In this document: positions 1 through 64,000 of the stretch, one piece after another
Position numbering within the stretch: position 1 is the first letter of the stretch
How the letters are laid out: each line of letters begins with the position of its first letter
Assembly (NCBI GenBank): GCA_031376505.1
Contig: JANMDX010000328.1
Coordinates: 1,044-65,043 of the forward strand
Direction of reading: 5' to 3'
DNA: 64,000 nucleotides
Source: Acidobacteriota bacterium
GTDB taxonomy: Bacteria; Acidobacteriota; Vicinamibacteria; Vicinamibacterales; UBA2999
The notes under the pieces: model-generated
Databases searched by the model: none
Seen by the model: only the letters and a program-made list of their open reading frames with translations
Told to the model about the DNA's origin: nothing
Made by a program: the position numbers and the translations under genes

Positions 1-816
1 ATGCGCCACCATCGTCTTCGACAGTCCCCAGCTCGAAGGACCGAGCGCCTTCATGTGGGTGACCACGCCGATGAGCCCCGCCTTCTCCGCGATCTCGATC
101 ACCTCGTCGACCGCGGCCACCACGCCGACGCCGTAGTCCGCTTCATCGCGGATGTGGCTCGTGTAGCTTCCGCCGGCCCTCGCGGCCTCCTTCGCCATGG
201 CGATGACCTCAGCGGTTTTCGAGTAGCTGCCCGGCGCGTAGTACAGCCCGCTCGAAAGCCCAAACGCTCCGGCACGCATGCCCTCGCGCACGAGCGCGTT
301 CATCCTCGCTTGATCGGCCGGGGTCGGGTCACGGTCTGACATGCCGAGCACGGCATTCCGTACCGAGCCGTGCGGCACCATGAGGCCGACGTTGAGACCA
401 ATGCCGTCGCGCACGTAGCCGGCCCGCTGCGCGGCCAGGTCGACCGGACCACCGCCGTCTGGATTCACGAGCACGGTGGTGATGCCCTGGGCCAGCACGG
501 GCCGTCCCTGCTTCAGGGCCGCGGTGGCCAACCCGGGGCCGGCATGCGAATGGACGTCGATGAATCCTGGCGTGACGTAGCGACCCCTGGCGTCGACCAC
601 CGACACTGCCGTCGAGGCGGAGAGGTCGCCCAGCGCACGGATGCGGTCGCCGGTGATCCCGACATCCGCCCGCCGCGCGGGCCTGCCCGTGCCGTCCACG
701 ACGAGTCCGCCGCGAATGAGCACGTCGAACCTGGTCTGTGCGAACGGGCGAGCCGCACCCGTGGCAAACAGGGCCGCAGAGACAACGCCGGCAGCGATGG
801 TCCATCGAAGGTGCAT
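1..816 (-). CDS. D-aminoacylase (N-acyl-D-amino-acid deacylase)-type amidohydrolase, first 272 codons; C-terminus lies beyond the left window edge
   Basis: Absent from the ORF track because it has no in-window stop. Reverse translation from ATG at 816 gives MHLRWTIAAGVVSAALFATGAARPFAQTRFDVLIRGGLVVDGTGRPARRADVGITGDRIRALGDL...GRYVTPGFIDVHSHAG. This is a signal-like N-terminus followed by the amidohydrolase HxH metal motif and a D-aminoacylase-like opening. Confidence 0.8.
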   Translation of the reverse strand, partial: MHLRWTIAAGVVSAALFATGAARPFAQTRFDVLIRGGLVVDGTGRPARRADVGITGDRIRALGDLSASTAVSVVDARGRYVTPGFIDVHSHAGPGLATAALKQGRPVLAQGITTVLVNPDGGGPVDLAAQRAGYVRDGIGLNVGLMVPHGSVRNAVLGMSDRDPTPADQARMNALVREGMRAGAFGLSSGLYYAPGSYSKTAEVIAMAKEAARAGGSYTSHIRDEADYGVGVVAAVDEVIEIAEKAGLIGVVTHMKALGPSSWGLSKTMVAH

Positions 817-1200
817 GGTGAAGGCCTCGCGCAGTGGGGAAGGAGGCCGTTCCTACACCCGGTCCACGCTCCAGCCGCATTGTAGCGACCCCAGGCTCGA
901 CTTCGTCGGTCCGGTGGTGCCCTCGGGATCTGCAGGCGTCTGCCTCGGTGACCGATACGTTGGTCAGCCGCTCACGGTCGCTTGGTTGAGGGCCTATTGA
1001 GCGGTTGAACGTCACTCACCAATGTCCCACGACCTTCGCACCGTCGTTCCCGCGCCCGTATGCCCGCCCTTCACCTGTCGGACACGGGCGACGTCGTGGG
1101 GAGACCTCTCGGCTGACCAGGCCGACGGCTTCGCGCCAAGCGACGACACGGATGTGCCGGGACCCGACCTGAACGACGACCGCGGCTACGGCCACGGCGT

Positions 1201-2454
1201 CTAGCGCGGCGGCGTGGCCGCGGCGGTCTTGCGCGGGTACTTCGTCGCCACGTAGTCGTCCACGAGCGCCTGAAACGCCGCGGCGAGCTCGTCGTAGCCG
1301 CCGCGCAAGGTCGAGTGGTGCTGCCCGTCGATGAAGACCGGACACGTCGGCGCCTCGCCCGTCCCGGGCAGAGAGATGCCGATGTTGGCGGCCTTCGATT
1401 CGCCGGGCCCGTTCACCACGCACCCCATGACCGCCAGCGTCAGCGTCTCGACGCCGTCGCGGGTCGCCTTCCATTCGGGCATGCGCTCGCGGATGTAGGC
1501 CTGCACGCGTTCGGCCAGCTCCTGGAAGGTCGAACTTGTCGTACGTCCACAGCCTGGGCAGGCCGTCACGCTCGGCGCAAACGTACGCAGTCCCATCGCC
1601 TGCAGGATCTCGCAGGCGGCGTAGACCTCATCCCGTCGATCGCCCCCTGGCCGCGGCGTGAGCGACACGCGAATCGTGTCGCCAATGCCCTCGTTGAGCA
1701 AGGCCCCAAGCGCGGCCGCCGACCACGTCAGTCCCTTGATGCCCATACCGGCTTCGGTCAGGCCAAGGTGCAAGGGCTGCGTCGTCCGCTTTGCGAGGGC
1801 GCGATACACCTGGATGAGATGTGTCGGCCGCGAGACCTTGCACGAGATGATGATCTGGTTGACGGTCAGCCCGCTCTCGAGCGCGAGTTCCGTGGACTGC
1901 AGCGCCGAGAGCACCATGCACTCGTTGACGATGTCGTCAGAGGTCAGGCCGAGCGCGCGGTCGGTGTTCTCCTGCATCTTGGCCATGACCAGCTCTTGGT
2001 TGAGCGAGCCGCCGTTGACCCCGATGCGTACGGGTTTGCCGTGACTTGCCGCCACCTCGCAGATCGTCGCGAATTGCTCGTCGCGTCGCGCGCCGGTGCC
2101 GACGTTGCCGGGGTTGATGCGGTACTTGTCGAGGGCTGCCGCGCAGTCGGGATGTCTCGTGAGCAGCAGGTGGCCGTTGTAGTGGAAGTCGCCGATGAGC
2201 GGCGCCGTGCAGCCGGCATCCCGCATGCGCTGCTTGATTTCGGGCACGGCGGCGGCGGCGGCGGGCACATTGACGGTGACGCGCACCATCTCTGATCCGG
2301 CCTCCCAGAGCTCGAGGCACTGCTGCGCCGTGCCGGCCGCGTCGGCCGTGTCGGTCATGGTCATCGACTGCACCACGACCGGCGCGCCGCCGCCCACCGT
2401 GACGGGTCCGACCTTGACCGGCACCGTGCGGTGCCGTCCGGTGAGCTGAATCAT
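1201..2454 (-). CDS. ispG: 4-hydroxy-3-methylbut-2-en-1-yl diphosphate synthase (IspG/GcpE)
   Basis: Track ORF 1201..2559 trimmed to the internal ATG at 2454 ([22 protein letters not shown]...). Motifs: [24 protein letters not shown], and C-terminal CPGCGRT ... GCVVNGPGE cluster cysteines. Confidence 0.95.
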
Positions 2455-2464
2455 CGCGCGGCCC

Positions 2465-2698
2465 CTAGTTCTCTTCCCGCCAGCCGTCGCCGAGCAGCGA
2501 GATCTTGATGTCGTCGGCGCGAAAGAGCGCCACGTCCAGTCCCTCGAAGTTCTCCGCACGGTCCATGACGTCGTTGACGAACACGGTGAGCGTGCTCCGC
2601 GGATCGCCCGGAATGATCACGGCCCGGGCGTGTTCGCCCGCAGGGCTCCACAGCCGCCACAGCACGGTTGGACTCGAGGTGTCCATCCCGGGAATCAT
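2465..2698 (-). CDS. small hypothetical protein (77 aa)
   Basis: Compact ORF 10 nt upstream of ispG and co-directional with its neighbours. Amino-acid composition is not Arg/Pro-biased. No family recognised. Confidence 0.45.
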
Positions 2699-2736
2699 AC
2701 CCTGCGAGGCCGCCGTCAGGTCCGCGGAACCCGCGG

Positions 2737-3270
2737 TCAGGAGGTGGTCGACGTGCGCAGCGCGGCGGTGTAGGCCGAGGATTGCCCGCGCGCAATCGAC
2801 AGCGTGGTCCAGGCGGAGCCTCGCACGTGCTTGGCCAGCAGCACAATCTGGTACACGTGGCCGGCGTAGTGACTGAGTTGCCGCGTGAGTGCGGCCAGCA
2901 CGGTCTGCGCCTCGCCGCGGATGGTGACCTCACGTCGAAGGTCGTCGTCGGTGAGTCCGTTGAGCGCGCTGAACAGCGTGGCCCAGCCCTCTTCCCACGA
3001 GGCGAGCAGCTGCTCGCGCGCGAGTGCCGGGGGGTCGAACTCGGCGTCGCGGTTCCGCCAGGGCTTCTCGCCGTCGGTCGTGAGGAAGTCGGTCCAGCGC
3101 GATCGCATATTGCCGGCCAGGTGCTGCATCACCATGGCCACGCTGTTTGCCTCGGCGTCGAGCCGCACGTGCAGCTGCTCGTCGAGCAACTGCACGGTCG
3201 CGCGGTCGGCCAGGCGCTTGGTCTTCTGGAACTCGAGGACGAACGCGGCGACCACCACCTGGGGCCCCAC
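2737..3270 (-). CDS. DinB/DUF1572-family four-helix-bundle protein
   Basis: 177 aa with the DinB-like layout: MQHLAGNMRSRW near the N-terminus and LSHYAGHVYQIVLLAK near the C-terminus (His-containing helices). Confidence 0.7.
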   Translation of the reverse strand: MGPQVVVAAFVLEFQKTKRLADRATVQLLDEQLHVRLDAEANSVAMVMQHLAGNMRSRWTDFLTTDGEKPWRNRDAEFDPPALAREQLLASWEEGWATLFSALNGLTDDDLRREVTIRGEAQTVLAALTRQLSHYAGHVYQIVLLAKHVRGSAWTTLSIARGQSSAYTAALRTSTTS

Positions 3271-3273
3271 GGC

Positions 3274-3966
3274 TCAGTCCTGGTCCTTGTCCCGGTCCTT
3301 GCCCTCGGCCGCGTCGGCTGCGGCATCGGCCGCTTCGGCCGCTTCGGCCTTCATGAAGTCCGGCAAGTCGTCGTCCGTCCCGGCGGCCACAGCTTCGTCG
3401 TCGAGGCCGTAGACCCGACCCGTGAACTTGGTCGGAATCGGCCCCTTCGGGCCGCGTTCTTTCTGGGCAAAGCCAGGCTTCGGGCCCTTCTTGCCTTTCG
3501 GCGGCGCGGGCGGGCCGAAGTTGCGCGAGCGCGCGATGGCTGCTTCGGTGAGCGGCGGATCACCGGGCTGAGGCCGGAACCCGCCGGGCCGCGGGGCATA
3601 GCCGCCGCCGGTTGACCCCGAGGAGAACCCGCCGGGACGGGGCGCGCCCATTCCTGGGCCGCCGGGTCGGGGCCCGCTGAATCCGCCTGGACGTGGCGGC
3701 ATCGGGCTGCGATCGTCGCGGGCGCGGGCTTCACTGACGGCGAGGGGGCGACCAAGGAAGAGCTGTCCGTCGAACCGCTTGACGGCTTCTTCAGCCATGG
3801 CGCGTTCGGCGTACTCGACAAACGCGAAACCCCGGGCACGGCCGGTTTCGCGATCGAGCGGTCGCACGATCTGCGTGGGCAGGCCCACCGACGCAAAGTG
3901 CGAGCGGATGTCGTCTTCAGTGGCGTTGTAGGGCAGATTTCCGATGAACAGTCGAACGGCTGGCAC
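3274..3966 (-). CDS. RRM-domain RNA-binding protein with a Gly/Pro/Arg-rich repeat region and an acidic tail
   Basis: RNP2 LFIGNLPY and RNP1 RGFAFVEY in the first ~85 aa. These are followed by four PRPGG(F/P) repeats and a D/E/A-rich C-terminus. Confidence 0.9.
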   Translation of the reverse strand: MPAVRLFIGNLPYNATEDDIRSHFASVGLPTQIVRPLDRETGRARGFAFVEYAERAMAEEAVKRFDGQLFLGRPLAVSEARARDDRSPMPPRPGGFSGPRPGGPGMGAPRPGGFSSGSTGGGYAPRPGGFRPQPGDPPLTEAAIARSRNFGPPAPPKGKKGPKPGFAQKERGPKGPIPTKFTGRVYGLDDEAVAAGTDDDLPDFMKAEAAEAADAAADAAEGKDRDKDQD

Positions 3967-4168
3967 GGCTGGTTACTCTGGGAAGTCCGAGCGGGGGCTC
4001 ATGGGTTGACGACGGATCGATGTCTCCACGCGCATGTGGGGTTGGGGCGACGGGTGTGTGCGCAGGGATTGCGTCAGGTGAGTCGGGACGCGGGGAGCCA
4101 TCAAGATCGCAGAGCTGTTCTCGGCTGAGGGAGCATAGCAGGAAGACCGGGCGTCTGCAATGTGGGCG

Positions 4169-4432
4169 TCACGGCCGGGCGTTGCCGGGCGGAGCCGATA
4201 GCGCCGCCAGGATCTCTTCGAGCGCCGCCTTCCGCTGCCGCAGCATGTCACGGTGTAGAGGCCGGCACGCGGCCTGCAGCTGAGTTGTGGTTTCGGCCAG
4301 CGCCAGTGCCGTCGACTCGGCCTTGTGCCGCCGGTCCAGTTCCGCGGGCGAGGCCAGTGGCCCCGGGGCAACCCTGGCGCCAGAGTCGGCCTGCTGCGAT
4401 TCCACGGCCTTGCTTTCCCAGCCCCGAGCCAT
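4169..4432 (-). CDS. small hypothetical protein (87 aa)
   Basis: This is the 3-prime part of the implausible 401-aa track ORF 4169..5374, starting at internal ATG 4432: MARGWESKAVESQQADS...LEEILAALS. It does not overlap the rhodanese gene and sits in an otherwise empty interval. No family recognised. Confidence 0.4.
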   Translation of the reverse strand: MARGWESKAVESQQADSGARVAPGPLASPAELDRRHKAESTALALAETTTQLQAACRPLHRDMLRQRKAALEEILAALSAPPGNARP

Positions 4433-4744
4433 GACCCCAGCATACCAGCCGTAGCTGTCAAATGGCGGCCGCCAGAGTGGCCGGTGTTGCAGCCGCTGAG
4501 GTAAACTACCCGGGCTCCCCGCCGGTCCTGTTCCGTGCACGTCAACCCGGCCGTTGCTCGGCGCGTGCCACCAGCCTCTCATGTCTGCCACCACCGCCCG
4601 ACCCAGCCGCGGCGCCATGCGGCCTGATGCGCTGGTGTCGCCGGTCCAGGTGGGGATGTCCCTGCGCATGCGGTCAGACCACCCTCGCGAGTTCGCCGTG
4701 ATGGACCTCGCCCGGCACCTCGTCACCTTTTCGGAGCGGATCGG

Positions 4745-5617
4745 TTGACCGTGCAGGGCGCGCCGGGCGGCGGCGTGCGGCGCGTCCACGGCGACGAGGC
4801 CGCGGCCCTGCTTGCGGCTGGCGGGCTGACCGTGGTCGACGTCCGAACACTCGACGAGCACGCGCAGCTCGGGCATCTGCCGGATTCGCGGCTGCTGCCC
4901 GTGCACTTGATGATCTCGGCGCCAGCCGTCCTGCCCGACGATGGCCGGCCCGTGCTCGTGTACTGCGAGCACGGCGTGCGCAGCGCACATGCGGCCAGCC
5001 TTCTGGCAGCCGCGGGCTGGGGCCTGGTCTACGACCTGGCCGGAGGGATGGCGGCCTGGCGCGGTGCGCGGGTGTTTGGCGCGTCGGCCGTCGACGGCCC
5101 GGCGGCGTGGATCCTCGATAACGGCGATCTGGTGCGACCTGGCATGCGCGGACTCGACGTGGCGGCAGGGCGGGGCCGGCATGCGCTGTTGATGGCGGGC
5201 GCCGACGTCGCCGTCACCGCCATCGACCGCGATCCGGCGCGCATGTCGAGGCTGGCACAGCTGGCCGCGCGGCTCGGCCTGTCGATCGACACGCAGGTCT
5301 GCGACCTCGAGCGTGGTGACGTGAATCTGGGCGAGGCACAGTACGACCTCGTGATCGTGACGCACTACCTGCATCGGCCATTGATGCCGGCCATCGTGCG
5401 TGCGGTCGCGCCTTCGGGCGTGCTGCTTTACGAGACCTTCACCACCGCGCAGGCCGCGCGGGGAAAGCCGACCAATCCCGACTATCTGCTGGCACCAGGT
5501 GAGCTGCCGCGGTTGGTGGCCCCGCTCGACGTCATTCGGCAGCGTGAAGGGGAGGTCGACGGCCGGATGGTGGCCAGCGTGGCCGCGGTCAACGCGCCGC
5601 GGCGGCCGGCGTCGTGA
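4745..5617 (+). CDS. rhodanese domain fused to a class I SAM-dependent methyltransferase
   Basis: N-terminal rhodanese fold with active-site loop YCEHGVRS (Cys-X4-Arg). C-terminal methyltransferase fold: LDVAAGRGRHAL motif I, DLVIVTHYLHRP, VAPSGVLLYETF. TTG start at 4745, 8 nt after GGAG; GTG at 4751 is an alternative. Confidence 0.85.
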   Translation: MTVQGAPGGGVRRVHGDEAAALLAAGGLTVVDVRTLDEHAQLGHLPDSRLLPVHLMISAPAVLPDDGRPVLVYCEHGVRSAHAASLLAAAGWGLVYDLAGGMAAWRGARVFGASAVDGPAAWILDNGDLVRPGMRGLDVAAGRGRHALLMAGADVAVTAIDRDPARMSRLAQLAARLGLSIDTQVCDLERGDVNLGEAQYDLVIVTHYLHRPLMPAIVRAVAPSGVLLYETFTTAQAARGKPTNPDYLLAPGELPRLVAPLDVIRQREGEVDGRMVASVAAVNAPRRPAS

Positions 5618-5981
5618 GCGCGTCGACCGCGTGCCGCCACGCCGCGGTGATTCGTGCGGCGGTGACGCCGTGGTGCGAGCTGTGCCAGGTCACGGCGCCG
5701 CGCGCGACCACGAGCACCTGGGGCGATTCGTGCCGCACGCCGAGCCGAGACGCGATGCGGGTCGACAGGGCACGGTGCCGCTGCACCACGAGCTGGTGCA
5801 AGGTCGCTGGCACAGCGCTTCCCTCGAGATCGTCGCGCACCATGAGGCTCACGCCGCAGGTTTCGCTATGCTTGAAGAGAATGACGGGCTCGACATGGGA
5901 CGCCGCCAGCAGGGTATCGAGGTCGCCGTCTGAGGCCAGCGCTCTGAACGAAGTCACCACGCGATTGTACCGCGGGCTCAT
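5589..5981 (-). CDS. ytxJ: YtxJ-like (DUF2847) thioredoxin-fold protein
   Basis: Trimmed to ATG 5981. PVILFKHSETCGVS single-Cys motif and C-terminal SPQVLVVARGAVTWHSSHHGVT match the bacillithiol-system YtxJ pattern. Confidence 0.75.
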   Translation of the reverse strand: MSPRYNRVVTSFRALASDGDLDTLLAASHVEPVILFKHSETCGVSLMVRDDLEGSAVPATLHQLVVQRHRALSTRIASRLGVRHESPQVLVVARGAVTWHSSHHGVTAARITAAWRHAVDALTTPAAAAR

Positions 5982-6552
5982 CCTGGTGCTCGCGCTCGGG
6001 TTGGCAGTGCCAGGTGCCGCGGCGGGGCAGGACGTCGTGACGCGGGGCGCCACCGAGTGGGCGATCACGGCCAGCGCCGCGCGCGGCGTTGGCCTGCTGC
6101 AATCCGCCGGCGGCGAACGCTATGCGATGCCGACCTGGTCCTGGGGCCGCGTGCTGACTGACCTGCGCGGCCCGGCATTCGCCCGCGGGCGGTTCGAATG
6201 GGCCGTGGAGGTGTCGCCGCTTGTCGTGGAGTGGTCGTCGGGCCGCGCTCGCGGCATGGGCCTGTCGCCGTTGCAGTGGCGATGGAATCTGGCACCGCGC
6301 CATGGCGTCCACGCTTTTGCCGAGGTGGGCGGTGGCGCGCTCTGGACCACCGCGCCAATTCCAGCCGGTACCACCGGCAGTAACTTCATGACCCACGCGG
6401 GCCTCGGGTTTCGCCTGCTCGGCGGACGCTCCGGCGGCCTGGTGGCCGGGTATCGCCTGCACCACATCTCGAATGGCAACCGATTGCGGCGCAATCCCGG
6501 CGTGAACGCCCACCTGCTCATGCTGGGCTACACGCACGTGGCGCGCCCCTGA
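5965..6552 (+). CDS. PagL-like lipid A 3-O-deacylase / acyloxyacyl hydrolase, outer-membrane beta-barrel
   Basis: Signal peptide LYRGLILVLALGLAVPGAAAGQ from an in-frame TTG at 5965 (start uncertain). C-terminal GYRLHHISNG...NPGVN catalytic His-Ser region typical of the PagL family. Confidence 0.6.
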   Translation: MYRGLILVLALGLAVPGAAAGQDVVTRGATEWAITASAARGVGLLQSAGGERYAMPTWSWGRVLTDLRGPAFARGRFEWAVEVSPLVVEWSSGRARGMGLSPLQWRWNLAPRHGVHAFAEVGGGALWTTAPIPAGTTGSNFMTHAGLGFRLLGGRSGGLVAGYRLHHISNGNRLRRNPGVNAHLLMLGYTHVARP

Positions 6553-6559
6553 CGCGTCC

Positions 6560-7330
6560 ATGCAGCTTGCCCTGCCTCTGATACCCGCTTCGTCCCTGCT
6601 CGAGGCCGCCACCACTCCGGTGTCGCAGCCCTCGAACCGGCCCTCGTTGCCGGGTGCTCAGGGGCCCCTGCCGCACGCGCCGCCCGAGATCGAGTTCGTC
6701 CGCCGGCGCGGCGCCCGTCGCTACATCCTGCGCGTGATGGACGACGGGACGTTGCGGGTGACGGTGCCGTGGTGGGGCAGCCGGCGGGAGGCCAGGCAGT
6801 TCGCCGAATCGCAGGAGGCCTGGGTCGCACGGCAGCGGGCTGCACGGTCGGCCCGCCCGGTGCTGCCGTGGGGCGCCGCCGGCGCCGTTCTCGTCGACGG
6901 CGTGCCGCACCATGTGACCGATCTCGGTGAAGGCCGCATGGCCCTCGGCGCACATGTCGTGGAGGCGTGCGTGGCGCCGGGCGGTGATCCCGGTGGCGCC
7001 GTGCGCGCCTGGCTGCGGGGGCGGGCCGTCACGCACTTGCCGGTCGAGTTGTCCGCGTTGGCCGAGCGTCACGCCATCGACGTGACGCGGATTGTGATTC
7101 GCGACCAGCGCTCACGCTGGGGGTCGTGCTCCAGGCGCGGCACGATCTCGCTCAACTGGCGCCTCGTGCAGACGCCGCCGTTCGTGCGAGAGTACGTGCT
7201 GTTGCACGAGTTGATGCACCGCCGCGAGCTGAATCACTCCGCGCGTTTCTGGCGCCTGGTGGCGGCCGCCTGTCCACGCCACGTCGACGCGCGACGCTGG
7301 CTGCGCGACGAAGGCGCGTTGCTGTTCTGA
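6560..7330 (+). CDS. YgjP-like M48/DUF45 zinc metallopeptidase
   Basis: RSRWGSCS...ISLNWRL and HELMHRRELNHSARFW (HExxH) are hallmark DUF45 motifs. Confidence 0.85.
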   Translation: MQLALPLIPASSLLEAATTPVSQPSNRPSLPGAQGPLPHAPPEIEFVRRRGARRYILRVMDDGTLRVTVPWWGSRREARQFAESQEAWVARQRAARSARPVLPWGAAGAVLVDGVPHHVTDLGEGRMALGAHVVEACVAPGGDPGGAVRAWLRGRAVTHLPVELSALAERHAIDVTRIVIRDQRSRWGSCSRRGTISLNWRLVQTPPFVREYVLLHELMHRRELNHSARFWRLVAAACPRHVDARRWLRDEGALLF

Positions 7331-7354
7331 GTCGCGCCGCGCGTGCGGCGCTGG

Positions 7355-8812
7355 TCAGCTGGTGCGGGGCGGCGTCGGGGCGGGGGCGGGCGTCTTGGTG
7401 GCGAAGCCTTTGCGCGTCATGGCGCCCCAATCGGAGCGGCCACGCATGTACTTCACGAGCCCGCGTAGCCGCCAGTAGACCGTCATCTGCCGGAAGCCGA
7501 GGTTCTCGGCAATGCTCCACCAGACGAGCCACGCCAGATCGCCAGGCCGTCGATAGCGCAAGAACGCCGTCTGGTCGAGCAGCAGCGTCGCCACGCTCAG
7601 AATCAGGCCGATGCCAATCGCCAAGGCGAAGAACAGGAGCGCGAACGTGCGGTCGATGAGACCCACGGCAAGCGAGGCCGCCAGAATGACGAGGCCCAAG
7701 GCCTCCACAATCGGCGCCAGCAGCTCCACCAGCACGAAGTAGGGAAACACGACCAGACCCATCGCGCCGTACGTCGGATTGCCGATCAGGCGCCGATGCC
7801 GCCACAGCGTGTCGGTGAGACCGCGGTGCCAGCGGTCACGCTGGCGGCCAAGCACCCCCCACGACTCCGGCACTTCCGTCCAGGCCGTAGGATCGGGTAC
7901 GAATACGACTTTGCTGGCCGTGCCGCGCTCGTAGCCGAGCCGTCGCAGTCGCACCACGAGTTCCATGTCCTCGCCGACCGTGTCGTGCAGCCAGCCGCCG
8001 GACGCGATCATCGGCTCGCGGCGGAACAGCCCGAACGCCCCGGAGATGATGAGGTTGCCGCCCAGACGGTTGAGGCCGAGGCGTCCCAGCAGGAACGCGC
8101 GCAGGTACTCGACCACCTGCACACCCGCCAGCAACGAGCGCGGCACCGTGACGTCGAGCACACGGCCGTTTTTGGTCTCGACGGCGTTCACCGGCCGGAT
8201 GGTGCCGCCGGTGGCCACCACGTTCGGGTCGATCATCATCGGCCGCACGAGACGCACGAGCGCGCCCCGCTCGATGAGCGTGTCGGCGTCAATCGCGCAC
8301 ACGAGGTCGCCGCTCGCCAGGTTCAAGCCCACGTTGAGCGCGTCAGCCTTGCCGCCGTTCAGTTTATCGACGACGACCAGATTGGCGTGGCGCGCCGAGC
8401 GGTAGAGCGCGACGACGCCTTTCGTGTGAACCCGCGCCGAATACGCCCGGTAGACCTCGACCAGAGCGAACTCCTGCGTCAGCACGGCCACGGTGGAGTC
8501 CTTGCAGCCGTCGGCAACCACCACGACCTCCAGATTCGGATAGTCGAGCGTGAGCAGCGACTGCACGCTGGCGGTAATGGTGGCCTCCTCGTTGTACGCC
8601 GGGGCCAGGATGCTGATGGTCGGCGCGAGCCGTGACCCGACCACGATGTGGTCGTTGATCCCGATGGCCTCGTTGCGCATGCGTCGCATCTCGAATACCG
8701 CGGCCACCAGCAGGCCCGTGTAGCAGACGTTGATGAGGCAGAAGTACACGAGCACGGCCGCTTCCACCGGTCCCATGACAGCCTCGACCGCCACGGCGAG
8801 GTACCACATCAT
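7355..8812 (-). CDS. processive family-2 glycosyltransferase (PgaC/IcaA/NodC-like membrane synthase)
   Basis: N-terminal TM segment, ILAPAYNEE, VVVADGCKDST, AIDADT and GRQRDRW (QxxRW), then several C-terminal TM helices. The start codon overlaps the upstream stop (ATGATGA at 8809-8812). Confidence 0.9.
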   Translation of the reverse strand: MMWYLAVAVEAVMGPVEAAVLVYFCLINVCYTGLLVAAVFEMRRMRNEAIGINDHIVVGSRLAPTISILAPAYNEEATITASVQSLLTLDYPNLEVVVVADGCKDSTVAVLTQEFALVEVYRAYSARVHTKGVVALYRSARHANLVVVDKLNGGKADALNVGLNLASGDLVCAIDADTLIERGALVRLVRPMMIDPNVVATGGTIRPVNAVETKNGRVLDVTVPRSLLAGVQVVEYLRAFLLGRLGLNRLGGNLIISGAFGLFRREPMIASGGWLHDTVGEDMELVVRLRRLGYERGTASKVVFVPDPTAWTEVPESWGVLGRQRDRWHRGLTDTLWRHRRLIGNPTYGAMGLVVFPYFVLVELLAPIVEALGLVILAASLAVGLIDRTFALLFFALAIGIGLILSVATLLLDQTAFLRYRRPGDLAWLVWWSIAENLGFRQMTVYWRLRGLVKYMRGRSDWGAMTRKGFATKTPAPAPTPPRTS

Positions 8813-9855
8813 GTCGACGCTCCCGCCGCTGCGAGGTCGAGCGCGTAGCGCGCGACGGCCGACGCCACCTGATCGTCCGAGTCGCGCAGCCGGCGCAGGT
8901 AGATCAGGCCCGGCGCGCCAAAGGCACGCAGGCAGAGTGCGGCCTGCCGTCGGACATCCCAGGCCGGATCGTGCAGCAACGCGGCCACCCGCGCCGCGGC
9001 GGGCCAGTGGCCGAGGCTCGCGAGCGCTCGCAGCGCCGCCTGCCGCACGGCGGGTTCGGCGTCGCCGAGCGCGCGCGCCACGAGGGCCACGCCATCAGCG
9101 CTGCCGAGCGCGCCGAGCAGGAGCACAGCGCGCGAGCGCACGTCGGCATGGGGCGAGGCCGCGAGGGTGCGGGCCGGCACGAGCAGGCGGGCATCGGCCA
9201 TCGTGAGCGCGACCTCGAGGGCGCCAAGCAAGCCCGCGTGGTCGGTGGTCGCGATGAAGGCGATGAGCGGCACGATGGCGTCGTGACCGAGGCGGACGAG
9301 CGTGTCTTGCGCGGCAAAGCGGCACCGGCCGTCGCGGTCGCCCAGCATCTGCATCAGCAGCTCGACGACGGCGGGCTCAGGCCGGTGGATGGCCCACTCC
9401 ACGGCCTGCGCGCGCACGCTGGCGTTGCGGTCGGCCAGGAGCGGAAGGACGACCGAGGCCGGGTGGCCGACCAGCGCGCACAGTTTGGCGCCGAACAGGC
9501 GGCGCGACCAGAACCAGCTGCGACACAGCTGCTCGGCCTTGCGGAGCAGGCCGGCCTGCTCCGCAAGCTGGCGCAGGGCCTGGCGCTCCGCGCCGGTCAA
9601 ATGCGGTGCCAGCTCGCCGAGCAGGTAGATCTGCAGGCGCATCGGCAACCGGACGAAGTCTCGAGTGAATCGGAGATGTCGCTCGCCTTCGGCCAACGCC
9701 TCGCGAAGGGCCGTGCGCACGGCGTCGAGCCGGCCCGCGCTCCACCGCTCGTACCACCACCACCACCAGGCATGCGCCACGAGCAACCCCACGCAGGTGG
9801 CCAGTGCCATGAACTCGGCGAAGAGCACCATCCGGACGAGCGCGTCAGGAGACAC
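8809..9855 (-). CDS. membrane-anchored HEAT-repeat protein
   Basis: N-terminal TM helix ending in AHAWWWWWYERW, followed by repeated D....VR..A...L HEAT/PBS-lyase-type units (ADRNASVRAQAV, DADVRSRAVLLLG, DAEPAVRQAALRAL, DPAWDVRRQAAL). GTG start at 9855 overlaps the upstream gene by 11 nt. Confidence 0.8.
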   Translation of the reverse strand: MSPDALVRMVLFAEFMALATCVGLLVAHAWWWWWYERWSAGRLDAVRTALREALAEGERHLRFTRDFVRLPMRLQIYLLGELAPHLTGAERQALRQLAEQAGLLRKAEQLCRSWFWSRRLFGAKLCALVGHPASVVLPLLADRNASVRAQAVEWAIHRPEPAVVELLMQMLGDRDGRCRFAAQDTLVRLGHDAIVPLIAFIATTDHAGLLGALEVALTMADARLLVPARTLAASPHADVRSRAVLLLGALGSADGVALVARALGDAEPAVRQAALRALASLGHWPAAARVAALLHDPAWDVRRQAALCLRAFGAPGLIYLRRLRDSDDQVASAVARYALDLAAAGAST

Positions 9856-12103
9856 TGGGCGACCCCGCCAGCGCGGAGCGCAGCCGGCGCATCAGCACGG
9901 GCAGGCTGACGGGCTTGGTGATGTAGTCGACGGCGCCGAGCTCCATTGCCTTGATCATCTCGGCTTCGACCGAGCGCGTCGTCACGACGACCGCCTTGGT
10001 GGTCCTAAGGACGCCAGCGACGGCGAGCTGACCGAGGAGCGAAAGGCCATCGAGGCCGGGCAGCCCCAGTTCCAGCACGATCAGCCGGGCGCGAATCGGC
10101 GTGTCCGGGTGGGTGAGCAGATCGAGGGCTTCGCGGCCGTCGCCGATCGTGCGCACGCGGTGGCCACGCGTCTCGAGGGCGTGTTCGACCAGTGCCGCAA
10201 ACGGCGCGTCGGCGTCGATCACGATGGCGTCGGCCGTCCAGTCGATGCGCGAGGTTTCGCCGCGCGTGACCGCCTCCACGCGATTGCCGCCGTGAACCTG
10301 TGCGGTCGAGAGCGCGCCTTCGGCGGCTCTGATGAGCGCATTCGCATCGGCGCCGTCCACGCGGATCTGCGCGATCCCTGCGCTGAACGACGCGGCGACC
10401 GTGGACTTGTCGGCCGCCTCGACGGACTGGTCGCGGAAGCCCTCGAGTAGTTCGGCCATTCGTTGCACGCCGTCGTCGGCCTTCATCCCGAAGGCGGCGA
10501 CCACGAATCGTCCAGGGGCGCCGTGCGTCACCAGGTCTTCGGAGCGAAAGGCCCGGCCCAGCCGGCGTCCGAGCAAGGCCGACAGACGCGCGGCCGATTC
10601 TCCGTCGCCCGCCGCGTGCAGCGCGGCGAGTCCATCCACTTCGGTGACCACGATTGAGAGCGCATGGTTGTAGCGGCGGGCGATGCTGACCATGCGTTCC
10701 ACCATCGACATGGCAGACCGCAGATAGGGTAGGCGCGTGGAGGGGTCGAGGTCGGCCGCGAGCCGCTGCGTGCGCCCGCGATCGAGGCGGTTGCGCACGA
10801 CCGCTGACAGCGAGCCACTCACGGCGGCGATCGGCACGCAGTCGTCTACTCCCGCGTCAGCGGCCCGCGCTGCGGTTGCAGCGTCGGCGTTCGCTGTGAG
10901 CAGCACGACGCTCATGGGCGCGACATCCCAGTCACGGCGCATTGCGCGCGGCACGTGCAGGGCGCTGCCGCCCGCCAGGGCTTCGTCGAGCACGCACAAC
11001 TCCGGGCGCGACTGCGTCGCCGCGTTCCAGACGCTTTCGGTGCTGTCGTGGACCTCGACGAACGCGCCCGCGCCGGCCAGCACGTCCAGCGTCGTCGCGC
11101 GGAGTGCCGCGTCAGCAATGCCCACCAGGATCACGGGCGCCGAGGCCTGTTGCCGGCGCAGCATGTCGATGGCCTCGTCGACGAGCGCCGCCGGCGCGAT
11201 CGGCTTGCAGAGTGTGCGCGTGGCCCGGATGGCGTGTGCTCCGGAGCGCTCCAGCACCGAGGGTCCTGAGGCAAGCGTGGCGACCGGCGCGTTCGGATGC
11301 GCGGCCAGCAGGCGGTTGCGGGCGACCGCGTCGGTCTCACCGACCAGGTCATGGCCGAGGACGATGACCGACGCGGGCTCGCCGAGGGGCTCATGGAGAT
11401 GGCGCAGCACCTTGGCGCGCCACCCCCGCACGGCCGCCTCAATGGGCAGTTCGCGCGCGAGCGTGTCGTCGTCATCGACGACGATTAGGAGCGGCGCGGC
11501 GGAACGGCCCGCAGGTGACAGCGCTTCGGGCGGCGGCAACGATCGCAGGGCGTGGTGCAGGCTCTCGACGATCTGTGAGAGGCGAAGCGCGTTGGCCGTG
11601 CCAAGCAGCGTTCCAGCGTCGAGCAGGCCCGCGGCTTCCCAGGCCTGGCGGGCCGCGTCGCGGGCTTCCACGAGCCAGAGCGACGTGGCCAGTTTGTAGG
11701 TGTCGCGAGCGGCCCGTCGACGGGGCGCGGCGTCGAGCCGGCCTTCGAGTGCCGCGAAGGCCGCGTCTTCGAGCGTCGCGGCACGGGCGGCGAGCGACGA
11801 AGTATAGGCGAGCCACACCAGCGTGGCCGACGCGTCGGCGGTCTCGGCCGAGGATGCTGGCACGGCGCGTGCGACGTCTGCGGCCGGGGCGCTGACGGTG
11901 GCCGGCGGGCCGGCTTCAGGTGACGTCGCGGGCCGGGGTTCAAGGCGGGCGGTCTGGACGACGGCATCGGAGCGCACCAGCACGTCGATGTCATCTCCCG
12001 ATTGTGGGGTGGCCACCGGCGTCGCCACTGACGTGCGTCCACCGGCGAAGCCAAGACGAAACGGCAGCCGAAGCGTCACGAGTGGCCGATCACCCAGTCC
12101 CAT
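9845..12103 (-). CDS. multi-domain signalling protein: helical N-terminal region, two degenerate receiver-like domains, a degenerate GGDEF domain and a C-terminal receiver
   Basis: Receiver-like segments at about aa 204-316 (LLIVVDDDD...LCKPI) and aa 322-440 (CVLDEAL...VVLLTAN). GGDEF fold at about aa 452-612, with RSED-LVTHG-APGRF where RxxD-x5-GGDEF is expected. Receiver at aa 626-742 (IVIDADAP...IVLELGLPGLDG...VVVTT...ITKP). N-terminal start not verified. Confidence 0.8.
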   Translation of the reverse strand: MGLGDRPLVTLRLPFRLGFAGGRTSVATPVATPQSGDDIDVLVRSDAVVQTARLEPRPATSPEAGPPATVSAPAADVARAVPASSAETADASATLVWLAYTSSLAARAATLEDAAFAALEGRLDAAPRRRAARDTYKLATSLWLVEARDAARQAWEAAGLLDAGTLLGTANALRLSQIVESLHHALRSLPPPEALSPAGRSAAPLLIVVDDDDTLARELPIEAAVRGWRAKVLRHLHEPLGEPASVIVLGHDLVGETDAVARNRLLAAHPNAPVATLASGPSVLERSGAHAIRATRTLCKPIAPAALVDEAIDMLRRQQASAPVILVGIADAALRATTLDVLAGAGAFVEVHDSTESVWNAATQSRPELCVLDEALAGGSALHVPRAMRRDWDVAPMSVVLLTANADAATAARAADAGVDDCVPIAAVSGSLSAVVRNRLDRGRTQRLAADLDPSTRLPYLRSAMSMVERMVSIARRYNHALSIVVTEVDGLAALHAAGDGESAARLSALLGRRLGRAFRSEDLVTHGAPGRFVVAAFGMKADDGVQRMAELLEGFRDQSVEAADKSTVAASFSAGIAQIRVDGADANALIRAAEGALSTAQVHGGNRVEAVTRGETSRIDWTADAIVIDADAPFAALVEHALETRGHRVRTIGDGREALDLLTHPDTPIRARLIVLELGLPGLDGLSLLGQLAVAGVLRTTKAVVVTTRSVEAEMIKAMELGAVDYITKPVSLPVLMRRLRSALAGSPSVS

Positions 12104-12305
12104 CCCCTCATGTTTCGGCTCCGGGCTGCACTTGAGCTAGGGGCAACGGCTCCTTAGACGGCCCCGCTGCGCGGGATTTTCGGCACGGCTGTACTGGCCC
12201 GGCGCAAGTTGCCTGCAGAAACGTCCATCGAACTTCGCAGGAGCGCTGGCGAGCACTGTCGCAGCGGCCCCGGCCGGGCGATAATGAGAAGCCAGAGGGG
12301 CGCAT

Positions 12306-13649
12306 ATGTACCTGACACCACGGACTAGCGCTCTCATTGTGGGTGTTTCGGCTGGGTGGCTGTTGGCAAGCGGCGTGTACACAGGCCAAGCGCCGCCGCC
12401 GGCGTCGCTGCCCCCCCAGCAGATGCCGCTGCTGCAAGGCGGCGATCTTCGCTACCTGGGGCAGTTTACGCTTCCGAACAAGGACGGTGACGGCACGCTG
12501 CTGACCTGGGGCGGCACGGCGCTGAGCATGGGTGCCGATGGCGTGTCGTTGTATTTCGGTTGCCTCTACGGTACGAGGGTCGCGCGCGTCAGCATTCCGA
12601 GCGTGGGCGGAGTCGGTACGGTGCTCGAGCCGTGCCGGGGGGTCCCGAACCTGAATGCCATCAACCCCAACGATCCCAACGCCAAGCTGCTTGGCGGCGT
12701 GCTGGCGTGGAACGGCCGCCTGATTCTGTCGGGGTTTGCGTACTACGACGGTGGCGGCACGGCGACGACCAGTCACTTCGTGGGCGCGGCGATTGCCACG
12801 GCGTCAGGGCCCTACAAGGTGGGCACCGAGCAGCCGGGGTTGGTGGCGGGCTACATGGGCGTCGTTCCGACCGAGTGGCGCACGCTGCTTGGAGGGCCGG
12901 CGCTGACGGGCCAGTGCTGCATTGCGATCATCTCGCGGTCGAGCTACGGGCCTTCGGTGAGCGTGTTCGACCCGGCAGACATCGGTACTCGATCGCCCGT
13001 GCCAGCCACGATGCTGGTGGGCTATCCCGAGGCGCATCAGACGGTTGGCACGTATGAAGGTCCGGGGCCGCTCTACAACGGCTCGACGAAGATGGGCGGC
13101 GTCGCGTTTCCGGCGGGCACACGGTCCGTGCTGTTTGTGGGCCGCCAGGGCGGCGCGTTCTGCTACGGCGAGGGCACGTCGACGCCTTCGCTCCACGGCA
13201 AGCCCGTGCCCGATACCGATGGCGCGGTGGCCTATTGCTACGATGAGACCAACAGTGACAAGGGAGGACACGGGTTCCCGTATCGGCATCAGGTGTGGGC
13301 ATATGACGCCGTCGACCTGCTGGCGGTACGGCAGAAGAAGAAGTCGCCCTGGGACGTGCGTCCGTACACGACCTGGACGCTCACCGAGATGAGCGGAGGC
13401 GTCGGCACGGCATCGATGCGCGGCGCCGCCTACGACCCGCAGACGCGCCGGTGGTACATGACCCAGGAGACCGAAGGCGGTAGCCCGACGGTGCACGTTT
13501 ACGAGGTGCGTGTCGGCGCGTCTTTGTCCGGCCCGCCGGGGAACGCGCTCCTCGCATTCGGCGGCGTCCTTTCTGCAATCCCGGGCGGGAACACGAAGGT
13601 GGCCGTTGCACAGCTGCCGGTCATTCCTGAAGGGGCGAGGGAACGATGA
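12306..13649 (+). CDS. secreted or anchored protein of unknown function, paralogue A
   Basis: Hydrophobic N-terminus (ALIVGVSAGWLLASGVY). Collinear with the first ~390 aa of the next gene. AGAGGGG lies 6 nt before the ATG. The stop overlaps the next start (ATGA at 13646-13649). Confidence 0.8.
   Translation: MYLTPRTSALIVGVSAGWLLASGVYTGQAPPPASLPPQQMPLLQGGDLRYLGQFTLPNKDGDGTLLTWGGTALSMGADGVSLYFGCLYGTRVARVSIPSVGGVGTVLEPCRGVPNLNAINPNDPNAKLLGGVLAWNGRLILSGFAYYDGGGTATTSHFVGAAIATASGPYKVGTEQPGLVAGYMGVVPTEWRTLLGGPALTGQCCIAIISRSSYGPSVSVFDPADIGTRSPVPATMLVGYPEAHQTVGTYEGPGPLYNGSTKMGGVAFPAGTRSVLFVGRQGGAFCYGEGTSTPSLHGKPVPDTDGAVAYCYDETNSDKGGHGFPYRHQVWAYDAVDLLAVRQKKKSPWDVRPYTTWTLTEMSGGVGTASMRGAAYDPQTRRWYMTQETEGGSPTVHVYEVRVGASLSGPPGNALLAFGGVLSAIPGGNTKVAVAQLPVIPEGARER
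12624..13169 (+). repeat. near-identical 546-nt tract, copy 1 (inside paralogue A)
   Basis: Matches 13913..14458 at a constant offset of 1289 nt, with only scattered substitutions visible by eye. The flanking parts of the two genes are much more diverged. Confidence 0.9.
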
Positions 13650-16030
13650 CGCGGATCGCAGTCCTGGCGGTGCTGTGTCTGTCCGCATCGACCGTCGCAG
13701 CGCAGACGACGCTGCCTAGGGTCCAGCCGGGCAATCTGCAGTACCAGGGGCAGTTCACGCTGCCGAACGACGACGGCAACGGCACACTCCTGACCTACGG
13801 CGGCACCGCACTCAGCATGGGCGCAGACGGCACGTCGCTGTACTACGGCTGCGTCTATGGCGCCGCCGTGGTGCGGGTGCGGATTCCCGCCATCGGCGAT
13901 GTCGCTACCCAACTCGAGCCGTGCCGGGGCGTCCCGAACCTGAATGCCATCAACCCGAACGATCCCAACGCCAAGCTGCTTGGCGGCGTGCTGGCGTGGA
14001 ACGGCCGCCTGATTCTGTCGGGGTTTGCGTACTACGACGGCGGCGGCACGGCGACGACCAGTCACTTCGCGGGTGCCGCGATTGCCACGGCATCCGGCCC
14101 CTACAAGGTGGGCACCGAACAGCCGGGGCTGGTGGCGGGCTACATGGGCGTCGTTCCGACCGAGTGGCGCACGCTGCTTGGAGGCCCGGCGCTGACGGGC
14201 CAGTGCTGCATTGCGATCATCTCGCGGTCGAGCTACGGGCCTTCGGTAAGCGTGTTCGACCCGGCAGACATCGGTACTCGATCGCCCGTGCCAGCCACGA
14301 TGCTGGTGGGCCATCCCGAGGCGCATCAGACGATTGGCACGTATGAAGGTCCGGGGCCGCTCTACAACGGCTCGACGAAGATGGGCGGCGTGGCGTTTCC
14401 GGCGGGCACACGGTCCGTGCTGTTTGTGGGCCGCCAGGGCGGCGCGTTCTGCTACGGCGCCGGCACGTCCGATCCGTCGCTGCATCGGAAGCCGAATCCG
14501 GCCGGTGACGTCTGGTGCTACGACCCGACCAACAGCGACAAGGGCGGGCATGGGTACCCGTATCGGCATCAGGTGTGGGCGTATGACGCCGTCGACCTGC
14601 TGGCGGTGAAGCAGGGCGCCCAGCAGCCGTGGGACGTGCGTCCGTATGCGACGTGGACCCTGACCGACATGGACAACGCGGGCAGCGCCACGATTCGCGG
14701 CGCCACCTACGACCCGGCGACGCGGCGGCTCTATGTCACCGCCGACACGGCAGGCGCGACGCCCACCGTGCACGTCTACGAGATCACCAACGCCGTACTG
14801 CCCGACCCCGCGCCGGCGGTTGAGATCTGCGGTGACGGTATCGACAACGACGGCGATGGCCTCATTGACGAGGACTGCGCGCCGAGCCAGTCAGGCCAGC
14901 CGTCTTGGGGAGGGCGGCGGCTGCTCGCGGCCAGCGGCGTGACGAAGGCGACCGTGGCGGCCTGTGGCGACGACGTGCATGTGGCACACGGCAATTCCGC
15001 TCTCTACTACCGACGCTCATCGTCCAGTGGCGACGCCTGGACCGATTGGCAGTTGCTCGGGGATGGCGCCATTCTGTCTGGCCATGCCCTCGCATGCGAC
15101 GGCTCCGCGGTGGTGTTGACGGCACACCGAGGACTCCGTGAGGTTCGTGACTGGCAGGGCACGCGTCAGGTGGGCGACCTCTGGGCCTGGGTCAGCGACG
15201 ACGCCGGCAGCGCGTGGCGCGCGCCCTTCAGGTTATCGACCAGCGCCTCGGCCGGCCAGAGCGCGACGGCGATTGAGGGCGACCGGGTGGCGGTGGCTTG
15301 GATGGAACTGCGCGGCCAGTCGCCCGGAGCGTGGGATCTGCATTACCGCGAGTCGTTTGATCGCGGGCGCACGTGGACTGCCGATGGTCCCCTCGTCGTC
15401 GGCGACACCGCGGCGGGCGCGGCGTGGCCCAGCGTGGGAATTGGGGGCGGAATTGCCTATCTGGCCTGGATCGATGCACGCGTCGGCAACGGGTCCTGCT
15501 CGGACGGGACGAGTATCGACGGTGCCTGTGCCAGCATCTTGGCGCGACGGCTCGCTGGCGGCGCCTGGTCATCGGACGTTCGGCTAGGCGGCGCCACCCC
15601 CGGCGCGGGCGCGCCCGCGGTCGTCGCGACCGCAGCCTCGAGCGAGGTTGTGTATCCACTGAACGGCGACCGAGGTCCAGGCATCGTCGTCACGCAGTCT
15701 ACAGATCAGGGAGTCACGTGGATAGGGCTTCGCGGGCTCGACGTGCGAGAGCCTGGCGCCGCAGCTGCCACGGCGGCCGTCGCGCCGTCTGTGCTCGCGA
15801 TTGGATGGCAGGCAGCGCGTGCCGGACGGAGCCAGACGGTCCTGCGGGTTTCGGTCGATGGCGGGGCCGGTTGGGGCGTCGAGGAGTTGCCATTTCCAGA
15901 AGCGACGTCGGCGCCACACATCACGGCAGCCAGGCGCTACCTGCACGTGGTGGCGACCGGACTCGACGGCACACTGCTCTACGCACGCCGATCAGCCGGG
16001 GCTGGGGACTCAGGACCAGAGAAAAGGTAA
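13646..16030 (+). CDS. secreted protein, paralogue B, with a C-terminal BNR/Asp-box (sialidase-like propeller) region
   Basis: Signal peptide MTRIAVLAVLCLSASTVAAQ. The N-terminal ~390 aa are paralogous to 12306..13649. Contains CGDGIDNDGDGLIDEDC and Asp-boxes SDDAGSAW, SFDRGRTW, STDQGVTW, SVDGGAGW. Confidence 0.85.
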   Translation: MTRIAVLAVLCLSASTVAAQTTLPRVQPGNLQYQGQFTLPNDDGNGTLLTYGGTALSMGADGTSLYYGCVYGAAVVRVRIPAIGDVATQLEPCRGVPNLNAINPNDPNAKLLGGVLAWNGRLILSGFAYYDGGGTATTSHFAGAAIATASGPYKVGTEQPGLVAGYMGVVPTEWRTLLGGPALTGQCCIAIISRSSYGPSVSVFDPADIGTRSPVPATMLVGHPEAHQTIGTYEGPGPLYNGSTKMGGVAFPAGTRSVLFVGRQGGAFCYGAGTSDPSLHRKPNPAGDVWCYDPTNSDKGGHGYPYRHQVWAYDAVDLLAVKQGAQQPWDVRPYATWTLTDMDNAGSATIRGATYDPATRRLYVTADTAGATPTVHVYEITNAVLPDPAPAVEICGDGIDNDGDGLIDEDCAPSQSGQPSWGGRRLLAASGVTKATVAACGDDVHVAHGNSALYYRRSSSSGDAWTDWQLLGDGAILSGHALACDGSAVVLTAHRGLREVRDWQGTRQVGDLWAWVSDDAGSAWRAPFRLSTSASAGQSATAIEGDRVAVAWMELRGQSPGAWDLHYRESFDRGRTWTADGPLVVGDTAAGAAWPSVGIGGGIAYLAWIDARVGNGSCSDGTSIDGACASILARRLAGGAWSSDVRLGGATPGAGAPAVVATAASSEVVYPLNGDRGPGIVVTQSTDQGVTWIGLRGLDVREPGAAAATAAVAPSVLAIGWQAARAGRSQTVLRVSVDGGAGWGVEELPFPEATSAPHITAARRYLHVVATGLDGTLLYARRSAGAGDSGPEKR
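13913..14458 (+). repeat. near-identical 546-nt tract, copy 2 (inside paralogue B)
   Basis: Direct repeat of 12624..13169, in frame in both genes (LEPCRGVPNLNAINPNDPNAKLLGG...GRQGGAFCYG). Confidence 0.9.
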
Positions 16031-16118
16031 TGGTGCCGGCGGAGGGAATCGAACCCACACGCCCTTTGGGGACACGGGATTTTGAGTCCCGCGCGTCTGC
16101 CAGTTCCGCCACGCCGGC
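16031..16118 (-). tRNA. tRNA-Leu (anticodon CAA), CCA encoded
   Basis: Reverse complement GCCGGCG-TG-GCGGAACTGGCAGACGC-GCGGGA-CTCAAAA-TCCCG-long variable arm-GTGGGTTCGATTCCCTC-CGCCGGC-A-CCA. It has a 7-bp acceptor stem, anticodon loop CT-CAA-AA, a class II variable arm and a TTCGATT T-loop, with one U-U mismatch in the T stem. Confidence 0.9.
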
Positions 16119-16160
16119 ACGTGGAACCGGTAGTGTACTACGAGGGCGCTTCCGCCCCCA

Positions 16161-18584
16161 CTACTCGGGACGCCACACGAGGGCGACGAGTTGTACCTGC
16201 ACGCCGCCGCGCTTGGGCTTCACCACCACTCGGGCGCACGTCTCCGCAGCGTCATTCCACGCGTGCTGGACGGCCTGCAGCTCCGCGTCGAGCGTGTCGG
16301 CCAGCGCCTGGCGCTGCGCGGCCAGCGCGTCCTCGTTGGCCTTGGCGCGTGCGACGTCCTGAGTTTCCCGGCCGATGCGACCGACGCCGCGAGCGGCGGT
16401 CGTGGCGCGGCCGAGCGTGGCGACACTTGCCGCCTTGCGCCCGAAAATCGCCCCGAGCACGGTGGCGCCCACCGACATGGCCGTCGAGAGCTTCTGCTCC
16501 GACGCCTGCTGTTCTTCCCGCTGCACGGCGGCGCCTGCCTTGCGGATTTTCTCGTCGAGGGCGGCTAGCTTTGGTGCGTACTTGTCGCGCAGTATCGCGA
16601 CGGCCTCGTCGCGCGCCTCGCGCCGGGCGTGCGTGACCCGCGCCTGGAAGTCGCCGTCGCGCTCGCCCGGACGCGACACGACCCTTGTGCCTGGCGACTG
16701 CAGCAGCTCCACGCTTTGGGACCGGCCAGCCCATGATGCGAAATCCTTGGTCCACGTGACGTAGCTCTTGGGTTTTGCGGCCGGCGGCGGCAACGCGGCA
16801 AACGTCCCTCCGGACGCGGGCTCGCGCAGCAGTGCGTCCACGCCGAACGAGGCCGGCTCGGCGTGCTCCCAATCGGCTGCGACGGGTCCCTCGGTCAGTG
16901 GCGTCCACACGAGGATGTCGCTGGTCTCGTCGAGCCCGAGCTTGGCATCGACATACGACATGCGGGCCGCGCCCACGAGCATCGGCACCCACGAGGAGCC
17001 GGCGCCGGGCGCGAAGTACTGCGGCACGTCGGGCGGCACGATCGGCCGCGCCGCGGGCGTGGGTGGCGTCGCCGGACCAGCCGCTGCGGCCGGCGCCAGT
17101 TGAGGGGCGGGTGCGGAGATCCCCGGCGCCGGAGTCTGGGGCGCAGCGATCGCGGCGGCGTCCTTCTGCGGGGCCATCAGAGCGCGAATCTCGTCGCGTC
17201 CCATCGGCCCGCGCAGATATGACATCGACCACCGTGTCTGCAGCAGGACGGGCGCCGACTCGTGCACGTTGTGCAGCAGGAACACCCGCTTGTCGAGTCC
17301 CGAAAGAAGCGAGTCGAGGCTCTGGCGGTCGAACCCGCGGCCCGAACCAGACGCCACGCCTTCGAGGCCGTCGAGCACCCGCGCCTTGTCGCGCTCGGTC
17401 TGCAGACGGCCGAGGAACCACGTGCCGGCGTTGGCGAGCGCCTTGTAGTCGAGGTCCACGGGGTTCTGCGTGGAGAGCACGCAGCCGAGTCCGAAGGCGC
17501 GCGCCTGCTTCAGCAGCGTGAGCAAAGGCACTTTGCTCGGGGGATTGGCGGTCGGCGGCAGGAAGCCGAAGAGCTCGTCCATGTACAGCACGGCGCGCAG
17601 GGACGTCGTGCCGCGCTGTGCGCGCACCCAGGCGAGCACCTGCTCGAGGAGCAGAGCCACGAAGAACATGCGCTCGGCATCGCCGAGGTGGGCAATCGAG
17701 ACGACCGCGACGCGCGGCTTGCCGGTCGGGCCATACAGCATCCGCCCCACGTCAAGCGGTTCGCCTTCGAGCCACGTCGCGAATCCGGGCGCGGCCAGGA
17801 CGTTGTTGAGCCGCATCGCCAGGCCGAAGCGATCGTTGGCCGGATAGAACGACTCGAGGTCGAGCACGCCCACCTTGGTAACCGGGGGCGACTGCACCTG
17901 ACTGATGAGCGTCGGCAGATCGAGGTTACGGCCGGCGCGCCACGCCTCCTGCAGCAGTGTGGACACGAGTACGTGTTCGCGGCTGGTCGTCGGGTCGCTC
18001 GTGACGCCGGCCAGCGAGAGCAGACTGGTGGCGACTGACTGCACGCGCGCGGCCAGCAACTCGGGCTCGTCGGCCACGACCTTCGGTGGCGCGTTGAAGG
18101 TCTCGAGGATCGAGAGTGGCAGTCCGGAGCGGCTCCCAGGCGTGTAGACCGACACGTCGGCGGCGGCCTTGAGACGGCGGATCCGGTCGCCGTCCTGCCC
18201 CCACTCGGCCAGGCCGTTCTTCCAGCGCTCTGCCTCCTTTGCCGCGAACTGCTCGGTCGTGATCTGGTGCGCGCGGGCCTCGTCTGGATTCACCCACGGT
18301 GCGAACTCCTGCGCCGAGAGTCCAGGGAAGGTGAGCATCAGATTCGCGAGGTCACCCTTTGGATCGATCGCCAGTACGGGCAGGCCATCGATGGCGGCCT
18401 CTTCGATGAGCGTGATGCCAAGGCCGGTCTTGCCGCTGCCGGTCATGCCGATGCATACGGCGTGGGTCAGCAAGTCGGCCGAGTCGTAGAGCACCGGTTC
18501 GCTGGTGCGCTGTCGTGTGGCCGGGTCGTAGCGTCGACCAAGGTAGAAGAGTCCGAGCTGTTCGACGTCCATGGTACCCGGCAT
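16161..18584 (-). CDS. HerA/FtsK-superfamily P-loop NTPase (DUF87/DUF853-like) with a long C-terminal coiled-coil and Gly-rich region
   Basis: Track ORF trimmed to ATG 18584; the 260 upstream codons are Arg-rich and overlap the upstream gene. Walker A GMTGSGKTGLG, then PVLAIDPKGDL. Walker B AVLYMDELFGF. C-terminal LSTAMSVGATVLGAIFGRKAASVATLGRATTAARGVG tail. Confidence 0.85.
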   Translation of the reverse strand: MPGTMDVEQLGLFYLGRRYDPATRQRTSEPVLYDSADLLTHAVCIGMTGSGKTGLGITLIEEAAIDGLPVLAIDPKGDLANLMLTFPGLSAQEFAPWVNPDEARAHQITTEQFAAKEAERWKNGLAEWGQDGDRIRRLKAAADVSVYTPGSRSGLPLSILETFNAPPKVVADEPELLAARVQSVATSLLSLAGVTSDPTTSREHVLVSTLLQEAWRAGRNLDLPTLISQVQSPPVTKVGVLDLESFYPANDRFGLAMRLNNVLAAPGFATWLEGEPLDVGRMLYGPTGKPRVAVVSIAHLGDAERMFFVALLLEQVLAWVRAQRGTTSLRAVLYMDELFGFLPPTANPPSKVPLLTLLKQARAFGLGCVLSTQNPVDLDYKALANAGTWFLGRLQTERDKARVLDGLEGVASGSGRGFDRQSLDSLLSGLDKRVFLLHNVHESAPVLLQTRWSMSYLRGPMGRDEIRALMAPQKDAAAIAAPQTPAPGISAPAPQLAPAAAAGPATPPTPAARPIVPPDVPQYFAPGAGSSWVPMLVGAARMSYVDAKLGLDETSDILVWTPLTEGPVAADWEHAEPASFGVDALLREPASGGTFAALPPPAAKPKSYVTWTKDFASWAGRSQSVELLQSPGTRVVSRPGERDGDFQARVTHARREARDEAVAILRDKYAPKLAALDEKIRKAGAAVQREEQQASEQKLSTAMSVGATVLGAIFGRKAASVATLGRATTAARGVGRIGRETQDVARAKANEDALAAQRQALADTLDAELQAVQHAWNDAAETCARVVVKPKRGGVQVQLVALVWRPE

Positions 18585-18595
18585 TCTACCGGCCT

Positions 18596-20413
18596 TCACA
18601 CCTCGAGGCCCACCGATCGCATCAGCGCGAGGGCATTGCTCGTGCCGACGACGCCCGCGCGCAGGTGGTAATCGAATTCGAGTCCGCCCTGTTCGAGGCG
18701 GTCGGCGAAATGCATGTTGGCGGCGCGCGGCGCCAGTGCGCCGGCCAGATCGGTCAGCGCCAGGTCGTGGGTCGTGGCCATGCCGATGGCGCCGAGGGCG
18801 AGCAGGCCTCGCAGCACCCCCTCGGCGCCCTGGCGTCGGTCGTGTGAGTTGGTGCCGGACAGCAGTTCGTCGATGAGGAAGAGGGTGGCCGGTGCGCCGG
18901 CGTGTGCCCCGCGCGCCTGCTCCACGATCTGTCGCAGCTTGGTGATCTCGGCGAAGAAGCGGGAGCGGCCCGACTGCAGTGAATCCTGCACGCGCAGGGT
19001 GCCGGCCGGCATCAGCGGCGACAGCGTCATCTCGAGGGCGCAGACCGGCGCGCCGGCCTGCGCTAGGACCACGTTGACGCCCACGGCGCGCAGCCACGTG
19101 CTCTTCCCCGACATGTTCGAGCCGCTGACGATGACGAGGTGCGGCGCCTCCCCGCCAAGCGCGAGGTCGTTGCTCACGGCCGTGCCGACGGGCAACAGCG
19201 GATGGGTGAGTCCGCGCGCCAGAATCCGTGGCGCGCCCTCGACGAAGGTTGGAAAGACCGCGTCGGGATGCTCCGCCGCATAGGTGCCCAGGGCGGCCAT
19301 CGCCTCGAGTTCGCCCAGCGCAGCCGTCCAGTCGGGTATGAAGCGACCAGCGCGCTCGCGCCACCGGTCCACGGCCCAGGCCAGCTGCGTGGCCCAGAAC
19401 AGCAGGACTGAAATCGGCCCGAAGATCTGATTCTGGCGCGACGTCAGCAGCTCGACAAGACGAGTCAGACGCTGGATCTCGCGCGAGGCCGGCAGCCCAC
19501 TAGCGGCGAGCCGTCGCTGCACCTCCTGGAGCGCTGGCGCGTCGAAGGACTCAGCCTCGATGCGGGCGATGAGAGCCGCGGCGAGCGCCAGGTCCCTAGC
19601 CCGTGGTTCGACCTCGCGGATGACCCTCACGACGCGGCGCCGAAGCCCCCAGCCGGTGAGCGCCTGGAGCGCGACAAGCCCGCCCAGCCACAGCGGCGGC
19701 TCGCCGCTGGCGATCCACAGGCCGACACTGACCATCGTAGCGCCTGATAGCAGGCCCAGGGCAATCGGTGCCCAAAGGGGCACTGTGCTCGTGCGGGCGC
19801 TGGCCCATGCGCCAAGCGCGGCTGTCGCCGCCGCGTGCGGCATGTCGGGCCCGAGCACTGCCAGGTCCTCGCGCAGAGCGTCTCGCGTCGCCAGGTCGGT
19901 CGTCGCCGCCTGGCGAGCGCGTACGGCCTCTGGCGGGGCCGGATGCACCAGCCACCCGGCCAGCGTGGCGTAGCCGGCCTCGGTGCGCGGCGTCGACAGC
20001 AAGTCGAAGAGACTGGCGGGTCCGAAGAGGTCGAGGTCGTCGGCGTAGGGATGCTCGGGTGGCACGAACTGCTGGCCGGTCGCGCCTCGCCCGTGCCAGC
20101 GATCCTCGAGTCGTGCAATGCCGTCGTCCACGTATGCGAGGACGCGGCGCACGCGGGCCTGGGCCGCAAGCAGCCGGGCATGCGTCACGGCAAGGCCGAG
20201 AAAGAGCAACGCCGGCAGCACAAGCCAGAGCGGCGCAAGGTGACGGGTGCCAAACGCGAGCACCGCGATCACCGCGGCCGTGCCCGCGACCGCCAGACGC
20301 AGATTAGCGAGGCGGTGGTGGCGGGCGTCGAGGGCGGCGCCGTCGGCGCTCAGCCGATCCCTCCGGCCCGCGTAGGCGGCGGCTACGGCCGTACGATGCC
20401 GTCGGTGGTCCAC
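18596..20413 (-). CDS. membrane-embedded MutS-related protein (MutS domain III/V ATPase, no mismatch-binding or Smr domain seen)
   Basis: C-terminal MutS ABC ATPase: VIVSGSNMSGKSTWLRAVG (Walker A), FLIDELLSGTNSHDR (Walker B), ATTHD. Hydrophobic helices lie in the N-terminal half. Proposed GTG start at 20413 (VDHRRHRTAVAAAYAGRRDRL...), overlapping the upstream stop by 31 nt; start uncertain. Confidence 0.8.
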   Translation of the reverse strand: MDHRRHRTAVAAAYAGRRDRLSADGAALDARHHRLANLRLAVAGTAAVIAVLAFGTRHLAPLWLVLPALLFLGLAVTHARLLAAQARVRRVLAYVDDGIARLEDRWHGRGATGQQFVPPEHPYADDLDLFGPASLFDLLSTPRTEAGYATLAGWLVHPAPPEAVRARQAATTDLATRDALREDLAVLGPDMPHAAATAALGAWASARTSTVPLWAPIALGLLSGATMVSVGLWIASGEPPLWLGGLVALQALTGWGLRRRVVRVIREVEPRARDLALAAALIARIEAESFDAPALQEVQRRLAASGLPASREIQRLTRLVELLTSRQNQIFGPISVLLFWATQLAWAVDRWRERAGRFIPDWTAALGELEAMAALGTYAAEHPDAVFPTFVEGAPRILARGLTHPLLPVGTAVSNDLALGGEAPHLVIVSGSNMSGKSTWLRAVGVNVVLAQAGAPVCALEMTLSPLMPAGTLRVQDSLQSGRSRFFAEITKLRQIVEQARGAHAGAPATLFLIDELLSGTNSHDRRQGAEGVLRGLLALGAIGMATTHDLALTDLAGALAPRAANMHFADRLEQGGLEFDYHLRAGVVGTSNALALMRSVGLEV

Positions 20414-20976
20414 AGATACAGCGTGCGGCGATGGTTCGAGGTGTCGGTGAAGGTCTCGACCTTCTCCGGCGCCCAGTCGCCGAAACCGAAGTTGTGCGCC
20501 ACGATGCGCGTACCGGGCTTGAGGGCCCGCGTGAGGATCGGCCGCAGTCTCAAGTTCGAGGCCGTGAGCAGGTACGTGGTGACGACCGTCGCTGACGACA
20601 CGTCGGTCGTGAGCGCGTTCTCGAGTTTGAAGGTGACCAGACGCGACACGCCCTCGCGGGCGGCATTGGCGTTCGCCTCTGCGATGCGCTGCGGATCGAT
20701 GTCGACCCCGATGCCGCGCGCGCCGTACACTCTGGCCGCGGTAATCGGAATGCGCCCGTCGCCGCATCCCAGATCCATGACCACGTCAGCTTTCGTGACC
20801 CTGGCGAGCGTCAGCATGCGGTCCACGACCTCTTGCGGCGTCGGGACGTAGGGCGCCAGCTTCGGCGCGATGAGGCGTGCAGTGCCCGCCGGGGCTGCTT
20901 GGCGGCTGGCCTCGAGCAACGGCGCGACGAGTGCCAGGCCGAGCGCGAAGACGACCCCGGTTGCTGCACGCCGCAT
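20383..20976 (-). CDS. class I SAM-dependent methyltransferase with an N-terminal signal or anchor sequence
   Basis: Trimmed to ATG 20976: MRRAATGVVFALGLALVAPLLEAS, then YVPTPQEVVDRML...VVMDLGCGDGRIPITAA (motif I) and GIGVDID. Confidence 0.8.
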   Translation of the reverse strand: MRRAATGVVFALGLALVAPLLEASRQAAPAGTARLIAPKLAPYVPTPQEVVDRMLTLARVTKADVVMDLGCGDGRIPITAARVYGARGIGVDIDPQRIAEANANAAREGVSRLVTFKLENALTTDVSSATVVTTYLLTASNLRLRPILTRALKPGTRIVAHNFGFGDWAPEKVETFTDTSNHRRTLYLWTTDGIVRP

Positions 20977-21108
20977 GCGCCCAGCATACTCAGATTGGCC
21001 GGGGCTGGCTGGGAACGCGAGGGTAACCCTCGGCGCTGCATCATTTAGGGCGATAGGCCGGTGCAACTCCGCGCAGGCGAAAACCCTCGATTTTTCGGGC
21101 ATTTTCGA

Positions 21109-21137
21109 TAGGCAGACGGCCAAACCTCGGCTATAAT
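21109..21137 (+). promoter_or_regulatory. putative sigma-70-type promoter of carD
   Basis: Perfect TATAAT at 21132-21137 in a locally AT-richer stretch. A weak -35 (TAGGCA) lies 17 nt upstream. It sits about 65 nt before the proposed carD start. Confidence 0.4.
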
Positions 21138-21201
21138 GGACAGGTCCTTGAGGGCAGATTACCCGCCCTTTCGACCCACCCATCCTTGGAACGGGGGCCA
21201 C

Positions 21202-21816
21202 GTGTCATTTTCGGTCGGCGACAAGGTCATCTACCCCAATCACGGTCTCGGCGTCGTGGAAAAAGTCGAGGAAAAGACCATCCTCGGCACCACCTGCGGC
21301 TTCTTCCATCTGCGAATCCTGTCAAACGACACGACGGTGCTCGTGCCGGTAGCCAACGTCGACAACGTCGGGCTGCGGCGGGCGATTGACGACGAAGAAG
21401 TCGAGCGACTGTTTGGCAAACTCGGCGACGGCAAGATCGACAACCACGCGAACTGGAAGGGCCGTTTCAAGGACAACTCCGACAAGATGCGGAGCGGCTC
21501 AATTGCCGACATGGCCGACGTGCTCAAGAGTCTCACGTTTCTGGCCAAGTCGAAGAGCCTCTCGTTTCGCGAGAAGCGGATGCTCGACCGCGCCAAGTCA
21601 CTGATCGTGTCCGAAGTGTCCGAGGTCATGCGGGTCACCCCCGGCGAGATCGAAGACCGCGTCGAGAAGTCGCTCGAGCGCGGCTTTACGGTGAAGGCCA
21701 GAAACGCGCTGCGTGCCGAAACGCGCGCTGGCGCGAAAGCGGCGCCGGCCAAGGCGGTTGTTCCGCCCGCGCCGGTTGCGGTCGCTGCCAAGGCTCGTCA
21801 AGCGCGAGCCTCGTAG
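21202..21816 (+). CDS. carD: CarD/CdnL-family RNA-polymerase-binding transcription regulator
   Basis: GTG start at 21202: VSFSVGDKVIYPNHGLGVVEKVEEKTILG...FFHLRI (Tudor-like RID), followed by NWKGRFKDNSDKMRSGS and FREKRMLDRAK. Confidence 0.9.
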   Translation: MSFSVGDKVIYPNHGLGVVEKVEEKTILGTTCGFFHLRILSNDTTVLVPVANVDNVGLRRAIDDEEVERLFGKLGDGKIDNHANWKGRFKDNSDKMRSGSIADMADVLKSLTFLAKSKSLSFREKRMLDRAKSLIVSEVSEVMRVTPGEIEDRVEKSLERGFTVKARNALRAETRAGAKAAPAKAVVPPAPVAVAAKARQARAS

Positions 21817-21840
21817 CCCTCGGTCACTCGCTCACGTTAG

Positions 21841-21883
21841 AATGCCCGGTCCGGACGATGTCCGCGCCGGGCATTTGTTTTTT
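21841..21883 (+). terminator. Rho-independent terminator after carD
   Basis: Perfect 9-bp stem AATGCCCGG / CCGGGCATT (21841-21849 and 21867-21875), followed by TGTTTTTT. This argues against the track start at 21858 for the next gene. Confidence 0.75.
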
Positions 21884-21920
21884 GCGGCCCGGGCGAAACG
21901 GTGCGCCGGGTGGGAGTCTC

Positions 21921-22673
21921 GTGCCCGAGTTGGTGTCCACAGGGATCGCGACCGTCCGGTCGATTGCCGCCTATGTGCTGGCCGCGGCCTACGTCGCGGT
22001 GGTCGGCACGCTGGGACTGCTCGTCGTGTTGCCGTTCAAATGGAAGGGGCTGATGTACCTGCTTGGCCATGGCGGCGTCTGGTTGGCCCTCGGCGCCGCC
22101 GGCATTCGCTATCGCGTGGCCGGACGCCGTCATGTTCCGACCGGACGAGCCGTGGTGTTTTGCGCCAACCACCAGAGCAACGTCGACCCGCCGGTCCTCT
22201 TCCAGGCTCTGCACCCCCGGCTGCATGTTCTCTTCAAGGCTGAACTGCGGAGGTTGCCGATTCTCGGCGCCATCATGGAAGCCGGCGGCTTCGTGGCCGT
22301 GGAGCGCGGCCGTCGTGACGAAGCGCTCGCGTCCATCGACGTGGCCGCCGACTCGATTCGTCAGGGCAACTCATTCCTGATTTTCCCGGAGGGCACGCGC
22401 AGCCGCACCGACGAACTCTTGCCCTTCAAGAAGGGTGGCTTCATCATGGCGATCACGGCACAGGCGCCGATCGTGCCGGTAGCGGTCATGGGCGGCCGCG
22501 CGGCCATGCGGAAGGGCAGCGCCATCGTGCGGCCGGTCACTGTCTCGATCCGGGTCGGCGCGCCGATTGTTACGGCCGGCCGCACGCTGGCTGACCGCGA
22601 CGACGTGATTGGACAAGTACGGGCGGCCATCGAGGCGCTACTGGCCGAGGGCCCAGTGACGGCGGAAGAGTAG
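21921..22673 (+). CDS. plsC: 1-acyl-sn-glycerol-3-phosphate acyltransferase
   Basis: NHQSNVDP (HX4D) and FPEGTRS motifs. GTG at 21921 follows GGGAG and lies downstream of the carD terminator. Confidence 0.85.
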   Translation: MPELVSTGIATVRSIAAYVLAAAYVAVVGTLGLLVVLPFKWKGLMYLLGHGGVWLALGAAGIRYRVAGRRHVPTGRAVVFCANHQSNVDPPVLFQALHPRLHVLFKAELRRLPILGAIMEAGGFVAVERGRRDEALASIDVAADSIRQGNSFLIFPEGTRSRTDELLPFKKGGFIMAITAQAPIVPVAVMGGRAAMRKGSAIVRPVTVSIRVGAPIVTAGRTLADRDDVIGQVRAAIEALLAEGPVTAEE

Positions 22674-22675
22674 AC

Positions 22676-23281
22676 ATGGACCTGCTGGTCACGGCCGGGC
22701 GCACCCTCGGATTCTCGCTGGCGGCGGGCGTGAACCTGTACGCGACCGTGGCCATCCTGGGCCTCGCCACGCGGTTCCGGATCGTCGATCTGCCGCCGCA
22801 GTTCGCCGCGTTCAATCACCCGTGGATCATCGGGCTGGCGCTCGCGCTCTACCTGGTCGAGTTTGTCGCCGACAAGGTGCCGTGGGTCGACACACTCTGG
22901 GACACCGTGCACACGCTCGTGCGGCCGCTCGGCGGCGCGCTGATTGCCGTATCCACACTCGGCGACGCGGCGCCCTGGTTGCAGGGCCTTACGGCAATTG
23001 TCGGCGGCACGCTGGCCGCCGGCAGTCATTTCACGAAGGCGGGCACGCGGGCGGCGGTCAATCTGAGTCCGGAACCGCTCACCAACTGGGGCCTGAGTCT
23101 GGTGGGAGACGCGTTCGTCGTCGGGTTGGGAATGCTGGCGCTGACCTACCCGATCGTGGCGCTGGGGGTGACGGCGGTCTGCGCGGTTGCCATCGTGCTG
23201 TTTCTGCGCTGGCTCATCGGCTGGGTCCACCGCGCAGCATTGCCGCCAGCCGCCGGGCCAGGTGCGAGCCCCGCCGGGTAG
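22676..23281 (+). CDS. DUF4126-family integral membrane protein
   Basis: LAAGVNLYATVAILGL...EFVADKVPWVDTLWD...HFTKAGTRAAVNLSPEP pattern. Confidence 0.8.
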   Translation: MDLLVTAGRTLGFSLAAGVNLYATVAILGLATRFRIVDLPPQFAAFNHPWIIGLALALYLVEFVADKVPWVDTLWDTVHTLVRPLGGALIAVSTLGDAAPWLQGLTAIVGGTLAAGSHFTKAGTRAAVNLSPEPLTNWGLSLVGDAFVVGLGMLALTYPIVALGVTAVCAVAIVLFLRWLIGWVHRAALPPAAGPGASPAG

Positions 23282-23302
23282 CTGCCAGCCCTCGTTGCCA
23301 CA

Positions 23303-23608
23303 TCAATGCGGCAGGAACCGGTTGTAGATGGTCGCAATCGTCCGTCCGGCACCATAGCCGAGCACGAACGCGTACACAAAACCAACCACGCTGCCGACGT
23401 AGCTGACGCTGTACCCGGGAAGGTACACGCTCAGGAGGCCCAGATGTTGTCCCACGTCGTGACCACCGCGCGCCACCAACACGATGGTCGCTACAAAGAG
23501 CCCCACTGCCGTGACCGCGCCCAAGGCCAAGCCCCAGCCCTGCTCGCTGAAGCGAACCAACGTCTTCCTGATTTCCTGGACTTCTTCGCGCTTCAGAGTG
23601 TCGGCCAT
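23303..23608 (-). CDS. small two-TM membrane protein (101 aa), paralogue 1
   Basis: Trimmed to ATG 23608 (MADTLKREEVQEIRK...). Shares LALG..T...GL.VFVAT and LL..Y..GY.V...G..VGF..AF..G with the adjacent ORF. Confidence 0.6.
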   Translation of the reverse strand: MADTLKREEVQEIRKTLVRFSEQGWGLALGAVTAVGLFVATIVLVARGGHDVGQHLGLLSVYLPGYSVSYVGSVVGFVYAFVLGYGAGRTIATIYNRFLPH

Positions 23609-23624
23609 GATAAGGGCTCCCAAC

Positions 23625-23996
23625 CTAGATGTGGTCGAGGAAGTTACGGGAGAACTGCGCGCGCGTTCGCACAAAGAACAGCCACACGGCGGTGACGAAA
23701 TTGCGGACGAAGCCCAAGAACCACCCGCCAACGAAACCCACCGCAAAGGCCCACGCAAATCCGACTGCCGCACCGGTCCACGTCACGGTGTAGCCGTAGA
23801 AGTACAACGCGAGCAGTTCGAGATTCGGTTGCGGCTGCGGCTGCACCGCCACAATGAACGCGGTCGCGACAAAGACGGCCAGACCGCTCACAATCCCGGT
23901 GGCGACGCCCAGTGCCAACTTGTGGACCGGGGCGACCGCCAGCAGTACGGCCTCGTCGAGGTCGGCATCGGTTGGTGGTGGTGGATTGGCTGGCAC
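23625..23996 (-). CDS. small two-TM membrane protein (123 aa), paralogue 2
   Basis: GTG at 23996 lies 5 nt after GGGAGGAGG. Collinear with 23303..23608. Confidence 0.6.
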   Translation of the reverse strand: MPANPPPPTDADLDEAVLLAVAPVHKLALGVATGIVSGLAVFVATAFIVAVQPQPQPNLELLALYFYGYTVTWTGAAVGFAWAFAVGFVGGWFLGFVRNFVTAVWLFFVRTRAQFSRNFLDHI

Positions 23997-24072
23997 GAAG
24001 ACCTCCTCCCGGATGACTACGGGTCGCGCAAAGCGCGTGTCGCCAGACCCAACATCTGAGCAACCGCCTTCA

Positions 24073-24858
24073 TCATAAGCCCTTCGCGGCGCTTCGGCTA
24101 CCAATCAAGGATAGAGCCGCAAGCCCGTGGCGCGCCGCGCGGAGGACCCGCCGTCGGCTCACGCGGCGCCGGAATGCCGCCGTGCCCCAGTCCACGAGCG
24201 CTTCCGGTGCCTGAAAATAGTACATGTCGATCCTTGGCACCAGGTGTCGAAGGTCGTCGCCGGAGAACGCCCGGTACTCGGTCGTGCACGCCACGTCGAA
24301 AAGCGAGACGGCGGTTGCGGCCACATCGGGCGACACGTCGCCGTAAGGGTATGCAAACGCACTAACCGGCACGCCGAGCCGGTTGCACAGGTCTTGCTGC
24401 CCGCCCTCCATTTCGGCGCGGGCGCCGGAGGCCGTCATCGCCGGCAGGTGCGGGTGCGTGCGGGAGTGCGCACCGATCGTGGCGCCCGTCGAGGCGCAGT
24501 CGCCCGCCTCGTCCCACGACATCAGCGGCAGCACCGGAATGCCGGGCACGCGCCGTCCCCCCCAGACGTTGGTGCCCCCCACATGGCCGCTCACCAGGAA
24601 GACCGTGACCGGCAGGCCGGCATCTCGAAGGCGCGGCCACGCCGCCGCGGAGAAATTCGCGAAGCCGTCGTCGAAAGTGAGGGCCACCCGGTGCGGCGGA
24701 CCGTCGCTGGCGTCGGTTGCCTGCACCAGCGTGTCGAGCGGCTCGACCGTGACGTCGCCGCTCGTGAGCCACTCGACGTGCCGTGCGAAGGCCTCGAGCG
24801 ACACCGAAATGGGCGAGCCCGAGTCGTCGATCGAGTGATAGGTCAGCACCGCGCGCAT
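24073..24858 (-). CDS. polysaccharide deacetylase (NodB homology / CE4)
   Basis: LTFDDG motif, IGAHSRTHPHL His motif, and YPYG. Confidence 0.9.
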   Translation of the reverse strand: MRAVLTYHSIDDSGSPISVSLEAFARHVEWLTSGDVTVEPLDTLVQATDASDGPPHRVALTFDDGFANFSAAAWPRLRDAGLPVTVFLVSGHVGGTNVWGGRRVPGIPVLPLMSWDEAGDCASTGATIGAHSRTHPHLPAMTASGARAEMEGGQQDLCNRLGVPVSAFAYPYGDVSPDVAATAVSLFDVACTTEYRAFSGDDLRHLVPRIDMYYFQAPEALVDWGTAAFRRRVSRRRVLRAARHGLAALSLIGSRSAAKGL

Positions 24859-24861
24859 CGC

Positions 24862-26097
24862 CTACACGGCTCCTGGGCGGCCGCGCTTGCGCGCCAGTTC
24901 CCGCTCGATGATCGCCACCAGCTGTGCGGTGACGTCATCTGGATTAAACAGGGTTCGGGCGATGTCGCGCCCGCGTTCGCCCCGAGCCCGGCTCGCCGCC
25001 GGGTCACGTGCGTACTCGTCGACGTGCCCGCGCAGCTCGTCGAGGGTTGAAAACGTGCTGCCGCCACTGGTGGTCTCGACGATCTCGGGCAGCGGTCCGA
25101 TGCGGCGGGTGATGACCGGTGTGCCTTGCGCCAGCGATTCAATGACGACCATGCCGAAGGTCTCGAATCCCTTCGAAGGTACGAGCGACGCCGTCGCGTG
25201 GCGGTAGTAGGGCGCCAGTCGGTCCGATGGCACGCGTCCGACGAAGTGGATGCGCGGCCGCCCGGCGGCCCGCGCCCGCAGCGTCGCGTCGAGGGTTCCG
25301 GCGCCAGCAATCACGAGGTCCGAACCGGTCTCGCCGTCGAAGGCGGCGATCAGGTCGTCGACACCCTTGATTGGCTCGAGGCGTCCGGCGAAGAAGAAGT
25401 ACGGACGAGGATGCGGCGACGGCCCTTCGTAGGGGCGCGGCGGCATGGGCACGCCATAGGGCACCACGTCCATCGTGCGCGGGAAGCCGAACGCCGCATG
25501 TTGCGCCTGGCTGAAACGGCTGCGTGCCACGAACGCATCGACATGCCGCAGTTCCCGAGCCAGCATGCCGGTGTGTCGCCAGGGTTGCGGCGGGCGGCCG
25601 TGGGCCAGGACGCATCGGACACATTCGCGGCCCACGCATGCCTCGCGATTGTGGCGCCACAGCACGTGTGACTCACACACGAGCCAGTGCTCGTGGGCCA
25701 CATAGATCCGCGCGGCATCGCCACCAAAGTGCAGCAGGCCGGGACCGCCAACAAGCGACATGTTGTTGAACAGGACTGCGTCGAATCGTCCCTCGCGGTC
25801 GAGTGCCTGTAGCCGCGCGCGGTGGATCGTAGGGCGGCCCAACTGATGCGTGAGCAGCGTCGCGATGCGTGGGATGACGCTGCGCAGCGCCACGACGTTG
25901 ACCAGCGGATCTGGCTCGGCCGGCGGCGGCTCAGCGCCGGTCATGCCGACGTATGCGTCCGTATCGTGAATGACCGTGACGTCGTGACCGAGGCCCGCGA
26001 GCACCCGGGCGGTGCGCTGCACGTCGATGCCGTCTCCGCCGAAGTTATACGGGGGGTAGAACGTCGTCAGCGACGCGATGCGTAGGGCCGCGCTCAT
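24862..26097 (-). CDS. family-4 (GT-B) glycosyltransferase
   Basis: Trimmed to ATG 26097 (MSAALRIASLTTFYPPYNFGGDGI...). C-terminal PSKGFETFGMVVIESLAQGTPVI (EX7E region). ATGA overlap with the upstream gene. Confidence 0.9.
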   Translation of the reverse strand: MSAALRIASLTTFYPPYNFGGDGIDVQRTARVLAGLGHDVTVIHDTDAYVGMTGAEPPPAEPDPLVNVVALRSVIPRIATLLTHQLGRPTIHRARLQALDREGRFDAVLFNNMSLVGGPGLLHFGGDAARIYVAHEHWLVCESHVLWRHNREACVGRECVRCVLAHGRPPQPWRHTGMLARELRHVDAFVARSRFSQAQHAAFGFPRTMDVVPYGVPMPPRPYEGPSPHPRPYFFFAGRLEPIKGVDDLIAAFDGETGSDLVIAGAGTLDATLRARAAGRPRIHFVGRVPSDRLAPYYRHATASLVPSKGFETFGMVVIESLAQGTPVITRRIGPLPEIVETTSGGSTFSTLDELRGHVDEYARDPAASRARGERGRDIARTLFNPDDVTAQLVAIIERELARKRGRPGAV

Positions 26098-27272
26098 CGC
26101 GCAGCCTCGGCGAGGGCCGCCATCGCCTGAGTCGCGCAGGCCTGCCACGAGAGCGCCGCCACCCGTGTGAGCGCGGTCGCTCCCATGGCGGCCCGAGCCG
26201 TGTCATCGGTGGCGAGCCGCCACAGCGCCTCGGTGAGCCCGTCGAGATCTGACGGTTCTACGAAGATGCCGCCGCCGTCGAGCAACTGCGGCAGGGGACT
26301 GGCCGTCGTGGCCACGACCGGACTGCCGCACGCAGCCGCCTCGACGGCGGGCAGACCGAAGCCCTCATTCATGGACGGCAGTGCGAGCGCCACCGAGCTG
26401 CTATGCAACTGGCGCAGGTCCTCGTCCGAGACGAACCCGGGCCACAGGACTCGAGCGCTGGTGCCGGCCGCCTCGATGGCCGCACGAATCTGGCCTTGCG
26501 CGCCGTGGAATGGATCTCCTGACAGGGTGCCGACCAGCACGAGCCACGGCGTGGCGGCGCCGAGACGTGCAAACAGCCGGCCGTGCGCCGCGGCCAGCAG
26601 GTGCACGTTCTTGTGCGGGCTGAACCCGCCGACGTACATGATCCACCGAGCGTCGGGCGGTAATCCCAGCCGCGAGGCAACCGCCGCAATGTCCGCGGGA
26701 GCGTCGCTTGGGCGATACACGCGCGACGGCGCTTCGACCGCCACGTGCATTCGCGCCCGCGACACGCCCAGGACCTCGGCGATTTCGCCGGCGGCAAACT
26801 CTGACACCGTCAACACTCTCGTAGCTTGCCACAGGGCCAGCGCGACCTTGGCTCGCCAGAAGAGACGCGCCCGCGGACTCGGCAAGGTCAATTCTGGAAA
26901 GCGCTCGGCGATCGCGTCGTGCACCGTGACGACCGACCGAATGCCTGGCGGCAACGGGAAGTAGGTATAGACCGACGGGGAAAAGAAGACGTCGGAGGGA
27001 TGCGCCGCGACCGCCCGTGTCAGGCGCAGCATGTCAATCGGCGAGCGGTTGCCGCCGGCGGCGGCCGCGGCCGTCGGCGACGCGGACTGGTAGACTTCGA
27101 GGCACTCCACGTTGGGCGCGTCGAGCGTGAAGCACGCGTGCGCCCGGGCGTCGACAAAGCAGCGGAACCGCCACTCGGGCGCTTGCGCGGCCATTGCGGT
27201 CAGCAGTTCGCGCGTGAACCGCCCATAACCGCGTTCGTTGGCCCAGCACGTCGCGTCGACGCCCACGAGCAT
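26094..27272 (-). CDS. family-4 (GT-B) glycosyltransferase
   Basis: MLVGVDATCWANERGYGRFTRELL...; PSMNEGFGLPAVEAAACGSPVV (EX7E region). Confidence 0.9.
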   Translation of the reverse strand: MLVGVDATCWANERGYGRFTRELLTAMAAQAPEWRFRCFVDARAHACFTLDAPNVECLEVYQSASPTAAAAAGGNRSPIDMLRLTRAVAAHPSDVFFSPSVYTYFPLPPGIRSVVTVHDAIAERFPELTLPSPRARLFWRAKVALALWQATRVLTVSEFAAGEIAEVLGVSRARMHVAVEAPSRVYRPSDAPADIAAVASRLGLPPDARWIMYVGGFSPHKNVHLLAAAHGRLFARLGAATPWLVLVGTLSGDPFHGAQGQIRAAIEAAGTSARVLWPGFVSDEDLRQLHSSSVALALPSMNEGFGLPAVEAAACGSPVVATTASPLPQLLDGGGIFVEPSDLDGLTEALWRLATDDTARAAMGATALTRVAALSWQACATQAMAALAEAAR

Positions 27273-27274
27273 GG

Positions 27275-28750
27275 CTAGCCGCCGGCGGCGGCGGCGCCGG
27301 ACCCGGCCGTTTCCATCTTCTGTTCCTCGTGGTATTCGAAGTCGGTGTTGACTTCCCAGATGTCGTGCGACGCGCCCTGCATGTTCATGACGGCCATCAT
27401 GGCCGTAAGCATGGAGTGATCCTGGTTGTTGTACTTGTGCATGCCGTTGCGCCCGACGGTGTGCAAATTCCGGATCGGGTCGATGTAGTCACGAACGCCG
27501 TCGAGATGTCCCCGGTACTTGGAGTCGTAGATCGGGTAGGCCTTGGGCATGCGTATGACGGCGCCGTCCTTGACGTCGGAGGCCTTGGCCAAGCCCAACT
27601 GCTCGAGTTCCCGTGCCGCCTGGGCAACCAGGTCGGCGTCGGTGCTGTCCCAGAGCCCATCGCCCTTGAAACAGAAGTACTCCATGCCCAGGCAGGTCGT
27701 GCCGGCGTCGGGCACCATGGCCTTGCTCCAATTGTTGAAGTTCTGGATGCGGCCCACCTTCACTCCGGGCGTGTGGATGTAGATCCAGTTGTCGGGGAAC
27801 AGGTCCTCGCGGTTCAGCATCAACGCCACGACGAGAAAGTCCCGGTACCGCAAGCCCTCCGCGTCGTCTTTGACCGTCTGGGGCACCTGCGGGTCAAGGG
27901 CGCGCACGAGTGACCGTACCGGCATCGTGGAGAAGAAGTGCGCCCCCTCGAACCGCTTCTCGCCGTCAGGCGTCTGTGCGCGCACCGCGACGATGTTGCC
28001 CTCCTGCTGCTCGATGGCGGTGACGTAGTGTTTCATCAGCACCCGTCCGCCCATGCCCTCGATGCGCTTGGCCGCCATTTCCCACATCTGGCCGGGGCCG
28101 AGCCGCGGGTACTGGAACTCGTTGATGAGCGACTTGATGTCGTTCGACCGTCGGTTGAGGGCGGTCGCATTGAGAATGGCCTTGGCGAGCGACAGCCCCT
28201 GAATGCGCTGCGCTGCCCACTCGGCGCGAATCTCAGTGCAGGGAATGCCCCAGACTTTCTCGGTATAGGTCTTGAAAAAGATCTCGAACAGGCGCTTGCC
28301 AAACCGGTTGGTGACCCACTGCTCGAAGTTCTCTTCGACAGGGTACGGCTTGTAGTGCCACCACAGGTAGCTCATGAAGATCCGCGCCGCGTTGACTGGG
28401 CCAAGGCCCGCGAGCGCGTTTCCGGCCTTGAGCGGGTAGTCGAAGAACTTTCCCTGGTAGTGGATGCGCGACATGCGCGGTACCGAGATGAACTCGTTCC
28501 CGAGGATCTCGTGCCACAGGGCTTCCACGGGGGCAATCTTCGTGAAGAAGCGGTGGCCGCCGATGTCGAAACGATAACCCTTGTATTGGGCGGTGCGTGA
28601 GATGCCGCCGAGTATGTCGTCTCCTTCGAGCACCGTCACGGGCCATCCCATTTTGGTCATCTGGTAGGCTGCGGTCAGTCCGGCTGGACCTCCACCGATG
28701 ACGACGATCCGATCTCCCGGCGCGTATTGTGCGACGGCGCGCGCTGCCAT
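27275..28750 (-). CDS. FAD-dependent oxidoreductase of the amine-oxidase / UDP-galactopyranose-mutase-like type
   Basis: ATG 28750 lies 6 nt after GGGAGGA. Motifs: IVVIGGGPAGLTAAY (GxGxxG), LEGDDILGGISRT and FDIGGHRFFT. Confidence 0.85.
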   Translation of the reverse strand: MAARAVAQYAPGDRIVVIGGGPAGLTAAYQMTKMGWPVTVLEGDDILGGISRTAQYKGYRFDIGGHRFFTKIAPVEALWHEILGNEFISVPRMSRIHYQGKFFDYPLKAGNALAGLGPVNAARIFMSYLWWHYKPYPVEENFEQWVTNRFGKRLFEIFFKTYTEKVWGIPCTEIRAEWAAQRIQGLSLAKAILNATALNRRSNDIKSLINEFQYPRLGPGQMWEMAAKRIEGMGGRVLMKHYVTAIEQQEGNIVAVRAQTPDGEKRFEGAHFFSTMPVRSLVRALDPQVPQTVKDDAEGLRYRDFLVVALMLNREDLFPDNWIYIHTPGVKVGRIQNFNNWSKAMVPDAGTTCLGMEYFCFKGDGLWDSTDADLVAQAARELEQLGLAKASDVKDGAVIRMPKAYPIYDSKYRGHLDGVRDYIDPIRNLHTVGRNGMHKYNNQDHSMLTAMMAVMNMQGASHDIWEVNTDFEYHEEQKMETAGSGAAAAGG

Positions 28751-28955
28751 GCCTAGTCCTCCCACCCCCGCCGACCCGTGGCGTCATGCACATCCGTGGC
28801 GCCGCTCGGCATCGCCGCGCTGTCTAGCAAACGTCTCCCGGCCCGAACGCCGTAGTGGACTTCGAGCGTCCACGTGCCAAGCGTCGTTCTCCACCGGGGA
28901 TTGCCATCGCCTACTTCCCTAGCACGTCGTGTGCCACAGTGCAGGCACGACCAAC

Positions 28956-28984
28956 TTGACGAAGTCTATCCGAAGACAGATATT
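28956..28984 (+). promoter_or_regulatory. putative sigma-70-type promoter for the plus-strand glycosyltransferase operon
   Basis: TTGACG, a 17-nt spacer, then GATATT, inside the ~420-bp divergent intergenic region. Confidence 0.35.
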
Positions 28985-29172
28985 GGTCCCCTTGTCGACT
29001 GAAGCACTGGCCCGCAGGGCTATCCAGGGTGTTGCCCTCGTGGCGCCAACGTTCCTCTGCGCGGTCGCCTCGTGCCCGAGTCGGAACTGCTCGTTTCTTC
29101 CCCGGATCCGAGGCCGCTCTTAGGATAACGCACAGTGCGGTTACGGACGATAATCCTTCCGACCACCCCATC

Positions 29173-30240
29173 GTGCCTGCCATCACCACGGTCATCGTGC
29201 CGTTTCACCGCAACGTGTCGATGCTAAGACGCGTCCTTGAGCCGTTTCGTGACAGGGCGGCGACGACCGAGTTGTTGATCGCGGCTGACGGCGCCGTCGA
29301 AGACTGGCTGTCGCTCGCCGACGAATTTCATGCAGAGCGCGTCGGCTGGCCGACTTCGCAAGGTCCTGCCACCACCCGCAATCGCGCCGCCAGCGTTGCG
29401 CGGGGCCGCTACCTGCTCTTCGTCGATGGCGACGTCGTGGCGGAGCCTGGCGTCGTGGAGCGCGTGGAACATTTTTTTTCCGAGCACCCACATGCAGCAG
29501 CCGTGTTTGGCGCGTACGACGACACTCCCGAGGCGCCCGCCTTTATTTCCCAGTACCGCAATCTCCAGCACCGTTGGGTACACTGCAACGGTGGCCGAGA
29601 GGCGCGCACGTTCTGGGCCGGGCTAGGCGCCGTAAAGGCCGACCGCCTCCGTGCGGTTGGCGGCTACGACGAGCGATTTCGACGCCCTTCCGTCGAGGAC
29701 ATCGATCTTGGCTATCGACTGCACGCGTCTGGCGCGCGGATCTTGATCGACCCTGGACTGAACGGAAAACACCTCAAGTGCTGGACGTTTGCCTCGAGCA
29801 TCGTGTCCGACGTGAGAGACCGTGGCGTGCCGTGGACTCAGCTGATCCTGCGCTACGGCGGCCTGACGACCGACCTGAACCTGGTGTGGGGGCTCAGGAT
29901 TTCTGTCGTGTGCGCCTACCTGGTCGTGCTGCTCGCAGCTATGGCGTTGACCGACGCGCGAGTTCTCCTGGCGATGCCGGTGCCGGTGGCGTTGTTGTTG
30001 ATCTTGAACCGCAGCTATTACGGCTACTTTGGCCGCACCCGCGGGCCGTGGTTTGCGACGCGCGTGGTGTGTGCGCACTTCGTCCATCACCTGTGCAATG
30101 GCGTCTCGTTCGTCGTCGGCACCGCGCTGTTCCATCTGAAGCGACGCTTCGGCGTGCAGACGACCTGGACGCTGCCGCAGGCTCCTCACGCCCCGGCCCT
30201 CACGCCGCCGTGGCGCCGGGATGAGGTTGCGGGCGCATGA
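29173..30240 (+). CDS. family-2 glycosyltransferase with C-terminal TM helices
   Basis: VPAITTVIVPFHRN, LIAADGAVED, LLFVDGDV and SVEDIDLGYRL. Start is uncertain: GTG 29173 was chosen because the track N-terminus (from 29029) is Arg/Ser-rich and not GT2-like. Confidence 0.8.
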   Translation: MPAITTVIVPFHRNVSMLRRVLEPFRDRAATTELLIAADGAVEDWLSLADEFHAERVGWPTSQGPATTRNRAASVARGRYLLFVDGDVVAEPGVVERVEHFFSEHPHAAAVFGAYDDTPEAPAFISQYRNLQHRWVHCNGGREARTFWAGLGAVKADRLRAVGGYDERFRRPSVEDIDLGYRLHASGARILIDPGLNGKHLKCWTFASSIVSDVRDRGVPWTQLILRYGGLTTDLNLVWGLRISVVCAYLVVLLAAMALTDARVLLAMPVPVALLLILNRSYYGYFGRTRGPWFATRVVCAHFVHHLCNGVSFVVGTALFHLKRRFGVQTTWTLPQAPHAPALTPPWRRDEVAGA

Positions 30241-31913
30241 GCGTCGATAGCGGGACGCCAGGCGTTGCTCCGTTCAGGCGTCGCGGCACTTCAATAGCGC
30301 TGATGCTCGGATGCGCGGTGGTCGCGGTGGTGCTTGCAAGTGTAGGCATCGGCAATGAAGCGTATGTCTCCCTTCAGGGTGACATGGCGCGGCACATGAT
30401 GAACGGCACGTTTCTGATGGATGCCGTCTTCGACTGGCCCAAGAGCGCTGAGGCGTTCGAGTATGCCCGGCACTACTACGCGCGCTATCCCGCCCTGTCG
30501 CTTGGCCATCACCCCATCCTCCTTGCCATTGCGGAAGCGCCGGTGTTTGCGGTGTTCGGGCCATCGGTAGCTTCTGCTCGCATGGTCTCGTTGACATTTT
30601 TCGTCGTCGGCGTCGTCTTTTTGTACAAGCTGGTGTCAGAGGTACTCGGCGAATGGCCGGGCGCGGCGGCAGCCTTGGCCTACGCGTCGGGCCCACAGAC
30701 CGTCCGACTGGCGCAATCTGTGATGACCGAGACACCGGCCCTGTCACTGCTCTTGGGTGCTTCCTACTTTGCCCATCGGTTCGCAGTGACCGGCCAGTCA
30801 CGCGCCATCTATGTCGCCACCATCCTTGCAGCCGGAAGCCTGTGGGCCAAGCAGCTCGCGGCAGCCGCCCTCCCGGGCGTGATTGTCTACGTGTGGTTCC
30901 ACCTCGGTTGGCGCCGTCTCATGCGCCGGGACGTCGTGTGTGCCACGCTCGTGTCAGCAGCTCTGGTTGCCCCTCTCGTGCCGATGACCATGTTGATGTC
31001 GCCCTACAATGTGGCCCACGCTGTCAGCGCGGCCTCGAGCGTCGGTGAGTCAGGCCGGGTGGCGGACGTTGCTGACTCCTTGTCGTTCGCCGCACTGGAG
31101 CACTTCTCTCTGCCAATCCTCATGTTGAGTGTGGTGGGCTTCGTGCTTCTGGTCATCCGCCGAAGCCCGTTCGCGCCGAGCACGGCGCTCTGGATCGCGG
31201 GTACGGGGTTGGTCGTCGGCGTTGCGGCGAACCAGGACCCGGTCCGCTACGCCATCTACTGGACGCCGGCCGTCGCCATCTGCTTTGGCGCCTTGGCGAC
31301 CCTCGGCGGCGGCCTGCGTTCGTGGATTCTAGGCGCGGTGATGATGGCAGCGCTGGTCGCGCAGGTTGTCGAGTCCTCGCACATACGCCTGGCCGGCGCA
31401 GACGGCTACGAACAGGCAGCCCGGTTCGTCGTGGACCACCCACGTGGCTCCACGGTGATGTTTGCCGGCGACGTCGACGCCGGCTTCTTCAGCTTCTTCG
31501 TTCGGAAGCACGACCCCGAGCGGAAGGCAATCGTGCTGAGGGCAGACAAGCTGTTGACGACCTCGATGATGGGCGCCGTGGCTATCGAGGACCGCATTGC
31601 CGACGCCAGCCAGATTGCCGGCGTGGTCCGGACATTCGGCGTGGGCTATGTCGTCGTCGAGGACCGTCCGAGCAGGTCGAAGGTGCAGAACTGGCTGCTC
31701 GATGAGCTCAAGACCGCCGGCTATGTGGTGAGGCTCACGCTGCCCACGTTCTCGACCGACGTTCGGCTGCGGAATGTGAACCTCCTCGTTTACGAGGTGC
31801 TCAACGCCATGCCGGCCGCGCCCGACGCCCGGTTGGACATCCGGTTGCCGCTCGTGTCCCAACAGATCGATGTCCCCGTGTCCGACCTGATCAACCGCAA
31901 ATACCTGCGCTAG
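30237..31913 (+). CDS. GT-C fold glycosyltransferase (ArnT/PMT-like, GT39/GT83 type)
   Basis: About 10 TM helices in the N-terminal two-thirds, with an early loop GDMARHMMNG, then a soluble C-terminal domain. ATGA overlap with the preceding GT2. Confidence 0.75.
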   Translation: MSVDSGTPGVAPFRRRGTSIALMLGCAVVAVVLASVGIGNEAYVSLQGDMARHMMNGTFLMDAVFDWPKSAEAFEYARHYYARYPALSLGHHPILLAIAEAPVFAVFGPSVASARMVSLTFFVVGVVFLYKLVSEVLGEWPGAAAALAYASGPQTVRLAQSVMTETPALSLLLGASYFAHRFAVTGQSRAIYVATILAAGSLWAKQLAAAALPGVIVYVWFHLGWRRLMRRDVVCATLVSAALVAPLVPMTMLMSPYNVAHAVSAASSVGESGRVADVADSLSFAALEHFSLPILMLSVVGFVLLVIRRSPFAPSTALWIAGTGLVVGVAANQDPVRYAIYWTPAVAICFGALATLGGGLRSWILGAVMMAALVAQVVESSHIRLAGADGYEQAARFVVDHPRGSTVMFAGDVDAGFFSFFVRKHDPERKAIVLRADKLLTTSMMGAVAIEDRIADASQIAGVVRTFGVGYVVVEDRPSRSKVQNWLLDELKTAGYVVRLTLPTFSTDVRLRNVNLLVYEVLNAMPAAPDARLDIRLPLVSQQIDVPVSDLINRKYLR

Positions 31914-31953
31914 CGCTCCCGCCGCGCTACTATGTGCTCGAGGAGCACAAGCC

Positions 31954-34014
31954 GTGCCGCGTTCTTTCCTTCGCCTGGCCGCTTGCGCGGTCGCGCTGCT
32001 GCTCATGATGTCGCCGCCTGCGCTCAGGTCGCAGACGCCTGAGCCGCGCTTTCGGGGCGGTGCCAATCTCGTGCGCCTCGACGTCTACGCGTCGGCAAAC
32101 GGGGTGGCGATCACCGACCTCTCCGCCGGGGACTTCGAGGTGCTCGAAGACAATGCGCTGCAGCAGGTCTCTTCGTTCGAGTTCGTTCAGGCGCGCGGCG
32201 TCGTGCCCGAATCAGCCCGCGTCGAGCCCGACACGGTGGCCGGCTCGCGGGCCCGAGCGGCGCAGCCGAACGCGCGGGTCTTCGTGTTATTCCTCGACAC
32301 CGCGCACGTACAGGTCGACGGTTCGTATCGCGCACAGAACCCGGTGGCGGCGTTGCTCGACCGCGTGGTGGGTGAGGACGACCTCGTCGGCGTGATGACG
32401 GCTGACATGTCGGCGCGCAACATCACGTTGTCGCCGCGGACCGCGTCGATTGGCGAGATGCTGCGCACCAATTGGACGTGGGGTGAGCGGGGCCGCGTGA
32501 TGCCGCGCGATCCGCGAGACCAAGACGTCGAGCAGTGCTATCCGGATAGCGGCCCGACCCAGGGGTTCGCCCAGCCGATCATCGAGCGGCGACGGGAGGC
32601 CCGGACGTTGACGGCGATCGACGACCTGATTCAACACCTCGAGGGTGTCCGCGAGGAGCGGTCCTTCGTGCTGCTGCTGTCAGAGGGCTGGCTCCTGCCT
32701 CGCCCCGACCCGGCGTTGGGCCGGCCGATCGCGTGGCCAGGAGGGACGAGGACGGTTCCCGGAGGTCCTGATGATCTGGGGCTGACGTCCGGCGGCAAGC
32801 TGACGATCGGTGAGGTGACGGGTAACCGAAGCTTCGAGTCGTGTGAGCGCGAACGCGGGTTGCTCGCCAACCAGGATTTCGCGATGGAGTTCCAGTTGTT
32901 GATGCGGCGGGCCAACCGGGCCAACGTCAGCTTCTATCCCGTCGACCCGCGTGGCCTCGTCGTAGTCGACGACCCCATCGGTCCCGGTCGCCCTTCGAGC
33001 CCGGCCGCAGACGCAACGCGGCTGGCCAGCCGTCAAGAGAATCTCCGGCAGCTCGCGGCAGAGACCGACGGCGCGGTCGTGCTCAATACCAACATCGACA
33101 AAGCGCTTCCGCGTCTGTTGACCGACGTTGGCTCATACTACTTGCTCGGGTACGTCTCGACCAACCAGAAGCTGGACGGCCGCTACCGCAAGCTCACCGT
33201 TCGCGTGACGCGCCCCGGCGTCGAGGTGCGCACCCGGCCCGGGTATCTGGCGCCGACGGCGGCCGAGATCACGGCGGCGCAGGCACCGCGGCCCTCGCGC
33301 GTGTCGGCGCGCGTCGATCAGGCGCTGTCGGGTTTGCCGAGCGGCCGGCGCGTGCCGGCCATGTACCTCCATGCGGCCGGCGGCGCAGGGTATGTGCAGG
33401 TCACCGTCGAAGTCGATCGTGCCACGGCCGCCGCGGCTGAGTGGAGCAAGGGCGCCCAGGTGCGGCTCGAGATCGAGCCCTCGAGCGGCGGGGAGCGCCG
33501 GAGTGAAACGGCCACCCTTGACCCCGGCGCGCGAGTGTTGTCATTTCGCCGTCCCGAGCACGACCAGCTGCCCGCCGGCACCTATCAGATTCGCGTGCAG
33601 GCCACGCCCGACGGCGCTCGTGTGCCCCTGAACGTCTCGACTGTGGTCACTGTGCCGCCGGCGACCGCCTTGCTCGGCTCGGCGGCGCTGGCCGCGCGGC
33701 GTGGTCCAGGCACCGGCCGGCTCTTCGTTCCGACCGCCGATGCACGCTTTCGTCGGACCGAGCGCCTCGTCGTGGAGACGCCCCTTGTGTCGAAGGCCGC
33801 CACGGTGTCGGCGCGTCTGCTCAACCGTGCCGGGCAGCCGATGGCCGTGCCGGTGACGCTGACCGAACGGACCGACGGGCTGCCGTCGGCCCGGGTGTCG
33901 ATCGCGGAGGTGTCGCTCGCGCCGCTCGCGCCGGGCGAGTACGTCGTGGAAGTGATCGCCACTGAAGGCACCAAGACCGAGATGGTCACCTTCGCCGTGC
34001 GGATCGTGCCGTAG
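31954..34014 (+). CDS. secreted VWA-related protein (resembles the VWFA-related acidobacterial domain family)
   Basis: Signal peptide, then FRGGANLVRLDVYASANGVAITDLSAGDFEVLEDNALQQVSSFEF and VFVLFLDTAHV. This opening matches my recollection of TIGR03436-type proteins. Confidence 0.8.
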   Translation: MPRSFLRLAACAVALLLMMSPPALRSQTPEPRFRGGANLVRLDVYASANGVAITDLSAGDFEVLEDNALQQVSSFEFVQARGVVPESARVEPDTVAGSRARAAQPNARVFVLFLDTAHVQVDGSYRAQNPVAALLDRVVGEDDLVGVMTADMSARNITLSPRTASIGEMLRTNWTWGERGRVMPRDPRDQDVEQCYPDSGPTQGFAQPIIERRREARTLTAIDDLIQHLEGVREERSFVLLLSEGWLLPRPDPALGRPIAWPGGTRTVPGGPDDLGLTSGGKLTIGEVTGNRSFESCERERGLLANQDFAMEFQLLMRRANRANVSFYPVDPRGLVVVDDPIGPGRPSSPAADATRLASRQENLRQLAAETDGAVVLNTNIDKALPRLLTDVGSYYLLGYVSTNQKLDGRYRKLTVRVTRPGVEVRTRPGYLAPTAAEITAAQAPRPSRVSARVDQALSGLPSGRRVPAMYLHAAGGAGYVQVTVEVDRATAAAAEWSKGAQVRLEIEPSSGGERRSETATLDPGARVLSFRRPEHDQLPAGTYQIRVQATPDGARVPLNVSTVVTVPPATALLGSAALAARRGPGTGRLFVPTADARFRRTERLVVETPLVSKAATVSARLLNRAGQPMAVPVTLTERTDGLPSARVSIAEVSLAPLAPGEYVVEVIATEGTKTEMVTFAVRIVP

Positions 34015-34120
34015 GCGGCATCGTGTCCGCGCGTCCCTGCGGCCTCGGGACACGGTGCGCAAGGCGCCGCCGCCCGTCGCCGCCTCGCCCACCGCTTCGG
34101 TCGTCGGCTAACCGCTCGCG

Positions 34121-36106
34121 CTAGTCGATCGTGCGCTGCGCCGCGCGCGCCAGGATGACACCAAGCACCAGGAAGAGGCCGCCACCAAAGAGCTGTCCCA
34201 TCGCGTCGTCGCCGTGCAGGAACGGCAGCGCGTCGCCGATGCCGGTGAATGGTCCGATCGACTCGGTGCCGACGAGCACGGCGTAGAGGATGCCTGCCAG
34301 CGACCCACCGGCGATCAGCCCCGAACTGAACAGCGTGCCCGAGCTGATGTCGGAGTCGCTCGTCACCCCGGTCTTGCGTTCGACGAACCACCGCACCAGT
34401 CCGCCCACGAAGATGGGCGCCGTTGTGGCGATGGGCAGGTACGAACCGACGGCGAACGAGAGCGACTGAATCCCGCACAGTTCCAGCGTGACGGAGATGA
34501 ACATCCCGACCAGCACCAGGCCCCAGGGCAGGTTCTGCGAGAGCAGGCCCTGAATCAGTGTCGCCATGAGCGTGGCCTGCGGCGCGGGCACGGCGGCCGA
34601 GCCGATGGTGAAGACCTTGTGCAAGTACAGCACGGTCCAGCCGATCACGAACGACGACGTGATGACCCCAATCGCGAGTCCGACCTGCTGATACACGGGG
34701 GTCGCGCCCACGAGGTAGCCGGTCTTGAGGTCCTGGGACGTGTTCCCGGCGTTGGCCGCGTTGATGCACACGATCGCGCCGACCGAGAGCGCGATCGGCG
34801 CATACATGTCACCGGTCCAGCCGAGCGCCACGAAAATCAGGCAGGTGATGATGAGCGTGGCGATCGTCATTCCCGAGATCGGGTTCGACGACGAGCCAAT
34901 GAGCCCCGTGATGCGCGACGACACCGTGGCGAAGAAGAAGCCGAAGACCACGATGAGCACGGCAACGAAGAAATTCCCTTGCGTGGGCAGGCCGGGGGCC
35001 ACGGCCAGGAAGATGGCTAGCAGGAGCGACCCCACGATGACCACCGTCATGGGGATGTCGCGTTCGGTGCGCAGCGGCACCCCGCCGGCGCCGCTGCCGA
35101 TGCCCCTGAGACCGTCGCGCGCCGACGAGATGATGGTGGGGATGGTCCGCGCCAGCGTGATCAGACCCGCGGCCAGCACGGCGCCAGCGCCAATGTAGCG
35201 GATGTAGGCGCTCCAGATCTGGCCCGGCGACATCTCGGAGATCAGGAACGGATGCCCGGTGGCGGGATTGTTGGCCATTGACGGATGGATCGGCGGAAAC
35301 GGCGTGGGGATCGCGGCGCCGAGGATCGACAGCAGCGGCAGCAGGACGAGCCACGACAGCACGCCGCCCGCGAACATCGTACCGGCGATGCGCGGACCGA
35401 TGACGTAGCCAACGCCCATGTACTCGGGCGAGATGTCCACGTTGATGGTGGCATTGGGGAACTGGCTCGTGCGCGCGAACGAGTGACCGACTTCCTGACG
35501 GAAGAGGTTCAGCGTCCATGACAGAGACTTCCACGCCGCGCCAATGCCGAGGCCGGAGAACACGAGGCTGGCGAGCTTACCGCCGCGCTCGCCGGCCACG
35601 AGCACCTCTGCGCACGCCGTGCCTTCGGGGTAGGGCAGCACGCCGTGTTCCTTCACGATGAGCGCGCGGCGCAGGGGTACCATCATCAGCACGCCCAGGA
35701 TGCCGCCGGCAAAGGCGAGCATCGTGATCTTGGCGTAGTTGAAATAGCCGGGGTCGTTCGGTACCAGGAAGATCAGCGCGGGAATCGTGAACACGACGCC
35801 TCCGGCCACCGATTCCCCGGCCGACCCAATCGTCTGGACGATGTTGTTCTCGAGGATGGTCGACCCCCCGAACCGCTTCAACACCGAGATGGCGAGCACG
35901 GCGATGGGAATCGACGCCGACACGGTGAGTCCCGCGCGGAGACCGAGATAGACCGTCGACGCTCCGAAAATCAGACCGAAGAGCACGCCCAGAAAAATGG
36001 CCTTCCCGGTGAACTCCGCCATCGACTGGCCGTCGGCCACGTACGGAGTGAAGGCTTTGGGGGCGCCCGGCGCCGCAGGGTGATTCGGAGGGTTCGCATG
36101 AGCCAT
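34121..36106 (-). CDS. OPT-family oligopeptide transporter
   Basis: Trimmed to ATG 36106 (MAHANPPNHP...). Motifs: EFTGKAIFLGVLFGLIFGASTVYLGLRAG, NIVQTIGSAGES and QDLKTGYLVGATP. Confidence 0.9.
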   Translation of the reverse strand: MAHANPPNHPAAPGAPKAFTPYVADGQSMAEFTGKAIFLGVLFGLIFGASTVYLGLRAGLTVSASIPIAVLAISVLKRFGGSTILENNIVQTIGSAGESVAGGVVFTIPALIFLVPNDPGYFNYAKITMLAFAGGILGVLMMVPLRRALIVKEHGVLPYPEGTACAEVLVAGERGGKLASLVFSGLGIGAAWKSLSWTLNLFRQEVGHSFARTSQFPNATINVDISPEYMGVGYVIGPRIAGTMFAGGVLSWLVLLPLLSILGAAIPTPFPPIHPSMANNPATGHPFLISEMSPGQIWSAYIRYIGAGAVLAAGLITLARTIPTIISSARDGLRGIGSGAGGVPLRTERDIPMTVVIVGSLLLAIFLAVAPGLPTQGNFFVAVLIVVFGFFFATVSSRITGLIGSSSNPISGMTIATLIITCLIFVALGWTGDMYAPIALSVGAIVCINAANAGNTSQDLKTGYLVGATPVYQQVGLAIGVITSSFVIGWTVLYLHKVFTIGSAAVPAPQATLMATLIQGLLSQNLPWGLVLVGMFISVTLELCGIQSLSFAVGSYLPIATTAPIFVGGLVRWFVERKTGVTSDSDISSGTLFSSGLIAGGSLAGILYAVLVGTESIGPFTGIGDALPFLHGDDAMGQLFGGGLFLVLGVILARAAQRTID

Positions 36107-36191
36107 GGCGGGGATGGTAGCGCAGGTCGGCCCCGCCTTCGCGCCAAACGCTTTACCCGCGCCAGTCCTTTGGCCTATTCTGAGGAGGCTT

Positions 36192-36857
36192 GTGAACTTA
36201 CAGAACAAGCGGAAGGCCGCCAGTGAGCAAGTGTCGGAGCTGACCACGGGCCGCCTCTCCGTGTATCTCAGATGCCTGAATCAACTCGAGGCCGACGGCG
36301 TCGAGACGATCGCGTCGCAGGCGCTGGCGGAACGCTTCCATCTGAATGCCGCGCAGATCCGCAAAGACCTGGCGTACTTCGGAGAGTTCGGCGTGCGCGG
36401 CGTGGGGTACTACGTCTTGGATCTGAAGCTCCACCTGCGCCAGATCCTCGGTCTCGACCGCCACCTGCGAGTTGCGGTGCTCGGCGCCGGCAACCTGGGG
36501 ATGGCGCTGGCCGACTATCCTGGTTTTCGTCGCGAGGGTTTCGAGATCGTGGCGATGTTCGACAGCGCCGACGCCAAGATCGGGGACGAGTCGCGCAGCG
36601 GTGTGCCCATCCACGACATCCGTGACCTGAAGAAGGTGCTGCGCCGCGAGCGCGTCGACATCGTCGTGCTGGCGGTGCCGGCGGAATCGGCCCAGTACGT
36701 GCTCGACCAGGTGGCGGGGAGCGGCGTAAAGGCCGTGCTCAACTTCTCACCGGGTACCTTGAAGGTGCCGGAGGGGATCAAGCTGAAGGGCGTGGATCTG
36801 ACCGTCTCCCTCGAGAGCCTGTCGTTCTTCCTGGCTCAGGGCGAGAGCGTACCCTGA
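36192..36857 (+). CDS. rex: redox-sensing transcriptional repressor Rex
   Basis: RLSVYLRCL winged helix, [18 protein letters not shown], and Rossmann motif [16 protein letters not shown] 36192 follows AGGAGG with short spacing; GTG 36231 is an alternative start. Confidence 0.85.
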
Positions 36858-36885
36858 TGCCTACGCTCCCACGCGAGGAGGGCGC

Positions 36886-37401
36886 ATGCCCAGACCGCCA
36901 CGCTTGACGCATATCGACGCCGCCGGCCGCATCACGATGGTGGAGGTCGGTGCTAAGCCCATCACGATGCGCGAGGCCGTGGCTTCGGGGCACGTCTCGA
37001 TGTCGCCCGCCGCCCGGCGCGCCATCCTCGCCGGGAAGATCAAAAAAGGCGACCCGCTGCAGGCGGCCCGTCTTGCCGGCATCATGGCGGCCAAGCGCAC
37101 GGCCGACCTGATTCCGCTGTGCCATCCGCTGCTGTTGACGGGCATCGACGTTGCGCTTTCTCACACCGCCACCGGCGTCGCCATTACCGCGCGTGTCCGC
37201 ACGGCCGGCCAGACTGGCGTGGAAATGGAAGCGCTCACGGCCGTGGCCGGTGCGGCCCTGACCGTCTACGACATGGTGAAAGCGGTGGACAAGGGCATGG
37301 TGATCGAGCGCGTGCAACTCGACGAGAAGATGGGCGGCCGATCGGGCCACTACCGGCGCCCGGTCGCGGCCGCGCGCCGACGGGCGTCCGTCAAGCGGTG
37401 A
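36886..37401 (+). CDS. moaC: cyclic pyranopterin monophosphate synthase MoaC
   Basis: [49 protein letters not shown] and GVEMEALTA. Confidence 0.95.
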
Positions 37402-38381
37402 CGATTCTCGTCTCGATTCAGCAGGACGTCGCGGCCTGGCAGATTCCTCCTGCGCAGGTCGAGCGACTGCGTCGGTTGTGTCCGCAGCACGAGTTCATCT
37501 ATGCGACCACGGCCGCCGAACGTGCCGCCGCGCTCGCGCGCTGCGACGTCGCCTATACCTGGGTCCTGTCTGCCGACGAATTGGCCGCGGCGCCCCGTCT
37601 GCGGTGGCTGCACTCCTCGGCGGTCGCGGTCGGCTACCTGTGCCTCGACGCCCTGGCCGCCCGTCATGTGCTCGTGACGAACACCCGCGGCGTGCAGGGT
37701 GCACCGATTGCCGAACACGTCTTTGCGACGCTGCTGGCCCTGACGCACCGCCTGCCGTTGGCGCTGCGGCGCCAGCAGGCACGCGTGTGGGCGCAAAACG
37801 AGTTTGCCGGCGCGAACCTGCCGCTGCCGCTGGCAGGCTTGTGCCTGGGCGTGATCGGCCTGGGCTCAATTGGCGGGGAAGTGGCGCGGCTCGGCGTGGC
37901 GTTCGGCATGCGGGTCATCGGCGTGCGCCGTCATGTCGATCGTGGCGGCCCCGCCGGCGTCGATGCGGTGTGGGCGCCCGACCGCCTCGATGACCTCGCC
38001 GCAGTCGCGGACGTCCTCGTCATCGCCGCGCCGCTCACGAGCGAGACCGAGGCGCTCATCGACGCGAGCCGCCTCGGTCGCATGAAGCCGGGCGCATGGC
38101 TGGTGAACGTGGCACGCGGTTCGCTCGTCGATACCGCTGCACTCGTGGCCGCTCTGCAATCGGGCGCGCTCTCGGGCGCCGCGCTCGATGTGTTCGCCCA
38201 CGAGCCGTTACCTGACGATTCGCCGCTCTGGGACGCCCCCAATCTGCTCATCACGCCGCACACCTCCGGCTTCCGGCACGGCCACTGGGATGACTGCGTG
38301 GACGTCTTCATCGACAACCTTGGCCGGTGGGAGCGCAGCGAGGGGCTACGGTGGCAGGTTGACGCCGCCCGTGGCTACTGA
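37398..38381 (+). CDS. D-isomer-specific 2-hydroxyacid dehydrogenase family protein
   Basis: GTGA overlap with moaC. Motifs: [13 protein letters not shown] (NAD binding), [11 protein letters not shown] and [12 protein letters not shown]...LITPHTSG. Confidence 0.9.
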
Positions 38382-39446
38382 CGGCGCGTCTGCGCGTCCA
38401 CTGCGCTACTCGCCGCAACTCGACGGGTTGCGAGCCGTGTCCGTGGTTGCGGTGGCGTACTCGCACTGGCTGCCCGCATGGCAATTCGGCCTGCCATTGG
38501 GAGCCGGCGTGCACCTGTTCTTCGTCTTGAGCGGCTTTCTCATCACGCGAATTCTGCTGGCGCTGCGCGACCTGCCCCGGCGTGGACAGGCCGTTGGACG
38601 CTTCTACGTGCGCCGTGCCTTGCGTCTGTTTCCCGCGTTCTACCTGGTGCTGGGCCTGGCCTGGCTGGCCGACGTGCCGCTCGTGCGCGAGACGTGGGCG
38701 TGGCACGCAGCCTACCTGTCGAACGTGCGCATCGCCAGTGACGCACGATGGATGGGCCACGTGAGTCACTTCTGGTCGCTGGCCGTGGAAGAGCAGTTCT
38801 ACCTGCTGTGGCCATGGCTCATCGTGTGGAGTCCGCGCGCCTGGCTTGGCCCCATCTTGGCGATGGCCGTCCTGTCGGGCCCGGCTTCGCGTTACATCGC
38901 GGCCACGGTCGGACTCGCCGAGCCGTTCTGGGCCCTGGTGCCAGCGGGCAGCGCCGACTCTCTGGGGGTCGGGGCGCTGGTGGCCTGGGCCGGGTGGCGG
39001 CGCGCGGCGGCTCCGCTTGGAACCGGCGCTCGCTGGCCCGTACGAGGTCTGCTCGTCGTCGCGGCGCTCGCCTGGGTGGCCTTGGCGATGAGCGAAGCGC
39101 GCGCGGTTCCGCTGGTGCCCGCGTGGACGGTGTGGCGCCAACTGCTGCAGGGCGTTGTCTTCGCGTGGGTGGTGTGGCGCGCCGTCGCGGGTTTTGCCGG
39201 ACCGTTCGGACGCCTGCTCGCGCACCCCTGGACGGTGGCGGTCGGACGCATCAGCTACGGCGTGTATCTCATTCACGCGTTTGCGCCGATCGTGCTCGAA
39301 TGGCTGCTACGCGCCGCCGGGCTTGACGCGAGGCTGCCCACGCATCCGGTCACGCGCGCCGTGACGGCCATGGCCACGACCCTGCTGCTGGCGACGGCGA
39401 TGCGGCGAATCGTAGAGGCGCCGTTCCAGCGGATGAAGGCGTGGCT

Positions 39447-39450
<4 letters not shown>
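38371..39450 (+). CDS. acyltransferase family 3 integral membrane protein
   Basis: LDGLRAVSVVAV, HLFFVLSGFLIT and HFWSLAVEEQFYLLWP. Start is uncertain (GTG 38371 or TTG 38359). Confidence 0.8.
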
Positions 39451-40875
<1,425 letters not shown>

Positions 40876-40892
<17 letters not shown>

Positions 40893-42300
40893 TCGACTCG
40901 AAGCTTCGGCGTGCCGCGGCCCACGCGCTGGCATCGAGCGAACCAGTCGGCTGCAGGCAATCCGCCAGCGCATAGGCCATGGCCATCGTGTGGTGCGTGT
41001 TGTCGTGAACGAACAGGCCCTGGCGCCCGAAGGTGACCAAGCCCTCGATCGCGCTCGCCCACTGGTCCAGTGCGTCGAACGCCTGCCGGTAGCCCTCGGT
41101 GTACATCGGATAGGCGTTGGGCAACCGTTCGACCCGCACCGCGGCAACGGGCGGGAGCGGTCCCAATCCAGCGCGCGTGATGTCGGCCCGGAAGAGCTCG
41201 AGCAGCTGAGCATCGGTCATCGACCACTCCTCGCCCTGGAACGCGCACGGGAGCTCGGCACAGAGCACAGTGCGCCCGGGTCGCGCCACCAGGCCATACC
41301 GCTTCGGCTCCGACATGCGGCTGATGCGGATGTCCGCCTCGGGGAAGTAGTGGGCGTCGAACTCCGTGAAGTGTTCGGCATCGAGCGTCACGTAGATGAG
41401 CACCATCGCGCGGTAGCCAAGACGCGCGGCCGCTTCAACTGGCGCGGCCGTGTGGGTGCCGCTGACGAGGCGCGCGAGCACGGGCAGCGGAATCGTAGAG
41501 AGCACCTGGCGGGCCGGCAGCTCACGCGGCTCGCCGCCGACGGTCGCCCTCACGCCGGTGGCGCGACTGCCGTCGGTGGTCACCTCGTGTACGGTCGCGT
41601 TCAGCACAACGCGGGCGCCGGCCTGCTCGGCCGCGGCGGCGAAGACGTCGGAGATCTGACCGAACCCGCGTTTCGGATAGAAGAAGCGCCCAGCCCCTGG
41701 GCGTTTCAGGCCCGGTACCATGCCGAGCACCCGACGCACCATCTTGCCAAGCGACGAATTGGCCACCCGGCGGCGGGCCTGCTCGGCGTCGAGCGCCTCG
41801 GGCGGAAGTCCCCAGATCTTCTGGGCGTACGGGAAATAGAACTCCCGGCAGATCGTCTTGCCCAGGCCGCGCTCCAGCAGCGACGCGAAGGTCGGGGGAG
41901 TGACCTCGGGCGTGAAGGGCTTGGTGGCGGCGTCGGCGAGTACGCCGAGCGCGAAGGTCGGGGGCAGACGCAGCGCCAGGTCGACCGGTTTGAGTGGGAA
42001 GTGGACCCAGCGTCCCTGCAGCCGGATGCGACCGTGACGAGGGCGGTCGAGCAAGTCATCGCCGAGCAGTTGCCGGATGTCGGCCAGGAGGGGCGGCGCA
42101 CAGCTGGGGTGCAGACGATGGCTGCCGAAATCCACGGGAATCCCATCGACGACGAAGCTGGCGGCGTTGCCGCCGACACGCGATCCACGCTCGAGCACGG
42201 TGACGTCGCGCCAACCGCGACGCGCGAGTTGATACGCCGCGGCGAGCCCGGCCGGGCCGCCGCCGAGGATCACGATGGGATGAATGACGGTGTCGGTCAT
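40876..42300 (-). CDS. FAD-dependent oxidoreductase, paralogue of 27275..28750
   Basis: Trimmed to ATG 42300 (MTDTVIHPIVILGGGPAGLAAAY...LERGSRVGGNAAS...DFGSHRLH). Collinear motifs with the other flavoprotein. Confidence 0.85.
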
Positions 42301-43229
42301 GAACGGGGTGCCGAGGTGGAAGCCACCGGAACCGAGGCCGGGCCGAGAGCCGCGCCCACCGCGAGTCCAAGCAGCCCGCTCACGATGAGCACGCCTTGCC
42401 AGAGGAGGCCCGACGCAAAGACGACGGGACTCGGCGCGCCGTAGGGCGCCAGCAACGACACCAACGCCGCTTCGCGCACGCCGATGCCGCCCAGACTGAT
42501 CGGAAGCACGGCCACGAGTTTCGAGAGCGGCCAGGCGATGAACCATGGGGCGATACCCACGTCGAGCCCGAGGGCCCCTGCCATCCAGACATTGGTGAGG
42601 ACAAACGCCGACTGCACGAGCGCCGTCACGCAGCAGGCGGTGACGATCGCGCCCGCACGCGTGCGTACCTCGGCCACGAGGTCGCCGGCCATGCCGGCTC
42701 CGCGCCCCCCGCGACGCCGCTTCACGACCACGAACGCCGCCACGCCGCCCAGCGCGGCCACCGCCGCAGTCACGACGGTCCACCGGATGCCAATCGCGGA
42801 CGTGTCCAGAGCGGGAGGCATCCCGGCCACGAGCACGCCGGCTGCCACGAGTACCAGCAGCGTCAGCGTGTCAATGAGGCGGTCGATGACACTGGCGACG
42901 GTGGCCGCTGTCGGGCTCACACCGTGAGGGAGCAGATACGTCGCGCGCACGACGTCGCCGCCGGCCACGCCAGGCAGACCGAGATTCGCCACCAATCCGG
43001 CGAAGTGCGCGCGCAGGCAGAGCGGCACCGACGCGCGCGGATCGTGCAGCAGACGCTGGTACTTCCAGGCGTTGAGCGCATGTCCGGCGAGGAATACCAC
43101 CAGGCTGGCTAGCCATACCGAAGGCCGCACCTGCGAAAACGCGTCGCGCAAGCCTTCGGTCGAGGCCACGGTGACGAGTACGACGACCACCGCGACCGAG
43201 ACGACCGCCCGAAGCATCCACTGCAGCAT
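42297..43229 (-). CDS. UPF0104 / lysylphosphatidylglycerol-synthase-TM-region family membrane protein (flippase-like)
   Basis: Trimmed to ATG 43229. Polytopic; motifs LRAHFAGLVANLGLPGVAGGDVVRA and VLPISLGGIGVREA. ATGA overlap with the downstream gene. Confidence 0.75.
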   Translation of the reverse strand: MLQWMLRAVVSVAVVVVLVTVASTEGLRDAFSQVRPSVWLASLVVFLAGHALNAWKYQRLLHDPRASVPLCLRAHFAGLVANLGLPGVAGGDVVRATYLLPHGVSPTAATVASVIDRLIDTLTLLVLVAAGVLVAGMPPALDTSAIGIRWTVVTAAVAALGGVAAFVVVKRRRGGRGAGMAGDLVAEVRTRAGAIVTACCVTALVQSAFVLTNVWMAGALGLDVGIAPWFIAWPLSKLVAVLPISLGGIGVREAALVSLLAPYGAPSPVVFASGLLWQGVLIVSGLLGLAVGAALGPASVPVASTSAPRS

Positions 43230-43237
43230 TGCGGTCG

Positions 43238-44197
43238 TCAGGCCTGCGGGCCGCGGCTGACCTGCAGCCGCGCAATCATGTCGGCCAGCAGGCCGACTGA
43301 CCACACCACGATGGCCGACAGGAACGCCATCACCGCGGTCTCCGACAGGTTCATCAGGTAGATGTCCTCGATGAGCTTGCCGACACCGATCAGGAACAGG
43401 ATGGCCCCCGCCGGGAGGAACACCTTGAGCGGATTGAAGAGCACGATGGCGCGGACCACGAGCAGCACGAAGTTACCGAAGTCCTGCGGGCGGATCTTTG
43501 ACGTGCCCGTGCGCACGGCGTACTCGATGGGCTCGTACGCCACCGGATAGCCGTTGGCCAGCATGGCCATGGTGATGGTGCTCGTGAACGAGAACCCCAT
43601 CGGCAGGAGCGGCAGGAAGTGCAGCACGACCGCGCGGCGCATGATGCGTTGGCCGGAGTTCAGGTCGGGGATGTGCTGGCCGACCAGATAGCTGGCCAGC
43701 CGGTTGAGGAACCACTTGGCCGGACGCCGGGCCCAGGTAATGCCACTCGAGGTGATTGGACGGGAGCCGACGGCCATGTCGTAGCGGTCCATCCTGGCCC
43801 AGAGGCGCGGGATGGCCTCTGGCGGATACGTGCAGTCGGCGTCGATGATCAGGATGTTGTGGGCCGACGTGCCGAGGATGCCGGTCTTGAGCGCCGCGCC
43901 GTAGCCCTTGTTGTGCGGATGGTTGATGACGCGGGCGCCGGCGGCGCGCGCTTCGTCGGCGGTCCGATCGGACGAGCCGTCGTCGACGACCACGAGTTCT
44001 GACCGGCAGGCCATGCTCGACAGCACCGCCTGCACCTTCTCGACCGTGGTGCGGATGCCGCCCTCTTCGTTGAACGCGGGGATGATCACCGCGAGATCGC
44101 GAGGAACCGACGGAGCGGCCGCCGCGTGCTCGCGTGGGCTGAGCGCGAGGCCATCAGAAGGGCCGGGGGTGTCGCTGACCGCGTCGAGTGTGCCCAT
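43238..44197 (-). CDS. polyprenyl-phosphate glycosyltransferase (GT2; DPM1/ArnC/GtrB-like)
   Basis: AVIIPAFNEE, VVVDDGSSDRT, NKGYGAALKTG and IIDADCTYP, plus two C-terminal TM helices. ATG 44197 was chosen; 44230 is possible. Confidence 0.9.
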   Translation of the reverse strand: MGTLDAVSDTPGPSDGLALSPREHAAAAPSVPRDLAVIIPAFNEEGGIRTTVEKVQAVLSSMACRSELVVVDDGSSDRTADEARAAGARVINHPHNKGYGAALKTGILGTSAHNILIIDADCTYPPEAIPRLWARMDRYDMAVGSRPITSSGITWARRPAKWFLNRLASYLVGQHIPDLNSGQRIMRRAVVLHFLPLLPMGFSFTSTITMAMLANGYPVAYEPIEYAVRTGTSKIRPQDFGNFVLLVVRAIVLFNPLKVFLPAGAILFLIGVGKLIEDIYLMNLSETAVMAFLSAIVVWSVGLLADMIARLQVSRGPQA

Positions 44198-44445
44198 TGT
44201 CGTGTGAACGCTGAGGGAGAATCGTACCACACGGCTCTGTGCAACCGTGGGCTATAGGAGGGCGGCTGGCTGCCGACACCGCGCAATCTGCGCAGTGCTG
44301 GGACGTGCCACGACGGCGTCGCGCCGCGATCGGCGATTGCGTCCGACCTGCGCGTACCCCAGACGCCGTTCGGGTCGTCGCGCGAAGGCACGCGGCGTGG
44401 TGTTGACTCCAGACGACACGGGTTGTCGGAGGGCGCCCGGCGCCG

Positions 44446-44461
44446 TGGTACCTGAACTGCA
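44446..44461 (+). promoter_or_regulatory. possible sigma-54 (-24/-12) promoter upstream of the cupin gene
   Basis: TGGTAC-N5-CTGCA against consensus TGGCAC-N5-TTGCA, with the GG and GC elements at the correct spacing. It ends 39 nt before ATG 44500. Confidence 0.3.
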
Positions 44462-44499
44462 CATTGGTGGTACCGTTCCCGGGTAAGGGGGGCGTGCCC

Positions 44500-44961
44500 A
44501 TGGATCGTCGACAGGTATTGCAGGCAGGACTGACCGCACTGGCTGGCGCAGTGGCAGGGGCGGAGCAGGTGGTTGCAGACGTGAGGCAGGCCGGCGTGGC
44601 AGCGCGCCCCGGCTCGACCTCGAAGCCACTCGGCGCGCATCCACTCGGCGCGGCGTTCGCGGGCTGGGAGGGCACGATGCTCGAGGTCACCTATCCGCCC
44701 GGCGCGGAGTCGGCAGCGCATCAGCACCCTGGACCCACGTTCGGCTACGTCGTGCGCGGGAAAATCCGATGGGCGATCGACGGCGGACCGGCGCAGGTGT
44801 TGGAGGCAGGGCAGTCGTTCTTCGAGCCGATGGGCTCGGTGCACAGCACCTCAGCCAACGCGAGCGCGACGGAGCCCGCTACGATTTCGGTCGTGATTCT
44901 CGCGAAGCCCGGTGAGGCGTTGTCAAAACCCGCGGCGAAGCCCGGGGGCGCCGCAGGCTGA
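44500..44961 (+). CDS. Tat-signal cupin-domain protein
   Basis: ATG 44500 follows AAGGGGGG. MDRRQVLQAGLTALAGAVAG is twin-arginine-like. Cupin motifs HQHPGPTFGYVVRG and GSVHS. Confidence 0.8.
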   Translation: MDRRQVLQAGLTALAGAVAGAEQVVADVRQAGVAARPGSTSKPLGAHPLGAAFAGWEGTMLEVTYPPGAESAAHQHPGPTFGYVVRGKIRWAIDGGPAQVLEAGQSFFEPMGSVHSTSANASATEPATISVVILAKPGEALSKPAAKPGGAAG

Positions 44962-44967
44962 ACGAGC

Positions 44968-45004
44968 GCGGCGGGAGGCGGACATGCGTCCGCCAGCCCG
45001 CCGC
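44968..45004. terminator. GC-rich bipartite hairpin between convergent genes (candidate bidirectional terminator)
   Basis: GCGGCGGG-A-GGCGGAC-ATGC-GTCCGCC-AG-CCCGCCGC gives 15 paired positions. No U-tract is present. Confidence 0.5.
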
Positions 45005-45011
45005 TGGGGAC

Positions 45012-45683
45012 CTACTCGGGCGGGGGCACGCCGAACGTCAGACCGCCGCACGCGGTGGTCTCGTCCACCGCCGGCAGCACGACGGTCGACGGATTCGGCG
45101 AGTGCAACTGGACGTTCCCGCCGGGACGCGCGGTGCCCAGTTTGAGCAGCGGTACGTCGTACGGCACGGCCGTGCCCCCGAGCTTCAACGCGAATTGATC
45201 GAGGCCGCCGGGCTCGCCGTTGTCGATCAGGCGCGCGCGGAAGTAGATGAACTCCGGGTCCGCGGGGTTGTTGGTCTGCGCGATGCCGCAGACGTCACGC
45301 ACCGGCGAGGTCGGGCCGTTGGGCGCCAGGTAAGCTGTGACCTCCACGCTGTTCACGTGGTAGCCGTTGGCGTGGTCCACGAAGTTGAGATGACCCCAGA
45401 AGTCGCCGTTCTTGCATCCGCCGTGCACGCCGAAGTTGGCCTTCTTGCCGGTGGTGGGGTTGACCACGAAGCCACCGCTGGTCGCGAAGTCGCACGGGTC
45501 GGGTACGCCCTGGGCCAGGACGGTCGCGGGGCCGGCGACCGGCATCGCCAGGGGCGAGAACACCAGGGCCACCGCCGCAGCGAGCCCGAGGTTGCGCACG
45601 CACGCCTTCCACACCTTCGAGCTGCCGTTCACCTTCGCATCCAACTGTCTCACCATCGCTGCCTCCGAAACTGTGGGCCGCAT
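45012..45683 (-). CDS. secreted hypothetical protein
   Basis: Signal-like LGLAAAVALVFSPLAMPVAGPATVLAQG. The mature part contains FGVHGGCKNGDFWGHLNFVDH and LIDNGEPGGLDQF. Family not recognised. ATG 45656 is an alternative start. Confidence 0.65.
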   Translation of the reverse strand: MRPTVSEAAMVRQLDAKVNGSSKVWKACVRNLGLAAAVALVFSPLAMPVAGPATVLAQGVPDPCDFATSGGFVVNPTTGKKANFGVHGGCKNGDFWGHLNFVDHANGYHVNSVEVTAYLAPNGPTSPVRDVCGIAQTNNPADPEFIYFRARLIDNGEPGGLDQFALKLGGTAVPYDVPLLKLGTARPGGNVQLHSPNPSTVVLPAVDETTACGGLTFGVPPPE

Positions 45684-45926
45684 GCGGATATCGCCGGTCC
45701 CGCCGCCTCATGAAGCAAGTTCAGTGCCGTGACCCATCCCGGGCACGCGCGTGCAGCGCCGTTTATGGCCGCGATCAGGAGTGTCTGCGGCCGGCGAATT
45801 GTTGGCGGGGGCGGGCCGAGGCCGCGGTGCCTCGGGAGCGGTCGCGCGCCGATCCGACGGAGCGTGGAGACGACATCGCGGGGTTGCGACGCCGTCGATC
45901 GGAAGGCGGGAGGTTCCGAGGCGGTG

Positions 45927-46652
45927 TCAGAAGACGCGCGCTTGCGGCACCGGCCACCAGCGGATTTGGACCTTGCCGATGATGTACTTCTTCGGAACCA
46001 TGCCCCAGTGGCGGCTGTCGGAACTGTTGTTCCGATGGTCGCCCATCACGAAGTAGTAGCCCTCGGGAATCACCTGGGGCCCCCAGTCGTCGTGGCTGCG
46101 GTACTCTTCCGCGACGTAATCGTCGGGCAGTGGCACGTCGTTGACATACACCCGGCCGTCCACGATGCGGACCTGGTCGCCTTCTTCGGCGATGACGCGC
46201 TTGACGAATGACTTGTCCGGGTTGAGCGGGTAGTAAAGCATCACGATGTCGCTGCGCCGGGGCGACGACAGGCGATAGACGAGTTTGTTTACGATCAGGC
46301 GGTCTTGGTCGTCGAGCGTCGGCGCCATGCTGAGGCCCTCGACCCGCGCCACCTGGAATCCGAACGTCACGATCAGCGTGGCGTAGACGGCGGCTGACGC
46401 CAGCGTCTTCACCCAGGCCCAGAACTCGTCGTGCCAGGCTTGCAGGCGCTCGGAGGTCGTCGGCTTGGCGGGGGTCGCAGAGAACGCGTAGCTGCCGGGT
46501 GATGGCGATGCGTGGCCCGCGTCGAACCCCGTAAGGGGAACCGCCGCAGCGCTCGTGCCTATGGGTGCCGGAGTCGCCTCTGGGGTACGCGGCGGGTCGA
46601 GCGGCACGGCCGTGGCGGCCACGTCATCGTGCGGTTGTTCGAGCTGATCCAC
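45927..46652 (-). CDS. lepB: signal peptidase I
   Basis: VEGLSMAPTL (catalytic Ser), KRVIAEEGD (catalytic Lys) and GDHRNNSSDSRHWG. GTG 46652 lies 8 nt after AGGAG; the track start at 46730 is possible. Confidence 0.9.
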   Translation of the reverse strand: MDQLEQPHDDVAATAVPLDPPRTPEATPAPIGTSAAAVPLTGFDAGHASPSPGSYAFSATPAKPTTSERLQAWHDEFWAWVKTLASAAVYATLIVTFGFQVARVEGLSMAPTLDDQDRLIVNKLVYRLSSPRRSDIVMLYYPLNPDKSFVKRVIAEEGDQVRIVDGRVYVNDVPLPDDYVAEEYRSHDDWGPQVIPEGYYFVMGDHRNNSSDSRHWGMVPKKYIIGKVQIRWWPVPQARVF

Positions 46653-46824
46653 GGTCCAGTCTCCTCGATCCCGAATACGGTCAGCGTGCCGGATGGGTTC
46701 CCCGGCGGGGCGCTTCCCATGGTAGCGCATCCGTCCCGGCCTGCTGGGGCATCTCTCGAAACTGCACGCCCGATGCTACAATCAGCGAGTTCGGGACGTG
46801 GACCTGTCCCGGCAGGGGAGCGGC

Positions 46825-47271
46825 ATGATTCGTCCGTTGATGAACGGCTTCGCACTGACGTTCAAGCACTTGTTCAGGCGTCCCATTACGGTGGACTATC
46901 CAAACCAGAAGGTGCCGATGTTCCCCCGGTACCGCGGCAAGCAAGTGCTGATGCGCGACGAGCACGGCATGGAGAAGTGCGTGGCCTGCGGCCTGTGCTC
47001 GGTGGCCTGCCCGGCCGACGCCATCTATCTGGAAGCCGCCGAAAACGACGGCACCGTCATGGCGGGCCCCAGGTATGCCGCGGTCTACCAGATTCACAAG
47101 ACCCGGTGCATCTTCTGCGGCTACTGCGAAGAAGCCTGCCCCGTGTCGGCCATCTTCATGGGCAAGGACTACGAACTGGCGGTCTACAGCAAGGACGACT
47201 TCGTGTGGGACAAGACGGAGCTGCTGGTGCCGGCGCCGGCAGGCGTCACGGCTCCGCAGTCGGACCGCTGA
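46825..47271 (+). CDS. nuoI: NADH-quinone oxidoreductase subunit I (2x[4Fe-4S])
   Basis: ATG 46825 follows GGGGAG. Motifs: RPITVDYPNQK, RYRGKQVL, CVACGLCSVACP and CIFCGYCEEACP. Confidence 0.9.
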   Translation: MIRPLMNGFALTFKHLFRRPITVDYPNQKVPMFPRYRGKQVLMRDEHGMEKCVACGLCSVACPADAIYLEAAENDGTVMAGPRYAAVYQIHKTRCIFCGYCEEACPVSAIFMGKDYELAVYSKDDFVWDKTELLVPAPAGVTAPQSDR

Positions 47272-49145
47272 GCGCCGCCACGGCGACTCGCCCTTCCTTT
47301 CTCGACGCGCTGCAGTCGCGCGTGCTCGTGTGCGATGGCGCCATGGGCACGATGCTCTACGGTAGGGGCGTCTTCATCAATCGATGCTTCGAGTCGCTCA
47401 ACCTGTCGCAGCCCGCGCTCGTCTCTGACGTCCATCGCGAGTACCTGGCGGCCGGCGCCGATGTCATCGAGACCAATACGTTTGGTGCCTCCCGTCTCAA
47501 GCTGCGCTCGTTCGGGCTTGGCGACGAGGTGCATGCCATCAACCTGGCCGGTGCGCGGCTGGCACGTGAAGCTGCCGGTGACGCTGCGTACGTGGCCGGG
47601 GCCATCGGCCCGCTCGGCGTACGCCTCGAGCCGTGGGGCAAGACCGGCGTGGACGAAGCGCGCGAGTATTTCCGCGAGCAGGTACGCGCCCTGGTCGAAG
47701 GTGGCGTCGACCTGCTGATGCTCGAGACGTTCCGCGACTGGAACGAGGCGGCCGCGGCCGTGGATGCCGTGCGGTCGGTATGCGCCTTGCCAATCGTGGC
47801 GCTCGTGACCACCGAAGAGGACGGCAACAGTCTTGACGGCACCCCGCCCGAGCAGTTCGGGCCCGCGCTCGTGGCGCGTGGCGCCAACGTCGTCGGTGTG
47901 AACTGCAGTGTCGGGCCGGCGCCGATGCTCGAGACCGTCGAGCGCCTGGCGGCCGCGTGCGACGTGCCACTGTCGGCGCAGCCCAACGCCGGCAAGCCCC
48001 GCGATATCGAGGGCCGCAACATCTATCTGTGCTCGCCCGAATACATGGCGTCGTATGCGCGCCGGTTCATCGCCAGCGGCGTGCGCCTGGTCGGCGGCTG
48101 TTGCGGCACCACACCTGAGCACATCCGGCAGATTGCCCTGGCCGTGAAGCAGTTGGCCCCGGACACCGCGCGGGCGGCGGCCAAGGGAAGCCTCCAGGCC
48201 ATTACCGTGTCGACGCCCCTGGCCCAGGCGCCGGTGTCTCGAGCGGAAAAGTCTGCCCTGGGCGCGAAGCTGGCGGCGGGGATGTACGTGACCGGCGTGG
48301 AGCTGGTGCCGCCTCGAGGGCACGCCACGGCAGAAGCCGTGAGCGCGGCCCGCCGGGTGGCCGCACACAACGTCGACCTCGTGCTCGTGTCGGACGCCCC
48401 GCGCGGTGGCGCGCGGGTCGGCGCGCTGGCGCTGGCAGCGCTCATTCATCAGCAGACCGGCGTGGAACCCTTGCTCCAGTACTCGTGCCGAGACCGCAAC
48501 CTGCTCGGCATCCAGTCGGACCTGCTCGGCGCGCACGCGATGGGCGTGCGCAACCTGCTCGGCATCACCGGCGACGTGCGCAAGATCGGCGACTATCCAG
48601 ATGCCACGGCCGTGTTCGACGTCGACTCGATCGGTCTCACGCACGTGATGAGCCGGCTCAATCACGGCCTCGACGTGGCGGGGCAGCCGATTGGCGAACC
48701 GACGGCCCTGCTGGTGGGGGTGATGGTGAATCCTGCGGCGCGGGATCTCGACCGCGAGCTGCGCCGGTTCGAGTACAAGGTGGAAGCCGGCGCCGAGTTC
48801 GTCGTCACGCGCCCGATCTTCGATGTGGCGGCCTTCGAGCGCTTCCTCGCCAAAGTGGCGCACATGCACATTCCCGTGGTGGCCGGCGTGTGGCCGTTCG
48901 ACTCGGCCCTCAACGCTGAATTCATGGCCAACGAAGTACCGGATGTCGTCGTGCCGCAGACGATCGTTGAGCGCATGCGGGCAGCCGTGGGCGTCCAGGG
49001 GGCCCAGGCCGAGGGCGCAAAGATTGCCCGGGAGCTGCTGGCCGCACTGCGGCCCATGACCGCAGGGGTAGTCGTGTCGACCCCGGCTGGACTTGTCGAC
49101 CGGGCGCTCGAGGTGCTCGTGCCCGGCGGCGACGATCGGACCTGA
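47268..49145 (+). CDS. fused homocysteine S-methyltransferase domain and methylenetetrahydrofolate reductase
   Basis: SFLDALQSRVLVCDGAMGTML, GVNCSVGP and LVGGCCGTTPEHI (Zn/Hcy domain), then an MTHFR barrel (VELVPPRG...YSCRDRN...ITGD). Start unresolved: there is no ATG, GTG or TTG between the nuoI stop and the conserved N-terminus. Candidates are CTG 47268 or GTG 47205. Confidence 0.85.
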   Translation: MSAATATRPSFLDALQSRVLVCDGAMGTMLYGRGVFINRCFESLNLSQPALVSDVHREYLAAGADVIETNTFGASRLKLRSFGLGDEVHAINLAGARLAREAAGDAAYVAGAIGPLGVRLEPWGKTGVDEAREYFREQVRALVEGGVDLLMLETFRDWNEAAAAVDAVRSVCALPIVALVTTEEDGNSLDGTPPEQFGPALVARGANVVGVNCSVGPAPMLETVERLAAACDVPLSAQPNAGKPRDIEGRNIYLCSPEYMASYARRFIASGVRLVGGCCGTTPEHIRQIALAVKQLAPDTARAAAKGSLQAITVSTPLAQAPVSRAEKSALGAKLAAGMYVTGVELVPPRGHATAEAVSAARRVAAHNVDLVLVSDAPRGGARVGALALAALIHQQTGVEPLLQYSCRDRNLLGIQSDLLGAHAMGVRNLLGITGDVRKIGDYPDATAVFDVDSIGLTHVMSRLNHGLDVAGQPIGEPTALLVGVMVNPAARDLDRELRRFEYKVEAGAEFVVTRPIFDVAAFERFLAKVAHMHIPVVAGVWPFDSALNAEFMANEVPDVVVPQTIVERMRAAVGVQGAQAEGAKIARELLAALRPMTAGVVVSTPAGLVDRALEVLVPGGDDRT

Positions 49146-49205
49146 GCAAGGCCGTGAACATGGATCGATCTGTTATAGTGCCCACTTTGCCCTTGGGGGT
49201 CCTGA

Positions 49206-49901
49206 ATGGCTTTGTTTAGCGAGCGCCCAACCGAGAAGATCGTCGGTGGCGATGCTGCCACTCGGGCGCTTTCGTCGACGGCTGTCGAGAACGCATTTGT
49301 CGAACGCGTCTACGAGAAGCTGTCGGGGGTCTACGATCTCACCTTCGGTCCGACGCTGCACCCGGGACGTCTGCAGGCGCTCGAGCGCATGGCCATTGGC
49401 GAGGGCACGTCCGTCCTCGAGGTCGGGGTTGGCACCGGCATCAACCTGCGCCACTATCCCCGCTCGTGCAAGGTCACTGGCATTGACCTCTCGTCGAGCA
49501 TGCTCGAGAAGGCGCGGGAACGAATCGCGAAGAACGGCCTGCGGAACTGCCGCGTCACCGAGATGGACGCCGCGGCGCTGACGTTTCCCGACGACTCGTT
49601 CGACATCGTCTATGCGCCCTACCTGATCAGCGTCGTGCCCGATCCGGTAGCGGTCGCGCGGGAGATGCGCCGGGTGTGCAAGCTGGGCGGCCGCATTGTG
49701 ATTTTGAACCACTTCAAGAGCGAGAACCCCGTCCTGTCGCGCATCGAGACGGCGATTTCGCCGATGACCGTGCACATCGGCTTCGTGTCCGACCTCGATC
49801 TGCCCGGATTTCTCGCCCAGGCCGAACTGACCCCGATTTCGATCGACAAGGTGAATCTGTTGTCGATGTGGTCGCTCGTCACCTGCGTCAAAGAGGCGTA
49901 A
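49206..49901 (+). CDS. class I SAM-dependent methyltransferase (PmtA-like phospholipid N-methyltransferase pattern)
   Basis: VERVYEKLSGVYDLTFGPTLHPGR, VLEVGVGTGINL (motif I) and FDIVYAPYLISVVPD. Confidence 0.75.
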   Translation: MALFSERPTEKIVGGDAATRALSSTAVENAFVERVYEKLSGVYDLTFGPTLHPGRLQALERMAIGEGTSVLEVGVGTGINLRHYPRSCKVTGIDLSSSMLEKARERIAKNGLRNCRVTEMDAAALTFPDDSFDIVYAPYLISVVPDPVAVAREMRRVCKLGGRIVILNHFKSENPVLSRIETAISPMTVHIGFVSDLDLPGFLAQAELTPISIDKVNLLSMWSLVTCVKEA

Positions 49902-49906
49902 GTGGG

Positions 49907-51025
49907 TCAGCGCTGGTCGATTTCAGCCAGAATCCAGCCCGCGGCCACGGCCGCGCCGTCGACTGGTGCGCGTTCAGGCGCGGGCGGAGACATCAGCAGC
50001 TGGTTGAGCGCGTGCTGCCACCGCCCTCGGAGCAGCTCGGGCTGCGGCAGGTAGGCACAGCGCACGAACCGCGGCATGTCGCGGACCAGCACGTCGTACT
50101 CGATGAAGTGGCCGCGGTCGGTGTAGAGCAGAGCGGTGTCGTTGGCCAGGCACTCACTGATGATGCCGTAGCCAGGCTTGGTCACGACCACGTCCACCGC
50201 GGCCACGACGTCCTCGTAGCGCAGGCCCATGGCATACATCGCGGGTTCGTCGAGCGGATGCAGGGCGCCGCGCGCGGCCACGTGCGCCAGTGGCACACGG
50301 TCCGGTCCGAAAGGCACGCTCGCGCTCACGAGCAGCGTCCACCCAACGGTGCGGCTGAGCGCCTCGAGGTCGATGCCCGACACGCCGTAGCCGCCAAACG
50401 ACACGAGCGCCAGGCGGCCCTCGGGCAGACCGAGCCGCTTGCGCGCATCGGCCGGTGCGCACCTCGCGCGGCGCGCGATGAAGGGCAGGTCCGTCACCTC
50501 GGGGATCGTCGCGAATCCACCCGAGAGCGGCAGACGGTACGCGCGTCGGGCGAGGCGATAGACCTCGCCGAGCACATCCGCCGCGGACTCACCTCCGGGA
50601 TAGTCGCGGAAGATCCAGTCCCACGTGAAGTTGCCGATGGCCACCGCTGGCACACCGGCCAGCCGGGCCGCCTCGAGTGCGAGCGGCGGGATGTCGGCGA
50701 CGACGAAGCTCGCGTTCAGATGCCGCAAGGCCGCGGCCTCCCGTGCGGCGAGCGACGGCAGAGCGCGCGCGTAGGCATTGGCGCGCCGCACGGTCTCGGC
50801 GGCGTCGAGGCTCAGGCTGTCCAGCTGCACGACGCCAGGGTCGGTGTCGACCGGTTCGAACGCGAAGGGGCCGCGCACGGTGAGATCGAAGAGCCAGCGC
50901 GGCGCCGACGTGCGGATGTGCACCGGCAACCGCGGCCGGGCCGCCAGCAGCGCATTGACCACCTCGATCGAGCGCGAGGCGTGACCGAAGCCGTGGCCCG
51001 AGATGTAGTAGACGACGGGCCGCAC
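49907..51025 (-). CDS. GT-B fold glycosyltransferase (MurG/GT28-like, MJ1255-type)
   Basis: GTG 51025 shares one base with the lon stop (TAGTG). [22 protein letters not shown] is a typical N-terminus for this family. C-terminal VVTKPGYGIISEC. The 192 upstream track codons are Arg/Gly-rich and overlap lon. Confidence 0.75.
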   Translation of the reverse strand: MRPVVYYISGHGFGHASRSIEVVNALLAARPRLPVHIRTSAPRWLFDLTVRGPFAFEPVDTDPGVVQLDSLSLDAAETVRRANAYARALPSLAAREAAALRHLNASFVVADIPPLALEAARLAGVPAVAIGNFTWDWIFRDYPGGESAADVLGEVYRLARRAYRLPLSGGFATIPEVTDLPFIARRARCAPADARKRLGLPEGRLALVSFGGYGVSGIDLEALSRTVGWTLLVSASVPFGPDRVPLAHVAARGALHPLDEPAMYAMGLRYEDVVAAVDVVVTKPGYGIISECLANDTALLYTDRGHFIEYDVLVRDMPRFVRCAYLPQPELLRGRWQHALNQLLMSPPAPERAPVDGAAVAAGWILAEIDQR

Positions 51026-53427
51026 TAGACGTCGACGTCCTGTGGGCCATGGGCGGCCACGGCCGCGGCCACCGGCGCTTCTGCTGGCGTGAGCGCCACG
51101 GCCAGGACGTCTTCGAGCGTCTTGGCGAACACGAATCGCATGTCGCGTCGAAGTTCTTCTGGAATGTCCACGAGATCCGCTTCGTTCAGCGCCGGCAGAA
51201 TCACCGTGCGAAGGCCGAGGCGGCGTGCCGCGAGGGCCTTCTCGCGGATGCCGCCCACTGGCAAGACCAGACCGCTCAGGGTGATCTCGCCGGTCATCGC
51301 GACATCTTCCCGTACCATCCGGCCCGTGACCGCCGAGAGAATCGCCGTGGCCATCGTGACCCCGGCCGACGGACCGTCCTTGGGAATGGCGCCCGCCGGC
51401 ACGTGCACGTGCAGGTCTCGATGGTGCAGGAAGGCGGGGTCGATGCCGAGCGCCTGCGCCTGCGACCTGATGTGGCTCACGGCCGCGCGCGCCGACTCCT
51501 GCATGACCGATCCGAGCTGCCCCGTGAGGATGATCTGGCCGGTGCCTCCAGGGAGCATCGACGCCTCGATGAACAGCACGTCGCCGCCGGCCTCGGTCCA
51601 CGCCAGGCCCGTCGCGACGCCAGGTATGGACGTGCGGAAGGCGACCTCGCGCTTGAACCGTGCCGGACCGAGGTAGTCGTCGATGCCGTCGGCGCCCACG
51701 GCGGTGGGCGCCGCGGCAGCGCCCTCGCCGGTCGAGACCACCCTGGCCGCCACCTTCCTGGCAATGGTGCCGACGAGCCGCTCGAGGCTGCGCACGCCGG
51801 CCTCGCGAGTGTATTCACTGATCACCGTGCGCAGCCCGGCATCGTCAATGGCCACGGCATCAGCCGCCAGACCGTGTTCCGAGAGCTGACGCGGGATCAG
51901 GTACTTTCGCGCGATGTGCATCTTGTCTTCTTCGGTGTAGCCCGAGAGCGGGATGATCTCCATGCGGTCGAGCAGGGCTGCGTGCACCGGGCCGAGCTGA
52001 TTGGCGGTGGCGATGAAGAGCACCTTCGACAGATCCAGCGGCACTTCAAGGTAGTGGTCGCGGAACGAGTGGTTCTGCGCCGGATCGAGCACCTCGAGCA
52101 GCGCCGCGGCCGGGTCGCCCTGAAAGCCTACGGCCAGCTTGTCGAGCTCGTCGAGCATGAACACCGGATTCATCGAGCCGGCCTGCTTCAGCGCCTGCAC
52201 GATGCGTCCAGGCATGGCGCCAATGTACGTGCGCCGGTGACCGCGGATCTCCGCTTCGTCGCGCACCCCCCCAAGCGAGATGCGCACGAACGTGCGCTGC
52301 ATCGCCTTCGCGATCGACTGGCCGAGCGAGGTCTTGCCCACGCCAGGCGGACCGACGAAGCACAGAATCGGTCCCTTGAGATCGCCCTTCAGCTTGCGCA
52401 CGGCCAGGTACTCGACAATGCGTTCCTTCACCTTGTCGAGGTCGTAGTGGTCGTCGTCGAGGACGGCGCGAGCGGCCACTGGGTCGATGCGATCCTCGGT
52501 AGTCCTGGACCACGGCACCTCCAGGACCCAGTCGAGGTAGGTGCGGATCATCTGCGCCTCGCCGCTGCCGCCGCCGCTCATGCGCCCGAGCCGTTCGATT
52601 TCGCGATTCACGGTGGTGCGCACACCGTCAGGCAGAACAGCCGCGGCCACCTTCTCGCGCAGTTCGGTCACTTCGCTGGCTTCGCCCTCGCCGAGCTGCT
52701 CCTGGATGGCCTTGAGCTGCTGGCGGAGGTAGTACTGGCGCTGAGACTCCGACATTTCCGCTTGCGCCTGCGATTCAATCTTGCTCTTGAGCTCGAGGAC
52801 CGACACCTCGCGCGAAAGCAGCGCGTGGACGAGTTCGAGTTTCTTCAGCAGCGGGTCCGACGACAGAATCGCCTGCTTCTCCGCCGCCGACGCGTCGAGC
52901 ATCGAGCCGAGCAGATACGACAGGCGCACGGGGTCTTCGATGCCGAGCACCAGCTGGCGCACGTCGGCTGACGCGCCCGCCGCGAGCGTGACGGCCCGCT
53001 CGGCCAGCTCGCGAATACGCCGCTCGTAGGCTTCGGTCTCGACGCCGGTCTCGAGTCGCTCGGGCATCGGCTCGACCGCGGCGAGGATCGTGGTGCCCGA
53101 CTTGCTCACCGTCACGACCCGCACGCGCGCAACGCCTTCAAAGATGATGTTCAGGCCGTGATCGGCACGGGCCATCTGTCTCACGATGCAGATCGTGCCC
53201 ACCGACTCGAGCTGTTCGGGATCCGGTTCCTCCGAGTCGGACTTCTGCAGCACGAGCAGCAGCATCCGGTCGGTGGTGAGCGCGGTATTCACCGACTCGA
53301 CCGACGCGGGCCGGTTCACGGCCAAGGGCTGCAGCGTCAGTGGAAAGGCCACGGTGCGTCGCAGCGGCAGCACGGGCAGAGACGAGGGCAGGGGCGGAGG
53401 AGGTTGGGGAATGTGTGGATCAGCCAT
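51025..53427 (-). CDS. lon: ATP-dependent Lon protease
   Basis: Trimmed to ATG 53427. Motifs: [13 protein letters not shown] (LON N-domain), [11 protein letters not shown] (Walker A), FMLDELDK and [13 protein letters not shown] (catalytic Ser). Confidence 0.95.
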
Positions 53428-53499
53428 GGATGGGTCGGCCGAGCGGCGGCGCCTGAGTCGATCATACGCGGGCGAGACGTTCAGCGATAACATCTAGCC

Positions 53500-53937
53500 A
53501 TGGCTTTGGATGAGCGCGCGTTCTTCAACGAGAAACCTGAGCAGCGCACGGGCCGCTACACGTGCCCCCGGTGCAAGCGGACGGGCGACTACCAGTTGCG
53601 CTGGGTGCGGCGCACGCGCAAGGACCGTCCGCCTGGCAACGCCGACGACACCGACCGGGCCAAGTTCGCCAAGCTGCGCAATCATTTGATCCGCGTGGAC
53701 GACGAACTCACCTGCAAGACGTGCGGGAAACGCTTCGAGATCCCGTCGATGCACTCGCTGGTGTTTGTGGACGACCTGGTGGGCCTGCCCAAGATGGATG
53801 ACGAGGACGACGAGGAGTCGGGATCTGCGGCTAGTACACCCCTGGCACCATCCGCCACCGCACCTGCCGCTGATACGCCAGGTACGCCGGCCCCGCGGCA
53901 GCGGAAAGGCTACGCTCCTCCCAAGGTATGGCGATGA
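53500..53937 (+). CDS. zinc-ribbon protein with an acidic, low-complexity C-terminus
   Basis: CPRCKR ... CKTCGK (two CxxC pairs). Divergent from lon with a 72-nt spacer. The last ~35 codons overlap the convergent gene, so the true C-terminus is uncertain. Confidence 0.5.
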   Translation: MALDERAFFNEKPEQRTGRYTCPRCKRTGDYQLRWVRRTRKDRPPGNADDTDRAKFAKLRNHLIRVDDELTCKTCGKRFEIPSMHSLVFVDDLVGLPKMDDEDDEESGSAASTPLAPSATAPAADTPGTPAPRQRKGYAPPKVWR

Positions 53938-54550
53938 CCAGGTAGGCCGTGCTCACGATCGCCCACGCCAGGCGGTCGAGAGTCATCGCGGGGGCGCCGA
54001 ACACGATGAGCGCCCAGCCCAGATAGATGGGATGGCGCACGACCGTGAAGGGCCACACCACGCGTATCGCGCTCGCCGGCGGCGGCGTCGCGCGGAGGGT
54101 CTGCCGGATCCCCGCCAAGTCGAGCGCGTCGAGCACACGGGCACCGCCCACGGTGAATAGAACGCCCACCGCCTGGGCGCCCCAGCCCACCCACGCCGCC
54201 GCCGCCGGCATGCGGTAGGCGAGGCCCGGCACGCGCCGCCACAAGAGGCACACGGCGATGAGCAGGGTCGAAGCCACCCACACATAGACGGTGCGCTCGA
54301 GCGCGGCTGGCAACACCCGCGCAAGCCACGCCTTGGCGCCCGTGCGGGCCAGCAGGCTATGGTGGACCGCAAACACCGTGAAGAGCGCGACGTTCCACGC
54401 GATCGCCGCGCCGATCGGTATGCCGGTGTCCCCGGGCGTCGCGAGGGCCAGGAAGAAGCGCACGTACACGCCCAACGCGGTCACAAACAGCGCGCCGCCG
54501 AGCCAGGCGCAGACCTGGATCGCGACAGCCTGAGCGCGAGTGGGGGTCAT
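53831..54550 (-). CDS. ICMT/PEMT-family membrane methyltransferase
   Basis: Trimmed to ATG 54550. Multi-TM; C-terminal VVRHPIYLGWALIVFG...IPWEERSL signature. Confidence 0.8.
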   Translation of the reverse strand: MTPTRAQAVAIQVCAWLGGALFVTALGVYVRFFLALATPGDTGIPIGAAIAWNVALFTVFAVHHSLLARTGAKAWLARVLPAALERTVYVWVASTLLIAVCLLWRRVPGLAYRMPAAAAWVGWGAQAVGVLFTVGGARVLDALDLAGIRQTLRATPPPASAIRVVWPFTVVRHPIYLGWALIVFGAPAMTLDRLAWAIVSTAYLVIAIPWEERSLSAAAGPAYLAYQRQVRWRMVPGVY

Positions 54551-54625
54551 CGTGATCGAGGTCCTCGGGGCGTCAGCGGCACGCCGCACGTATTATAGGG
54601 ACTCCGCCCGGACATCCGTGGCGAG

Positions 54626-55903
54626 ATGGTCCCAGTGAGTACACCTCGAATCGTCATCTCCGGTCTCGGCGCGGTGTCGGCCTACGGCGTGGGCGCCCAG
54701 CGCTACTGGGATCATGTCTCGCGCGGGGTGAGTGGCACCCGCGCCATCACCGAGTTCGATGTCTCGACCTATCCATGTCAGGTGGCCGCGCCGGTGCCGC
54801 CGGTGGATATGTCGTCGGCGTGGCGGCTCGACGGCGAAGACGACCAGGGCTGGGAGTCGCGTGCCGACCCGAAGCGGTACTCGCGGGCGGCGCTCTTCGG
54901 TGTGCTGGCCGGCCGCGAGGCGTGGCACGACGCCGGCCTGCGCGCCGGTGAACCGGGCGCCGGCGTGATCATCGGCAGCGGCGGGGGCGGCATCGACGTG
55001 GGCGAGCGCCAGTACCGCGACTTCTTCACCAACGGCGGGCGTGGGGTGACGCCGTATGCGATTGCGATCGGCATCTGCGGCATGGTGTCGAGCGAGATCT
55101 CGATCTCGCTTGGACTGCGCGGCATCAGCCATGTGCTGTCCACCGGCTGCACGTCATCGACCGATGCCATTGGCTACGCGCTGGCGCTGCTGCGCGCCGG
55201 CGATGCCGATGTGCTGCTGTCAGGGGGCACTGATGGCTGTGTGCTGCCGGGGATGATCTTCGGCTTCAGTCGCATGCGGGCCGTCTCCACGCACTACAAC
55301 GATCGCCCCGAGCAGGCCTCGCGCCCGTTCGACAAGGGCCGCGATGGATTCGTGCTCGGCGAAGGGGCATGGATGGTCGTGCTCGAGCGCGAGGAGCGGG
55401 CCAGGGCGCGCGGCGCCCACATCTACGCCACCGTGGATGGCTACGCGTCCACGTGCGACGCCTACCACCGGGTGCAGATGGCGCCAGACGGCGACGAGAT
55501 CGTGCGCTGCATGCAGACGGCGGTGGGGAAGTCGGGCCGGGCGCTCGAGGAGATCGGCTATGTCAACTACCACGGCACCTCCACGCAGATGAACGATGCC
55601 GTGGAGGCACGCTGCACGCGCCGCGCCTTCGGGGCCCAGGCCGATCGCCTGGCCGGCTCTTCGACCAAGTCGATGATCGGACATCCGCAGGGCGCCAGCG
55701 GCGCTGCCGGGATCGTGGCCACCGCGCTGGCCCTCGACCGCGGATTCCTGCCGCCGACCATCAACCTCACTGACCCCGATCCCGCCTGCGACCTGGACTT
55801 CCTGCCCAACGTGGGGCGGGCCGCACGGGTCGAGGCCGCGCTCTGTAACTGCCTCGGATTCGGCTCGAAGAACAGCGCGGTCGTGCTGGGGAACGCCGGA
55901 TGA
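54626..55903 (+). CDS. beta-ketoacyl synthase, FabF/FabB-like (Cys-His-His type)
   Basis: STGCTSSTDA (active Cys), NYHGTSTQMND (His) and SSTKSMIGHPQGASG (His). No acpP, fabD or fabG neighbours. Confidence 0.9.
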   Translation: MVPVSTPRIVISGLGAVSAYGVGAQRYWDHVSRGVSGTRAITEFDVSTYPCQVAAPVPPVDMSSAWRLDGEDDQGWESRADPKRYSRAALFGVLAGREAWHDAGLRAGEPGAGVIIGSGGGGIDVGERQYRDFFTNGGRGVTPYAIAIGICGMVSSEISISLGLRGISHVLSTGCTSSTDAIGYALALLRAGDADVLLSGGTDGCVLPGMIFGFSRMRAVSTHYNDRPEQASRPFDKGRDGFVLGEGAWMVVLEREERARARGAHIYATVDGYASTCDAYHRVQMAPDGDEIVRCMQTAVGKSGRALEEIGYVNYHGTSTQMNDAVEARCTRRAFGAQADRLAGSSTKSMIGHPQGASGAAGIVATALALDRGFLPPTINLTDPDPACDLDFLPNVGRAARVEAALCNCLGFGSKNSAVVLGNAG

Positions 55904-57057
55904 GCGCACGGCCCGACGACGTCGTGATCGTGGGGGGCGGCCCCGCCGGAGCGCTGGCCGCGCTCGTGCTGGCGCGGCAGGGGGCGCGTGTGCGTCTGGT
56001 GGACCGCGCCACGTTCCCGCGTCCGAAGCTCTGCGGCGACTCCCTCAACCCTGGGGCGCTCGAGGTCCTCGGCCGCCATCTGGATCTTTTCGCGCTGCGC
56101 GCCCTCGGCCAGCCGGTGCACGGCATGCGGCTATCGGGTCCGGGCGGTGCGAGCGTCTGCGGACGCTATCCGGGCGGCGTGACTGGACTCTCCATCACCC
56201 GCGCCCGGCTCGACGCGTGGCTCGTGAACGAAGCGTGCCGGGCCGGCGTGGCGTTTGACGACGGCGTGACGGTGCGAGCGGTGGCCATGTGTGATGGCCG
56301 CGCCTCCGGTGTCACGGTGGGCTCCGCGAGCGGGAACCGGCATCTTTCCGGACGGCTCGTGATTGGCGCCGACGGCCGCGGCTCGGTGGTGGCCCGGCAG
56401 TTCGGCCTCGCGCACACCCCGGCCCAGCCGCGCCGATGGGCGATCGGCGCGTATGCCGAGCACGTCGAGGGCGTCGACCCTGGACTCGGCGAGATGCACG
56501 TGCGCGCCGGCAGCTATCTTGGCATCGCGCCGGTCGTGAACGGGCTGACCAACGTCTGCCTCGTCGTGCCCTATGCGCGGGCCCGTCGTGACGTCGCGGC
56601 GCCGTGGGCCTCGATTCTGGCGGCGGTGGCAGCCGATCCCGCGCTGGCTCCGCGGTTTGCGCGGGCTCGACTGGCGTCGACGCCCCTGGTGCTGGGCCCC
56701 ATGGCAGTGGACGCGCCGGTACCCGGCGCGGCTGGTGTGTTACTGGCTGGCGACGCCGCGGGCTTCATCGATCCGATGACTGGTGACGGCATGTGCCTGG
56801 CACTGCACGGCGGCGAACTGGTGGCGGCGGTGGCTGCCGAGGTGCTCGCGGGACGGCTTGGCCACGACGCGGCCGTCCCGGCCCTGGCGGCCCGCCGACG
56901 CGCGGCGTTTGCGACCAAGTGGCGGTTCAATCGCGGCCTGCGCGCCGTCGTTGGCCTCGATCCGGCGCTGCGCGCGGCCACCCTGGCGGCCCGCGCCTGG
57001 CCGGCGCCGTTTGAGGCCATCGTGCGCTATGCGGCCGACATCCACGCGGCCGCCTGA
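55900..57057 (+). CDS. geranylgeranyl-reductase-family FAD-dependent oxidoreductase
   Basis: ATGA overlap with the ketosynthase. Motifs: VVIVGGGPAGALAALVLARQGARVRLVDR, KLCGDSL and GDAAGFIDPMTGDGM. Confidence 0.85.
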   Translation: MSARPDDVVIVGGGPAGALAALVLARQGARVRLVDRATFPRPKLCGDSLNPGALEVLGRHLDLFALRALGQPVHGMRLSGPGGASVCGRYPGGVTGLSITRARLDAWLVNEACRAGVAFDDGVTVRAVAMCDGRASGVTVGSASGNRHLSGRLVIGADGRGSVVARQFGLAHTPAQPRRWAIGAYAEHVEGVDPGLGEMHVRAGSYLGIAPVVNGLTNVCLVVPYARARRDVAAPWASILAAVAADPALAPRFARARLASTPLVLGPMAVDAPVPGAAGVLLAGDAAGFIDPMTGDGMCLALHGGELVAAVAAEVLAGRLGHDAAVPALAARRRAAFATKWRFNRGLRAVVGLDPALRAATLAARAWPAPFEAIVRYAADIHAAA

Positions 57058-57067
57058 GGCCTGACGC

Positions 57068-57583
57068 GTGAGCATGGCCGTCATCATCGCGCTCGGCACC
57101 CTCGCCGCCGTCCTGGCCGTGATGGCGGGCGAGGCTGTGCTGTCGGCCCACAACGCGTCGGTACTGCGCGCCCGCGGCGCGGTAGAACCGCCGGGCGACG
57201 TGTATCGGCTCATGCAGTGGGCGTATCCGCTCGGGTTCATCGCGATGGCGCTCGAGGGCGCGGCGCGCGGCCCGTCGCCGCCGCCCGTGATGCTGGCAGG
57301 CCTCGTGGTATTCGGCGCGGCCAAGGCGCTCAAGGCCTGGGCGATCTCGTCGCTTGGTCCGCGCTGGTCGTTTCGCGTGCTCGTGCCCCCGGGTGAGCCA
57401 CCCGTCGTGCGGGGACCGTATCGCCTGATGTCGCATCCCAATTACCTGGCCGTCGGTGGTGAAATCGTCGGCGTGGCGCTGATTGTCGGCGCGCCCGTGT
57501 CGGGCATCGGGGCCTTCGTGGGCTTCGGCTGGCTGATGCTGAGGCGCATCGCGGTCGAGGACCACGCGCTGGGACGGCGATAG
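57068..57583 (+). CDS. ICMT-family membrane methyltransferase (short form)
   Basis: Four or five TM segments; GPYRLMSHPNYLAVGGEIVG...VEDHAL signature. Confidence 0.8.
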   Translation: MSMAVIIALGTLAAVLAVMAGEAVLSAHNASVLRARGAVEPPGDVYRLMQWAYPLGFIAMALEGAARGPSPPPVMLAGLVVFGAAKALKAWAISSLGPRWSFRVLVPPGEPPVVRGPYRLMSHPNYLAVGGEIVGVALIVGAPVSGIGAFVGFGWLMLRRIAVEDHALGRR

Positions 57584-57591
57584 GATTGGGT

Positions 57592-59025
57592 ATGGTACAA
57601 ACGGCGCCACCAACGGCCCTCGCGGCGGTGAACGACACCTCGCGCGCGGTCGCGTGGTCTGACCTGCTGACTAGCGTGTTCGCTCTGCTGGCCGTGTCGG
57701 CGGCTCTCACCGGCGGGTTCCGCACCGACCTGCTGGGACTCAAGGTGTCGGTCACGTCGTGGACGAGGCCGGCGCTGTTGGCGTTGTTGATCCTGGCGCT
57801 GCGCCACTGGTGGCGCCCTGCGCCGTCGATTGTGAGTCGCGCGCTGCAGGGCCTGCGCGCGTGGCGGGCGAGTCCGGTCACCCAGGGCACGTGGCCGGTC
57901 GTCGTAGCCACACGCGTCGGCGTGCTCGTCGTGGGCCTCATGTCCGTCTACGCCATTGGGTATCCCGAAGGGCGCGCCCCCATCCGGGTGGCGGAGGGCG
58001 AGGTGGCCAACCTGCCGGCGCGTTTCGATGCCGGGTGGTATCTCAGCATTGCCACCCGGGGCTACGAGTACACGCCCAACCGGTTCGATCGCCAGCAGAA
58101 CCTCGTGTTCTTCCCCGCGTTCCCCACGCTGATGCACGGCGCGTCGTTGCTGGTCGCGCGCCAGGAACTGTGGGCGGGCACGCTGCTGTCGATGCTCGCC
58201 TTTGCCTGGGCGGCCCGCTATCTCTTCCGGCTCGCTCGGGGCATGATGGACGACCAGCGCGCGACCGTGGCGGTGGCGCTGCTGGCCACGTACCCGTTTG
58301 CGGTGTTCTTCAGCGCGCCGTACACCGAGGCGTTGTTCCTGCTGGCGATGCTCGGCGCGTGGTACCACCTGCGCCGCGATGAACGGTGGGCCGCATTTGC
58401 CTGGGGCCTGCTGGCGGGACTGACTCGCCCCAACGGCTGCCTGCTCTCGATTCCGCTGGCCCTGCTCGTGGTCGGGCCGCTCTGGCAGCGCGGTCTGCTG
58501 CGCCGTCCGCCCGGGGGCTGGGTGAGCGTTGCCGATCGGTTGATGGTGGCTGCGGCGCCAGGGTTCGGGATGCTGCTCTACTCGGCGTATGTGTACGAGG
58601 TCACTGGCGATCCGCTGATGTGGGTGCGCCTTCAAGCCGCCTGGGGACGCCAGAATTTGGGTGCCGCGTCGTTTCTCGTGGGCGAATGGCAGTCGGTGGC
58701 CCAGCAGGGGGCCTACCAGTACGCCACGCGCAATGTGCCCGACTTTCTGAACCTGCTGGCGGCCGGGCTGGTCACGGCCGCGGTTGTGCCAGTCTGGCGG
58801 CGCTTCGGCGTCGCTCCGGCCGCGCTGCTGGTGGTGAACCTCGTGCCGTCACTGGCGAGCGGGGGCTGGCTCTCGGTGGGGCGTGCGACGTCGGTGCTGT
58901 TCCCGGTGTTTCTGTGGCTCGCCGATGCGGTCGCCCCTCGGCACAGGACGGCCGTGCTGGTGGGCTTTGCCGGGGTGCAGGCGTTTGCCGCGATGCTGTT
59001 TTTCACCTGGCGTCCGCTGTTCTGA
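57592..59025 (+). CDS. PIG-V/GT76-like integral membrane mannosyltransferase family protein
   Basis: FDAGWYLSIATRGYEY and LVFFPAFP motifs; polytopic. ATG 57592 was chosen; TTG 57586 is possible. Confidence 0.7.
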   Translation: MVQTAPPTALAAVNDTSRAVAWSDLLTSVFALLAVSAALTGGFRTDLLGLKVSVTSWTRPALLALLILALRHWWRPAPSIVSRALQGLRAWRASPVTQGTWPVVVATRVGVLVVGLMSVYAIGYPEGRAPIRVAEGEVANLPARFDAGWYLSIATRGYEYTPNRFDRQQNLVFFPAFPTLMHGASLLVARQELWAGTLLSMLAFAWAARYLFRLARGMMDDQRATVAVALLATYPFAVFFSAPYTEALFLLAMLGAWYHLRRDERWAAFAWGLLAGLTRPNGCLLSIPLALLVVGPLWQRGLLRRPPGGWVSVADRLMVAAAPGFGMLLYSAYVYEVTGDPLMWVRLQAAWGRQNLGAASFLVGEWQSVAQQGAYQYATRNVPDFLNLLAAGLVTAAVVPVWRRFGVAPAALLVVNLVPSLASGGWLSVGRATSVLFPVFLWLADAVAPRHRTAVLVGFAGVQAFAAMLFFTWRPLF

Positions 59026-59164
59026 TGCCGAGCCCTCGTGCCCGCACGGCCGGCCAGAACGTGCCGGCCACCGTCTCTACTACCGTGTGAGACGAAGCCG
59101 TATACTGGCCATCAGGTCGTTCATGAGGTGTTGCTTCCGATACTCTCCCGCTCGACGGGCGCCG

Positions 59165-61642
59165 ATGAGGCTGGCGGCGTGCCTGCTCATGACCTGGGCC
59201 TCGGTCTCGACCGCGCAGACACCGCCGCCGTCAGGGGATCCCCGCGTCGCCGCGGCGCGTGCGCTCGATCGTGGCCGCTACGACGAGGTCCACACGCTGG
59301 TTGGCAGCCTCTCGACCGATGCGACCGCCGCCGTGCTGCGTGCGCGCGCCTTTGTGGCGGTCGGCCGGTACGCCGAGGCCGACAAGGTGCTGCAGCCGGC
59401 CGTGCTCGAGCATCCGATTGGTGACGCGGCGGTGGAGCTGGGCATCCTGCAGCGCATGCTCGGCCGCCGCGAAGCGATGCGCACGCTCTCGCTGATCCTG
59501 TCGCGCGATCTGGTCGCGGCGACGGCGCCCGACTACGTGCGCGCCGGGCGTGCGGCCCGCGCGCTTGGCCGATTCCAGCAGGCCAACGACTACTTCCGCG
59601 ACGCGATTGCCCAGGCTCCGACCGATCTCGCGGCCAACGTTGCCTGGGGTGAGCTCTTCCTCGAGAAGCACAACCGCACCGACGCCGCACGGTCGTTCCA
59701 GGCCGCGCTCCGGACCAGCGCCGAGGATCCGGCCGCGCTGATGGGCATGGCGCGCACGGTGGCTGACGACAACCCGCCGCTGGCACGCAAGCTCGCCCAG
59801 CAGGTACTGACGATCAACCCGCAATCGACCGGCGCGCGCGTGCTGCTGGCCGAGCTGGCGCTCGATGACACCAAGCGTCCCGATGCCAAGACCGAGTTGG
59901 CTCTGGCGCTCGCGGTGAACCCGAACCACTTCGAGGCGCTGGCGCTCACGGCCGCCGTGGCGTGGCTGGACAAGCGCACCGGAGACTACACCGCGGCGAC
60001 TGATGCCGTCTTGAAGCTGAACCCCACCTACGGTGAGGTGTTCCGCGTGGTGGGCGCGCAGTCGGCCCGCAACTACCGATTCGAAGAAGCCGCCGAGCTC
60101 GTGCGGCGCGCCATCACCATCGACCGCGAGAACACGCGAGCCTTTGCCGACCTCGGCGCGCATCTGATGCGCACGGGCGACGAGCGCGGCGCCCGGCGCG
60201 CGCTTGAAACGGCCTTCCGCGTCGACCCGTACGACGTCGTGACCTACAACCTGCTGGGCCTGCTCGACACCCTCGACGGTTTCGAGACGATTCGCGAAGG
60301 GGACCTGGTGATTCGGCTGCACCCGGACGAAGCTGGGGTGATGCGCGAGTACGTGCCGGCGCTGGCGAATGAGGCCCTGGCGGCATTGTCGAAACGCTGG
60401 AACTTCACGCCGACTGGGCCGATTCTCATCGAGATGTTCCCGCGCCACGACGACTTCGCCGTGCGTAACGTGGGCCTGCCCGGCATGATCGGCGCGCTCG
60501 GCGCGTGCTTCGGCAAGGTGGTCACGCTCGACTCACCCAAGGCCCGTCCACCAGGCGAGTTCAACTGGGGCGCCACGCTGTGGCACGAGCTGGCACACGT
60601 GATCACGCTGCAACTGTCGAACCAGCGGGTGCCGCGGTGGCTCACCGAGGGCATTTCGGTCTGGGAAGAGACGCGTGGCCGCGCCGAGTGGGGCCGCGAA
60701 ATGGAAGTGACCTTTGCCGGTGCCATCAATCGTGGGCAGGTGATGAAGCTGCGCGACCTGAACGCCGGCTTCAGCAACCCCGAGACGATCTCGCTGGCGT
60801 ATTACCAGGCGTCGCTTCTGGTCGAGCACATCGTGCAGCGCTTTTCAGAAGCATCGCTCCGGGAACTCGTGCGGGTGTTTGCCGACGACCTGGAGACCGA
60901 AGCCGCCGTGACGCGCGTGCTCAAGGTGCCGATCGACGACCTGCAGAAGACGTTCGACGGCTTTCTCGAAACGCGCTTCGGCATGCTGCGCTGGGCACTG
61001 GCGGCGCCCGAAGGCCTCGCGTCCGACCTGCCGGTCGAACGCCTGCGGGTATTGGCCGAGGCCAATGCCGGGAGTTTCCCGGTTCAGATGGCTCTGGCGC
61101 GGGCGCTCGAGGCACGCGACGCGGATGCGGCCCTGGCCGCCTATCAGAAGGCGGCGGCCCTGGTGCCGATGGCGACCGGCGATGGCAATCCGCAGGCGCG
61201 TATCGCCGCGCTCGTGCAGGCCAAGGGCGACAAGGCCGGCGCGGCCCGCGCGCTCGAGACCCTCACGAGCTTTGACCACACCGACGTGGTGTCGGCGCGG
61301 CAACTCGTCGCGCTGTTGGACCCTGCCACCGACGGGCCACGGCGGCGCGCGGCGCTTGCCAAGGTCGTGGCGGTCGATCCGTTTGACGCGGCCGCGCACG
61401 CCGAACTCGGCCGGTTCGCACTGGCGGCCGGTAGTCTGCCCGAGGCGGTACGGTCGTTTCGCGTGGCCGTGGCTGCCGGTGCCACCGATCGCGCGGGCGC
61501 GCATGCCGATCTGGGCGAAGCACTCGAGAAGTCCGGCGCCAAAGACGACGCCAAGCACCAGGCGCTGCTGGCGCTCGAAGTGGCGCCGACCTACGCCCGC
61601 GCGCAGGACCTGCTTCTGCGACTCGTGGAGCCGCCGCGGTGA
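59165..61642 (+). CDS. secreted TPR-repeat protein with an embedded HExxH peptidase-MA-like domain
   Basis: Trimmed to ATG 59165 (MRLAACLLMTWASVSTAQ signal). TPR-like helices on both sides. ATLWHELAHVITL plus WLTEGISVWEE resembles a gluzincin HExxH...E arrangement. Confidence 0.8.
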   Translation: MRLAACLLMTWASVSTAQTPPPSGDPRVAAARALDRGRYDEVHTLVGSLSTDATAAVLRARAFVAVGRYAEADKVLQPAVLEHPIGDAAVELGILQRMLGRREAMRTLSLILSRDLVAATAPDYVRAGRAARALGRFQQANDYFRDAIAQAPTDLAANVAWGELFLEKHNRTDAARSFQAALRTSAEDPAALMGMARTVADDNPPLARKLAQQVLTINPQSTGARVLLAELALDDTKRPDAKTELALALAVNPNHFEALALTAAVAWLDKRTGDYTAATDAVLKLNPTYGEVFRVVGAQSARNYRFEEAAELVRRAITIDRENTRAFADLGAHLMRTGDERGARRALETAFRVDPYDVVTYNLLGLLDTLDGFETIREGDLVIRLHPDEAGVMREYVPALANEALAALSKRWNFTPTGPILIEMFPRHDDFAVRNVGLPGMIGALGACFGKVVTLDSPKARPPGEFNWGATLWHELAHVITLQLSNQRVPRWLTEGISVWEETRGRAEWGREMEVTFAGAINRGQVMKLRDLNAGFSNPETISLAYYQASLLVEHIVQRFSEASLRELVRVFADDLETEAAVTRVLKVPIDDLQKTFDGFLETRFGMLRWALAAPEGLASDLPVERLRVLAEANAGSFPVQMALARALEARDADAALAAYQKAAALVPMATGDGNPQARIAALVQAKGDKAGAARALETLTSFDHTDVVSARQLVALLDPATDGPRRRAALAKVVAVDPFDAAAHAELGRFALAAGSLPEAVRSFRVAVAAGATDRAGAHADLGEALEKSGAKDDAKHQALLALEVAPTYARAQDLLLRLVEPPR

Positions 61643-62526
61643 TCGCGGCGGTCGGGCGAGTGTGGCGCGCCGCAGTGCGCCGCGCGCCGCTGCTGGCGGC
61701 GGTAGCGGGACTCGTGCTGTGCGTGGCACCGGCCGTGTCCTCGCTCGGACGCGCCGCAGCGCAGCAGGCCTCCGGATTTCGGGAATTGCGCGCGCGCGCC
61801 CTCGGCGAGCAGTCCGGGGTCTTCAAGGAAGACCGCCTGGCCGGCCTGCAGTGGACCTTCGTGCGCCTCAAGTACACGCCCACCACGGGCGACCTCGCGA
61901 TGCGCACGCGCTTTGGCTTCTGGGACGATCCCTGGGCGATTGATGGCCCCGCCGCGGAGCAGAACCTGTCGCGGCGCGTGCAGACCGCCACGTCCATCGA
62001 GGTGGGTGAGCCGCTCGTCATGGCGATCGACGATCCGCGGCTGTGGCAGTACCCGTGGGTCTACATCGTCGAGCCGAGCAACATGGTGTTGAGCGACACG
62101 GAGGCCGCCACGCTCCGCGAGTTCCTGCTGCGCGGCGGGACGTTGACGTTCGATGACTTCCACGGGTCATTCGAGTGGGAACTCACGGCGCGGCAACTCG
62201 CCAAGATTTTTCCGGACCGCGAGATCGTCGACCTGCCGCCGTCGCACCCGATCTTCTCATCGTTCTACTCCTTCGACCGCTACCCGCAGGTGCCCGGTCT
62301 CGGTTCCTTCTTCAACGGGCGCATGTGGGAGAAGGGCGGCTACACGGCGCGCCTCCGGGCGATCCTGGATGACTCTGGCCGGCCCATGGTGCTTGCCAAC
62401 TGGAACACCGACATGGGCGACGGGTGGGAGTGGTCAAACGCCGAGGAGTATCCCGGATATTTGAAGTGGACGGCCGTGGCGTATCAGATGATGATCAACG
62501 AGATCGTCTACACACTCACGCATTAG
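61639..62526 (+). CDS. DUF4159-domain protein
   Basis: GTGA overlap with the upstream gene. Motifs: WQYPWVYIVEPSNMVLSDTEAATLREFLLRGGTLTFDDFHG and ANWNTDMGDGWEW. Confidence 0.8.
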   Translation: MIAAVGRVWRAAVRRAPLLAAVAGLVLCVAPAVSSLGRAAAQQASGFRELRARALGEQSGVFKEDRLAGLQWTFVRLKYTPTTGDLAMRTRFGFWDDPWAIDGPAAEQNLSRRVQTATSIEVGEPLVMAIDDPRLWQYPWVYIVEPSNMVLSDTEAATLREFLLRGGTLTFDDFHGSFEWELTARQLAKIFPDREIVDLPPSHPIFSSFYSFDRYPQVPGLGSFFNGRMWEKGGYTARLRAILDDSGRPMVLANWNTDMGDGWEWSNAEEYPGYLKWTAVAYQMMINEIVYTLTH

Positions 62527-62528
62527 GA

Positions 62529-62570
62529 CTAGCGGCTAGCGGCTAGGGGCTAGCGGCTAGGAGGGGCTAG
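62529..62570. repeat. heptameric CTAG-containing tandem repeat in the DUF4159-moxR spacer
   Basis: CTAG occurs at 62529, 62536, 62543, 62550 and 62557 (exact 7-nt period, unit CGGCTAG/GGGCTAG), with one more at 62567. Together with the upstream stop, this places TAG in all three frames. Confidence 0.9.
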
Positions 62571-62584
62571 GGAACAGGGCTCGC

Positions 62585-63595
<1,011 letters not shown>

Positions 63596-63598
63596 CGC

Positions 63599-64000
63599 AT
63601 GGCGGGTCCGGCACGCTATCTCGACCCCGTGGTGCTCGCTCGGATCGGCTCGCTCGATCTGAAGGCCAAGACCGTGGTGGAAGGCGTACTGACGGGACTG
63701 CACCGCAGTCCGCGGCGCGGGTTCAGCGTCGAGTTTGCCGAGTACCGTCAGTACCTGCCGGGTGACGCCCTCTCTACGATCGACTGGAAGGTGTTTGCGC
63801 GCACCGACCGTCATTATGTCAAGAAGTTCGAGGAAGACACCAACCTCGACTGCCATCTGCTGCTCGATGTGAGCGCGTCGATGCACTACGGATCGCGCGG
63901 CGTCACCAAGGCAGAGTACGGTTGCTTCCTGGCTGCGTCGCTGGCCTACCTGATGCATCGCCAGCGCGATGCCGTCGGTCTCATCGCGTTCGACGATCGC
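63599..64000 (+). CDS. DUF58-domain protein (MoxR partner), first 134 codons; continues beyond the right window edge
   Basis: Absent from the ORF track because it has no in-window stop. ATG 63599: MAGPARYLDPVVLARIGSLDLKAKTVVEGVLTGLHRSPRRGFSVEFAEYRQYLPGD...IDWKVFARTD... Confidence 0.85.
   Translation, partial: MAGPARYLDPVVLARIGSLDLKAKTVVEGVLTGLHRSPRRGFSVEFAEYRQYLPGDALSTIDWKVFARTDRHYVKKFEEDTNLDCHLLLDVSASMHYGSRGVTKAEYGCFLAASLAYLMHRQRDAVGLIAFDDR

Follow-up and report, generated by a model that had tools for sequence, protein, structure and literature searches.

A widespread operon pairing a GT2 synthase with a HEAT-repeat membrane protein and a candidate c-di-GMP receptor

Membrane enzymes of the hyaluronan synthase/PgaC/chitin synthase type polymerize UDP-sugars and pass the chain through a transmembrane channel of their own. 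The GT2 enzyme PgaC requires a co-encoded membrane partner, and its activity in E. coli is c-di-GMP dependent. In fungi, the helical-repeat protein Chs4/Skt5 acts as an activator of Chs3. A second type of control is seen for PelD (Pel), PssE (Listeria Pss) and YdaK (Bacillus ydaJ-N), GGDEF folds that have lost the active site and kept the RxxD motif; they are encoded beside a polysaccharide glycosyltransferase, which is activated post-translationally upon c-di-GMP binding. PelE is a membrane-anchored helical-repeat protein. BcsE consists of degenerate REC and GGDEF modules, binds c-di-GMP via an RxxD I-site (GIL domain) and is brought to the enterobacterial cellulose synthase by the single-pass protein BcsF. 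In the E. coli NfrB–NfrA–YbcH system, the GT2 enzyme NfrB is controlled locally by a dedicated cyclase (DgcJ) and is paired with a TPR and beta-barrel outer-membrane protein and a periplasmic protein (PMC8669469).

The initial annotation of the window (the whole 64 kb stretch of DNA analysed here) had described three co-directional, translationally coupled genes. We confirmed this operon; the open reading frames lie on the minus strand at precisely the positions it had given, and both overlaps were seen.

9845–12103, minus strand: regulator gene, 752 aa, Hpt-like – REC1 – REC2 – GGDEF-like – REC3 (ORF and translation, Pfam, NCBIfam, family HMM)
9845–9855, minus strand: 11-nt overlap of regulator stop and HEAT gene GTG start (sequence)
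8809–9855, minus strand: gene of the HEAT-repeat membrane protein, 348 aa (ORF, Pfam HEAT_2, hydropathy, AF2)
9775–9831, minus strand: N-terminal transmembrane helix of the HEAT protein, residues 9–27 (one hydrophobic segment, hydropathy)
8809–8812, minus strand: stop/start overlap ATGA of HEAT and GT2 genes, translational coupling (sequence)
7355–8812, minus strand: gene of the processive membrane GT2 synthase, 485 aa (ORF, Pfam, NCBIfam, AF2, Foldseek)
8282–8290, minus strand: GT2 motif DAD
7961–7975, minus strand: GT2 motif GEDME
7829–7843, minus strand: GT2 motif QRDRW
7403–7429, minus strand: invariant C-terminal WG...R.GF of the GT2

The regulator stop codon (TGA) occupies 9845–9847 and the GTG start of the HEAT gene 9853–9855. 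The 11-nt overlap holds for this GTG; translation could alternatively begin at an in-frame ATG at 9831.

The GT2 had been read as a PgaC/IcaA/BcsA-style synthase with DxD, QRDRW and terminal transmembrane helices, and here Pfam, the motifs and the AF2 model agree. Pfam Glyco_tranf_2_3 matched with 86 bits, next to a weak Glyco_transf_21 match, and an alignment of 44 homologues showed D175-A-D177, G280-E-D282 and Q324-R-D-R-W328 to be invariant. The AF2 model (pLDDT 80.7, pTM 0.81) has an N-terminal helix at residues 2–49 and C-terminal helices at 346–456; in Foldseek it retrieved hyaluronan synthases as best matches (E 1e-15, TM about 0.6), followed by BcsA, CesA and chitin synthases. The invariance of the motifs and the full-length match of the model to hyaluronan, cellulose and chitin synthases strongly indicate that the protein is a HAS/PgaC/chitin-synthase-type enzyme. 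Against the curated equivalog models it stayed below the cut-off in every case; the best of these families was PgaC_IcaA (E 1e-38, 133 bits, cut-off 422 bits), and CelA reached 56 bits (cut-off 699). One might regard the operon as a divergent PNAG (pga/ica type) or hyaluronan/chitin-type system, with the HEAT protein in place of PgaD/IcaD as its only novelty. The PgaC_IcaA match points in this direction, as do the 24% identity with E. coli PgaC (E 8e-27) and the established requirement of PgaC for a small membrane partner and c-di-GMP. However, the bit score is far under the equivalog cut-off, PgaA, PgaB and PgaD are absent, the GT2 carries two family-specific insertions and the WG...R.GF tail, which are missing from E. 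coli PgaC, and neither the HEAT partner nor the regulator is related to a Pga/Ica protein. We consider this reading rather improbable.

The middle gene product had been described as a single-pass HEAT-repeat protein, and its single hydrophobic segment, three stretches matched by Pfam HEAT_2 and the AF2 model (pLDDT 91) bear this out. In the model, one long stalk helix is followed by about eight HEAT-like helical repeats, for which Foldseek returned generic alpha-solenoids only; the repeats are predicted to be cytoplasmic, behind the N-terminal transmembrane and stalk helices. In all 86 loci examined, which come from more than 10 phyla, the HEAT gene lies directly upstream of the GT2 gene, and a 4-nt stop/start overlap (A/G/TTGA) was present in 60 of 83 non-redundant loci. 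The protein sizes are constant (most HEAT proteins 344–352 aa, most GT2s 472–490 aa), and monoderm and diderm phyla share an identical core pair. Since the HEAT protein is always encoded immediately upstream of the GT2 and is translationally coupled to it, these data strongly indicate that it is an obligate partner of the synthase.

The complete triad was found in Acidobacteriota, Binatia, Gemmatimonadota, Nitrospirota, Chloroflexota, Actinomycetota and others, and its neighbourhood is thus kept far beyond close relatives. Its recurrence in dozens of unrelated genomes argues that the arrangement is more than chance. The same multi-domain regulator is encoded directly upstream in 62 of the 65 loci that have an upstream ORF, and Pfam confirmed Hpt, REC and GGDEF domains in regulators from several phyla; Bacteroidota, Balneolales and Rhodothermales loci carry HEAT–GT2 without the regulator. 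Of 48 loci with sufficient sequence, 10 have a co-directional hybrid histidine kinase gene upstream, and in both loci scanned for it (L036, L076) kinase and regulator are separated by a single-domain REC gene; these genes suggest a phosphorelay ancestry. TPR/YaiO outer-membrane proteins adjoin the GT2 in several diderm lineages, with TPR and beta-barrel outer-membrane proteins directly downstream in Nitrospirota, Balneolales, Gemmatimonadota and Myxococcota, and extended cassettes of other lineages also hold a conserved protein of ~520 aa.

In the window, neither a hybrid kinase nor a TPR/YaiO outer-membrane protein accompanies the operon. The 64 kb contain no PilZ, PgaA/B/D, BcsB/Z or Wza/Wzc, and although the organism is presumably diderm, an outer-membrane exporter, a periplasmic partner, a hydrolase and a cyclase are likewise missing; a c-di-GMP riboswitch is also absent. 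The usual exopolysaccharide partners are thus missing, as had been noted, and no curated exopolysaccharide system was matched. The term "orphan" fits the synthase in the window but not in lineages that add the TPR/YaiO and ~520-aa proteins. The curated cut-offs were failed and a full-text literature search found no description of the HEAT–GT2–regulator module; both results favour the new architecture that the initial annotation had supposed.

The product may be a cell-bound or periplasmic glycan, an oligosaccharide such as NodC makes, or a glycolipid head group rather than a secreted exopolysaccharide, and the operon would then serve envelope remodelling and not a biofilm matrix. The absence of genes for an exporter, a hydrolase or a modifying enzyme around the operon, the same core pair in monoderm and diderm phyla and the weak Glyco_transf_21 match are consistent with such a product. 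In contrast, the GT2 fold corresponds over its full length to channel-forming polymer synthases, no variation was seen in QxxRW and GED, and TPR and beta-barrel proteins lie downstream in the four lineages named above. On balance, a non-secreted product appears unlikely.

The regulator was dissected into the following elements.

11555–11818, minus strand: Hpt-like four-helix domain, residues 96–183 (family HMM, 71 bits)
11681–11701, minus strand: TYKLATS, with Tyr136 at the phospho-His position of the Hpt-like domain
11174–11485, minus strand: REC1, degenerate pseudo-receiver, residues 207–310 (family HMM, 46 bits)
10808–11125, minus strand: REC2, residues 327–432 (Pfam Response_reg, 35 bits at about 333–423)
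10277–10798, minus strand: GGDEF-like domain, residues 436–609 (Pfam GGDEF, 25.3 bits at 450–608)
10535–10546, minus strand: retained I-site RSED, residues 520–523, five residues upstream of APGRF
10505–10519, minus strand: A-site of the GGDEF-like domain, APGRF replacing GG[DE]EF, residues 529–533
9884–10225, minus strand: REC3, residues 627–740 (Pfam, 63 bits at 627–741)
10058–10078, minus strand: VLELGLP, with Glu678 at the acceptor position of REC3

Receivers around a fold that lacks GGDEF and keeps RxxD had been proposed, and three REC domains, APGRF and RSED were indeed seen; the N-terminal Hpt-like domain had been missed. This domain is undetected by Pfam, and BLASTP aligned it with the Pfam-positive Hpt domain of an Arthrobacter homologue (L040; 41% identity, E 1e-11). 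The phospho-His is retained in close relatives (L006, L007, L011). REC1, likewise undetected by Pfam, was seen only with a family-specific HMM and BLASTP (E 4e-4 against REC1 of L041) and is degenerate throughout the family. REC2 has its acceptor Asp (CVLDEAL) and has lost the conserved Lys. The GGDEF-like domain scores just above the Pfam cut-off of 23.8 bits, and in a PDB alignment with the Thermotoga cyclase 4URS (E 1e-4) RSED...APGRF stands opposite RRSD...GGDEF. REC3 is the most conserved domain and keeps the conserved Thr and Lys; its acceptor is D in 44, E in 11 and G in 3 members of the family. With Hpt His→Tyr, REC3 Asp→Glu and the REC2 Lys lost, the phosphorelay input looks vestigial in the window. 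Of the two inputs suggested to converge on the synthase, a live phosphorelay has support at the family level only, from adjacent hybrid kinases.

Compared with three relatives, the regulator has a dN/dS of 0.26 overall. The first ~95 codons are weakly constrained (0.5–0.9), followed by values of 0.06–0.10 for the Hpt-like domain, 0.37–0.43 for REC2, 0.20 for the GGDEF-like domain and 0.08–0.11 for REC3; all domains are still under purifying selection. Given the lost catalytic and phospho-acceptor residues and the missing kinase and porin, the window copy could be a decaying, non-functional remnant of a full kinase–regulator–synthase cassette. However, the three ORFs are intact, both overlaps are preserved, dN/dS is well below 1 in each domain, and the degenerate motifs (APGRF/SPGRF, Glu acceptor) are common to relatives at a synonymous divergence of about 0.8–1.0. 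A remnant is highly improbable.

Family statistics were derived from 59 relatives, 52 of them with a GGDEF domain. Of these 52 domains, 49 have retained the I-site RxxD, whereas the active site is intact in 16 and lost in 36, and this difference favours c-di-GMP binding as the conserved role. The GGDEF domain is absent in 7 of 59 relatives (e.g., Arthrobacter, Hpt-REC-REC-REC) and catalytically intact in about a third, and thus c-di-GMP gating is not universal for the family; nor can c-di-GMP be essential to the core HEAT–GT2 mechanism, since those seven relatives do without the domain. The description of the system as c-di-GMP-gated therefore gains from the I-site statistics but does not hold family-wide. 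Alternatively, c-di-GMP might be irrelevant and HEAT–GT2 controlled purely by contacts of the Hpt-like and REC3 domains, the I-site being a product-inhibition leftover of an ancestral cyclase; the contacts would be phospho-dependent in relatives and, because of the Asp→Glu change, constitutive here. These two domains are the most constrained of the regulator (dN/dS 0.06–0.11), the shortest variants (L020, L050, L066) keep only Hpt–REC, and some relatives have dispensed with the GGDEF domain. A fossil I-site, however, hardly explains its retention despite frequent loss of the active site, and in the window clade purifying selection acts on the GGDEF-like domain. We give this possibility little weight.

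Our preferred reading, which we hold to be slightly better than an even choice, is a synthase-dependent glycan machine with a HEAT-partnered GT2 and the regulator as c-di-GMP receptor via its RxxD I-site. The transmembrane helix of the HEAT protein would pack against the synthase and its cytoplasmic solenoid would serve as docking platform for the regulator. As neither a DNA-binding nor a transmembrane domain was found in the regulator, the former absence suggests post-translational action. In the ancestral form, a hybrid histidine kinase may have signalled through Hpt and REC domains to switch on a PleD-like diguanylate cyclase beside the synthase. In the Vicinamibacterales-type window this circuit would have decayed (Tyr for the Hpt His, APGRF for GGDEF, Glu for the Asp of the last REC), leaving a regulator that most likely acts as receptor and probably senses c-di-GMP through the retained I-site. 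REC3, frozen in a phosphomimetic-like state, may provide constant contact with the HEAT–GT2 pair, and synthesis would be licensed by c-di-GMP produced in other parts of the cell. For the polymer, beta linkages and a content of GlcNAc are probable, the sugar being a guess by analogy. Taken together, the first reading is partly supported, and the data point to a HEAT-partnered, c-di-GMP/phosphorelay-controlled glycan system that is widespread in soil bacterial phyla and for which we found no description.

Of the curated sequence families, the one closest to the GT2 is PgaCD (E. coli pgaABCD, staphylococcal IcaAD), but the window partner is a 348-aa HEAT solenoid instead of the small PgaD/IcaD, the PgaB deacetylase and PgaA porin are lacking, and the sensing of c-di-GMP would fall to a separate multi-domain protein. 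Class I hyaluronan synthases and chitin synthases/NodC are the best full-length structural matches (E about 1e-15, TM about 0.6) and share with the GT2 a size of about 480–570 aa and a GT domain flanked by transmembrane helices. The WG...R.GF tail may be similar to their WGTR-type loop, a region that was not aligned in the sequence searches. Sequence identity is 15–18%, and these enzymes are not known to have a HEAT partner operon or a c-di-GMP or REC regulator; Chs3–Chs4/Skt5 offers a functional analogy to a GT2 with a solenoid partner. NfrB–NfrA–YbcH resembles the extended cassettes of Nitrospirota, Binatia and Balneolales, whereas the window lacks outer-membrane and periplasmic genes, and its GT2 has no significant similarity to NfrB (E 0.012) and no MshEN domain. 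PelD, PssE and YdaK share with the regulator the dead GGDEF active site, the retained RxxD and the glycosyltransferase neighbour, and PelE is like the HEAT protein in its membrane-anchored helical repeats. However, PelD, PssE and YdaK are membrane proteins themselves (GAF–GGDEF or TM–GGDEF), whereas the window regulator is soluble with an Hpt-like and three REC domains, and the membrane anchor is the separate HEAT protein; PelF is a GT4, the window synthase a channel-forming GT2. BcsE–BcsF follows the same logic as the regulator and the single-pass HEAT protein, but a sequence relationship is undetectable, BcsQ/R, BcsB and a PilZ domain are lacking, and the HEAT protein is much larger than BcsF. 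With PleD/WspR-type response regulators the window regulator has in common the REC–REC–GGDEF core with I-site (the NCBIfam PleD model aligns to residues 317–611 with 70 bits, cut-off 474 bits), and this is probably the mode of action of those relatives in which GG[DE]EF is intact and a hybrid kinase is encoded next to the regulator. The window regulator differs from them by the lost active site, an extra N-terminal Hpt-like domain and C-terminal REC, and by being hard-wired to a synthase operon.

The initial annotation had proposed three minus-strand genes as a c-di-GMP-gated exopolysaccharide triad of new architecture. On an ORF check all three were found again at the same coordinates, and in each of them the codon-position G+C pattern was as expected for coding sequence. 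The window has a G+C content of about 69%, and the proteins that match it best belong to Vicinamibacterales and further Acidobacteriota. The three genes and their flanks are arranged as follows.

Genes of the operon and its flanks
6560-7330, plus strand, YgjP-like gene, convergent flank
7355-8812, minus strand, GT2 gene, 485 aa
8809-9855, minus strand, HEAT-repeat gene, 348 aa
9845-12103, minus strand, regulator gene, 752 aa
12306-13649, plus strand, gene of unassigned function, divergent flank

Since one flank is convergent and the other divergent, we consider the triad a three-gene operon. Both overlaps described earlier can be read in the sequence: the ATGA at 8809-8812 joins the stop of the HEAT gene to the start of the GT2 gene, and the stop of the regulator gene shares 11 nt with the GTG start of the HEAT gene. 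The divergent flank and its neighbour (13646-16030, plus strand) run away from the regulator gene as tandem paralogues with about 83% identity over some 360 aa; the former has no Pfam match and the latter only a weak one to BNR_2.

In its motifs and predicted fold, the GT2 protein corresponds to a processive synthase that forms a channel. It matches Glyco_tranf_2_3 (86 bits), Glycos_transf_2 (70 bits) and Glyco_trans_2_3 in Pfam, with a partial match to Chitin_synth_2. Three motifs are invariant among 44 sequences, namely the DxD metal/nucleotide motif (D175-A-D177), the (T/G)ED catalytic base motif (G280-E-D282) and the Q(Q/R)xRW acceptor-binding motif (Q324-R-D-R-W328). The AF2 model (pLDDT 80.7, pTM 0.81) consists of a GT-A core between one long helix at the N-terminus (2-49) and four long helices at the C-terminus (346-456). 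The motifs read from the sequence at the outset are present, and terminal membrane helices are predicted by the model. The protein has the GT-A domain with DxD and the Q(Q/R)xRW and (T/G)ED motifs of the processive GT2 superfamily (BcsA/HAS/CHS/PgaC/NodC), and the transmembrane helices around the GT domain are predicted to form a translocation channel. In Foldseek, the best full-length matches were the hyaluronan synthases of Chlorella virus and Xenopus (E ~1e-15, TM ~0.6), followed by PcManGT, BcsA, plant CesA and chitin synthases (Chs1); E-values of the full-length HAS, BcsA, CesA and Chs1 matches ranged from 1e-15 to 1e-10. An additional invariant motif, W462-G...R467-x-G-F470, sits in the low-confidence C-terminal tail of the model. 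Hyaluronan and chitin synthases have a WGTR-type loop, which this WG...R.GF tail presumably resembles; in a profile search of PDB sequences the region was not aligned to hyaluronan synthase.

The middle gene had been read as a single-pass HEAT-repeat protein, and this reading holds. There is a single hydrophobic segment (residues 9-27), and because positively charged residues come after it, the repeats should be cytoplasmic. HEAT_2 matches three stretches of the protein, and the AF2 model (pLDDT 91) shows a helix (3-56) followed by about eight helical repeats. A fold search returned only generic solenoids (designed alphaRep, armadillo, PP2A-type) and gave no clue to function; no NCBIfam model fitted the protein, and database sources give only generic names. 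We also considered W116-x-R-R-L-x-G as an MshEN-like c-di-GMP motif and dropped it for its unfit spacing. A database protein (P0028) that looked like a natural HEAT_2+GT2 fusion contains out-of-frame stretches and is a frameshift or assembly artefact.

When homologues of GT2 and HEAT protein were looked up, the triad was met again in Binatia, in Gemmatimonadaceae and on one unclassified contig; the neighbourhood is kept outside Acidobacteriota. A scan with one genome per species yielded at least 595 matching stretches. The best 80 loci are distributed over Acidobacteriota, Binatia, Gemmatimonadota, Nitrospirota, Chloroflexota, Vulcanimicrobiota, Cloacimonadota, Bacteroidota/Balneolales, Rhodothermales, Myxococcota and Actinomycetota, the last including cultured Arthrobacter, Pseudarthrobacter, Solirubrobacter, Patulibacter, Knoellia and Frankia. 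In 86 of 86 loci (82 by phmmer, 4 by Pfam) the HEAT gene lies directly 5' of the GT2 gene. Of 83 non-redundant loci, 60 join the two genes by a 4-nt stop/start overlap and the majority of the others have a gap of at most 14 nt; protein lengths are near-constant. Taken together, the HEAT protein is an invariable, translationally coupled neighbour of the GT2. When its profile was run against 1.84 billion cluster representatives, most of the best 150 matches were of full length (about 350 aa) and fell into separate 50%-identity clusters, many of them with a single matching stretch; the 6069 proteins at E ≤ 1e-30 take in giant repeat proteins.

For the regulator, Pfam detected a REC domain at residues 627-741, a weaker one at about 333-423 and a GGDEF domain at 450-608 that scored barely above the cut-off (25.3 vs 23.8 bits). 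HMMs built from family members resolved five domains, for which dN/dS was computed against the relatives L006, L007 and L011 (homologous HEAT–GT2 loci in other genomes).

Regulator of the window: domains (residues by family HMM) and dN/dS
First ~95 codons, dN/dS 0.5-0.9
96-183, Hpt-like, dN/dS 0.06-0.10
207-310, REC1, dN/dS 0.22-0.29
327-432, REC2, dN/dS 0.37-0.43
436-609, GGDEF-like (179 bits), dN/dS 0.20
627-740, REC3, dN/dS 0.08-0.11

The first ~95 codons (11819-12103) are Ala/Pro-rich and share 32-34% identity with close relatives; they may be a disordered tail, a REC0 remnant or lie upstream of the true start. The receivers originally seen around a GGDEF fold are present and number three, but the Hpt-like domain had been missed. 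This segment has no Pfam Hpt score; with the Hpt of an Arthrobacter homologue, which Pfam validates, it shares 41% identity (E 1e-11). At the position of the phospho-His in the HKLAGS-type motif of the four-helix bundle it carries Tyr136. The GGDEF fold is recognized by Pfam, by the family HMM and by PDB cyclase domains at E 1e-4. As had been noticed, its active site is lost (APGRF, residues 529-533) and the RxxD I-site is kept (R520-S-E-D523, five residues upstream); in an alignment with the solved cyclase 4URS, the two fall on its GGDEF and RRSD. Among the receivers, REC2 retains the acceptor Asp and has lost the Lys; REC3, which was scored for an Asp four residues before a conserved Pro and for conserved Thr/Ser and Lys, has Thr and Lys with Glu678 in the acceptor position.

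Across the family, the upstream co-directional ORF is (REC0)–Hpt–REC1–REC2–GGDEF–REC3 or a shortened form of it in 62 of the 65 loci having such an ORF, and Pfam confirms this architecture in several phyla. The following counts refer to 59 non-redundant regulators.

Features of the regulator family
GGDEF domain: 52 of 59 regulators
Intact active site GG[DE]EF: 16 of 52 GGDEF domains
I-site RxxD kept: 49 of 52 GGDEF domains
Hpt: 51 of 59 regulators, 32 of them with the His
REC2 acceptor Asp: 47 of 59 regulators
REC3 acceptor: Asp in 44, Glu in 11, Gly in 3 of 59 regulators

With its I-site retained, the regulator is the third conserved component of the module. These numbers bear on the main rival explanation, according to which c-di-GMP is dispensable and REC/Hpt contacts alone matter. 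Variants without GGDEF do exist (Hpt-REC-REC-REC in Arthrobacter, Hpt-REC in Chloroflexota) and favour this reading. What speaks against it is that RxxD has been kept selectively after the active site was lost. Loci of the Bacteroidota type have no regulator.

Of the 48 loci with sufficient sequence, 10 carry a gene for a hybrid histidine kinase (CHASE3/PAS–HisKA–HATPase–REC) just upstream and in the same direction, and an opposite-strand kinase adjoins in about 5 more. Wherever the Hpt of a kinase-adjacent locus was scored, its His is kept (7 of 7). Kinases directly upstream of the regulator include L035:229-2808, L036:359-3148, L040:731-3922, L068:557-3421, L076:409-3543 and L075:981-3149, and one of these carries its own Hpt. 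Kinase and regulator are separated by a single-domain REC gene in L036 and L076; some lineages have a cassette of five genes, for kinase, REC, regulator, HEAT protein and GT2. The phosphorelay-like input suspected initially is thus supported for the family by these kinases, but in the window its sites have decayed (Tyr136, Glu678, REC2 without Lys). The clade of the window has APGRF or SPGRF as active site, Glu as REC3 acceptor and REC2 without the conserved Lys; the Hpt His has become Tyr in the window itself and is retained in L006, L007 and L011. Despite the decayed circuit, all regulator domains of the window are under purifying selection.

From these data we suggest the following mechanism. 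HEAT protein and GT2 would form a membrane complex, the cytoplasmic HEAT solenoid of which recruits the regulator, most likely via REC3 and/or the Hpt-like domain, which we favour because these parts are constant and most constrained. In full versions, the hybrid kinase would drive phosphorylation of Hpt and REC as well as c-di-GMP synthesis on the spot. The regulator of the window, with REC3 in a phosphomimetic-like state, would have turned into a receptor for c-di-GMP. A more far-reaching proposal, which we regard as possible but rather unlikely, is that the HEAT protein represents a new class of obligatory co-subunit, anchored in the membrane beside a HAS-like GT2, which passes the state of the bound REC/GGDEF-type regulator (phosphorylated or c-di-GMP-loaded) to the WG...R.GF loop and thereby gates polymerization. 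The product might then be a not-yet-characterized GlcNAc-containing polymer, possibly one that is common in the matrix of Acidobacteriota, Gemmatimonadota, Nitrospirota and soil Actinomycetota.

Further genes accompany the module in other lineages. Directly 3' of the GT2, Nitrospirota and Binatia encode a protein of about 520 aa without Pfam match (40% identity between the two groups), and a TPR + YaiO-type beta-barrel outer-membrane protein is encoded next to HEAT–GT2 in several diderm lineages (Nitrospirota, Binatia, Balneolales, some Gemmatimonadota and Myxococcota).

Accompanying genes (locus:coordinates)
~520-aa protein: L001:4433-6013, L071:8252-9976, L062:8381-9961, L015:8445-9773
TPR + YaiO-type protein: L062:9958-11268, L078:8566-9882, L001:10652-11401, L032:8293-9204, L082:8506-9861

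In L062 the GT2 ORF and the ~520-aa protein share one reading frame, perhaps owing to a fusion or a missed stop. The TPR/YaiO protein is plausibly an export porin, the counterpart of PgaA, BcsC or NfrA. Neither protein is encoded within the 64-kb window, in which we found no exporter for the polymer. Its only Polysacc_deac_1 gene shares the strand of the operon at a distance of about 12 kb; this polysaccharide deacetylase (24073-24861, minus) adjoins a GT4 glycosyltransferase (24862-26202, minus). Other envelope-glycan genes of the window (30225-31913, plus; 39447-41216, minus; 57463-59025, plus; 43238-44251, minus; 38107-39450, plus) encode three PMT_2/GT-C-like membrane proteins, a soluble-type GT2 and an Acyl_transf_3 protein. 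When the window was scanned with Rfam, a tRNA was the sole match and no c-di-GMP riboswitch appeared. This tRNA gene (16034-16118, minus) lies just downstream of two long overlapping ORFs (16161-19364 and 18596-20767, both minus), one start of which is probably mis-set; a MutS_V domain ends one of them, and the other has weak HerA/DUF87 P-loop matches.

The module is concentrated in abundant, poorly cultivated soil and wastewater phyla, of which, to our knowledge, essentially no matrix polymers are known. Its regulators form a natural series, with a presumably active kinase–Hpt–REC–cyclase circuit at one end and an I-site protein that has lost catalysis at the other, which makes the evolution of c-di-GMP receptors out of cyclases directly testable. 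Experiments are feasible since there are cultured carriers (Pseudarthrobacter sp. L19, Arthrobacter sp. C9C5, Knoellia locipacati, Solirubrobacter soli, Patulibacter americanus, Gracilimonas sp. Q87).

Comparison with known systems begins with the PgaC/IcaA PNAG system, which co-encodes PgaD/IcaD, the PgaB/IcaB deacetylase and, in diderms, the PgaA porin, whereas our operon has none of these; the GT2 scored 133 bits on the PgaC_IcaA equivalog TIGR03937 (cut-off 422) and is 24% identical to E. coli PgaC. NfrB was ruled out as a nearer relative (E 0.012). Bcs cellulose synthase combines BcsA, with its C-terminal PilZ, and BcsB; Pfam scans of the window detected neither PilZ nor BcsB, and the GT2 reached 56 bits on the CelA equivalog TIGR03030 (cut-off 699). 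The usual partners had been reported absent, and indeed PilZ, PgaA/B/D, BcsB/Z and Wza/Wzc gave no Pfam match in 23 scanned ORFs of the window. On the PleD-family model NF007135 the regulator, its active site gone, scored 70.5 bits (cut-off 474). With its GGDEF fold, lost active site and RxxD five residues before it, the regulator shares the sequence features of the degenerate-GGDEF c-di-GMP receptors (PelD, PssE, YdaK, BcsE). In combining a synthase of the GT2 type with a partner in the membrane and a putative degenerate-GGDEF receptor, the module recalls PgaCD, PssC/PssE, PelD/E/F and BcsE/BcsF, and membership in each of these fails on sequence or partners. Full-text searches of the literature open without subscription brought up no description of the HEAT–GT2 module and, in line with the original claim, no account of a HEAT co-subunit in any synthase system; Actinoplanes EPS clusters, considered as a published account, proved unrelated. 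Thus, the HEAT-repeat co-subunit, the Hpt–REC–REC–GGDEF–REC regulator and its graded decay appear to be undescribed; the logic of the module is familiar and not categorically new. Synthase-dependent polysaccharide systems and their control by c-di-GMP are understood from few paradigms, and the module is apparently one more, widespread paradigm beside Bcs, Pga, Alg, Pel, Pss and Nfr.
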